The position numbers were made by a program, and so were the translations under genes. Positions 1-64,000 of a DNA stretch of 64,000 bases are shown here, piece by piece (the stretch's first letter is position 1; each line of letters opens with the position of its first letter). Source of the DNA: Antedon mediterranea (taxonomy: Eukaryota > Animalia > Echinodermata); assembly GCF_964355755.1 (NCBI RefSeq), contig NC_092672.1, positions 2,666,001-2,730,000 of the forward strand, written 5' to 3'. The notes beneath the pieces are model-generated. The model searched no databases, was not told the DNA's origin, and saw nothing but the letters and a program-made list of their open reading frames with translations.

Positions 1-229
1 AGATTAGCAGTTAATGCTGGTTAATTCGCTTAGGTTGTTTGCGCACAATATGGAGGAATATTAATGTAAAACATGAATATAAAATTATATAATGTTATAA
101 ACAACTAGTTATTATTTTAAAGAATCGGTGGGTCTAGAATAGTATTACAACATTCAGTATTAGGTAGCCTACTTTATAGGCCTAGGGAGCTAATTTGATA
201 GCTATAAGTGTACTTGCTTCAAATGCTAC

Positions 230-667
230 TTTAGTAATTGTCGGCGCAACGGTAAAATAAAACAACTACTAAATGTATACAGTAAACTATGCAATTTATT
301 CCAAGTGAATCAAGTGAGGATTCTCAATAAATAGATAAAATATACAATATACAATATTTGATAAGACAGAGCAATAAACGGTGTAGCTAAGATGCTGGTT
401 GAGAAAAGAGTGTGTTAATAATGTGGTCAGTGCATGGTAATATTGGGCTTGGCCCATCTCATCTGACCAATTAGGATTAAGAGAATTAATGTGGTTTTCT
501 GTTAGAGTCATTAACATTCTTAAAATCCATTAGCTAGAAAAGTGAAGGTAACAGGAAGGTAACCTGTCAATGTGAGGTTAAATAAAGAGATATATAGAGG
601 ATGTATAAATAATCAAATTAAAAGTAAATGTTGAATTGTTTAAAAGCTATGTGGTAGGTCTGCTACA
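230..667 (-). repeat. 3' LTR
   Basis: Matches 4806-5243 at offset 4576; only one mismatch seen (356 A vs 4932 G); starts TGTAGCA on the minus strand. Confidence 0.95.
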
Positions 668-683
668 GGAGCCCCCTTCCAGT
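668..683 (-). other. Polypurine tract
   Basis: ACTGGAAGGGGGCTCC directly abutting the 3' LTR on the minus strand. Confidence 0.8.
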
Positions 684-850
684 GAAAGAATTAATGATAG
701 AACGAGACAAAACGTTGAGGGAAATGAACATGTCTACCAGAACGAGTAGTACGGGGAGGGGTTGCCAAAATGGGTGACGGGTTGGTTGGTTTGACTAGGG
801 GTGATGCTTGTAGCTTGGGAGTGAGGGTTTGCTCTTGGCTTTTAAATATA

Positions 851-3235
851 TCAGTATCCAAATGAGCTACCTTTTAAGCGATCAATACTGACTGTGTCCT
901 GTCGACCATTTAGATCGAGAACAAAGTGTTTGTCTGTTCGACTTAATACCTTAAATGGACCATCATATGGACGTTGTAAGGGTTTTCGAACAGAGTCCCT
1001 TCGCACAAAAACATGGGTACAATTAAATATTTCTTGATTGATATAGGATTTACGGTTAGAGTTGGTGCGGGTAGGTGTGGGACGTAGTTTACTCATATTA
1101 TCACGCAATCTATCAATATAATTAGAATAATCACAATGTTCAGAGTTTGAATTAAAGAATTGTCCAGGTAATCTTAAAGTAGTGCCATAAACAAGTTCAG
1201 CTGCACTATGACCTAGATCAGCCTTAAGGGCTGTACGAATGCCTAAAAGTACTATAGGTAAATGTTCTGTCCATTTAGTGTGATCATTATGTGCTTTGAG
1301 AGAACCCTTCAAATGTCGATGAAAACGTTCTACAAGTCCGTTCGCAATAGGATGGTAGGCAGTTGTATGAATGTGCTTAGTTCCTAGTAAGTTGGCGAGT
1401 GAATGAAATAATGCAGATTCAAATTGTCTTCCTCGATCTGTTGTAATGGTTGAAGGTATTCCGAATGAAGCGATCCATCGATTGACAAATGCGTGTGCGA
1501 CAGTATCGGCTGTGATATCCGGAATAGGTACGGCTTCGGGCCATCGAGTAAAACGATCGATAAAAGTGAGTAAATAAGAAAAACCATTTGACGGAGGGAG
1601 AGGTCCAACAATATCTATATGTACATGGTCAAAACGGGCGTCAGGTGTAGAAAAAGTAGAGAGTGGCGAAACGGTGTGCCGGTGTACTTTGGAACGTTGA
1701 CATTGAATGCATGTTTGAGACCATCGTCGTACATCACGATTGATTGCTGGCCATACGAAACGGTCAGTAATTAAACGTTGTGTTGCTCGTATACCAGGAT
1801 GTGATAGCGAATGTAGAGTGTCAAATATTATGCGTCTGAATTCTTGTGGGATATATGGACGTGGATTGCCTTTGGAAATATCACAAAGAATTGTAGAGTC
1901 AGAAGTTGGAATTGGAAAGTTTTGAAATCGTAGTGAAAACGGTGATTCAAGTAGCTTGTGCAATTCATCGTCATTCTTTTGTGCAGCAGCAATAAGACTA
2001 AAATCAACAATGTTAGTTGTGTTGTGACTGAAAGTATTAAGTTCGATTCGCGACAATGCATCAGCTGCTGCATTAGCTTTTCCACTCACATGGCGTATGT
2101 CCGTTGTGAATTGAGATATGAAATCGAGATGACGGATTTCGCGTGGCGAGTGACGATTTGGTTTGGCGAGTAAAGCATACACAAGTGGCTTATGGTCAGT
2201 AAAAATATGAAATGAGCGTCCTTCAAGTGAATGACGAAAATGTTTAACTGAAAGGTATGCCGCCAAAAGTTCACGACCAAATGTGCTGTATCGCGTCTGC
2301 GCTGGTTTCAACTTCTGTGAGAAAAATGAAATAGGTTGCCAATTGTTGTCAATGCATTGTTGCAGTATACCGCCTATGGCCACATCCGAAGCGTCAACCA
2401 TGATACTTAAAGGTGCATCTGGCTGCGGATGGGTGAGAAGTGTAGCACTTGCGAGGGCGACTTTAATATTATTAAATCCCAATAAAGCTGCGTCGGTCCA
2501 TACCAGATCCTGTTTCTTACCTGCCCCAACAAGTAGAGCTGTGACAGGTTGTAAAATCTGGGCACACTGCGGTATAAATCGCCTATAAAAGTTAATAAGT
2601 CCAAGGAATTCACGTAGTTTGCGTAAAGAAGTTGGTTGTGGAAAGTTTTGTATCGCTTCGACCTTTACTTGAAGTGGTCGGACACCTTGCGAATCAACAT
2701 GATGTCCAAGAAACTCGAGTGACGAAACTCCAAATTGGCATTTCGCTGGGTTGAGAACAACGCCATACTCATTAAGACGTGTGAATAGTTGATGAAGATG
2801 AGTTTCGTGTTCCTCGGCGTTGGAACTTGCAACAAGCAGGTCGTCGATATAAGCGTAGCAAAAATCCAATCCACGCGTTACCTGATCAATAAAACGTTGA
2901 AAAGTTTGAGCGGCATTGCGGAGGCCAAATGGCATTCTAACAAATTCAAAAAGTCCAAATGGTGTAGTAATTGCTGTTTTATGAACATCAGCAGGTTCAA
3001 CTGGTATCTGATGGTAAGCTCGGACGAGATCAATCTTAGAAAATATAGTGGATCCGTGCAGAGATGCTGTAAAATCGTGCATGTATGGGATAGGATACCG
3101 ATCTGCAACAGTAGCATTGTTCAATGCTCGATAATCCCCACAGGGACGCCAATCCCCAGGAGTTTTCTTAGGCACCATATGTAAAGGTGATGCCCAGTTA
3201 CTTTTAGAGGGGCGTATAATTCCAAGCTGCATCAT
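851..3235 (-). CDS. pol: Pol: reverse transcriptase, RNase H, integrase (frameshifted at both ends; C-terminal tail continues to stop at 691 in another frame)
   Basis: YIDD RT motif, DAS..FGRELLA RNase H, HHCC zinc finger, DDE integrase, GPF motif; tail TTRSGRHVHFPQRF out of frame after an extra A at ~872. Confidence 0.93.
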
Positions 3236-3269
3236 GTGTTCAAATTCATGTCTGGCTGTTTTGCAGCGG

Positions 3270-3875
3270 TCATGTGCGAGCCGTCGAGGATGTGACGAAA
3301 TTGGTGGACCATGGGTCTGAATATGATGTCACATCGTGTTTTAGCGACGCTTCCTGATAACAAGGGCGTGTAATGTTTGGGAATTTTGTAAGAATGTAGT
3401 CCCAACTGGACTTAGCCTCAAGGGTGGTAAATATAAGACCGAGAGGCGAAGTTTTGGAGGCGACACCTTGAATACTCAGGTTGGTGGTAGTGTCAATGAG
3501 TCGTCGATTATTCATATCGACTAACAGTCCAAAATGTCTTAAAAAATCAGCCCCTATGATGGGGTGTGTGACGTCTGCGACAACAAATAACCATTGAGAT
3601 GTTCGTCTCAAACCTAAGTCTAAGGTTACAGAGCGATGTCCATAAGTGTTGATAGATGTATTATTTGCGGCAGTCAAAGTAGACTCTTGTCGCCTATGTA
3701 GACGCTCATGGCGAGTAGGTGGAACAACGCTAACTTCTGCCCCAGTGTCTATGAGGAAACGTTGTTTGGATAATTGATTAACAATAAAGAAAAGGCGACT
3801 TACGAATTGACGGCCAGCAACATTCGTCGCATTTAGTTGTCGGCGTTGGAGTTTTCCGAACACGGCGGATTGCAT
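3270..3875 (-). CDS. Pol N-terminus: aspartic protease, -1 frame relative to gag
   Basis: [10 protein letters not shown] and IIGADFL motifs; overlaps gag end at candidate slippery site GGAAAAC (3851-3857); frame break near 3328 separates it from RT. Confidence 0.9.
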
Positions 3876-4765
3876 TTTCGAGCATTTACTCCAAATTTTT
3901 CATGGTACCAACAGAGTTGAGGAGTGTTGTTTGAATGTTGAGCTGAGCGACTGGTACTGTTAGGTTGAGCAGGAGATGAATGCCTACCACTCGATCGATT
4001 TCGGTGTCGACTTGTGCTTCGACTTTGATATCTGTTGTGCCGTCGGTCAGATTGCAAGGAATTAACTTGCGTCGACAGTTGTTGAATCTGTTTTTGCAGG
4101 TTTTCAAGGGTCGCAGACAAGGAGGGTGTATTGTCCGTGTGTACTGCCGATACACTTGTTGGCGCAGTTGCAGTTACAGATACTTCAATAATTTTGTCAG
4201 CCAATGATGTCAAGCTTCCCAGGTCCAACTCATCCTTGGTTGAAGCTAGGATAAGCTGTACATTAGTTGGGAGGCGACTTAAGAATAGTTGTTTCATAAT
4301 TGAAGATTCAAGTGGCCTGTCGCCTAAGAGTTGTAACATCCGTCGGTATAATTGCGACGGTTTCCTATCCCCCAACTCCTCGGCCGTCAGGAGTTGGCGG
4401 AGGCGCTGTTGGTCGGAGTCAGTTGTCCGACGTATTAAGGTATCTTTCAAGTTCACATACCTGTTATCAGTAGGCGGGTTGAGAAGTAGATCCCGAACTT
4501 CCTGCGCAATTTCAGGTTGCAATGATCCGACTAAGTAAGCGTATTTTGTAGCATCTACTGTAATCCCACGCGTTGTGAACTGTGCTTCCACTTGGGTGAA
4601 CCACAATATCGGATCATTGGGCCAGTATGGAGGCAGTTTCAACGCTACCGAAGAAATTGGCCTGTTGACGGTTGCTGCGTCAGGAGCGGGCACCACAGGT
4701 TGTTCCTGGTGCTGGGGTTGTGCTGGAGGTTGCGGTAGCTGTCGTTGTTGCTGTTGTCCTTCCAT
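3833..4765 (-). CDS. gag: Gag protein
   Basis: 310-aa ORF with KLPPYW..WFTQVEAQF N-terminal domain and C-X2-H-X9-C-X3-C ([18 protein letters not shown]) motif. Confidence 0.93.
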   Translation of the reverse strand: MEGQQQQRQLPQPPAQPQHQEQPVVPAPDAATVNRPISSVALKLPPYWPNDPILWFTQVEAQFTTRGITVDATKYAYLVGSLQPEIAQEVRDLLLNPPTDNRYVNLKDTLIRRTTDSDQQRLRQLLTAEELGDRKPSQLYRRMLQLLGDRPLESSIMKQLFLSRLPTNVQLILASTKDELDLGSLTSLADKIIEVSVTATAPTSVSAVHTDNTPSLSATLENLQKQIQQLSTQVNSLQSDRRHNRYQSRSTSRHRNRSSGRHSSPAQPNSTSRSAQHSNNTPQLCWYHEKFGVNARKCNPPCSENSNADN

Positions 4766-4788
4766 TTTAAGTTAAATTCGGTATAAGA

Positions 4789-4804
4789 ACGTCGAGGGTC
4801 ACCA
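4789..4804 (-). other. Primer-binding site, tRNA-Trp type
   Basis: TGGTGACCCTCGACGT, one base after the 5' LTR; resembles the tRNA-Trp PBS TGGTGACCCCGACGT. Confidence 0.85.
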
Positions 4805-4805
4805 C

Positions 4806-5243
4806 TTTAGTAATTGTCGGCGCAACGGTAAAATAAAACAACTACTAAATGTATACAGTAAACTATGCAATTTATTCCAAGTGAATCAAGTGAGGATTCT
4901 CAATAAATAGATAAAATATACAATATACAATGTTTGATAAGACAGAGCAATAAACGGTGTAGCTAAGATGCTGGTTGAGAAAAGAGTGTGTTAATAATGT
5001 GGTCAGTGCATGGTAATATTGGGCTTGGCCCATCTCATCTGACCAATTAGGATTAAGAGAATTAATGTGGTTTTCTGTTAGAGTCATTAACATTCTTAAA
5101 ATCCATTAGCTAGAAAAGTGAAGGTAACAGGAAGGTAACCTGTCAATGTGAGGTTAAATAAAGAGATATATAGAGGATGTATAAATAATCAAATTAAAAG
5201 TAAATGTTGAATTGTTTAAAAGCTATGTGGTAGGTCTGCTACA
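4806..5243 (-). repeat. 5' LTR
   Basis: Direct repeat of 230-667, followed by the PBS. Confidence 0.95.
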
Positions 5244-5748
5244 CTACATTTCATATTATTAATTAGTATAGCTGCAAGGACATGTCCCGAGTCAACATAC
5301 TGAATAACATGTTTCAATAATGAGTTTCTTTCACACATGATTATTATTGTGATGAGACTCGAATTACTCCAAAATCAGCGTTTCTAAAGCCGGAATAATT
5401 AACAGAAAAGAATCACACATTGAAGAAACGAAAAAAAAAAACCTTTCAAAATCCTTCAACGACCAATAACATACAATAAACCGGTTTTAATTTTCCATCC
5501 ACAAACAAATCACAACGAAGGTCACATAACAGCATAGCATACTTTTTCACGACCAACTATATCCGGTTAAATCCACTCTAAAAACGTTTAGTATTGACAC
5601 TACTTAATATAATATTCTGGATGTTTCGATCAATCAAATCACCCAATATGGTTCTGTACTTCAGCAGTCCCCTGACCGAATTTCCTCTTTTTATTTGTTT
5701 ACATTGTTTGTTGGTCGATCGTCGGTACATGACGTAACAGGTCCTTGT

Positions 5749-6378
5749 GCTTGGTTCCCACTAAAGACGATGGATATTCGAACTGTCGCTTGTCATTGGT
5801 AAAGCGTGGTTCCCACTAGCGACGCAACGCAAGGACGTAACGCAACACAAATGAATTGACCAATCACAAGCGATGGCTTATTCGCTTGTGATTGCTAACT
5901 GTCTATAACTTCGCTTGTCATTGGTTAAAACGCTTGCGTTGCGTTACGTCCTTCCGTTACGTTCTAGTGGGAACCAAGCTTTAACACGCTTGCGTTGCGT
6001 CTGCGTTCTTCCGTTGCGTCTCTAGTGGGAACCAACCGTTCTACAGTATATACACAATAACAAAAGACTGTACGTGAAAACAAATCGGACAAATGTGCAT
6101 TTAGGCCTAATAAAGACGCATAACGTTCAACAAAGTGACCGTGAGATATACGTAGGCCTATACGTATACATTATTAAACATACTTTTTTTTCGTGGTTAC
6201 ACATTAAGCGTGGTTCCCACTAGCGACGCAACACAAGGACGTAACGCAACGCAAGTGAATTGACCAATCACAAGCCATGGCTTATTCGCTTGTGATTGCT
6301 AACTGTCTATAACTTCGCTTGTCATTGATTAAAACGCGTTGCGTTTACGTCCTTGCGTTACATTCTAGTGGGAACCAA
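5749..6378. mobile_element. Cluster of Harbinger-like MITEs, family A (5803-5980 nested in 5749-6036; 6207-6378)
   Basis: TIRs AGC(G/T)TGGTTCCCACTAG ... CTAGTGGGAACCA; palindromic bodies; same family at 15096-15425 and 20151-20374. Confidence 0.8.
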
Positions 6379-6392
6379 TTTGCATATTTAGG

Positions 6393-7377
6393 TAGTCTGG
6401 GTTCCAGACGGAGTTTTGTCTTAATATTAGTAAAAAGATAAATATTTTGGCACATATGGCGTTTCATACGTTTACTACTTGATTTTGGATACTCCGTCTG
6501 GGGAAACACGCACAAGTCACGTGGTTTGACACCAAGAATTCTTGGTGCATACGATTATCCGGTTGACTAGTTTCAGCTGCATGCGATTGGCTACTCACTC
6601 GTACACTGTTTTAATATTCATATTTCAGAATTTCAAAGACTCAACATCTAAGATGATGCGCATGCGCTATTTTACGTTTAGACAATGTGTACTTTTGGGT
6701 ACATCATGAAGGTACCTCCATGGGTACATTGATGAAAGTTTCTGAAGGCTAGAAATGATTTTATCCCTAGTAGTCTGGTAATTATTTGATGGGATTTTTC
6801 CCAAGAACATGAAAACTCGTCTTGATATGATAGGTTAGCTTCTCCGCAAATCAAACATTGATTGAATGGATCATTTATTACGCGGAGATATTTTGATTTA
6901 ATTCCCACCCAGACCCTGTCCTGTTCTGTGTGGTGGTGTAGCCCTGTTGTGTGCCGGTGGTGGTATGTAGGCCTACCTTATTGGCGTTTTATTCGGCAGG
7001 TCATACGTGCGAGTTGAGCAGGACCTACGAAGGAGGCCTAGGCCAAGGACTAAACAATTAATAAACAAAACAACTTGGCAACACGATTTTATATTTCAAC
7101 AGTCTTGATCGTACATTCAGCACTGTTCGTATAGTACTCGATCTTTTTTATTTTGAAACAAAATGATCATTGGCTGATTCGAAATCCATATTTACATACC
7201 GCCCGCCCCATATAGCCAAATACGGTATCGTAACCTACGTCATTCTTATCGGATGCTTGCGGTCTGCAAATCGATTTCTATACGTGTTTCACAAGTCTGT
7301 ATTTTCAGACAAAAATCGCGGTCGAAATAAAAACAAATAAATAAAAAAAAAGACAATACAGACTTGGAGCAAGTCTA
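6393..7377 (+). mobile_element. Non-autonomous DNA transposon with TAG..CTA ends, AcademH-like, copy 1
   Basis: Reverse-complement match to 52769-53748; 9-bp TSD ATATTTAGG (6384-6392, 7378-7386); terminal hairpins. Confidence 0.8.
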
Positions 7378-7451
7378 ATATTTAGGGTGCAGCCATGATG
7401 ATTTTGAAGGATACGTTTTTGTATTTGTTGCCCATTCAACAACTCAACGGA

Positions 7452-7567
7452 TGACGTCACTTCAGAATAAACCGAACCGAATATTCACGAACGAAGATTA
7501 CTACAATAGATTTGATCATTATTGATGACTTGCGGAAACGACGAGGTGAAAGCTGCAACTATAAAAG
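7452..7567 (+). promoter_or_regulatory. Putative GST-1 proximal promoter (CRE and TATA)
   Basis: Perfect CRE TGACGTCA 7452-7459 and TATAAAAG 7560-7567, upstream of ATG 7633. Confidence 0.45.
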
Positions 7568-7632
7568 CTAACCAGACCAAGAGATTTGCCATTATACAAC
7601 AATCTCCCACACGTGCTGTACTGCTTTGAAAA

Positions 7633-10600
7633 ATGGCTCCGAGATATGAACTTCTGTACTTTAACGCAAAAGGTTCGGTTGAGCCCGCTCGATTGATGTT
7701 TGCTCAAGCTGGTGTAGAATTCGTGGATACGCGTTTTTCTTCGGAAGAATGGCCCAAAGTAAAACCAGGTATGTGTCGTTGTTTGTAGCCTACACTTAGT
7801 ATGTAGGCAGGGCACGCAGTGTTTAACGCAATCCATGCAATATAGGTTAAAATTAGTTAGATAGTTTGACCGGGTTTCTGTTCCATTTCTTTCTCAGACA
7901 AGAAACGATTTCCGTTCGGTCAGGTTCCAGTTTTGCTGATAGACGACAGAGCACTCCCGCAATCAAGAGCCATTTTTAGATTCCTTGCACGTGAATTTAG
8001 TAAGTTAATTCATGGAGTAAATACTCCATGGTTAATTATTGTACATATCACCCCATTTGAGCCTTTTTCTCGCTTGGTTCAGTGGGAAACAAGCTTTAAG
8101 CTATATCTACTACACAATGCAAACTCAATAACGTAATATATATAATGTATAAAGGCAAGTGATTTGACCAATCAAGACGCGATAGATGATCTATCTCGTC
8201 TTGATTGGTCAAATCACTTACGTTGCGTTTATTACGGTAGCATTAGCAGTAGTCGCATTATTGCTATAGTGCTCGGAATGTAGCTTACCGTTGGCCTATA
8301 TACAATGGCGTAGCGAGTATGAGCGCAGTCACTGGCTAAACCCAGGGGCGCCGGAGCTTATAGGGGCTCCTGAGCAGTGCCCAGAGAGTAAAACATGCAT
8401 TAAAATATGTCGAAGAAAGCTAAAAACGAGGGCCACTTAGGGCTCCTAACCCACCAGGAGGGGCTTCCTCGTACGCCACTTAGGGCTCCTAACCCACCAG
8501 GAGGGGCTTCCTCGTACGCCACTTAGGGCTCCTAACCCACCAGGAGGGGCTTCCTCGTACGCCACTTAGGGCTCCTAACCCACCAGGAGGGGCTTCCTCG
8601 TACGCCACTTAGGGCTCCTAACCCACCAGGAGGGGCTTCCTCGTACGCCACTTAGGGCTCCTAACCCACCAGGAGGGGCTTCCTCGTACGCCACTTAGGG
8701 CTCCTAACCCACCAGGAGGGGCTTCCTCGTACGCCACTTAGGGCTCCTAACCCACCAGGAGGGGCTTCCTCGTACGCCACTTAGGGCTCCTAACCCACCA
8801 GGAGGGGCCTCCTCGTACGCCACTTAGGGCTCCTAACCCACCAGGAGGGGCTTCCTCGTACGCCACTTAGGGCTCCTAACCCACCAGGAGGGGCTTCCTC
8901 GTACGCCACTTAGGGCTCCTAACCCACCAGGAGGGGCTTCCTCGTACGCCACTTAGGGCTCCTAACCCACCAGGAGGGGCTTCCTCGTACGCCACTTAGG
9001 GCTCCTAACCCACCAGGAGGGGCTTCCTCGTACGCCACTTAGGGCTCCTAACCCACCAGGAGGGGCCTCCTCGTACGCCACTTAGGGCTCCTAACCCACC
9101 AGGAGGGGCTTCCTCGTACGCCACTTAGGGCTCCTAACCCACCAGGAGGGGCTTCCTCGTACGCCACTTAGGGCTCCTAACCCACCAGGAGGGGCTTCCT
9201 CGTACGCCACTTAGGGCTCCTAACCCACCAGGAGGGGCTTCCTCGTACGCCACTTAGGGCTCCTAACCCACCAGGAGGGGCCTCCTCGTACGCCACTTAG
9301 GGCTCCTAACCCACCAGGAGGGGCTTCCTCGTACGCCACTTAGGGCTCCTAACCCACCAGGAGGGGCTTCCTCGTACGCCACTTAGGGCTCCTAACCCAC
9401 CAGGAGGGGCCTCCTCGTACGCCACTTAGGGCTCCTAACCCACCAGGAGGGGCTTCCTCGTACGCCACTTAGGGCTCCTAACCCACCAGGAGGGGCCTCC
9501 TCGTACGCCACTTAGGGCTCCTAACCCACCAGGAGGGGCTTCCTCGTACGCCACTTAGGGCTCCTAACCCACCAGGAGGGGCTTCCTCGTACGCCACTTA
9601 GGGCTCCTAACCCACCAGGAGGGGCTTCCTCGTACGCCACTTAGGGCTCCTAACCCACCAGGAGGGGCTTCCTCGTACGCCACTTAGGGCTCCTAACCCA
9701 CCAGGAGGGGCTTCCTCGTACGCCACTTAGGGCTCCTAACCCACCAGGAGGGGCTTCCTCGTACGCCACTTAGGGCTCCTAACCCACCAGGAGGGGCTTC
9801 CTCGTACGCCACTTAGGGCTCCTAACCCACCAGGAGGGGCCTCCTCGTACGCCACTTAGGGCTCCTAACCCACCAGGAGGGGCTTCCTCGTACGCCACTT
9901 AGGGCTCCTAACCCACCAGGAGGGGCCTCCTCGTACGCCACTTAGGGCTCCTAACCCACCAGGAGGGGCTTCCTCGTACGCCACTTAGGGCTCCTAACCC
10001 ACCAGGAGGGGCTTCCTCGTACGCCACTTAGGGCTCCTAACCCACCAGGAGGGGCCTCCTCGTACGCCACTTAGGGCTCCTAACCCACCAGGAGGGGCTT
10101 CCTCGTACGCCACTTAGGGCTCCTAACCCACCAGGAGGGGCCTCCTCGTACGCCACTTAGGGCTCCTAACCCACCAGGAGGGGCTTCCTCGTACGCCACT
10201 TAGGGCTCCTAACCCACCAGGAGGGGCTTCCTCGTACGCCACTTAGGGCTCCTAACCCACCAGGAGGGGCTTCCTCGTACGCCACTTAGGGCTCCTAACC
10301 CACCAGGAGGGGCTTCCTCGTACGCCACTTAGGGCTCCTAACCCACCAGGAGGGGCTTCCTCGTACGCCACTTAGGGCTCCTAACCCACCAGGAGGGGCT
10401 TCCTCGTACGCCACTTAGGGCTCCTAACCCACCAGGAGGGGCTTCCTCGTACGCCACTTAGGGCTCCTAACCCACCAGGAGGGGCTTCCTCGTACGCCAC
10501 TTAGGGCTCCTAACCCACCAGGAGGGGCTTCCTCGTACGCCACTTAGGGCTCCTAACCCACCAGGAGGGGCTTCCTCGTACGCCACTTAGGGCTCCTAAC

Positions 10601-13600
10601 CCACCAGGAGGGGCTTCCTCGTACGCCACTTAGGGCTCCTAACCCACCAGGAGGGGCTTCCTCGTACGCCACTTAGGGCTCCTAACCCACCAGGAGGGGC
10701 TTCCTCGTACGCCACTTAGGGCTCCTAACCCACCAGGAGGGGCTTCCTCGTACGCCACTTAGGGCTCCTAACCCACCAGGAGGGGCTTCCTCGTACGCCA
10801 CTTAGGGCTCCTAACCCACCAGGAGGGGCTTCCTCGTACGCCACTTAGGGCTCCTAACCCACCAGGAGGGGCTTCCTCGTACGCCACTTAGGGCTCCTAA
10901 CCCACCAGGAGGGGCTTCCTCGTACGCCACTTAGGGCTCCTAACCCACCAGGAGGGGCCTCCTCGTACGCCACTTAGGGCTCCTAACCCACCAGGAGGGG
11001 CCTCCTCGTACGCCACTTAGGGCTCCTAACCCACCAGGAGGGGCTTCCTCGTACGCCACTTAGGGCTCCTAACCCACCAGGAGGGGCTTCCTCGTACGCC
11101 ACTTAGGGCTCCTAACCCACCAGGAGGGGCTTCCTCGTACGCCACTTAGGGCTCCTAACCCACCAGGAGGGGCTTCCTCGTACGCCACTTAGGGCTCCTA
11201 ACCCACCAGGAGGGGCTTCCTCGTACGCCACTTAGGGCTCCTAACCCACCAGGAGGGGCTTCCTCGTACGCCACTTAGGGCTCCTAACCCACCAGGAGGG
11301 GCTTCCTCGTACGCCACTTAGGGCTCCTAACCCACCAGGAGGGGCTTCCTCGTACGCCACTTAGGGCTCCTAACCCACCAGGAGGGGCTTCCTCGTACGC
11401 CACTTAGGGCTCCTAACCCACCAGGAGGGGCTTCCTCGTACGCCACTTAGGGCTCCTAACCCACCAGGAGGGGCTTCCTCGTACGCCACTTAGGGCTCCT
11501 AACCCACCAGGAGGGGCTTCCTCGTACGCCACTTAGGGCTCCTAACCCACCAGGAGGGGCTTCCTCGTACGCCACTTAGGGCTCCTAACCCACCAGGAGG
11601 GGCTTCCTCGTACGCCACTTAGGGCTCCTAACCCACCAGGAGGGGCCTCCTCGTACGCCACTTAGGGCTCCTAACCCACCAGGAGGGGCTTCCTCGTACG
11701 CCACTTAGGGCTCCTAACCCACCAGGAGGGGCCTCCTCGTACGCCACTTAGGGCTCCTAACCCACCAGGAGGGGCTTCCTCGTACGCCACTTAGGGCTCC
11801 TAACCCACCAGGAGGGGCTTCCTCGTACGCCACTTAGGGCTCCTAACCCACCAGGAGGGGCTTCCTCGTACGCCACTTAGGGCTCCTAACCCACCAGGAG
11901 GGGCCTCCTCGTACGCCACTTAGGGCTCCTAACCCACCAGGAGGGGCTTCCTCGTACGCCACTTAGGGCTCCTAACCCACCAGGAGGGGCCTCCTCGTAC
12001 GCCACTTAGGGCTCCTAACCCACCAGGAGGGGCTTCCTCGTACGCCACTTAGGGCTCCTAACCCACCAGGAGGGGCTTCCTCGTACGCCACTTAGGGCTC
12101 CTAACCCACCAGGAGGGGCCTCCTCGTACGCCACTTAGGGCTCCTAACCCACCAGGAGGGGCTTCCTCGTACGCCACTTAGGGCTCCTAACCCACCAGGA
12201 GGGGCCTCCTCGTACGCCACTTAGGGCTCCTAACCCACCAGGAGGGGCTTCCTCGTACGCCACTTAGGGCTCCTAACCCACCAGGAGGGGCTTCCTCGTA
12301 CGCCACTTAGGGCTCCTAACCCACCAGGAGGGGCCTCCTCGTACGCCACTTAGGGCTCCTAACCCACCAGGAGGGGCCTCCTCGTACGCCACTTAGGGCT
12401 CCTAACCCACCAGGAGGGGCCTCCTCGTACGCCACTTAGGGCTCCTAACCCACCAGGAGGGGCTTCCTCGTACGCCACTTAGGGCTCCTAACCCACCAGG
12501 AGGGGCCTCCTCGTACGCCACTTAGGGCTCCTAACCCACCAGGAGGGGCTTCCTCGTACGCCACTTAGGGCTCCTAACCCACCAGGAGGGGCCTCCTCGT
12601 ACGCCACTTAGGGCTCCTAACCCACCAGGAGGGGCCTCCTCGTACGCCACTTAGGGCTCCTAACCCACCAGGAGGGGCCTCCTCGTACGCCACTTAGGGC
12701 TCCTAACCCACCAGGAGGGGCCTCCTCGTACGCCACTTAGGGCTCCTAACCCACCAGGAGGGGCTTCCTCGTACGCCACTTAGGGCTCCTAACCCACCAG
12801 GAGGGGCTTCCTCGTACGCCACTTAGGGCTCCTAACCCACCAGGAGGGGCCTCCTCGTACGCCACTTAGGGCTCCTAACCCACCAGGAGGGGCTTCCTCG
12901 TACGCCACTTAGGGCTCCTAACCCACCAGGAGGGGCCTCCTCGTACGCCACTTAGGGCTCCTAACCCACCAGGAGGGGCCTCCTCGTACGCCACTTAGGG
13001 CTCCTAACCCACCAGGAGGGGCCTCCTCGTACGCCACTTAGGGCTCCTAACCCACCAGGAGGGGCCTCCTCGTACGCCACTTAGGGCTCCTAACCCACCA
13101 GGAGGGGCTTCCTCGTACGCCACTTAGGGCTCCTAACCCACCAGGAGGGGCTTCCTCGTACGCCACTTAGGGCTCCTAACCCACCAGGAGGGGCCTCCTC
13201 GTACGCCACTTAGGGCTCCTAACCCACCAGGAGGGGCTTCCTCGTACGCCACTTAGGGCTCCTAACCCACCAGGAGGGGCTTCCTCGTACGCCACTTAGG
13301 GCTCCTAACCCACCAGGAGGGGCTTCCTCGTACGCCACTTAGGGCTCCTAACCCACCAGGAGGGGCCTCCTCGTACGCCACTTAGGGCTCCTAACCCACC
13401 AGGAGGGGCCTCCTCGTACGCCACTTAGGGCTCCTAACCCACCAGGAGGGGCTTCCTCGTACGCCACTTAGGGCTCCTAACCCACCAGGAGGGGCTTCCT
13501 CGTACGCCACTTAGGGCTCCTAACCCACCAGGAGGGGCCTCCTCGTACGCCACTTAGGGCTCCTAACCCACCAGGAGGGGCTTCCTCGTACGCCACTTAG

Positions 13601-14960
13601 GGCTCCTAACCCACCAGGAGGGGCTTCCTCGTACGCCACTTAGGGCTCCTAACCCACCAGGAGGGGCTTCCTCGTACGCCACTTAGGGCTCCTAACCCAC
13701 CAGGAGGGGCTTCCTCGTACGCCACTTAGGGCTCCTAACCCACCAGGAGGGGCTTCCTCGTACGCCACTTAGGGCTCCTAACCCACCAGGAGGGGCTTCC
13801 TCGTACGCCACTTAGGGCTCCTAACCCACCAGGAGGGGCTTCCTCGTACGCCACTTAGGGCTCCTAACCCACCAGGAGGGGCTTCCTCGTACGCCACTTA
13901 GGGCTCCTAACCCACCAGGAGGGGCTTCCTCGTACGCCACTTAGGGCTCCTAACCCACCAGGAGGGGCTTCCTCGTACGCCACTTAGGGCTCCTAACCCA
14001 CCAGGAGGGGCTTCCTCGTACGCCACTTAGGGCTCCTAACCCACCAGGAGGGGCTTCCTCGTACGCCACTGCCTTAATATACAATATGTTTGTATTTGAC
14101 TGTAGATTTTTACGGCACAAATTCGACAGAAAGCTCGTTGATTGACGTTGCTGTTGGGGTAATAGACGACTTGAAAATGTACATATATGCAAACTTGAGA
14201 GAAAAGGATCCGGCTAGAAAGGTAACATTTGGGGACATTGTTTTAATGGTAACATTTCCGAAATAAAAGATTGAATGAATGAATATATTATAATTAAACA
14301 ATTACATCACAATTTATATAATTAGAAGCGAGTGTCGTAGTGCCAGCGAACGTATAGGCCTAGGAGGTGGTGTCCTGGCGTAGGATTGACTTTATACATT
14401 TTTACTTATACTTTTAAATTGTGTAATCTGTATCTGTATATATTTTATTATTAGGAAGAGGGTATGAAGGACATTAATGAAAATCGCCTACCAACCGCTT
14501 TGACACAGTTGGAAGAAATATTGAAAAATAACAACGGCGGGAAAGGCTGGTTCGTTTCAGATAAAGTAAGTGTTCCATTGGTCGTGTTCTGATATTCACG
14601 TGATTCGTATAGGCCAATGTTAGCCGCTCATTCTGAGTTAGGAAATTGTGGTAGTAGTTGAAGCTATCGCAACTCCCGATTGGTTTGTAGCGCATGCGTA
14701 CCATTTTTGTTGTTATTGTCATATTTATATATCATGAGGTGAAGTAAAACCTGCAAACCAAAGTGGCTTCATTATTGTTTTTTCTACTCCAACAGGTCTC
14801 GCTGGCAGATATTCTGTTCTTTTCGTTGAGTGAAAGATTGGTACAGACATCCCCAACTGTTTTCGATAGTTACCCGCATCTAAAGGCCTTGCTCGAACGC
14901 TTCAAGAGTCAAGAAAACATCAAAAAGTGGCTTGCCAACCGACCAGTTACTGAGTACTAG
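7633..14960 (+). CDS. Sigma-class (HPGDS/S-crystallin-like) glutathione S-transferase 1, 5 exons
   Basis: Exons 7633-7768, 7898-7999, 14106-14221, 14455-14565, 14796-14960, all GT-AG and in frame; MAPRYELLYFNAKG..EPARL, PFGQVPVL, QSRAIFRFLAREF, SLADI, WLANRPVTEY*. Confidence 0.93.
8303..14071 (+). mobile_element. hAT-like MITE whose right end is tandemly amplified
   Basis: Left TIR CAATGGCGTAGCGAG (8303) pairs with right TIR CTCGTACGCCACTG (ends 14071); degenerate 8-bp TSD CCTATATA/CCTTAATA. Confidence 0.65.
8432..14070. repeat. 43-bp tandem satellite, 131 units, in GST-1 intron 2
   Basis: Unit GCCACTTAGGGCTCCTAACCCACCAGGAGGGGC(T/C)TCCTCGTAC; (14065-8432)/43=131; one variable site seen. Confidence 0.98.
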
Positions 14961-15095
14961 TAATAAAGCTGGTAGGAACTTCGGACCTAGTTGGCTAAGG
15001 GTGCTTTCAGACGCTGGTTGATTTGTGTACCTTTCACACGAGGCTTCACTATTCACACGCACAACAAAAGTAGTTTTACGTAATTTATGCAGTAA

Positions 15096-15425
15096 AGCGT
15101 GGTTCCCACTAGAATGCAATGCAGTGATGTATTGCGTAAACACAAGTGGGAACCGACGACGCAATAGTGCTGTAAACATCGCAGGTTTGATTTCACGCAG
15201 GTGGGGGCACAACACAATTATTAGAAGGGCATTTGCATACGTTGCGTAGATTGCGTTACGCTGCGTCGCTAGTGGGAACCACGATTAAGCTTGGTTCCCA
15301 CTAGAACGTAACGCAAAGACGTAAACGCAACGCAAGCGAAGTTATAGACAGCAATCACAAGCGAATAAGCCATCGCTTGTGATTGGTCAATTCACTTGCG
15401 TTGCGTCGGTAGTGGGAACCACGCT
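15096..15425. mobile_element. Two adjacent family A MITEs
   Basis: AGCGTGGTTCCCACTAG..TAGTGGGAACCACG TIR pairs in tandem just 3' of GST-1. Confidence 0.8.
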
Positions 15426-15810
15426 TTAATGACAAACTATTGATCAAGAACAACTTCCCGACTAACGCACGCGCACACACGCACGTGTGTGTACGTGTGG
15501 GTTTTATATACTGGTCGGCGAAATGAGAACATTAATAATCACGTGGTATATGTGCGTTTATATTGCGCGCATATAAAAACTACATAGAAAAAACCACGTA
15601 GGCCTACAGTAGTTAAACTTGTTTTGTGTACTGTAATTGTAATAAAAAAAACATATAAATTTGGTAAAATTTGTTTCATGACATTTAATTATTCTATTTA
15701 AACAGTGTCGTTATCGTTTGCACGTGCGTAGAAGCGGTGCAAAGGTGACGAAGACAGAACATACGAAAAACCTGTAAACATATTGGATACAGAGTATATT
15801 TTAGTACCAC

Positions 15811-17699
15811 CAAGCCCGTAGCCAGGGGGGTTTTTTGGGGTTCGGGCGAACCCCCCCTTTTGCGCGAACCCCCCTTTTACCAGCGAACCCCCCTTGAAAA
15901 ACAAAGGCCCCACTTCCAAAATCGTGCAATTAATTATCAATTATAGCAGATTTTTTGGTCATTTTACTTCTATTGACTATGTTTAAATCGATCGAATATA
16001 CAGATTGTCCGATGTCAAAGTCACTGCTGAGCGTGAGATCGAGAGATTGTTGAGAGATGATGGTTATAAATATGACAGAAAAATGGAATGACCAATCGCG
16101 TGCTTCGGCCGGGCTTTTCGGAACGCACAAGATCACGTTCAGTTCAATTCAATCTTTTTGGGGATTTTTTTCCTGGAAATATTTTTCATTAAACCAAAGA
16201 ATTTCACTGTTTAAACTTGAATAAAAATGGTGCTGAGTTAAATTGGTACGTGTACGTAGGCCTACCGTATATTTCGGTGTATAAGACGCACTTTTGACAC
16301 GCAAATTTGACCTCTAAATGTAACCCTAATTAATTTAATTACCTACTAATACTTAAATTAATTAAAAATAGTGTAGGCCTACTACTCTGCAATGTAGGCC
16401 TAGCTAGTTACTCACTCCTGTCTAACCACAGTGTGGTAACAAGTTTATTGAATTTTTAGTTAAGGTAAATTGTCATCCTCGACTGTATTAATTAATATTA
16501 CAGTACGCATTAGATATTCTACCCAGGCCTAGTAATACTCTCTGAACTCGCGGGTGTGTATTCTAGCAGCATGCAGCATCATCACAGCGCGCAACACATT
16601 TATGGAAGAGTCTATTAATTACGGTGGTGTCACATTTTATTTACACAATAACTATTTCCCTTGATCACGGTGGTTTATTTTTATTACATCTCTATGTCAA
16701 CAATCACATAATTTTATAATCATGTAGTCAATAGTTCGTATGTCAAGCGATATCTAAAAGAGTGTGTTGTTATTGTGTTACGTAGCTTCCCCTAATCTTA
16801 TAGTGTATATGGCCACCAGGCAAACATGGTTAGTGCTCTCTCCTCATATTGCTGTAATGCATGCATGGAAATAGGAAAGATTTTCATATAGGCCTACCCA
16901 ACATGATATTCCTGGTTCATTATCAGCCCAAAAAACTGAACATCATTTGGATTGATTTTATAATGGTCATACACACAATAAGAAGGTATATATTTAAATA
17001 ATATGAAATTAAAGTTACTTAAATAGACATAGGCTAGCCCTACCCACACAGTGCATCGTAACTGAAACAATATGGGGATTTCCCTTTTCATTGAACGTTC
17101 AGTTGAAGTAGAGACTGATTACGATGTAATAAAGGCAATCAAACAAAATTATATCATTTGATTCTAATATGTCTCAAATATCGTTGTTTTTTTAATTAAA
17201 ATACCATTGTTTTGATTGTAAAATGTTTAAATTTCGGCCTAGAAATAAGTGCGTCTTATGCATCGACTACATAAAAAATACTAATATTTCAGTCTCCGTT
17301 ATGGGTGCGTCTTATACACAGGTGCGACTTGTACACCGAAATATACGGTACTATTTGTTTTTTATGTTTATAGGATAAGAAATTACTTAAGGGCCTAATA
17401 TAATATACTTTTTTGCAACAATAAAGCTGTTATTCATGATCAGTACTACTAACTTCCATACTATACTATATAATTTCTCTGCATAACCCAGATTTTAGTA
17501 GGTAAAAAATGTCTCTGTAAGCTTATTAAAACAACCGAAATTGCTCTGAGAGCCAAAGCTTCCAGGGGGCTTCGCCCCCTGGACCCCGACCGGGGGCCCT
17601 TGGCGGCCCTCTGGCCCCCAGCCTACAGTTGCTCGCTGCGCTCGCAAAATACTTGGTGTCAAGAAAACCCCCATCTGATGCATTCTGGCTACGGGCCTG
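15811..17699. mobile_element. 1.9-kb non-autonomous DNA transposon with 5-bp TSD
   Basis: TIRs CAAGCCCGTAGCCAG / CTGGCTACGGGCCTG; ACCAC on both flanks (15806-15810, 17700-17704). Confidence 0.7.
16265..17348. mobile_element. pogo/Tigger-like (Tc1/mariner) non-autonomous element nested in the previous element
   Basis: TIRs CCGTATATTTCGGTGTATAAGACGCAC / GTGCGACTTGTACACCGAAATATACGG; TA on both sides. Confidence 0.8.
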
Positions 17700-17700
17700 A

Positions 17701-17850
17701 CCACCGTTAGAATTCCGTGTGTAATTTCGTAGATATGCAATGCCGGCGGTATAAAATATACTCTGTATCCGATATCCACCGTTAGCATTCCGTGTGTAAT
17801 TTCGTAGATATGCAATGCCGGCGGTATATAATATACTCTGTATCCGATAT
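17701..17850. repeat. 75-bp direct tandem duplication
   Basis: 17701-17775 nearly identical to 17776-17850. Confidence 0.9.
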
Positions 17851-18222
17851 GTTTTTATTCTAATCGAACTTTCTAGTTTCATTATCATCAGTGCTTTGCC
17901 TTTCAGTGAAATATAAATAATAAAACCTCAATAATACATCGTCACCCTTCACCAATAATGAACATTGCGTAGACAAAGAAAAAAAATGTATAGTGGTAAC
18001 AAAAATGACTAATAATAATAAAACGATCTAGTCTGGTCTAGTTACCACTAATTGACGGCCTGGATATATTGAATGCAGCGCAGTATTGATTTAGTGTCCG
18101 TTTACACATGGAGTCATTTACATTGTGACGTGTAATGATAATTATAGTCTGAATAAAATTACACGGCCAACAGTTGATACGTTAGTGTAAGTAAGAACCA
18201 GCTTAATTCAACAGCCAGCTAG

Positions 18223-21249
<3,027 letters not shown>

Positions 21250-22134
21250 GAAGGCAACCGAATGTCCGACAATAGGACTAGAACCGCACTAATGATTGAT
21301 ATAGTTAGATACAAACACGTGTCATGTTGTGTCGTACGGTACGCAACTTTGGCGAGTCCATGATTCAAGCGCTACGCCATGTTTATATATGCACTGCGTC
21401 AGACCATGGAGGTATAATATCTCCATGGTCAGACTACATGCACGTGTTATGCTTGTTTGTATGTGACGATATTTTAGTTATTACATGGGTAAATGGAACA
21501 TACTGTACTAAAAATTATGTAGATTTGTAGAACATTTAAAAGAAAATAAAAGATACATGTTCTTTCAACAAAAATACAGTTGTGTATGTTTTATGTTGGT
21601 ATCAAAACATTAACAAATTAATGATTCTATACTCTATATTTGATTTGTTGTACTGTGTTACTGTACACTGTTGTAATCCGTCTCATTCTTTTGTAATTGC
21701 ACCATGAGGCATGGAGGTATAATACCTCCTTTTTAAATTTATATTTTAAATTCAAATACTGAAATACAGAGCTTTTATATTAAGAACATAATGCGATTCC
21801 CTGTGTAGTTTATACAATGACTGGGTGCGTACCGGTATATATCTTTGGAACTAGTAAAAACTATCATACCGCCCTCTATAGTTTGATAAGTTTTCTAAAA
21901 ACTCGGGTAAGATCAGATCATATTTCATCGGTATGACAATTCCAATTACTAAATACTTTCGTTAATTATAATTATAGGCCTATGACATAAACTTATGATT
22001 ATAGATTATGGTGCGTTTCTAGATACTATTTAGTATTTGTTTTCTAAATGATATATGAAATGCTAGTACCACCTCGGCCTATAATTCTTATGTGTTGTGA
22101 CTTCCCTATCGTCATGGTTCAATGGGTTTAAGTT

Positions 22135-22149
22135 TGTTTACATGGTTAC
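22135..22149. promoter_or_regulatory. Overlapping forkhead (TGTTTAC) and RFX X-box-like site upstream of CFAP107
   Basis: TGTTTACATGGTTAC (reverse GTAACCATGTAAACA), ~115 bp before the ATG of a motile-cilium gene. Confidence 0.5.
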
Positions 22150-22261
22150 GACGACGCCTGTGGACGTGTGTCAGGAAAACAACACACATGTTTTATTAAC
22201 GTTTGGGAGTTTACTTGAGAAGCACGTACAGGAAAAATAAGAACAATAATCAAGTTTTAAA

Positions 22262-24187
22262 ATGGCACAAAACGACTCTGGTAAATGGAATTTGCCAGGA
22301 TGGAGAATAGAACAGCGTTTTGCAAATAAAGTACTGATAGGAAATTGGTCAGAAGAACGATATGCGGTGAGTAAATTATCTTTTTTTCGTAGGCCTACTT
22401 CTACTACTACTACTAGGCCTAGTACTACTAGTACTTACTAGTACTACTAGGCCTATGCTGGTCGTAAGCAGAGCCAGGCTTATCTAGACTAGATTAGTTA
22501 TGCATATTACTACTAATTAAATTCAGCTATCCTTCCATTTTTTGTAGGCCTGCTGTAGATAGGGTTTAGTATCTAGGATCAATTAATGCCGATGGCAATT
22601 ACTACTACTAACTATAAGCCTAGCCTATAATATATAATATTGACTTTTTACTTTTTTTATGTTGGCCCTAAGTATTATCTTTGTTTCTACTAACAGTGGA
22701 GTAAATCAAGAGTAAATTCAACATCAACACACAGAATGGATTTCAAACACAATAGCAGCTTTAAGCCGGATGTATTGACCCGTCGATCAGCAATGATGAA
22801 AAATGATGTAAGACAAACTTTAACTAGCAAATAAAATAGGTATAAAAAAATCTGTAACTTGCAGGTTTTAGTTGGGGAGAAACTTTGACAAATACAACAT
22901 TTCTTTTTCAAATGCCAAGTCCTATATACTGTACAAGAACGTTGACAGTTATGACTTTACAAATACTAGACCTTGACCTTGACCTTGATCCTCGGCAGTA
23001 AACTCTTCAGCTTTGAGTCTGAGTTCCTTTGCAATTCTTTCTATACACATGATTCCTCCACGTTCATTTCCTTTAATTTTTCTGTTAATTTTACATGTCT
23101 CAGTTTTTTTTACGTTCTAAGCAATTGTCCTATACCTTCTGTTAGTGTTAAACATATTATTACATTTGTTTTTGCAGTGGATGTGGTAATTGTGTTTCAA
23201 ATTAATATTTAACATTCTTTAATTTGTTTTTAGGGTCTGCCAGGTACACTTATTTTCCATCACCATGGTAACCATTACTCAAACAACATGATTTCCTCGT
23301 ACGACGAGCATTTTAACCGGAAAGAACGTGAACCCTCGGATCGCTTGCCAAGGTTGCGTCACTGGGACTCGCATAGTCTTGCCTGGGAGCCAGAAAAATC
23401 TGATCACCCAATGAAAGGTACTGTATACATCATGATGGCTTGAAAACTCTTAAGCTCTGTCTACACTATCTGACTTTATGTAACAAAAAGATGTGATATA
23501 TATGGACATGATGACATCATATCATTACATCACATGTTTTTGTCACATAAAGTTTGATAGTGTAATTCTAAATAAAGCTCTAGCTAGTGTAATCTTTCAT
23601 TTGTAGGAAGCTTTAAATCCACCAAAACTTTGTTGAGGAATCGAGTGGCGAAGCATGTGTCCCGTCCCGATGTTTCCAACCCATGCATAATATAACATGA
23701 TGTAACTTGGTCCTTCATAAAAATGTGTGAGATGCCCAACTAATGGTAGTGATATGACACATAGTTTAAAGTGACAGAGCTTAAGTTGCAAATTGAAAGC
23801 TATGAAGTCATACAGCAAATATATTCAATTGTTTTTACTTTAATTTTGTTATTTTCATTTTTATTATCTTAATGTTTAGGTGCTCCAACTCAACTCGGTT
23901 TACACGACAAACTAAAACAAAAGTGGGCCACCGAGCAAAAAGCAGCTGGACTTGGTGCGTATCATACCACATATGGTCACTCTTACGTACCTCAAGTGAA
24001 AGACGCCCTCGTGACGAACCATTATTCAGCTCCTCGTGTTCTCTCCACGCGCATGCACAATGGCAACAAAATCAATAAGGACTTATACCTACGTAACGTA
24101 AGCGTGATTCAAACACCTGATAAAGTATTCCTTCCAGCTTCAACACGGCCGCAAACGTGTCTGCCACCGGCGTCAATCTCGGCTTGA
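22262..24187 (+). CDS. CFAP107: Cilia- and flagella-associated protein 107 (C1orf158) ortholog, 4 exons
   Basis: Exons 22262-22366, 22697-22807, 23234-23417, 23880-24187; WRIEQRFANKVLIGNWSEER, MISSYDEHFNR, LRHWDSHSLAWEPEKSDHP..APT..GL resemble human CFAP107 as recalled. Confidence 0.88.
23453..23580. mobile_element. Family B MITE (partial copy also 24774-24858)
   Basis: AGCTCTGTCTACACTATC end and ATATATGGACATGATGA core shared with 33207-33343 and 56770-56957. Confidence 0.65.
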
Positions 24188-26802
24188 ATAATGTATAGTA
24201 TATTTTAACCACAAGTATATAACATATTTTTATATGGATGTTAAGAAGTGAAATCATTAAAACTATATTAAAAGACTTCTTCCCATCATGACTAATGATC
24301 ACAATTTTTAACACATTTGATTTGTGTTTATTTTATATTAATTCATTGTGAATGTATTATAAATAACCAGGGTAGCTTTACCAATGTATTCAAATTATTT
24401 TGATAAAGCCTAAAATAGTAATAAACTTGCTTGAAATTATAATTTTTAACTGCAACAGTTCTATGATACATTCCATGTAGGAATTTTAAAAATTAGGGTT
24501 TCAAAAATGTCACATGTGACAATGTTTTGGGAATTTGCCTGGATACAAATCTTATGAACGATTATAATTCTATTTTGGCTACCAAAAACTATTATTTTTA
24601 TAAATTGCTCATAAAATGTATATAAAAATAAAATATTATATAGAAAGTTTAATATTTTGCCATGAATTATAAATTATGTACCTTTAATACAGTTCTTATA
24701 AAATCAGGTTTTTAATTAAAATTATAAAAAAAATAATGTATCTACTCTACCTACACTTAAAAGTACACCCTAAAGCTCTGTCACAAACTTTATGTGACAA
24801 AGAAATGTGATGTGCCCATATATGGACATGATGATGTCATATCACTACCATATTTAGTAGATTATTACAGTAACAAATATTAGACCAGCAACAAAATAAT
24901 TATTTAAAAATTAAATTTTAGCTTCTTTAGGGTCCTATGTCCATTACGCTTCTGATACACTGTCAATTTTAATGATCCAAATTGATTCTGCTGTGACAAA
25001 ATCATAGGCTTCCATTTTATTCTAATATTAATATTAATATTTATTTTCCATAAATAAATGGTGCCCCAGGTACGGTGCTTATTCCCCCAATACCAAATTT
25101 TAATTAGTAATTTTGAGGCGCAAATAAAAGAAGTAGAGGAGATGTTCTTTACCACTGGTTGGATCTCTGCCACACTTAAATGCAACCACATTGCTTGCTG
25201 TATCTTGCATGTTAATTTAATAGTTTTACCAAATGCTTACTTTATCAGTTATATGATGTGCTGTAAATATAATAATTAGCCAAAACATCATTTAAGTATA
25301 CAAATGCAATTTCTTTTACGTTGACTTAAGCCTTGTGGCTACTAAAGTAAAGAAAAGCACTTTCAGAAACAAACACAATGTAAGACATGAAAAAATATGC
25401 AATTTTAAGAGATGTTTACACTGGATTACCTATGCAAAATATAGGGCAACTTACGTCACTTATAAGAGCAATACTGAACTGATCACTGCAATTTAAAAAG
25501 GGAAAACGTTTTTATTCTTTGAGTTTATGATTATATAGATTTTTCGGGAAATAATTTAGTTGTAGAATCGGTGACCTTTAGAAATATCTATAATTTACTG
25601 TAAATACTTATTAAATAGAAGTGCCTGGTTTGAAAGATGCAATGTGAATGGGAACCTAACAATGATATTAACATGTTTATTTTAGGGTGTATACTAACAA
25701 TTGTATATTTCTATTGACAGCAACTATAATATATTCTGTGTAATCAAAATATGTATTTTATATTTTAATATGATTTGATGTGTGTGCAATAATGCATTAA
25801 TAAAAATGAAGAAGCTGGATTCGTCAAACCAACTTGTGTCACTTCGTGTTTTTTATCTTCCAGACTTTTTATTATCTTAACTAGTTTTCAAAGTTAAATG
25901 TACTAAACAACATTTAACATGATGATTACATGTACTGTATTTGTCTATATGGTTTTTAAGTAAATTGAAGAGTAAGAAATATTACTGTACGGTTTTTTAT
26001 AAGATGTATATGGATTTTCTAGGCACCTTTACTTCACAAGATGTACCCTCCATGTGCAGAGGTATTCAAATTTATTGTTTGTTATTGCATATGTCAAGTA
26101 GAAGTATTGCCGACCTCTGACATATCTGTAGACTGTCACAAGTCTTATATTATGTTAGGCCACCCCTCAGGATGTGTTTTGATTTTGTCTTAAGTATTAT
26201 ACGTATGAAACGCAATGTGTGCCAAAATATTTATAACCTACTACTAGACTATAAACCAAAGTTTGCTTGCTTGTAGATGTGTTCATTAATTATAAACAGA
26301 AATAAGTATGTTTCTATACATACTGACCCCCAACCCCTCCTCTGACAAAACTCTGTTACCTGGGGAAAGTTTTCAGAATACATTAAACAATTTGATTTTG
26401 GCCTTAAGTATTAAGCGGACTTGGCTTGCCATACTCAGGTATTCACTTTACTAGGTGTTTCTTTTATGATATTGTAGTAGGATAAAACACACAAAACAAA
26501 AGGTAACAAATTAATAGTTTGTCATTTATTCCACTAAAATAAATATAAAATTATGTTTAAAATTGATTTAATATAATATTGCATATTATCAATTTAAGTT
26601 TTAAGACATTTGCTGCAGCACGCCTACCTGTCCAATATGGTTATGCTGTTACAGAATTTTTGGTAAAACTAATACTCAACATTTTATAATTAAGCACCCG
26701 TATTATTGATTTTTATTTATCTTTTTTTTATCTCCTGCGTGTCTACCATATACAGTACTTTATCTTTTATTGGTAATTGAATAATTAAATTAAAGGCCAA
26801 CA

Positions 26803-28921
26803 TCAACTTCTTGAGACAGGCTGCTTTGTTGAATCGCCAGAACTCGCTTTGATATCCAACACCTGTTTAACAGTTGGAGTGTACATTTCCCGTAAAACCA
26901 CTTTCAAGCATTCGTCCGTTGCTATTGCTGACAAACCCCAAACTTTGTGCGCACCTCCTAGAAATACCGGCATAGTGTATGTGAAGCTTGATTGTGTGGG
27001 CGTTGCAGGTTCTCGAAAACGGGTATAACGGGTGAACAGTGGATCTGAAAGGACAGCGATGGGGATGCTGAATATACTTGTAACCTGTATATACAAAAAA
27101 AAGTACAAAGAATTTGATTGGTGAAAAGTTCTATAGCAGAAAACACTGCTTTTGATTGGTGGGATGTTTCAAAACAGAACATTATTATTATTTGTCTGTT
27201 AATTAGGATATTTCATAACAGCAAATACTGCGGAAGGTTCTATATAGAAAACACTGATTTGATTGGTGGAATGTATTGTTTTTTAAAAAATGCTGTTATT
27301 TGATGGAATGTTGTGGAATGTTTCATAACCGAAAACACTGTTATTTGATTGGTAGAATTTTTCATAAAATAAAATACTGTTATTTGATTGGAGGAATGTT
27401 TCATAATTAGCAAATGCTGTTATTTGATTGGTGGAATGTTTCATAACAGAAAACCGTGTTATTTGATTGGTGGAATGTTTCATAACAGAAAACCCTGTTA
27501 TTTGATTGGTGAAATGTTTCATAACAGAAAGCCCTGTTATTTGATTGGTGAAATGTTTCATTAGCAAATGCTGTTGTCTGATTTGTTTTTACCCTCACTC
27601 ACCTCTGATTGATTAAATTTTACTTGATCCAATTCAATTTTTCCTATGTTACATAAAACTGGAGTTACTGCAATTGTCTTGGTCTGTTGAAATAATAAAA
27701 AAAAAAAAAAAACAGAGGGTGAAAAGTTAGCCATTGTTTTTTTTTAGACCATTGTTACAGGGCCTTTAGGATGGTGCTATTTATTATAACATCCCGGTAT
27801 TGTGTGGTAGTATTACATCAAAAGTACATACATAGTCTGGAATAGGGTTTAGCTTTCCCCAGACTTCCACAGAGCTTGGCAGGATATCTATCTCCTCATG
27901 CATTTCTCTCAGACCAGTTGAAATGATGTCAGCATCACCTTCCTGCCATTTACCTCCTGGAAAACTGAAAAACAAAGAGAGAATGGAAAATAATTACTCG
28001 CTTACCAATTCCAAAGTATTGGGTTCAAATCCTGTCCAATGGCAGTTGTTGTTCTGAGAGACATCATGTATGCTACAGAGAATCCTAACTGTATGACTGC
28101 ATCAGGATTATGACATTTTAATTAGATATAATGGTCAAGTTCAGGTTTACTTGCGCTAATGCACAGCTAGAGGCGAGACTATCTTTAGGGCTAGGTTCAA
28201 CCATGGACCTATAAATTAGAAGTCCATGGTTCAACTAATGATAATGCACTTGTCAATTGTATTGCCCACTTTGTGACCCCTTTCATTTGTACAATGTGCA
28301 TCATACCTTATGAATACCATGATTCACCCCTGTTTAAAAAATGTGACTTACCTTTAGGTGACCATGACGCATCCATTTTGATGCACTGTTACCATGTTGT
28401 TTATGATATGATGGGTGGGTGGTAAAGTGACGGACATTGACACACCATTGTTCATTGATGTGACGTACCATCTACTGTAGGTTTTTTGATGCACCCCAGT
28501 GTAAATAATTATTTGTAATGACGCTTCCATGACGCGGGTCGTGTGGGTCACAATTGACAAGTGCATATAAGCGTTGCCGTGTCCTGGACTAACCCTAAAG
28601 ACAATCTCGGTGTGATAAAGTGCAGTAGCGTCGATTGACCTACCTAACTTGACCTCTATGAGATTTAAGCTCTGTTGACCTTAGTGTGAATAAGATGGAT
28701 GGTTGATTGTTCACTGTACACATTGGGATACAAACGGCTGCGTTTAATTTCAACCCTTTCAACATTCTTCTTAGAGGATGTACTTGGTCCATTATCTTTA
28801 TTGCTCTTTCTTTATTATTTGACGAGAAAACATTTTCTGGTATCCAAGAAGAGGATGTTCTGTTGCTATAGTGACAACTACGCATGGAAAAGACAACTTG
28901 ATACCGAAGTGACCGGTACAT
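26803..28921 (-). CDS. NUDT8: Nudix CoA diphosphatase NUDT8, 4 coding exons
   Basis: Exons 28921-28644, 27964-27832, 27683-27603, 27084-26803; ILFTLRS..HRGQVSFPGGK CoA motif, REMHEE Nudix box, YTMPVFLGGAHKVWGLSA; basic N-terminus resembling a mitochondrial presequence. Confidence 0.9.
27110..27580. repeat. 39-bp minisatellite in NUDT8 intron 3
   Basis: Unit CTGTTATTTGATTGGTGGAATGTTTCATAACAGAAAACC; most regular 27292-27580, degenerate to the left. Confidence 0.9.
28244..28566. mobile_element. MITE in NUDT8 intron 1
   Basis: TIRs ATGCACTTGTCAATTG / CAATTGACAAGTGCAT; ATA on both flanks. Confidence 0.7.
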
Positions 28922-29833
28922 GCTTGCAAACGTTAAATTTTATTGTAAATAAATCCTAAGATGCATGGTTGAACCTGATAAATAAAATAAAAATAATCAT
29001 TAATATAGTAAATTAGTTGAAAACAGCAAATTAATTAAACGTTTGAAGACGGTGTTCTTTCTGAGTGCTATATTAAGATGTCAACGACTAGGCCACTTCT
29101 ACTCTACTAATAAAATTATATTAGTTAGTAATTACTAATAATAATTATTACATTAATAATACTGAAATTGCACAGCTGGTTTACCACACTGGCACCGTAC
29201 TTGCCACACCCCTGCCAACAGTCACAAGCTATATGCAAAATAGTGCAGGTACTCTTTATCAGGATATCCTAGTTAGGCCTACTACTAGCCTACTAAAGCT
29301 ACTACTGTACTACTGCCTACTGTACTGAAGTACCAGGGAGGTAGGTCCCTCCCTGGTACTATCTGGTAGTAGGCCTAGCTAGAGTAGTAGTACATACAAG
29401 TACCTCCTCCCATGGAGTATGCTCCTCCACCACCACCACTACTAATAATACCTGCGCTGTCATTCATTTCAAATCAATCATTTTTTTTGTCAAATGATTG
29501 TTCAAAAAACACAACTCGTTAAATAACGGGATCTTGTTTTGTACTTCTTTCAATGTGTTAATTTACTATAAATGAAACAACAACAGTGTTTTTTGTTTGT
29601 TTTTATACTATAAATACCTAGGCCCTAGGCCTGCATACCTACGGTATCCTACTGCAATACTGCATTCCTCCTCTAAACGACTTTTTTGATCTGTGATCGA
29701 GGTGTGATCTGTTGTTGTTTATTGTTTATCAATATTGCGCCCTCACCGCCGACGGAGAGAAGTTCGCGAGAGTAGGCCTCGCCTCCTCCGATCCTAGAGC
29801 CACTCTCCTAGGTGGCCTAACTAAATTAAGAAA

Positions 29834-32366
29834 ATGGCTGCGCCTATAAAAAAAACGATAGAGTTGTTTTACGACGTTATATCACCATATTCTTGGCTTG
29901 CATTTGAAGTAATTATTAATAATACACTTCAAAATCTTAGTCTTGACTCTTAGCTACTCTAGCTACAAACTAAAACTAAAACTTAAAGGCAAGAAGTCTA
30001 CTCTAGCCTACTAGATAGCTAGCTAGGCCTAGCCTAGGCCTAGTCCTCCCAAACCATGCATATATGGAGAGTAAATGTCCTACTCCTGGAGGCCTAGCTA
30101 GGCCCTAGTATAGATTTTAGGCCAGACAGGAGGCCAGGCTAAAATAAAAGGCTATGCTGTATGCTCTTCTGTCTGCGTAGGAGCTAGGCTTACTGGCTAC
30201 TAGCTAGGCGGGCCAACAAACAGTGAACATTGTTTGACATGATTGTCTAGCATGATCATTTATTCATTGCATTGTTTTGTTTGTTTTTTTTTTGCATTGA
30301 AAGTTTTCTATTTTGGGACGGCCAACAATCAATCATTGACATTTACATTGAATAATTATTATTTATTGTTTTAGATATTAGGAAGGTACAGGCAAAGATG
30401 GAATATAGACTTGCAATACAAGCCGTTTTTTCTAGGAGGTATAATGCAGGGAGCAGGTGATATAACATTTGTTATTTCTATACTGTATCTAGGTCTGAAG
30501 CATACATGCCAACACTTCCATTTTTGGCCGGGAGACTTCCGTATTTTAGGCTCGTATCTCGGCCAAATATTGTGCTCAATAGCTGTGCTGTAAAAAAATG
30601 TCGTTTATCGTTCATTGACCTTCACACCAAGTGTACCTAAACTAGCACCTGATTAATAATAGAGTTTACGATTTTTTATTTATTTTTTTTTCTGTTTATA
30701 CGTTTATTAATATGGATGATATATCCGAAATAAAAAGAAATTGAAATTGAATAAGTATAAACTAAGATAGTTTGAGTAGCATTCTATAGGATTTTACTTG
30801 TAATATTTAGATGTGGTGAAACTTAACTTATTTTTACATTTTTCAGATAATAAGCCGCCAGGGTTGAATCCTATGAAAGCAGTGTACATGTTTGATGACT
30901 TAGCAATGCAACGTGATTACACTGGTGTTCCGTTTTCAAAATCCGTCCCAACGTCATTCTTTGAACAAAGTAAGTTTGAAGGTTTGCATGGCGAAGAAAA
31001 ACAAAGATTCAGGGACATCATGTTACCGTACCACAAAACTGACTTTTAAATGTGTTAAGAGGATTAGAGTTTCTCTAAATGTATTAAATTATACTTTGTT
31101 ACAGTTTTGATAAATGTCATTTTGTCATTCTAGGTTCTTTGACGGCACAGAGATTTTTGACCGTTGTAAATGACCAACATCCAGATGACCTTGAAGAAGT
31201 ATCAAGACAATTATGGATAAGAATGTGGTCAAAGGTCAACTAGTTCAAACATTTATTTTTTCTATAAAATATAATTATATTAACTTATAATGTATATATC
31301 TCAGACTAAATTTTCCCCATACTCAGGGAAAAATTTCATTTTAAAATTTTGTTTGCAAAATTGCTAATCAAACTGATTTTTTAGTCGAGAAACATAGTTA
31401 TGTATTGTATTTTTTGCTACACATTTTAGAAATGTGTAGCAAAAAAGTTGTTTTGTATAGCTTTTTGCTATGCTACACTGGCGAAATTATTCCCTGCATA
31501 CTAGTATGTTCCCAATTTTAAAACAATCGAACCGCAATGGAATATATAATTTTATGGACTTATTATTACATAAATATTATAATATTATATGTTACATATA
31601 TAACTTTTAAATATTTTTTTTTACAGGATAAAGACATTACAGATCCCACATCCGTTCTTGAGGTATGTGAATATTTAATTTTTTTTTATAAAACTTTTTT
31701 TGCAATCAAAATTACAAAAGGCTGGATTGATATTTTAGTTGATTGTGATGAAAATTTTAATTTAAATTTAATATTATATTATTACATGATAATTATTTAT
31801 TGTGATATCAAATCTACATCTTCAATTATTTTTAGGCAGCCCAGGCTGCTGGAATGTCTGAAGAGGTTGCTAATAAATGCATGTCAAAGGTCAAAGATCA
31901 GTCAACAAAAGAAGAGTTAAAAAGAATAACAGGCATTGCACTCGAAAGTGGTGTAAGTAATTTGAATTTAAAGTTTATTTTTTATTTTTAAAATTAATTC
32001 AATTTACAGTATATATTGGCGATCTGTTGTATACAATTACATATTCAAATAAAAAACGTGATTTTAATTTGTAAAGGCATTTGGCGCACCATGGATATTA
32101 GCTCACAGTGATGGAGAAGTAAAGACATTTTGGGGAACAGATAAAATACCTCTTTTAGCTCATGTAATAGGTAAAAACGCAAACAAATTATCAAATACTT
32201 GTAGTAGGCATACGTATTTTAGTATTTTAAAATCACTGTATTATTAGCAGTATTTTCATCATATCTTTGTCAATGTTTTCATTAGAAATTAATACTGTGA
32301 TAATATTATTTTATACTTACAGGTGAAAAATGGGAAGGTCCATTAAAACCATCATCAAAATTATAG
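29834..32366 (+). CDS. GSTK1: Kappa-class glutathione S-transferase, 8 exons, C-terminal PTS1 (SKL)
   Basis: Exons 29834-29908, 30375-30456, 30847-30969, 31134-31234, 31627-31662, 31836-31952, 32077-32170, 32323-32366; LFYDVISPYSWLAFE, PFFLGGIMQ, NKPPG, GAFGAP, GEKWEGP..SKL*. Confidence 0.94.
31324..31496. mobile_element. 173-bp MITE with 6-bp TSD in GSTK1 intron 4
   Basis: TIRs CAGGGAAAAATTTC / GAAATTATTCCCTG; TSD CATACT; absent at the paralogous site ~54385. Confidence 0.85.
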
Positions 32367-33206
32367 TCTGCTGCCCTCTACAAATTTCAGTTTGTCAAAC
32401 TTTTTAAACAAGATCAACATTACTGCTGTTTTAATCAAAAATTGTATCATGGTTTTAATTGTGATTGTAAATAATATTTGTGTTTATCTATTATATTCAT
32501 TGCAACCACTATTTTTAATTCATCATTACAAGAAACCAATTTAGGATGTAATATTGTGAAAAATTGATTATAACCAAACCTTTTAAAATTTATGAATACT
32601 GTATTAAATCAACGATATTTTATAAACAATATTTAATATAAACGGTGACTTTGTTTTAAAATAATGTGTAACATTAAAGTAAAGGAATTATCACCAGTTT
32701 ATTTGCATAGTGTATAGTTTTTATTGAAACAGCTAAAATATATATTAATCAAAGACTTAGACCTTTAAAAAAATGACAGAAATTAAATTTAGAGTAAGTT
32801 AGGTCCATCTCCTCAAACACCACCCCCTCCCCTGCCAAACCATTGTATTCTCTCTATTATAACACTACATCTGTATTTTAACTTTAAAGTGATCTGAGCA
32901 TCTTGGAAATAGTAAATCAAAAACACTCCTTGTATGTATTAGAATTATTAGGTTAGTTGTTTTTGTAAACTATAGTAATCAATAATATATGGACAGTTTG
33001 TCTGAAATAAAGTTGAATTGAATTGTTAGCATTTTGACTGAACTTATCCCTGTTACAAACTGAACATAAAGCATTCCTTTATTATGCAAAATATTAAACA
33101 ATAACATTTTTGTTTACTTCTGGTTTAATTGGTTAGGAGGAGGTGGATAGGTTTTTGAATTAAAGTTTTTAATAAATAGTTTGTTTTTTTATGGGTTTGC
33201 TACTAA

Positions 33207-33343
33207 AGCTCTGTCTTTACACTTTGTGACAAAAAAATGTGGTGTGTCCATATATGGACATTATGATATCGTATCTCTACCATTTGGGCATATTGCTACC
33301 ATATTTGGGCACATCACACTTTGTTGGTCATGTAGACAGAGCT
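33207..33343. mobile_element. Family B Harbinger-like MITE
   Basis: AGCTCTGTCT..AGACAGAGCT TIRs with TAA TSD; paralogous copy at 56770-56957. Confidence 0.8.
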
Positions 33344-33834
33344 TAAGTTTGTTTATATTTAGACTTAAAAAATGAAGTGATTTTGGGTGACAAAGGGTGG
33401 ACCTCGCGAAACTAGTGCTACTCCTCCCACTGGACCTGGCCCTGATCGCATGATCATGACATCATGGTCTCTGCAGGTTTATTTTTGACATGCTGTAGAC
33501 ATCACACAATACTAAAAAAAGATAACATTTAAAAAAAAACTTTATTAATAATTTTGTCCTCAAGAAAAAGTGATTTTACATGAGTCATTGGAACAACATT
33601 GATAATAATTAACATTAATTTTACTATCATTATCAACAATAATTACATAAAAATATTCTAAAAACTTAACAATAATATACAATACATAAGTATACACAGA
33701 TGGAATATAACCGTACAGAACATATTACTTTAAAATGACAATTGTTATTTATTATACTGCAAAGTAGATTATTAATATATTATTAAATGATTTAATATTT
33801 TCTTTCTTATAACACATTAATATATAATACTAGG

Positions 33835-36800
33835 CATTCATACACAACTATCACATAATGTAATATGGCAGTATGCTCACTGTATACACATTCATACACA
33901 ACTATCACATAATGTAATATGGCAGTATGCTCACTGCATACACATTCATACACAACTATCACATAATGTAATATGGCAGTATGCTCACTGTATACACATT
34001 CACACACAACTATCACATAATGTAATATGGCAGTATGCTCACTGTATACACATTCATACACAACTATCACATAATGTAATATGCCAGTATGCTCACTGCA
34101 TACACATTCATACACAACTATCACATAATGTAATATGGCAGTATGCTCACTGCATACACATTCATACACAACTATCACATAATGTAATATGGCAGTATGC
34201 TCACTGTATACACATTCATACACAACTATCACATAATGTAATATGGCAGTATGCTCACTGTATACACATTCACACACAACTATCACATAATGTAATATGG
34301 CAGTATGCTCACTGTATACACATTCATACACAACTATCACATAATGTAATATGGCAGTATGCTCACTGTATACACATTCATACACAACTATCACATAATG
34401 TAATATGGCAGTATGCTCACTGCATACACATTCATACACAACTATCACATAATGTAATATGGCAGTATGCTCACTGTATACACATTCACACACAACTATC
34501 ACATAATGTAATATGGCAGTATGCTCACTGTATACACATTCATACACAACTATCACATAATGTAATATGCCAGTATGCTCACTGTATACACATTCATACA
34601 CAACTATCACATAATGTAATATGGCAGTATGCTCACTGCATACACATTCATACACAACTATCACATAATGTAATATGGCAGTATGCTCACTGTATACACA
34701 TTCACACACAACTATCACATAATGTAATATGGCAGTATGCTCACTGCATACACATTCATACACAACTATCACAAAATGTAATATGGCAGTATGCTCACTG
34801 TATACACATTCACACACAACTATCACATAATGTAATATGGCAGTATGCTCACTGTATACACATTCACACACAACTATCACATAATGTAATATGGCAGTAT
34901 GCTCACTGCATACACATTCATACACAACTATCACATAATGTAATATGGCAGTATGCTCACTGTATACACATTCATACACAACTATCACATAATGTAATAT
35001 GGCAGTATGCTCACTGTATACACATTCACACACAACTATCACATAATGTAATATGGCAGTATGCTCACTGCATACACATTCATACATACACAACTATCAC
35101 ATAATGTAACATGGCAGTATGCTCACTGTATACACATTCATACACAACTATCACATAATGTAATATGGCAGTATGCTCACTGTATACACATTCACACACA
35201 ACTATCACATAATGTAATATGGCAGTATGCTCACTGCATACACATTCATACACAACTATCACATAATGTAATATGGCAGTATGCTCACTGTATACACATT
35301 CACACACAACTATCACATAATGTAATATGGCAGTATGCTCACTGCATACACATTCATACACAACTATCACATAATGTAATATGGCAGTATGCTCACTGTA
35401 TACACATTCACACACAACTATCACATAATGTAATATGGCAGTATGCTCACTGTATACACATTCATACACAACTATCACATAATGTAATATGTCAGTATGC
35501 TCACTGTATACACATTCACACACAACTATCACATAATGTAATATGGCAGTATGCTCACTGCATACACATTCATACACAACTATCACATAATGTAATATGG
35601 CAGTATGCTCACTGCATACACATTCATACACAACTATCACATAATGTAATATGGCAGTATGCTCACTGCATACACATTCATACACAACTATCACATAATG
35701 TAATATGGCAGTATGCTCACTGCATACACATCCATACACAACTATCACATAATGTAATATGGCAATATGCTCACTGTATACACATTCATACACAACTATC
35801 ACATAATGTAATATGACAGTATGCTCACTGTATACACATTCATACACAACTATCACATAATGTAATATGGCAGTATGCTCACTACATACACATTCATACA
35901 CAACTATCACATAATGTAATATGGCAGTATGCTCACTGCATACACATTCACACACAACTATCACATAATGTAATATGACAGTATGCTCACTGCATACACA
36001 TTCATACACAACTATCACATAATGTAATATGGCAGTATGCTCACTGTATACACATTCATACACAACTTTCACATAATGTAATATGACAGTATGCTCACTG
36101 CATACACATTCATACACAACTATCACATAATGTAATATGGCAGTATGCTCACTGTATACACATTCATACACAACTATCACATAATGTAATATGATAGTAT
36201 GCTCACTGCATACACATTCACACACAACTATCACATAATGTAATATGGCAGTATGCTCACTGTATACACATTCATACACAACTATCACATAATGTAATAT
36301 GGCAGTATGCTCACTGTATACACATTCACACACAACTTTCACATAATGTAATATGGCAGTATGCTCACTGTATACACATTCACACACAACTATCACATAA
36401 TGTAATATGGCAGTATGCTCACTGTATACACATTCACACACAACTATCACATAATGTAATATGGCAGTATGCTCACTGTATACACATTCACACACAACTA
36501 TCACATAATGTAATATGGCAGTATGCTCACTGTATACACATTCATACACAACTATCACATAATGTAATATGGCAGTATTCTCACTGCATACACATTCACC
36601 CACAACTATCACATAATGTAATATGGCAGTATGCTCACTGCATACACATTCATACACAACTATCACATAATGTAATATGGCAGTATGCTCATTGTATACA
36701 CATTCACACACAACTATCACATAATGTAATATGGCAGTATGCTCACTGTATACACATTCACACACAACTATCACATAATGTAATATGGCAGTATGCTTAC

Positions 36801-37896
36801 TGTATACACATTCACACACAACTATCACATATTGTAATATGGCAGTATGCTCACTGTATACACATTCACACACAACTATCACATAATGTAATATGGCAGT
36901 ATGCTCACTGTATACACATTCATACACAACTATCACATAATGTAATATGGCAGTATGCTCACTGCATACACATTCATACATAACTATCACATAATGTAAT
37001 ATGGCAGTATGCTCACTGCATACACATTCATACACAACTATCACATAATGTAATATGGCAGTATGCTCACTGCATACACATTCATACACAACTATCACAT
37101 AATGTAATATGGCAGTATGCTCACTGTATACACATTCATACACAACTATCACATAATGAAATATGGCAGTATGCTCACTGTATACACATTCACACACAAC
37201 TATCACATAATGTAATATGGCAGTATGCTCACTGCATACACATTCATACACAACTATCACATAATGTAATATGGCAGTATGCTCACTGTTTACACATTCA
37301 TACACAACTATCACATAATGTAATATGACAGTATGCCCTCTGCATACACACTCATACACAACTATCACATAATGTAATATGGCAGTATGCTCACTGTATA
37401 CACATTCATACACAACTATCACATACTGTAATATGGCAGTATGCTCACTGCATACACATTCATACACAACTATCACATAATGTAATATGGCAGTATACTC
37501 ACTGTATACACATTCATACACAACTATCACATAATGTAATATGGCAGTATGCTCACTGCATACACATTCATACACAACTATCACATAATGTAATATTGCA
37601 GTATGCTCACTGCATACACATTCATACACACCTATCACATAATGTAATATTGCAGTATGCTCACTGTGTACACATTCACACACAACTATCACATAATGTA
37701 ATATGGCAGTATGCTCACTGCATACACATTCATACACAACTATCACATAATGTAATATGGCAGTATGCTCACTGCATACACATTCTTACACAGCTATCAC
37801 ATAATGTAATATGACAGTATGCTCACTGTATACACATTCATACACAACTATCACATAATGTAATATGGCAGTATGCTCACTGCATACACATTCACA
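33835..37896. repeat. 54-bp satellite array A (~75 units)
   Basis: Unit CACAACTATCACATAATGTAATATGGCAGTATGCTCACTG(T/C)ATACACATTCA(T/C)A. Confidence 0.98.
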
Positions 37897-40800
37897 TTTA
37901 CTACAAATGAAATATATCAAGATATTATGAAATAGGCACTGGTTTAGGCCTACTTTTGGTTTTCTAAAGATACAAACAAGATCATATTTTGTGCAAATTA
38001 GTGTTTCATTGAAAAGTCAAGCATACAAGTCTAAATTGAACATATCATATCATTTAATCATATATTATTTATTTAATCATATATTTATATTTATTTAATC
38101 ATATATTAGAAGGAAATAATTGTTTATAATAAGATTCATGTTTTAATGTAAAATAATTTAAAGAAAGAGAGAGTGCAGAACACAATAATAAATATCATTT
38201 CTGTCTGTTCTTAGCTAGTGTCCCACCAAGTCTTTACAATATTGAAATACTTACATTACAATAATCCCTAGGCCTAGTCTACTTACAAACTTCAACTTTA
38301 GCAATCGAATGACTGAATGAATGAAAAGAACATACCTCAAATATGTGCAGACTAGACAAGCCGAGTTGAGGCAGTCAGTAGTAGGCTAGTAAGTAGGCCT
38401 AGCACAGACAAACAAGGTATAAGTTCTAGACCTGTTTAGGCTAGACCTAGGCGAGGCCTATGCCTACACAGTTTTCAGCTAGGCTAGGCCTAGCAATAGG
38501 CCTAGTCTAGAGCCTAGCCTAGCCTACTTTCTAGGCCGCCTAGCCTAGATAGACTCATCATTTTTTAGACATTGTTGCCTATGTTGTAGCCTACCTACTC
38601 TAGTAATAATAATAGTGCTTGATGGACAATTTATACAGATTTTTGTTCTTTGTGGCTGCAGACATTCAGTCAGATCGGGAGTCAGATAGAACCAAATATT
38701 AAATGAACGAATTTGAAAATGAAAATCTCCTCTACTATACTAGCTGCTGCTAGCTGCTGCAGCTGTTTTGATTACGCGTATGATGTAGACACGCGCGCGA
38801 CAAGGAAGATGAATATGGATGAATTTGATGATCGCGACCAAATATATAACTAAAACAAAATGTATTTCTTTAATAATAATAATGTAATATGGCAGTATTC
38901 TCACTGCATACACATTCACCCACAACTATCACATAATGTAATATGGCAGTATGCTCACTGCATACACATTCATACACAACTATCACATAATGTAATATGG
39001 CAGTATGCTCATTGTATACACATTCACACACAACTATCACATAATGTAATATGGCAGTATGCTCACTGTATACACATTCACACACAACTATCACATAATG
39101 TAATATGGCAGTATGCTTACTGTATACACATTCACACACAACTATCACATATTGTAATATGGCAGTATGCTCACTGTATACACATTCACACACAACTATC
39201 ACATAATGTAATATGGCAGTATGCTCACTGTATACACATTCATACACAACTATCACATAATGTAATATGGCAGTATGCTCACTGCATACACATTCATACA
39301 TAACTATCACATAATGTAATATGGCAGTATGCTCACTGCATACACATTCATACACAACTATCACATAATGTAATATGGCAGTATGCTCACTGCATACACA
39401 TTCATACACAACTATCACATAATGTAATATGGCAGTATGCTCACTGTATACACATTCATACACAACTATCACATAATGAAATATGGCAGTATGCTCACTG
39501 TATACACATTCACACACAACTATCACATAATGTAATATGGCAGTATGCTCACTGCATACACATTCATACACAACTATCACATAATGTAATATGGCAGTAT
39601 GCTCACTGTTTACACATTCATACACAACTATCACATAATGTAATATGACAGTATGCCCTCTGCATACACACTCATACACAACTATCACATAATGTAATAT
39701 GGCAGTATGCTCACTGTATACACATTCATACACAACTATCACATACTGTAATATGGCAGTATGCTCACTGCATACACATTCATACACAACTATCACATAA
39801 TGTAATATGGCAGTATACTCACTGTATACACATTCATACACAACTATCACATAATGTAATATGGCAGTATGCTCACTGCATACACATTCATACACAACTA
39901 TCACATAATGTAATATTGCAGTATGCTCACTGCATACACATTCATACACACCTATCACATAATGTAATATTGCAGTATGCTCACTGTGTACACATTCACA
40001 CACAACTATCACATAATGTAATATGGCAGTATGCTCACTGCATACACATTCATACACAACTATCACATAATGTAATATGGCAGTATGCTCACTGCATACA
40101 CATTCTTACACAGCTATCACATAATGTAATATGACAGTATGCTCACTGTATACACATTCATACACAACTATCACATAATGTAATATGGCAGTATGCTCAC
40201 TGCATACACATTCACATTTACTACAAATGAAATATATCAAGATATTATGAAATAGGCACTGGTTTAGGCCTACTTTTGGTTTTCTAAAGATACAAACAAG
40301 ATCATATTTTGTGCAAATTAGTGTTTCATTGAAAAGTCAAGCATACAAGTCTAAATTGAACATATCATATCATTTAATCATATATTATTTATTTAATCAT
40401 ATATTTATATTTATTTAATCATATATTAGAAGGAAATAATTGTTTATAATAAGATTCATGTTTTAATGTAAAATAATTTAAAGAAAGAGAGAGTGCAGAA
40501 CACAATAATAAATATCATTTCTGTCTGTTCTTAGCTAGTGTCCCACCAAGTCTTTACAATATTGAAATACTTACATTACAATAATCCCTAGGCCTAGTCT
40601 ACTTACAAACTTCAACTTTAGCAATCGAATGACTGAATGAATGAAAAGAACATACCTCAAATATGTGCAGACTAGACAAGCCGAGTTGAGGCAGTCAGTA
40701 GTAGGCTAGTAAGTAGGCCTAGCACAGACAAACAAGGTATAAGTTCTAGACCTGTTTAGGCTAGACCTAGGCGAGGCCTATGCCTACACAGTTTTCAGCT

Positions 40801-41193
40801 AGGCTAGGCCTAGCAATAGGCCTAGTCTAGAGCCTAGCCTAGCCTACTTTCTAGGCCGCCTAGCCTAGATAGACTCATCATTTTTTAGACATTGTTGCCT
40901 ATGTTGTAGCCTACCTACTCTAGTAATAATAATAGTGCTTGATGGACAATTTATACAGATTTTTGTTCTTTGTGGCTGCAGACATTCAGTCAGATCGGGA
41001 GTCAGATAGAACCAAATATTAAATGAACGAATTTGAAAATGAAAATCTCCTCTACTATACTAGCTGCTGCTAGCTGCTGCAGCTGTTTTGATTACGCGTA
41101 TGATGTAGACACGCGCGCGACAAGGAAGATGAATATGGATGAATTTGATGATCGCGACCAAATATATAACTAAAACAAAATGTATTTCTTTAA
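36559..41193. repeat. Apparently perfect tandem duplication, period 2320 bp (36559-38873 = 38879-41193)
   Basis: Same order of rare satellite variants and identical ~1-kb unique tail at offset 2320; TAATA filler at the junction. Confidence 0.93.
38879..40216. repeat. 54-bp satellite array B (~25 units, copy of the right part of array A)
   Basis: Same unit and variant order as 36559-37896. Confidence 0.97.
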
Positions 41194-41614
41194 AAACCAC
41201 AATTATAATAACAAATTATTACTAAACAGTTTTTATAACATATCAATTAATTACATGCTATTTTTAGATTTACAGATACAATTCTATTTTGTAATTACAA
41301 TATTGACACTTGTGTACTGCGACTTTTACAAATGCGCTCTTTATATGAATTGAGACGTAGTACACATTACATACTGTAGTTATTGGCGGATGATGATCGT
41401 GAATTTAATAATCGAAAGATATCTTTCTCTTCCAACACTCTTCAGTCAAGTAATTAATTACTTCACCTGATATATTGCAATCCCACATTTCAAGCACCTC
41501 CAGCTTAGGACACATAATGAGTAATGAAGACATTGAATTAACATCAATGTTGTGAAAGTTATTACGAGCGATATAGAGATGACGTAATGCTAATTGAACT
41601 TGTTTGAGAGAACA

Positions 41615-44600
41615 TTATGTACACAAGTGATTGATGACGTCACCTGATAGATTGCAAAAACTCATGTGAAGCCACTTCAGCTTAGGACACATAATGAGAA
41701 ATGAAGACAATGAATTAACATCAATGTTGTGAAAGTTATTACCAGAGATATCGAGATAACGTATTGCTAATTGAACTTGTTTGAGAGAACATTCTGTACC
41801 CAAGTGATTGATGACATCACCTGATAGATGGCAATGACTCATTTCAAGGTACGTCTGCTTAGGACACATAATGAGAAATGAAGACATTGAATTAACATCA
41901 ATGTTGGGAAGGTTATTACCAGAGATATTCAGATAAACTAATGCTAATTGAACTTGTTTCAGAGAACATTCTGATACAAAGTCATGAAATACATCACGTG
42001 ATAGATACTGATCAATAACAACACTTTTACATTTAGCTTCAATTCCTAGAATATGTGCAATAACTTTTCCCTTGCGTTTCAATGCCATCTTACTACAAAA
42101 TGTATTCAAACTTTTATTCCCATTTGCATATTTCAACGGTTCTTTGTCATATGCCATGCAATAAAGTTGCATAATTAGAGGTATGAAATGCTTATTACAT
42201 TGCACACCTGGACTAATGTGGTCAATAAACATTGTTATGGAGGTAGATATATTGTCCAAATGTGTCTTTATTTCTAAATCTTGAATTTGATCATTTAATT
42301 CATTTACCACAGCATCTTTATGTTGTTCTTTAACAAACATTAAATTACTCGGCAGAGAACGATATGTCGACAAACTATTTGTAACCCAGTGCTTTAAAAA
42401 TGCATTAGCGTTAGCACCAAGGAAACCAATTGCAAACTTTCTCCCCATCTTTAAATGCTCACTTTCTCTTATTACTTTCCATTCATTATCATCCAATGGT
42501 GTAAGTATTCGTCTTACATCTTCTGTTGTGCATTCATTCTCGATACCATCACTTTCACATAATTTGCACAAATAGAATCCTACCAATGACTCTACTATCA
42601 ACTTGTGAGGAGGCATGAAAATCCTTTCAAAGCTAGATTTTGAAATTGGTGCTTCTTCGTAAACAAACCCAAGATTTACGGCCATGTCAATCATATCTCT
42701 TGTGGAATGTGCATCATTCAAATCTGTCATGTTTATTGAAAGTTGATTCTTTTTTAAGCTTTTATACATACACTTCCCTAATAAAATCATAGCATTTACA
42801 TAATTCGCTGGGATGTCTTCAAATTCAGAAATGTTGGCGAATTGTTTTTGTTTGTTAAACTGATTTAAAATACTACGGAAAAGTTGTTTGAAAAGATCAG
42901 CACTGTCACTAGGAAGACTTTGATTGTTTTCCCATAACATACACATTGAAAGAAGTAACATAGGGTTTTTGCACATTGAATATGCTTCTGGATGTTTTCG
43001 ATAATAATACCTAGTGTCAATACCTAATTCCCTTTTAAGCGACTCTCCCAATTGCGGTTGTCCAAAATAATTAAAATATTTCTCAATATACTCATATATG
43101 CTCTCTTGATTAAATCCCTTAACTCTCACATGAACGTTACACTCTTTTTTAAATTCATCTATGTTTTCTTGTCGTGAAGTAAGTATCACAGTACTTTCTT
43201 TAAGGTTGGTTTTATTGAAAAGACTTAATACACTTTGATTATTAAATCTCAACTCATCTAATCCGTCTAGTAGCAACACAACTTTATCGTCATGTTTCTT
43301 TATGAATTTCTGAATTAACCGTGGATCTTTTGGGAGATCTGTGTCTAAATTGAAATCTTTCATATCCAGTTGCTTTACAATTAGATCAAATATATTGTCA
43401 TCTTTTTGCAAATCTCTAACACATAAGAAAAATACAATTTTACCTTCAAAGACATTATTAGATTGACTAGGTGTAGCCCATGTGTATGATAAATGTCTTA
43501 ATATGGTAGTTTTACCAATACCTCCCTCTCCTTCAATAAGAGCTCTACATCCAGGTGTGGAGCTGATTACATCTACCACCTCTTCTAATGTTGTTGGTTT
43601 GCTTCCTTTATTGTTTTCACGTTCTTTGAGTAGTTCCATATCGGTAAACATCTGTGAAACGTCAACTTTGTATCGATCATTCATTGTTGCAGGTGTAAAT
43701 CTACTGGCCTGTCTGCACTTGTTCTTTTGAATTTTAATCAGATATGTTTGCATCTTTTCTAAAAACAAAGTAAATTATTCAATAGAAAGAATCTTATACT
43801 TAATTATATTTTATTAAGCATTTTATATATTAGTATTATTATTGTTGATATTAATTCATCTTAATTATTTATTTAAATATAGGCCTATAATTTATTTTAG
43901 TAGGCCTAAATAATATTGGTTTGGTTGTTCTTTTTACAGGCCTAGATAATGTCATCCTAGCTATAAATAAAATTGAAAGTTGTTATTATAGCAATTTGAA
44001 ATTATTTTACCTAAAGTTATTGAAGATTGTTATCAGTCATACCAAACTCTCAATATCGTATTTTTTTTGTGTAAATCAATAGGGTTTTAGAGGGCGACAA
44101 ATACATATTTTTTTCTATCAGGCCGGTAGACCAGCATATTTCAGATTAAAATCAAACTAACTCCGTCAGAAAACGATATAAGTATGTAAGTTTTATTTTT
44201 GTAAATTTCTTAATTTTGCTGTCATAAAAAATTGTTCATATCCGATTATACGATTGTTGGAATGAGGTGTATACAAGATTAACTGTTCTAATCCTGATTT
44301 TAATTACATTTTTCATGTTTTTTGTTCTTTTATAATTATAAGCCTTGTTTAGGACAAAATTCACAACAAGAAATATTCTACTGCATAAAAAGCGTCTTTT
44401 TATACGATACTAATAATAACTAACCTGTTTCTGACTCAACCTTATTTTGCGTTCCTTGTTCTTCGTTACTAGTAGTCGACACTTCTACTGTTTAATAAAT
44501 AAATAAGTGTATTAATCATTATTATCAAACCGACCTTATTACTTTACAATTATTCTACCGCATAATAAACTTCTTTATAGAAGAAAACTTATACAGTTTA

Positions 44601-47540
44601 AAGTTATTAACAAACATGCTTCTGGTTTAAACTCTTTTTGCGTTCCTTGTTCTGTTTTACTAGTGTTCGGCACATTTACTGTTTAATGATAAATAAGAAT
44701 AGATAAATAGTTTAATTAATTCAAAATAATTATAAATTTAATAATATAGAAATACAATTATAATAAAAAGAAATACAGTTTTCATTTCAGAAATATTTCC
44801 ATTTAAGTAGTCAAGTTATATTGCAATTAAGGTCTTTTTTCACAAAAAAAATCCTTTTTAGTAACGCAATTGTATATAGAGGGCGACAAACACAATTTTA
44901 AATCAATCAGAAGAAGAAAACTTCAATTTCTGTACTGACATGATCGGAAATGACGTCAAACTCTTTTTTTTATAAACCTAAAGAGACTATAACAAAATAA
45001 ATCAAGACTAAATATGCATTAAAATCCGAGATTAGAGATACATTTTACAGAGAGCATAAATTCAGATACTTTCCTCCCATTGAATTGTAATATTTGTTAA
45101 TCTGCACTCACCAGTGTCTGATTTAACTTCTTGTTGCGTTCCTTTGTTGAACCTACCACTGGTCGGTGGCACTTCCTCTGTGTAATAAAAAGAACGGGAG
45201 AAATATGAATTTACAATAATTTTAGGGATTCATTAAAGCATAAATATCTAACTAAGAAATAACAAAAACCTAAACCAATCGAGTTAAATTCAAATAATGG
45301 CCAAAATAGATAGCCACATATTAGACAAATCAATGTGATGTGATTATTCTAATTGATCTTTTCTTTTATATTGTTGTTTTCCCCGTAAATTTTGATTTTG
45401 GAGTCAAAGTTTTCTAGCTTTATAATCTTTTATTTCTACAAATATGTTGAATTAGATTAGGAATGATGAATGTAATGTATTTGTGGTTGATTTGGCTTCA
45501 ATAATAATCATCTCTATATTATATTGTTCAAATAATTGAAAACATGCCTCTGGAAAGTTATTGGTTCCATGGAACCTCCATCTTTTATCGGTTTTCTCAA
45601 TCTTCATATTAATTTATTTACAATTAAGTAAGTATAAAAAATGATGATAACGTTGTATCTTAATGAGTAATTATTAAGCTATTGTCGTCTAATAAAGGTG
45701 TTAATAACACTACCAAATATTGACTGGGAAACAATCACAATTATACAATATGTCGTTGGTTACTTGTTTGGTTTACACTAACGTAACGCAATAATGTAGA
45801 CGCAACGCAAGCGAATAGACCAATGATAAGCGACAGTTCGAATAATGCATCGCTTGTGATTGGTCAATTCACGACGTTGCTTAATATTTAATGTATATCT
45901 CTAGGACTCGTAACAGTACGGTAACTAATCTGTTTCTGATTTAACTTCTTTTCGTGTTCCTTCATTACTACTGGTCGTCGGCACTTCCACTTTATAAATA
46001 TATAATTAACAGAAAACAATCTAAATTAATATTAGGAGCGCAATTCAGCATAGAATTAATTTATATATAAATACTATTTCCATTATAATTATACACATTA
46101 CTAACAAAATGAAATCATTTTGTTAGTGTACGTCTATACATAATTGGTAACTATAAACCTGTTTCTGACTTCATATCTGTTCTCATTCTCTTGTTACTAC
46201 TATGCACTTTCTCTTATAAATAAAAACAAATCTAATGGCTTTTACCTAGTGAATGAAATGATTATTTCTAGATATTGTTTATTTTCAAAATAATACGTTT
46301 GTAATGTTATTCAAATTGAATTGTATTATGTTATGGTTAATGTATATACTGTAAATACAATACCTGATTCTGACTCAGATCCGTTCGTCTGCCTCTTCTT
46401 CCTTCCTGTCATTTTGGATCCGCCGCTGTTATCCTCTGCTTGTATTCCTTGTTCGTTGTTAGGCCTAAAACTGGTGGTTGGCAATTCTTCTGTTTAAAAT
46501 AACAAACTGAATTTACAATATGGTATCCATCTTGTGAACAACCAATGATTAGAGTATCAATCCAGCTAATATACAACATTACGTATTAATTAGGTTTTTA
46601 GAGAGGGCGACAAATAAAATATGCTCAACAGAAGGCAGTAAAATAAAAAAAAATCACAAATCTGTAATAGATGTTTAGTCAGCGATCTTTCAGATTAAAT
46701 ACAAAACCGTATATCAAATTTATTCGACTAAACGCCTCCCTTTGAATACACGCCTCTCTCAAATAAACGCCCCATTAAAACATCATTTTGTATGTAGGCC
46801 TACAAAGTAGAATTTATTGACTTTCATGATCTCTACAATTTAGCAAACATATTAATTATATTGATACAATTGTTAATTTTGTTACAATAACGGATTTTGT
46901 TTGATAATTCGTTCCTGTTACATACCTTGTGTCAGGCATTTCATCGTTGATGCCAGTCCAATTTTGTTAAGAATGTTAATAAACTCTTCTTTTCTTTCTT
47001 CACAAACTATTTGTCTTTGTTCCAAGTCTATAATCATACTCCAAGAGTCTTCATAATTCTTTAAAGGATTGTTGAAGAGTGCATCAATTTTCTTAACAGC
47101 AGCCTTTCTTAGTTCGTTTCCAAAATCTGCAATCCAGTGTCGATATGGGGTGAAATTTATAATTTGTATTTCTTGAACTTCAAAGATAGATTGTTGGAAA
47201 ACTTTGATAGCTCCAAACGTTTGTGTTACTTTTATCGTTTCATAAAGTAACTCCAGATTGCCTGGGCTTAAACGTCCTGTTTTCCTCAATGCATGCAGTA
47301 GATCTATCGTTGTGTTGGCTTTGTCTATGTCTGCTACTGAAATTAAATCGTGGTATAAAACCTTCAGCTGTCTGACCAGGTTGTTTTTATCATACCATTC
47401 TGAAAAGTTCACCAAGTCCACATTAAAATCTATTTCTAAAAAAATAAAAAGTGGGAAAAAGAAAAGATTAGAAAAAACATTTTAAAATTGTTTTCGATGC
47501 AATATAAAAACACCATTTTTTGTTTATTACCTGTTCCCAT
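41615..47540 (-). CDS. NLR-1: tandem DED - micro-exon linker - NACHT - LRR innate immune receptor (premature stop at 41615; ancestral stop 41405)
   Basis: Exons 47540-47531 (MGT), 47435-46926 (two DED-like folds), 46489-46364, 46212-46159, 45177-45112, 44678-44616, 44487-44425, 43758-41615; all phase 1; Walker A GEGGIGKTT, Walker B LLLDGLDEL, sensor-1 ILTSR, RI-like LRRs. Confidence 0.87.
45930..45989 (-). pseudogene. Degenerate NLR-1 linker micro-exon (donor GT>AT)
   Basis: 60-nt open paralog of the neighbouring micro-exons (EVPTTSSNEGTRKEVKSET); ends CAG|ATTAGT vs CAG|GTTAGT at 44425. Confidence 0.7.
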
Positions 47541-50083
47541 TTTGTCAATTCAGTTTTCTATCTTTATTTCTGAAAAACAGAATTGCTGTATTTAAGATAA
47601 ATGCTGTGCATCCGTTTTTCAAATTGAAGACCTTCTTTAAACAAGAAATATTTCTTACAAAAAACGCTGCTCGCTTATTGACTTATTCACTTTAGTTCAT
47701 TTTATTGCTAAGGTCAAGTCGGGGGTCACTTCATCACGCCTAGATACATGGACTGTTTTGATAATAATTCAATGATTTATCTGACACCAAATTACAGTAT
47801 TATATAACATCATGGGACTCATAAATACGAGAAATGCTTTGGGATTTGTCATTCAACCGTTAGACTCTTTTCCCAGACGTTTTTGGGTCTAGCAGGTGGG
47901 ACCTATAAATTATGGTGGAGTTTACATTTTCGCAAAAATGTCAGTCCCTCAGTACTAAATCTGCTGCTGCTTTATATCGGATTACGTCATCTCTTGTGAC
48001 GTATCGGGCTAAAGCAGCAGCGTGAAAAATGTTTAAAATTAAACAATAGGACTAATGTAAATAAATAATTTTGTTTGACAGATCCAGTAAAGAATTTACT
48101 CACATTCTTTAGCTTTCGCCATCTTGGCTGATGGCTTGATCACAAGTGATCCGGTCCACTGCTACTTCTGGAAATCTGATGTTATTGTTTCTATATTACG
48201 TCATACTTTTTCGTAGCAATGATGTGTATACGTGATATGATATATTGCTGAACGTTTCCTCTTGTTTATTTCTTGAGATCCCATTAATAGGAGTGTCCCC
48301 TGAATATAGGTGCCTAAAGGAGGTGAATACTTTTAACTACTGTAAATACAGTACGTCTATTAAGAGGACACCCACTTCATTAGATCTAGTTAATAATAAT
48401 AATTCAAACCTAAAATTATTTCAAAAGATCACAGAGGAGAAAAGACCACGGTCACCTGGATTACCACGTGACACGATGTTGGAATCGTAAAAGGACAGTT
48501 TATCACAATTAAAATGTTTGTTCTGTTCTCGTGTTGTTTGTGCCGAAATTAGCAAAACAATTATATCTTTCTTTCTTTCTTTCTTCTATCTTTCTTTCTG
48601 AAAAAAAATGATGTAAATTCAACATAGCTGATAAAATATGGCGATTAGCACATTTAACATTGGTGGTATGGACAAAGGATATTCATGTGCATGGCCTGAT
48701 GTCTCAATAAAGTACATACAATTTTAACTCTTTTCCCCAATTTATTCACCTTCACCCATGCTATAAATCACGTAGTGATGGCCCTCATTTCTACCGGCTC
48801 AAATCTGTTCTCCTTCACCTCTCAACTGGCCCTGTCCTTGTCCTGCGGCGTGATTTGACTGTTTTTCTTACATGATGATTTGATGTTTTGATGATCATGA
48901 CTGGACGATATAAAGGTATTATTAGGTAGGGCATTATATTAAAGGATATGATTACATGATTCTGTTCTGATAACTCCGTCTCTTCTCGTATAATTGCTTA
49001 GGCCTATATATTGTACAATGTATACAAGTTTCTAAACGGAAGTGCGTTCGAATCCATGTTCTTACAAAAAAAAATATATATATATATATATATCTATATC
49101 AAAAGGACATTTAGACACATTAATTTACTGAAAATGACTATATATATGTAAGGATGTGGACGACAACACAAAAGGAAAAACACGCCTTTTCTCACTTTTA
49201 CCACGGTCCTGTGGTGTATTTGGTTTTAATTTGTTTTTAGCATAACAATAGAGATCAGTATGGTCCTGAAAACCACAAAATAAATACAATGAGAAACAAA
49301 AGTAAATAATATTCTAAAATACAAGCCAATTCTTAGTAACGACCTCAACTTAACAGGCGACTCTAATAAAAAGGATTCTCTCTGAGGACTGCGACTATTA
49401 CATCAAACGGCACGTCTACCTAAACAGCCTCTGTATACTTTGTTAGAGTATACAAATACCTAATTAATTACCTACACAATTGCATCATAAGTGCCTGAAT
49501 ATTACTATTATATTACTAGAATAAATGCATGTTGGAATTTACTCACACTATTTGAATACTAAACTTAGTCTATTCATTGAATCAAGGAGTTATAATCTTA
49601 GGTTTGTGTAAAATATATAAACAATAACAAATCCATGGGCGCAGCCATTTTGTATGATAAATAGAGGGCGCACTACATGACGATCTATCACGAGCATGGT
49701 AGCCTCGTGTGTACAAATTAATCAAGTGTGAACTGTAGGATGAACTATTTTATACAAACTGTTAACTAGAAACTATCTTCTATAAACTAAACATTACTAA
49801 ATCTATCTAAACATATTTTGTTAATACAAAGAAGGTTTATCACAAAAGTATATATTATAACATTATATGGCATAAAATCCTAGTTCAAAGATTGTAACAC
49901 AATACTATTCAATAGGCTTCCTAACTGCACATTCCATGAGTCAAGGTTAACCCAAAACAAATGTCTAGGCCTATGAATGCAATCATCTTAAAATACAACA
50001 TTACTGTTTCTTAAACATAACAGAATCTTATAAATGTATAACAAAGTAATATATGTATAAAGTAGAGTAATTACCTTTTAATC

Positions 50084-50626
50084 AGATGTATTGTCCCTTT
50101 GACTAATTCCAACAAAAAATTTTTTTTTAATTTCGAAAAAAAGTGGGTCATTTTGAAGTATCATAATAGTTATTAACTTTCACCAACAATTAGTCAAAAA
50201 AATAATAATTTAACCGAAATACAGATGTTTTTTTGTTCAAAAAATAACTTTGACTTCCAGTCAAAGTTTTCAATCAAAACATATCCCATAATGCAATGCG
50301 CTTGTTGGCTACTCTGTATGCATAATCATAAAACTTCCTCGCGACCTGTGTGAAAACACCTTCTCAACCGTGATGAGTTGTAAACAATCCTAATTAGCAT
50401 CATGCATAATGCATACTCATGGTTTGAAATCTTTGTTTACTTTCGCTTGCGACGATTTCTCAGACGAAATGTAATCTAATTAATTTACCTGTTAATTACG
50501 TAAACTGTTGGTTTTGGCTCGAATTTTCGACTTAAAGTGAATAACTTTAATATTACTTTAATATGGCCAATTTAAAATTAGAATATTTTTTTTTTCATTT
50601 TTTGTGTTTCAAGGGACAATACATCT
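50084..50626. mobile_element. Kolobok-like non-autonomous element
   Basis: TIRs AGATGTATTGTCCCTT / AAGGGACAATACATCT; TTAA directly on the right and two bases away on the left. Confidence 0.65.
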
Positions 50627-52768
50627 TTAAGTAAGAGACAAAACTATCTGCTTCCTTGACCGGTTCATGAATACAAAAGAAAGCAAATCATTTGAAAAAG
50701 ACTGTTACAATTATAGGGGGCAGCAACACCTATAGGGGGCAGTATTTAATTATCACATGATTAGATTAATCCCCACATATATGCCAATGGTTCAAAATAA
50801 TTTCTGGTTGATTTCAATTTAGGATGTATAGATTATTTTGTAAAAGTTGGGGTTGGGTGAGGGAAAGATTGATAATTTGTTATACGTAACGTACGATGAG
50901 AGTCAATACATTACAATATACGCCATGAGAACGGAGGCCAGACACAACATTGAATTGGTGGCTCGTATATGAGTGGCAATAAGCATTGTAGTGATCAACA
51001 ATGGACATTTGAGCTCATTTTAAGATGAGTAAATTACAATTGCATATTTGGCCTATATATATTTCCAAGGAAAACGAAACTCTTCGCACACAAGAAAACA
51101 AATGTAGCCCGTGTAAGTATTGCACTCACAGCGCACCATGTTTGATGAGTTGATGTGTTACAATACACATGAGCTATCAATATATGTTGTACTGTAGGCC
51201 TATAGTGTGTACTAAAGCATAGACTGAGAGATAGGGACATATACAACACTGTAGCTGTATGCTTGCACAGCCACTAAAATGCTGAGCTCTGTCTGAAATC
51301 AATGGTAATTATTATAGGGTGTCTAAAAATTACAATTATATTTAGAAGAAATTAAGTTGACAGAGGTCCCAACTTAGAAAAATAAAAGTCAAAGCCGTGG
51401 CCAAACCAACAATAGACGACCCTTGAATCAGGGCCTTGCTTTAATTCAGAATCACCAATACGGTCTTTGTTATCACCCATTGGCGGATCCGTGGTTTAAT
51501 TACAAAACAGACTATTGTACAACTCTCTTATTCCCTTCCTGCCATCAAACGTACAACATAAACTATAAATATTTTAGATTTGGATAAATTTAAATTGCAA
51601 ACTTACATTGTTGGCTTTAAAAGTGAATTTGACTGGAAAATATCATAACTTGTAATAACATTAATACATAATAATAGGCCTACAGTCAATCTTTGACGAT
51701 TTCATACCAGTCGCTGTGTGCCACTCCTTTTAACGGGTCAACTATAATATGTGTATTCATATCACATATTGACTTTGCCATGATGTCACAAAAGCTGTTC
51801 ACGGTCTATGCATTTCCTTTCTTCAATGCACAATACACGATCACGGAAGTCTATATAATAATATTTTATTAAAAAATCCACACAAGTTATTTATAGTTAT
51901 AGAAAAGACACAGAATCATTTGAAATAATTTAATTTATATATTTTAAAAAAACTGCAGAAGTTGTATATACCCACATAATTATAAACACATTTGATTAAC
52001 CCTTGTTTAAGACTTATCTAATAAATGCACTTACAGTTTATTCAACTTTAAATTTACTTAAATTTGAGATAGCATTTAACATACAAACATTTCAGTACTT
52101 TAATCGAAAGAAGCGACACACAATAGCCACAACTAAAATACAATAACGTCTAAATCCCGACGACGACGATGATAAAAATTAATAGGATACTACAATAGTA
52201 GTTTCTCCATAGTAATTATTGTGTCTAAGTACGCCCCTAGGAGACTGATGATCAATCTGTCATCAAAATGACAGGTATACTGTGTATCAAACAATTTGTA
52301 GCCAACTCCCAGAGTGATCATTTTTACAACATTTTGACGACGTAGTAAAGTGTAAGGTGTGATAAATTCACAGATAGGTAATTCGATCACCATGGTTGTT
52401 TTAGATGGTCACGTGTGACATAATGTTAAGTTGTCTATTGCACCGTCAATCGTGCCACGCCTGCATCCTTACATTGGATATCGGCATGATTGGTAAGCCA
52501 ATAGTCACTATTATGGTGTGGAAGTTAGCGAGCTGTGCATTCCTATTGGCCCGATACCGTGCGTTTAAACGCCATATTTTGTGTTGAATTTAATGTTTAT
52601 CAGTATATGTTATATACGTTAATGACAATACTCTATGTATATACAAAGGATATCAAGTGACAGCCTCTCATTGGATGCTCACTTGCACAAGATGTCACTT
52701 GTTATGCAAATGAGCATAGAATAATTATTGGAACAGGGTTTAGGTATTTAAGTTGTACAGTACTAGTC

Positions 52769-53748
52769 TAGACTTGCCCCAAGTCTGTATTATCTTTTTT
52801 TTTTATTTATTTGTTTTTATTTCGACCGCGATTTTTGTCTGAAAATACAGACTTGTGAAACACGTATAGAAATCGATTTGCAGACCGCAAACATACGATA
52901 AGAATGACGTAGGTTATCATACCGTATTTGGCTATATGGGGCGGGCGGTATGTAAATATGGATTTCGAATCAACCAATGATCATTTTGTTTCAAAATGAA
53001 AGAGATCGAGTACGTAGGCCTACCAGTGCTTAATGTACGATCGAGACTGTTGAAATATAAAATAGTAATGCCAAGTTGTTTTGTTTATTAATTGTTTAGT
53101 CCTTGGCCTAGGCCTCTTTCGTAGGTCCTACCATGGAGACTCCATGGTCCTACTCAATCGCACGTATGACCTGCCAAATAAAACGCCAATGAAGTAGGCC
53201 TACATACCACCGGCACACAACAGGGCTACACCACCACACAGAACAGGACAGGGTCTCAGTGGGAATTAAATCAAAATTATCTCCGCGTAATAAATGATCC
53301 ATTCAATGTTTGATTTTCGGAGAAGCTAGCCTATCATATATCAAGACGAGTTTTCATGTTTCAAAGATCCCATCAAATGTTTACCAGACTACTAGGCATA
53401 TAAAATAATTTCTAGCCTTCAGAACTTTCATAAATGTACCCAAGTTAAGTACACATTGTCTAAACGTAACATAGCGCATGCGCATCATCTTAGTTGTTGA
53501 GTCTTTGAAATTCTGAAATATGAATATTTACACGGTGTACGAGTGAGTAGCCAATCGCATGCAGCTGAAACTAGTCAACCGGATAATCGTATGCACCAAG
53601 AATTCTTGGTGTCAAACCACGTGACTTGTGCGTGTTTCCCCAGACGGAGTATCCAAAATCAAGTAGTATACGTATGAAACGCCATCTGTGCCAAAATATT
53701 TATCTTTTAACTAATATTAAGACAAAACTCCGTCTGGAACCCAGACTA
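52769..53748 (-). mobile_element. AcademH-like non-autonomous transposon, copy 2 (inverted)
   Basis: Reverse complement of 6393-7377; 10-bp TSD AGTACTAGTC (52759-52768, 53749-53758). Confidence 0.82.
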
Positions 53749-54185
53749 AGTACTAGTCGTACAGAATGTGGGCCAAGGGGGAATAACGGTTGTACACCTT
53801 AGCAAAAGGAACAACTAAGGATATTAATCTGTACACTCAGAAACCACCCAAGTACGTGAGGACATATCGACACTAAGCACTGTATAATAATGTACTATAA
53901 GAGTGCTGCGTGCTATTTAATCATTTTGTTAGGCTTTGTGAACATGTATAATTGTGTTAGATCATTTTAGATTTGTAATATTACCGCTTAAATTATTTAC
54001 TAGAAAATGTATATTGTATATTCATTATGTTACTATAATTATGGTCGTCGTCGAGGAAGAGGAGCCATACTGCAAAACTGACTTTAATTGTTAATCCCAC
54101 ATGCTATGGGAGAATTAGAATTTCTATTAATTTATTAAATCATACTTGTCACAATTTTGATGAAAAATGTCATTTTGTCATTCAG

Positions 54186-56083
54186 GTTCTTTGACGGCAC
54201 AGAGATTTTTGACCGTTGTAAATGACCAACATCCAGATGACCTTGAAGAAGTATCAAGACAATTATGGATAAGAATGTGGTCAAAGGTCAAGTAGTTTAA
54301 AACATTTATTTTTTCTATTATAATATAATTATATTAACTTACTTAAAATGTATATATCTAATTCTAAACTAACTAAATTTTCACCATATTAGTATGTTCC
54401 CAATTTTCAAACAATCAAACCCCAATGGAATATATAATTATCTTATTATTACATATACAAATATTATAATATTTTTTATATAACACCTAAATAAATTTCT
54501 GTCATTTGATTGGACGATTGTGGGTCACATGGCGTGCAATAGTACGCACTATTAAACGATCGTTTAATAGTACTTTTTGAAACATTTTTGTGTACGAAAA
54601 AAAAAACGTCTCGCAGATGAAAAAAAATCTAGTACACAAATTATCCTATGATATATGGCTCTGTACTGTGAAATACAACAGCGCCACCTGTCGTCTGGTC
54701 TCAGTTTCATTTGTAAACACCAACGCGAGATATGCAACAGCAGCAGATATTTGTGTACGATTTGGACATTATGTACTAATTTCATTCAAAGAGGCATTTA
54801 AATTAGCTTTAGATCGTTTTTAGGATTTTGATTAATTAATGGGGACATCCCTACAAGACGTGGAATTGTTGGAAAAACCATAATTAGCTTAGATAAGTTC
54901 CAATTGTCTGTCGAAGTTTTGCCTTTCAGCCAAGCTAGTACTAGGCTACTAGGTCTAGCCTACTAGGCCATGCTAGTATTAGGCTAGGCCTAGCCTAGGC
55001 GTGTTAGCCTTGCTAGGCCTAGGATTGTTTGGTCGTTTGTTGACATAATTAACACAAAAGTAGGTGTGTTTACGAAATCCAAATAAATATAACATTTAAT
55101 ATAAAATTATTAAAAACCAAATGTTATTGTTTTTAATCAATGTGTGTGAATGAAATGTAGTAAGCTTTGGCTAGGGCTACCTTTTATTTGATTCAAATAA
55201 CTAATTTATTTAGATGTTATATAAAACAAATAATGAATGTTTTGTATTCGTGTAATGGTACAAAGAATGGCACTTGGTGAATGATGAAAGGTTATATCAA
55301 CTCGGCGTTGCCTCGTTGATATAACCTTTCATCATTCACCTCGTGCCATTATTTGTACCATTACACTCATAAACATTCATTATTTGTATAATATTACATA
55401 TTTACAGGATGAAGATATTTCAGATCCCACATCCGTTCTTGAGGTATGTGAATATTGAACTTTCTTTTCATAAAACTTTTTTCAATCAAATTTACAAAAG
55501 ACTGAATTAATATTTTTGTTGAGTTGGATGAACATTTTAAATTTATTATTATATTACACCATATTTATTGTCATATCAAATCTACATCTTGAAATATTTT
55601 TAGGCAGCCCAGGCTGCTGGAATGTGAAAGGTCAAAGATCAATCAACAAAAGAACAGTTAAAAAGAATAACAGGCATTGCACTCAAGTAAGTAATTTTAT
55701 TTTTAAAATTAATTCAATTTACAGTATATATTGGCGAGTCTGTTGTATACAATTACATATTCAAATAAAAAATGTGATTTTAATTTGTAGGCATTTGGCG
55801 CACCATGGATATTAGCTTACAGTGATGGAGAAGTAAAGACATTTTGGGGTACAAATAAAATACCTCTTTTAGCTCATGTAATAGGTAAAAACGCATGCAA
55901 ATTATCAAATACTTGTAGTAGTAGGCATACGTATTTTAGTATTTTAAAATCACTGTATTATTATCAGTATTGTCATCATATCTTTGTCAATGTTTTCATT
56001 AGAAATTAATACTGTGATAATATTATTTTATACTTACAGGTGAAAAATGGGAAGGTCCATTAAAACCATCATCAAAATTATAG
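54186..56083 (+). pseudogene. 5'-truncated GSTK1 pseudogene (exons 4-8)
   Basis: Exon copies at 54186-54286, 55408-55443, 55604-~55686, 55791-55884, 56040-56083; no exons 1-3 seen; deletion creates ATG TGA stop in exon 6. Confidence 0.92.
54474..55395. mobile_element. Non-autonomous element with asymmetric inverted repeat and long terminal hairpin (Crypton- or Helentron-like)
   Basis: Absent from the paralogous intron (~31580); 54474-54495 inverted to 55205-55226; hairpin 55226-55387; TATAATATT direct repeat at both ends. Confidence 0.75.
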
Positions 56084-56769
56084 TCTGCTGCCCTCTACAT
56101 ATTTCAGCTTGTCAAATTTTTTATTTTAATCAAAAATTGTATCATGGTTTATATTTTGATTGCAGTTAATATTTGTTTTTATCTACCAATATTATCTTCA
56201 TGGAGGCTACTATCTTGAATTCATTACTACAAGACACCAGTTTAGGAAGTAATATTGTGAAACATTAATTATAACCTTTGAATACTGTATTAATATCAAT
56301 CATAGATGTTATAAACAAAATATATTTTTAAATGATGACTTTGTTGTAAAATATGGTGTAACAATAAAGTAAAAGAATTATCACGAGTTTATTTGCATAT
56401 AGTTGTTATTGGAATAGCTAAAATAAAAAAATGACAGAAATTAAATTTCGAGTAAGTTAGGTCCATCCCCCCAAACACCCTCCCTCGCCAAACCATTGTA
56501 TTCTCTCTATTATAACACTAAATCTGTGTTTTAACTTTAAAGTGATCTGAGCATCTCGGAAGTAGTAAATCAAAAACACTCCTTGTATTAGAATTATTAG
56601 GTTGTCATTTTGACTGAACTTATTACTGTTACAAACTGAACATAAAGCATTCCTTTATTATGCAAAATATTTAAAAAACAACATTTTTGTTTACTTCTGG
56701 TTTAATTGATTTCGAATTGATAGATTTTGAATGAAAGTTTTATAGTTTGTTTTTATGGGTTGCTACTAA

Positions 56770-56957
56770 AGCTCTGTCCACACTGAAGAGCAAGTGTGAT
56801 CAATTGTAAAGCTCTGTATTCACACTTTATGTGACAAAAAAATGTGATATGCCCATATACAGTATGGACATTTAATGATGTCATATCACTACCATATTTG
56901 GGCATATCGCTACCATATTTGGGCACATCACACTTTTTTGATAGTGTAGACAGAGCT
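56770..56957. mobile_element. Family B MITE (paralog of 33207-33343)
   Basis: Same TIRs, TAA TSD and flanks. Confidence 0.8.
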
Positions 56958-57451
56958 TAAGTTTGTTATATTTAGATTAAAAAAATGAAATGTGATTTTA
57001 GGTGACAAAGCGTGGACCTCGCTACCCCTACCACTGGACCTTCCCCTGATCACATGATTATGACATCATGGTCTCTGCAGGTTTATATTTGACATACTGT
57101 AGACATCAAATAATACTAAGAAAAGATAACATTTAATAAAACTTTATTAAAATAATAATTTTGACCTCAAGAAAAAGTTATTTTCTCGAGTCATTGGAAC
57201 AACATTCATAATAATTAACATTACTATCATAATCAACAATAATTACATATAAATATTCTAAAACTTAACAATAATATACAATACATAAGTATACACAGAT
57301 GGAAAATAAACGTACAGAACATATTATTACTTTAAAATGACAATTGTTATTTATTAATAATTATACTGCAAAGTAGATTATTAATATTATTATATTATTA
57401 AATGATTTAATATTTTATTTCTTATAACACATTAATATATAATACTATAGG

Positions 57452-60400
57452 CATTCATACACAACTATCACAATGTAATATGGCAGTATGCTCACTGTAT
57501 ACACATTCATACACAACTATCACATAATGTAATATTGCAGTATGCTCACTGCATACACATTCATACACAACTATCACATAATGTAATATGGCAGTATGCT
57601 CACTGTATACACATTCATACACAACTATCACATAATGTAATATGGCAGTATGCTCACTGTATACACATTCATACACAACTATCACATAATGTAATATGGC
57701 AGTATGCTCACTGTATACACATTCATACACAACTATCACATAATGTAATATGGCAGTAAGCTCACTGTATACACATTCACACACAACTATCACATAATGT
57801 AATATGGCAGTATGCTCACTGTATACACATTCATACACAACTATCACATAATGTAATATGGCAGTAAGCTCACTGTATACACATTCACACACAACTATCA
57901 CATAATGTAATATGGCAGTATGCTTACTGCATACACATTCATACACAACTATCACATAATGTAATATGGCAGTATGCTCACTGTATACACATTCATGCAC
58001 AACTATCACATAATGTAATATGGCAGTATGCTTACTGCATACACATTCATACACAACTATCACATAATGTAATATGGCAGTATGCTCACTGTATACACAT
58101 TCATGCACAACTATCACATAATGTAATATGGCAGTATGCTCACTGCATACACATTCATACACAACTACCACATAATGTAATATGGCAGTATGCTTACTGC
58201 ATACACATTCATACACAACTATCACATAATGTAATATGGCAGTATGCTCACTGCATACACATTCATACACAACTATCACATAATGTAATATGGCAGTATG
58301 CTCACTGCATACACATTCATACACAACTATCACATAATGTAATATGGCAGTATGCTCACTGCATACACATTCATACACAACTATCACATAATGTAATATG
58401 GCAGTATGCTCACTGTATACACATTCATACACAACTATCACATAATGTAATATGGCAGTATGCTTACTGCATACACATTCATACACAACTATCACATAAT
58501 GTAATATGGCAGTATGCTCACTGTATACACATTCACACACAACTATCACATAATGTAATATGGCAGTATGCTTACTGTACACATTCACACACAACTATCA
58601 CAAAATGTAATATGGCAGTAAGCTCACTGTATACACATTCATACACAACTATCACATAATGTAATATGGCAGTAAGCTCACTGTATACACATTCACACAC
58701 AACTATCACATAATGTAATATGGCAGTATGCTCACTGTATACACATTCACACACAACTATCACATAATGTAATATGGCAGTATGCTCACTGTATACACAT
58801 TCATACACAACTATCACATAATGTAATATGGCAGTATGCTCACTGTATACACATTCATACACAACTATCACATAATGTAATATGGCAGTATGCTCACTGT
58901 ATACACATTCATACACAACTATCACATAATGTAATATGGCAGTATGCTCACTGTATACACATTCATACACAACTATCGCATAATGCAATATGGCAGTATG
59001 CTCACTGCATACACATTCACACACAACTATCACATAATGTAATATGTCAGTATGCTCACTGTATACACATTCACACACAACTATCACATAATGTAATATG
59101 GCAGTATGCTCACTGCATACACATTCATACACAACTACCACATAATGTAATATGGCAGTATGCTCACTGCATACACATTCATACACAACTATCACATAAT
59201 GTAATATGGCAGTATACTCACTGCATACACATTCATACACAACTATCACATAATGTAATATGGCAGTATGCTCACTGTATACACATTCATACACAACTAT
59301 CACATAATGTAATATTGCAGTATGCTCACTGTATACACATTCATACACAACTATCACATAATGTAATATGGCAGTATGCTCACTGTATACACATTCACAC
59401 ACAACTATCACATAATGTAATATGGCAGTAAGCTCACTGCATACACATTCATACACAACTATCACATAATGTAATATGGCAGTATGCTCACTGCATACAC
59501 ATCCATACACAACTATCACATAATGTAATATGGCAGTATGCTCACTGTATACACATTCACAGACAACTATCACATAATGTAATATGGCAGTATGCTCACT
59601 GCATACACATCCATACACAACTATCACATAATGTAATATGGCAGTATGCTCACTGTATACACATTCACACACAACTATCACATAATGTAATATGGCAGTA
59701 TGCTTACTGTATACACATTCATACACAACTATCACATAATGTAATATGGCAGTATGCTCACTGTATACACATTCATACACAACTATCACATAATGTAATA
59801 TGGCAGTATGCTCACTGCATACACATTCATACACAACTATCACATAATGTAATATGGCAGTATGCTCACTGCATACACATTCATACACAACTATCACATA
59901 ATGTAATATGGCAGTATGCTCACTGTATACACATTCATGCACAACTATCACATAATGTAATATGGCAGTATGCTCACTGCATACACATTCATACACAACT
60001 ATCACATAATGTAATATGGCAGTATGCTCACTGCATACACATTCATACACAACTATCACATAATGTAATATGGCAGTATGCTCACTGCATACACATTCAT
60101 ACACAACTATCACATAATGTAATATGGCAGTATGCTTACTGTATACACATTCATACACAACTATCACATAATGTAATATGGCAGTATGCTCACTGTATAC
60201 ACATTCATACACAACTATCACATAATGTAATATGGCAGTATGCTCACTGCATACACATTCATACACAACTATCACATAATGTAATATGGCAGTATGCTCA
60301 CTGCATACACATTCATACACAACTATCACATAATGTAATATGGCAGTATGCTCACTGTATACACATTCATACACAACTATCACATAATGTAATATGGCAG

Positions 60401-61510
60401 TATGCTCACTGTATACACATTCACACACAACTATCACATAATGTAATATGGCAGTATGCTCACTGCATACACATTCACACACAACTATCACATAATGTAA
60501 TATGGCAGTATGCTCACTGTATACACATTCACACACAACTATCACATAATGTAATATGACAGTATGCTCACTGTATACACATTCATACACAACTATCACA
60601 TAATGTAATATGGCAGTATGCTCACTGTATACACATTCATACACAACTATCACATAATGTAATATTGCAGTATGCTCACTGTATACACATTCATACACAA
60701 CTATCACATAATGTAATATGGCAGTATGCTCACTGTATACACATTCATACACAACTATCACATAATGTAATATGGCAGTATGCTCACTGCATACACATTC
60801 ATACACAACTATCACATAATGTAATATTGCAGTATGCTCACTGTATAGGCCTACACATTCATACACAACTATCACATAATGTAATATGGCAGTATGCTCA
60901 CTGTATAGACATTCACACACAACTATCACATAATGTAATATGGCAGTATGCTCACTGTATACACATTCATACACAACTATCACATAATGTAATATGGCAG
61001 TATGCTCACTGCATACACATTCATACACAACTATCACATAATGTAATATGGCAGTATGCTCACTGCATACACATTCACACACAACTATCACATAATGTAA
61101 TATGGCAGTATGCTCACTGTATACACATTCATACACAACTATCACATAATGTAATATGGCAGTATGCTCACTGTATACACATTCACACACAACTATCACA
61201 TAATGTAATATGGCAGTATGCTCACTGTATACACATTCATACACAACTATCACATAATGTAATATGGCAGTATGCTCACTGCATACACATTCATACACAA
61301 CTATCACATAATGTAATATGGCAGTATGCTCACTGCATACACATTCATACACAACTATCACATAATGTAATATGGCAGTATACTCACTGCATACACATTC
61401 ATACACAACTATTACATAATGTAATATGGCAGTATGCTCACTGAATACACATTCACACACAACTATCACATAATGTAATATGGCAGTATGCTCACTGCAT
61501 ACACATTCAC
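57452..61510. repeat. 54-bp satellite array C (~75 units)
   Basis: Same consensus and flanks as array A but different private variants. Confidence 0.98.
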
Positions 61511-62461
61511 TACAAATGAAATATATCATATATATTTATTATTTATAAAATAAGTATATTTTATATTTATAAAATAAAATAGGCACTGGTTTAGGCCTAC
61601 TTTTGGTTTTCTGAAGATACAAACAAAATAATATTTTGTGAAAATTAATGTTTCATTGAAGAGTCAAGCATACAAGTGTCAGATAAATTGAACATATCAT
61701 ATAGGCCTAGGCCTAGGCCTATATTTAATCATATATTAGAAGGAAATAATTGTTTATAAGATTCATGTTTTAATGTAAAAGTCGAGTTGAGGCAGTCAGT
61801 AGTAGGCTAGTAAGTATGCCTAGCACAGGCAAACAAGGTATAAGTTCTAGACCTATTTAGGCTAGACCTAGGCCTACACAGTTTTTAGCTAGCTAGGCCT
61901 AGCCTAGTCTAGTCTCTAGAGAGAGCTTAACCTACTTTCTAGGCCGCCTAAATAAACTCATCATTTTTTAGGCATTGTTGCCTAGGCCTATGTTTTAGCC
62001 TACCTACTCTAGTAATAATATAGTGCTTGATGAACAATTTATACAGATTTTTGTTCTATGTGGCTGCAGACATTGAGTCAGATAGATCCAAATAAAATGA
62101 ACGAATTTGAAAATGAAAATCATAATTATATCTAGCTGCTGCAGCTGTTTTGATTACGCGTATGATGTAGACACGCGCACGACAAGGAAGCTGAATATGG
62201 ATGAATTTGATTATCACGACCAAATATATAACTAAATCAAAGTTTATTTCTTTAAAAACTACAATTTAAATAACAAATTATTACTAAACAATTTTTATAA
62301 CATGTCTATTAATTACATGTCATTTTTATCACAGATACAATTCTATTTTTTAATTACAATATTGACACTTAAGTACTGCGAATTTTACAAAATTAATGCG
62401 CTCTTTATATGAATTGAGACGTAGTACATACTACTGTAGTAGGCGGATGATGATCGTGAAA

Positions 62462-64000
62462 TTATTTATAATAGAACAATATTCTTCTCTTTAAACACTC
62501 TTCGGTCAAGTAATTGATTACATCACCTGATAGATTGCAATCCCGCATGTAAAGCTCCCTCAGCTTAGGACACATAATGAGTAATGAAGACAATGAATTA
62601 ACAATGTTGTGAAGGTTATTTCGAGAGATATCGAGAATATCTAATGGCAATTGAACTTGTTTGTGAGAACAGTCTGTACTCAAGTGATTGATGACATCAA
62701 CTGATAGATTGCAATCCCGCATGTAAAGCTCCCTCAGCAGCTTAGGACACATAATGAGAAATGAAGACAATGAATTAACATCAATGTTGTGAAGGTTATT
62801 ACCAGAGATATCGAGAATATCTAATGGCAATTGAACTTGTTTGTGAGAACATTCTGTACTCAAGTGATTGATGACGTCAACTGATAGATTGCAATCCCGC
62901 ATGTAAAGCTCCCTCAGCTTAGGACACATAATGAGAAATGAAGACAATGAATTAACATCAATGTTGTGAAGGTTATTACCAGAGATATCGAGAATATCTA
63001 ATGGTAATTGAATTTGTTTGTGAGAACATTCTGTACCCAAGTGATTGATGACGTCGCCTGATAGATTGCAATCCGGCATCCAAAGCGCCCTCAGCTTAGG
63101 AGACATAATGAGTAATGAACACATTAAATTAACATCAATGTTGTGAAAGTTATTACCAGGGATGTTGAGATAAGTTAATGCTAATTGAACTTGTTTGAGA
63201 GAACATTCTGTAACAAAGTGTTTGAATGCATCAGAGTCTCCTATTAGATTCTTAATAATCGTTCGTTCGTCACATTCAGCTATGGCTAAAATGTGTGCAA
63301 TTACTTTTCCCTTGCATTCCCCTGCCATCCTACCACTACTAAAACGCTCGATTTTTTCATCAAAATCCTCCATGCAATAAAGTTGCATAATCAGACGTAT
63401 GAAATGCCCATCACATTGTACATCTGGAAAAATGTGTTTAATAAACAATCTTATGGAATTAGCTATATCGTCCAAATGATTCTTTATTTCTAAATTTTGA
63501 ATGTGATTATTTAATTCATTTATCACATCATTTCTTTGTTTTTTAACAAAATTTAAATGAGCTGGTAGAGAACGGTATGTTGACAAATTATTTGTTATCC
63601 AATGCTTTAAAAATACATTAGCGTTAGCACCAAGGAAACCAATTGCAAACTCTCTTGCTTTGTATAAATACTCACTTTCTCTTATCACCTCCCATTCTTT
63701 ATCATCCAATGGTGCAAGTAATCGTTTTATATCTGTGTTACATCCACACTTCATACCTTTACTTTCACATAATTTACACTCACCCCATGTATTATCATCA
63801 AATGGTGTAAGTAGCCGTCTTACATCGTCTTCGCATTCAAACTTCAAACCTTCACTTTCACATAATTTGCTCAAGTACAGTCCTACCAATGACTCAACTA
63901 TCAACTTGTGGGGTGGCATGAAAACACTTTCAAAGTTAGATTTTAAAATTGGTGCTTCTTCGTAAACAAATCCAAGTTTGACGGCCATGTCAACCAAGTC
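62462..64000 (-). CDS. NLR-2, 3' part (post-NACHT helical domains and four LRR modules); 5' end lies beyond the window
   Basis: Open frame collinear with NLR-1 (LGFVYEEAPI, FMPPHKLIVESLVG, FAIGFLGANAN); intact C-terminus LTEECLKRRILFYYK*. Confidence 0.9.
   Translation of the reverse strand, partial: DLVDMAVKLGFVYEEAPILKSNFESVFMPPHKLIVESLVGLYLSKLCESEGLKFECEDDVRRLLTPFDDNTWGECKLCESKGMKCGCNTDIKRLLAPLDDKEWEVIRESEYLYKAREFAIGFLGANANVFLKHWITNNLSTYRSLPAHLNFVKKQRNDVINELNNHIQNLEIKNHLDDIANSIRLFIKHIFPDVQCDGHFIRLIMQLYCMEDFDEKIERFSSGRMAGECKGKVIAHILAIAECDERTIIKNLIGDSDAFKHFVTECSLKQVQLALTYLNIPGNNFHNIDVNLMCSLLIMSPKLRALWMPDCNLSGDVINHLGTECSHKQIQLPLDILDISGNNLHNIDVNSLSSFLIMCPKLRELYMRDCNLSVDVINHLSTECSHKQVQLPLDILDISGNNLHNIDVNSLSSFLIMCPKLLRELYMRDCNLSVDVINHLSTDCSHKQVQLPLDILDISRNNLHNIVNSLSSLLIMCPKLRELYMRDCNLSGDVINYLTEECLKRRILFYYK

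What the first reader, a model, noticed from the sequence alone, without database searches (positions are those of the whole stretch)
44425..46489. DED-NLR with an array of duplicated symmetric micro-exons forming a tunable linker
Seen: six paralogous exons (126, 54, 60, 66, 63, 63 nt) lie between the tandem-DED exon and the NACHT-LRR exon. All are multiples of 3 and phase 1-1, and encode variants of EVPTTS..EQGTQ.EVKSET. One has lost its donor. The intronic motif AGAGGGCGACAAA recurs (~44089, ~44878, ~46603), showing exon+intron module duplication. Established: symmetric exons can be skipped without frameshift, and NLRP1/CARD8 use disordered linkers as protease tripwires (picornaviral 3C cuts Q/G). 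Inference: combinatorial splicing varies DED-NACHT spacing or a bait region. Three exons carry EQG and one has an NLS-like GRKKR.
Basis: partly seen in the sequence, partly recalled or inferred. Interest (0 to 1): 0.78.

Follow-up and report, generated by a model that had tools for sequence, protein, structure and literature searches.

The report
Feather-star NLR with duplicated linker exons
A feather-star immune-sensor gene carries six short duplicated exons in the linker between its death-signalling and ATP-switch domains, two of them with damaged splice sites; sister genes carry zero to six such units, so this is likely an evolutionary gain-and-loss spacer rather than a regulated splicing dial or a virus-protease trap.

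Summary
The six exons are real at the stated coordinates, between a caspase-8-like tandem-DED exon and a NACHT-LRR exon of an Antedon mediterranea NLR. The array is partly decayed. Exon 3 has lost its GT, exon 5 has a weakened donor and makes a stop if joined straight to NACHT, and the RefSeq model uses exons 1, 4 and 6 only. Paralogue models carry 0-6 units. DED and NACHT trees conflict, so N-terminal modules are swapped across this interval. Contigs of one probable RNA run splice units at these edges, but they come from paralogues. Whole-unit skipping is annotated in 2 of 8 multi-unit Antedon genes and in one Anneissia gene. Skipping therefore exists in the family but is not shown for this gene. 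The protease-bait idea fails: 0 of 37 units fit a 3C-type motif, no FIIND was found, and pN/pS is about 0.67. A lead: 10 of 22 other crinoid-type linkers carry an NLS-like motif (post hoc). The scan had not noted this array before.

The parts
48104..48122 (-). 3' part of a likely 5' exon with a short upstream ORF (MAKAKE, then a stop made at the junction with either downstream acceptor)
   Evidence: sequence, GTGAGT donor; use as an exon is inferred
47531..47569 (-). likely first coding mini-exon (ATG at 47540, M-G-T, phase 1), counterpart of M-A-T in paralogues
   Evidence: one search gives MGTEIDF..., paralogue P0043 starts MATEIDF; the RefSeq model of this locus omits it and starts at an internal Met
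46926..47435 (-). tandem death effector domain exon (510 nt, phase 1-1)
   Evidence: Pfam DED E 7e-8, just under the curated cut-off; model pLDDT 90; caspase-8/cFLIP tandem DED matches
46602..46614 (+). intronic 13-mer AGAGGGCGACAAA, copy in the DED-e1 intron
46364..46489 (-). linker exon e1 (126 nt; one unit plus a basic GRKKR segment); used in the RefSeq model
46159..46212 (-). linker exon e2 (54 nt; degenerate unit); not in the RefSeq model
45930..45989 (-). linker pseudo-exon e3 (60 nt; donor GT changed to AT, stop at the next codon)
45112..45177 (-). linker exon e4 (66 nt); used in the RefSeq model
   Evidence: paralogue contigs splice at 45112
44878..44890 (+). intronic 13-mer, copy in the e4-e5 intron
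44616..44678 (-). linker exon e5 (63 nt; donor CAT|GT; makes a stop if joined directly to the NACHT exon); not in the RefSeq model
   Evidence: paralogue contigs splice at 44678
44425..44487 (-). linker exon e6 (63 nt); used in the RefSeq model
44089..44101 (+). intronic 13-mer, copy in the e6-NACHT intron
41615..43758 (-). single exon for NACHT, helical domains and two 59-residue LRR units, ending at TAA 41617-41615
   Evidence: Pfam NACHT E 3e-24 and LRR; 100% identical over 713 aa to XP_071944164.1
41405..41614 (-). third LRR unit and former C-terminus, still in frame behind the premature stop
   Evidence: (177-nt repeat); laid contigs read C at 41617 on the + strand

Best explanation
The six segments are duplicated linker exons of a feather-star tandem-DED NLR, one dead and one impaired, and they likely form a gain-and-loss spacer whose length differs mainly between paralogous genes rather than between transcripts of this gene. 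Shown: DED pair, low-complexity linker and NACHT-LRR; 0-6 units among paralogue models; splice-site damage in e3 and e5; conflict between the DED and NACHT trees. Inferred: a unit of about 20 codons with flanking intron was duplicated inside the phase-1 interval, where only symmetric exons survive. Unequal crossing-over and gene conversion in the tandem cluster would then add and remove units and swap N-terminal modules across this hinge, and surplus units are lost by splice-site mutation. Inferred function: on activation the NACHT ring would cluster the DED pairs to nucleate a caspase-8-type DED assembly, with the linker as a length-tolerant tether. Skipping of whole units occurs in some relatives, likely as tolerated variation.
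For: Linkers of Antedon paralogue models run from 11 to 134 aa. A unit profile hits 22 of 210 proteins held, all named Antedon mediterranea, with 1-6 units each, and misses paralogues such as P0061 and P0048 (the profile was built from these same units). Three paralogues with DEDs 95-98% identical to this gene carry 1, 2 and 3 units. Only e1+e4+e6, 1 of 64 subsets, reproduces the RefSeq protein. DED identity and NACHT identity are uncorrelated over 66 pairs of 12 genes (rho 0.03). P0008 has a DED pair 17-19% identical to most others but a NACHT 84% identical to P0017 and the same units. The NACHT clade P0008/P0017/P0045 is rejected on the DED alignment (p-AU 3e-49; I named the group after seeing both trees). 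One unit travelled with the DED exon onto a fibrinogen-domain gene (P0053/P0062). The window holds a second NLR copy about 21 kb away in a segmental duplication. Anneissia NLRs have different repeats in the same place. N-terminal domain shuffling is a described property of invertebrate NLRs (PMC3879445, passages).
Against: Whole-unit skipping is annotated in 2 of 8 multi-unit Antedon genes and in an Anneissia gene with a different repeat, so transcript-level variation may matter more than I allow. Pooled pN/pS of 0.67 and well-kept columns (V, S, Q-G, K-S-E-T in 24-29 of 37 units) hint at constraint on the unit sequence, which a pure spacer does not need. K[KR]x[KR] motifs are enriched in linkers of the wider family. 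Paralogue unit counts come from annotated proteins, not from their DNA, so they mix copy number with exon choice, and several models may be ab initio (P0046 starts in intron-like sequence). Intron homology, expected under module duplication, is faint.
Confidence: 0.62

Rival explanations
1. Regulated exon skipping tunes DED-NACHT spacing and so the speed or form of signalling-complex assembly, as with ASC versus ASCb.
For: RefSeq isoform pairs differ by exactly 3 units (67 aa, P0008/P0007), 1 unit (21 aa, P0045/P0012) and, in Anneissia, 1 unit of another repeat (29 aa, P0066/P0067). Units are spliced at these edges in run X1. Linker length changes ASC assembly (PMC8891976, abstract), and deleting the NLRP3 linker exon abolishes the cage (PMC13226650, passages).
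Against: No isoform is annotated for this gene or for 5 other multi-unit genes. e3 is dead and 16 of 64 subsets are nonsense. Each joint fits a constitutive paralogue (DED-to-e5 fits P0016; e4-to-e5 fits P0043). Short reads on near-identical units can create false skips, and the P0045 locus has two different DED versions (14 mismatches), which suggests reads chained across paralogues.
Confidence: 0.16
2. The linker exons are short-motif cassettes, chiefly importin-alpha nuclear localisation signals, so that gaining, losing or skipping them moves a DED-NLR between nucleus and cytosol. In this gene e1 would be the signal.
For: K[KR]x[KR] stands in 10 of 22 DED-NACHT linkers outside this cluster (shuffle mean 1.9; 0 of 2000 shuffles reach 10; same-length windows from the rest of the proteins give 0.65), often repeated as STSKRPKL. 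e1 fits a monopartite pattern. Some Antedon units read RKRFK where most read RKEVK. NLRC5 uses an N-terminal bipartite NLS and importin-alpha (PMC11044055, passages).
Against: The patterns are recalled and were chosen after I saw the sequences. The 22 linkers are related (at least four share one repeat), and linkers under 12 aa were dropped. In this cluster only 1 of 11 linkers has K[KR]x[KR] (shuffle mean 1.6) and 4 of 11 fit the looser patterns (26 of 2000 shuffles). e2-e6 have none. The units skipped in P0007 and P0012 carry no such motif.
Confidence: 0.1
3. This copy is a decaying gene, and its six-exon array is debris with no present role (compatible with the best explanation).
For: Premature TAA in the LRR region, dead e3 and weakened e5. 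The RefSeq model lacks the start exon and most of the DED pair.
Against: The DED exon and 713 codons of NACHT-LRR are open and the Walker A motif is intact. The stop is in the last exon and leaves two LRR units, and paralogue models with one unit exist (P0007). Donors of e4 and e6 match the consensus at 8 of 9 positions.
Confidence: 0.25
4. The linker is bait for viral 3C-like proteases (an NLRP1/CARD8-type tripwire).
For: QG occurs in 23 of 37 units and the linker is predicted disordered. Cleavage preferences of marine picorna-like viruses are unknown to me.
Against: 0 of 37 units fit a 3C-type pattern with a small or hydrophobic P4. No FIIND or C-terminal CARD hit, so a cut would separate the DEDs from the NACHT ring. 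pN/pS does not exceed 1. QG is shared by descent and is rare in the Anneissia repeats.
Confidence: 0.04

Closest known systems
Expanded invertebrate death-fold NLR families (sponge, sea urchin, amphioxus; PMC3879445, passages read)
   Same: Death-fold + NACHT + LRR, lineage-specific expansion, NACHT and LRR on one exon as in sponge clade C, N-terminal domain not predicted by the NACHT tree.
   Different: Here the effector is a caspase-8-like tandem DED and the linker is an array of duplicated exons; the passages I saw describe no such array.
ASC/ASCb linker isoforms (PMC8891976, abstract and outline)
   Same: A splice difference confined to the linker next to a death-fold domain of an immune signalling protein.
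   Different: One linker segment in an adaptor, with measured effects; here 0-6 paralogous units in a sensor, with no measured effect.
NLRP3 exon 3 linker (PMC13226650, passages) and NLRP3 LRR exon skipping (PMC6642158, abstract and outline)
   Same: A short exon with basic residues encodes the effector-NACHT linker and is present or absent across relatives; modular in-frame exons of an NLR can be skipped.
   Different: NLRP3 has one linker exon whose natural skipping was not observed in human cells; the skipped modules there are LRR exons, whereas here all LRRs lie in one exon.
Schistosome micro-exon genes (bioRxiv 10.1101/2023.06.21.545858, passages)
   Same: Runs of short exons that give protein variants by alternative splicing.
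   Different: MEGs are secreted proteins made of 10-20 exons, mostly 15 nt; here six exons of 54-126 nt sit inside a cytosolic-type multidomain NLR, and splicing variants of this gene are not shown.
NLRP1 / CARD8 protease tripwires (PMC7857732, passages)
   Same: Disordered N-terminal linker containing QG.
   Different: No FIIND or C-terminal CARD, no P4 match, no sign of positive selection.

Membership tests
Animal NLR (death fold-NACHT-LRR) | NACHT NTPase domain | tested here: met
   Pfam NACHT E 3.4e-24, 86 bits against a cut-off of 26.7
Animal NLR (death fold-NACHT-LRR) | C-terminal LRRs | tested here: met
   LRR_1 E 4e-7; two 59-residue units before a premature stop
Animal NLR (death fold-NACHT-LRR) | N-terminal death-fold effector | tested here: met
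   tandem DED by Pfam, model and Foldseek
Animal NLR (death fold-NACHT-LRR) | this copy is expressed as a full-length message | tested here: inconclusive
   no RNA holder listed; spliced contigs in X1 belong to relatives; the RefSeq model is 5'-short
NLRP1/CARD8 tripwire sensors | FIIND autoproteolysis domain with C-terminal CARD | tested here: not met
   no such hit among 19 Pfam hits at E up to 1 for the two ORFs
NLRP1/CARD8 tripwire sensors | linker mimics a 3C site, [A/hydrophobic]xxQG | tested here: not met
   0 of 37 units match [AVTSLIP]xxQ[GSA]; published motif
NLRP1/CARD8 tripwire sensors | positive selection on the linker | tested here: inconclusive
   pN/pS 0.67 (0.42-1.21) over e3-e6, about 20 codons each, low power
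Micro-exon genes (schistosome MEG type) | 10-20 very short exons making up most of a secreted protein | tested here: not met
   six exons of 54-126 nt; 86 of about 970 residues in the annotated form
Alternatively spliced linker cassette (ASC/ASCb type) | one gene gives isoforms that differ only in linker exons | tested here: inconclusive
   annotated for 2 of 8 multi-unit Antedon genes and one Anneissia gene, not for this gene; reads not seen
Alternatively spliced linker cassette (ASC/ASCb type) | linker length changes assembly or signalling | not testable with these tools
   needs reconstitution
NLS-bearing nuclear NLR (NLRC5 type) | basic importin-alpha motif N-terminal to NACHT | tested here: inconclusive
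   e1 fits a recalled monopartite pattern; 10 of 22 wider-family linkers but 1 of 11 in this cluster have K[KR]x[KR]

The most novel reading that the evidence does not exclude
Crinoid DED-NLRs keep their regulatory tags on interchangeable linker exons. Two crinoid genera have built repeat arrays there, many units carry importin-alpha-type signals, and including or skipping units sets nuclear versus cytosolic location and DED reach. In this gene the e5-to-NACHT junction would also yield a DED-only, cFLIP-short-like decoy. One NLR locus would thus give sensor, relocated sensor and inhibitor by linker splicing.
Probability: 0.12. Interest if true: 0.7.

Novelty: new variant of a known kind. Interest (0 to 1): 0.36.

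Why it matters
It shows one way in which an invertebrate NLR cluster diversifies outside the sensing LRRs: the interval between effector and NACHT acts as a recombination hinge and gathers duplicated spacer exons. The family offers a natural series (near-identical DED pairs with 1, 2 or 3 units) for testing how linker length affects DED-assembly nucleation. As it stands the processes are known ones (exon duplication, pseudo-exon decay, domain shuffling), so surprise is moderate. It would be high only if regulated skipping or a nuclear switch were shown.

Tried and rejected
No whole genome is held, so paralogue exon-intron structures could not be read; no RNA holder listed; not evidence either way. 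(X1-X4, 85%): none of the 15 joints shown lies at these exon edges, and 53 were not shown; X2-X4 are one sample and have contigs running through introns; 1 of 654 X1 contigs is at least 99% alike; this lack of cover says nothing about expression of this gene. SPOP-degron and USP7-docking readings of the V-x-T-[ST]-S start of each unit (patterns recalled): 16 and 23 of 37 units match, but the units share an ancestor, so the shuffle test is void, and the SPOP pattern is not enriched in the wider family (2 of 22, shuffle mean 1.2); set aside. A TRAF2 pattern was not enriched (11 of 37, shuffle maximum 17). The 13-mer as a marker of every module: rejected (3 of 7 introns). Literature searches that found no description of crinoid NLRs or of this array, judged from listings: (0 papers); for the DED-fibrinogen fusion; listings only led to the papers cited. 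The library lacks most subscription journals, and no supplements were read. Scan look-ups near this place, by sequence and by words returned nothing. No complex prediction was run.
Full report
What is there. The minus strand holds a gene with a 510-nt exon at 47435-46926, six short segments between 46489 and 44425, and one long exon from 43758. The long exon encodes NACHT (E 3e-24) and LRRs and is identical over 713 residues to RefSeq XP_071944164.1 of the feather star Antedon mediterranea. The 510-nt exon gives a weak Pfam DED hit (E 7e-8, below the curated cut-off) and a confident model (pLDDT 90); all 7 of its PDB matches at E up to 0.001 are caspase-8/cFLIP DED structures. In the closest full-length paralogue the linker, residues 173-249, has pLDDT under 50.

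The observation. Lengths, phases, the lost donor of e3, the three EQG and the GRKKR are as described. e3-e6 are clearly paralogous (6 of 6 pairs beat all 300 shuffles); e1 and e2 are only weakly so. The 13-mer occurs three times and nowhere else in the window, which is more than chance (7 of 1000 shuffles). It lies in only 3 of 7 introns, and only 1 of 21 intron pairs beats all shuffles, so module duplication is plausible but faintly recorded. The array is damaged. e3 read-through meets a stop at once. e5 ends in T where contigs of relatives read G, which weakens its donor and makes TAA when it joins the NACHT exon: 16 of 64 exon subsets are nonsense. Only e1+e4+e6 reproduces the RefSeq protein. 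A TAA at 41617-41615 removes the third LRR unit. The RefSeq model lacks the likely start exon and may have little transcript support (inference).

Are the units exons? No RNA holder was listed. Run X1, guessed to be RNA, gave 14 joints. Three have CT..AC ends exactly at my exon edges (44678-46926, 44678-45112, 45989-46159), and two more skip exactly the lengths of introns 3 and 5 (752 and 128). One insert, read by eye, is the second unit of paralogue P0045 joined to the end of another unit. These contigs are nearly all under 99% alike to the window, so they show that the units are spliced exons in the family, not how this gene is spliced. The DED-to-e5 and e4-to-e5 joints match the annotated forms of paralogues P0016 and P0043.

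Variation in the family. Antedon linkers span 11-134 residues. A unit profile hits 22 of 210 proteins held, all Antedon, with 1-6 units (circular for counting). Three genes whose DEDs are 95-98% identical to this one have 1, 2 and 3 units. Of 8 isoform pairs compared, 3 differ by whole linker units: P0008/P0007 (67 aa), P0045/P0012 (21 aa) and Anneissia P0066/P0067 (29 aa, a different repeat). The other 5 differ elsewhere or by one residue. Among Antedon genes with two or more units, 2 of 8 have such isoforms (P0008 and P0045; not P0001, P0004, P0010, P0016, P0043, P0055). That RefSeq variants rest on transcript alignments is my own knowledge; I saw no reads, and the P0045 locus has two DED versions, a sign of possible chaining across paralogues.

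The hinge. DED and NACHT identities are uncorrelated across 12 genes (rho 0.03). P0008 joins a very different DED pair to the same units and to a NACHT 84% identical to P0017. The DED alignment rejects the NACHT clade (p-AU 3e-49; group named after seeing the trees). The same DED exon is fused, with or without one unit, to a transmembrane fibrinogen-domain protein. Among 50 library relatives scanned it also occurs with Roc-COR, caspase, TIR, Rel homology, RIG-I helicase, ubiquitin, ENTH and ankyrin domains (most of these proteins are unnamed, 93 further hits were not scanned). N-terminal shuffling is described for invertebrate NLRs (PMC3879445, passages) and RLRs (PMC8998645, passages).

Mechanism. 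Shown: domains, exon structure, damage, paralogue variation, tree conflict. Inferred: duplication inside a phase-1 intron keeps only symmetric exons; unequal exchange in the tandem cluster (a second copy starts near 62500) changes unit number and swaps effector modules; extra units decay. The protein would work as an NLR whose NACHT ring clusters tandem DEDs for a caspase-8-type assembly, with the linker as tether (0.62). Regulated skipping that tunes spacing has real analogues in ASC/ASCb (abstract) and the NLRP3 linker exon (passages) but no support for this gene (0.16). A localisation role is suggested by K[KR]x[KR] in 10 of 22 linkers outside this cluster (shuffle mean 1.9) and by NLRC5 (passages); the test was post hoc, the sequences are related, and only 1 of 11 linkers in this cluster has the motif (0.10). 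The protease bait fails on motif (0 of 37 units), architecture and selection (pN/pS 0.67, 0.42-1.21) (0.04). That this copy is decaying is possible alongside the best reading (0.25).

Against my reading: annotated skipping in three genes of two genera, conserved unit columns, pN/pS below 1, and unit counts taken from protein models rather than DNA.

Novelty. The gene is a member of the known invertebrate death-fold NLR expansions. The searches listed no paper on crinoid NLRs or on a duplicated linker-exon array in an NLR; the library is incomplete and no supplements were read. I rate it a new variant of a known kind, interest 0.36.

Noticed in passing
proteins P0050, P0051, P0053, P0059, P0062 (XP_071961949, XP_071947541, XP_071954586, XP_071943477): The same tandem-DED exon is fused to a hydrophobic helix and a C-terminal fibrinogen domain in Antedon models on three different contigs, with a nearly identical helix-fibrinogen part. 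The layout is that of a type II lectin receptor with cytosolic DEDs. One search listed no paper on it.
   Followed up: partly
proteins P0102, P0115, P0081, P0087, P0113, P0071: Relatives of this DED pair occur with a Rel homology domain, a RIG-I helicase, a caspase, a TIR domain, ubiquitin and Roc-COR. Only P0071 was named (Antedon).
   Followed up: partly
proteins P0043 / P0009 (XP_071945142, XP_071945145): Isoforms of the closest paralogue differ by a 55-residue in-frame deletion (336-390) inside the NACHT exon that removes the GKT of Walker A; an exitron or an annotation artefact.
   Followed up: partly
protein P0055 (XP_071964219): A divergent DED pair followed by six linker units and no NACHT; a possible decoy or an incomplete model.
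   Followed up: no
proteins P0033, P0134: An OTU-like insert (precomputed Pfam PF02338 for P0033) sits inside the DED-NACHT linker next to the basic repeats, so the linker also takes up integrated domains.
   Followed up: no
proteins P0036, P0122: A hydrophobic, membrane-helix-like stretch lies between DED and NACHT; compare earlier finding e1-10603836.
   Followed up: no
window 48104-48122 (-): A six-codon upstream ORF whose stop is made only on splicing to either downstream acceptor; a possible translational brake.
   Followed up: partly
window 31059-42693 and 54110-63996: Segmental duplication of about 21-24 kb spacing (80-92% identity) with a second NLR whose LRR end lies at about 62500-64000; its 5' part is outside the window.
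   Followed up: partly
window 36559-38876 and 38879-41196: A 2.3-kb tandem duplicate at 99.96% identity; very recent, or an assembly artefact.
   Followed up: no
window 228-5243: LTR retrotransposon of Ty3/Gypsy type (by ORF motifs, my reading) with 440-nt LTRs 99.8% identical and gag, protease and pol ORFs on the minus strand.
   Followed up: no
window 8432-14070; 33800-40250; 57450-61550: A GC-rich 86-nt satellite (about 99% identical units) and long 54-nt satellite arrays that give long repetitive ORFs.
   Followed up: no
window 45768-45872 and about 47680-47950: High-copy dispersed repeats inside the e3-e4 intron and the first intron.
   Followed up: no
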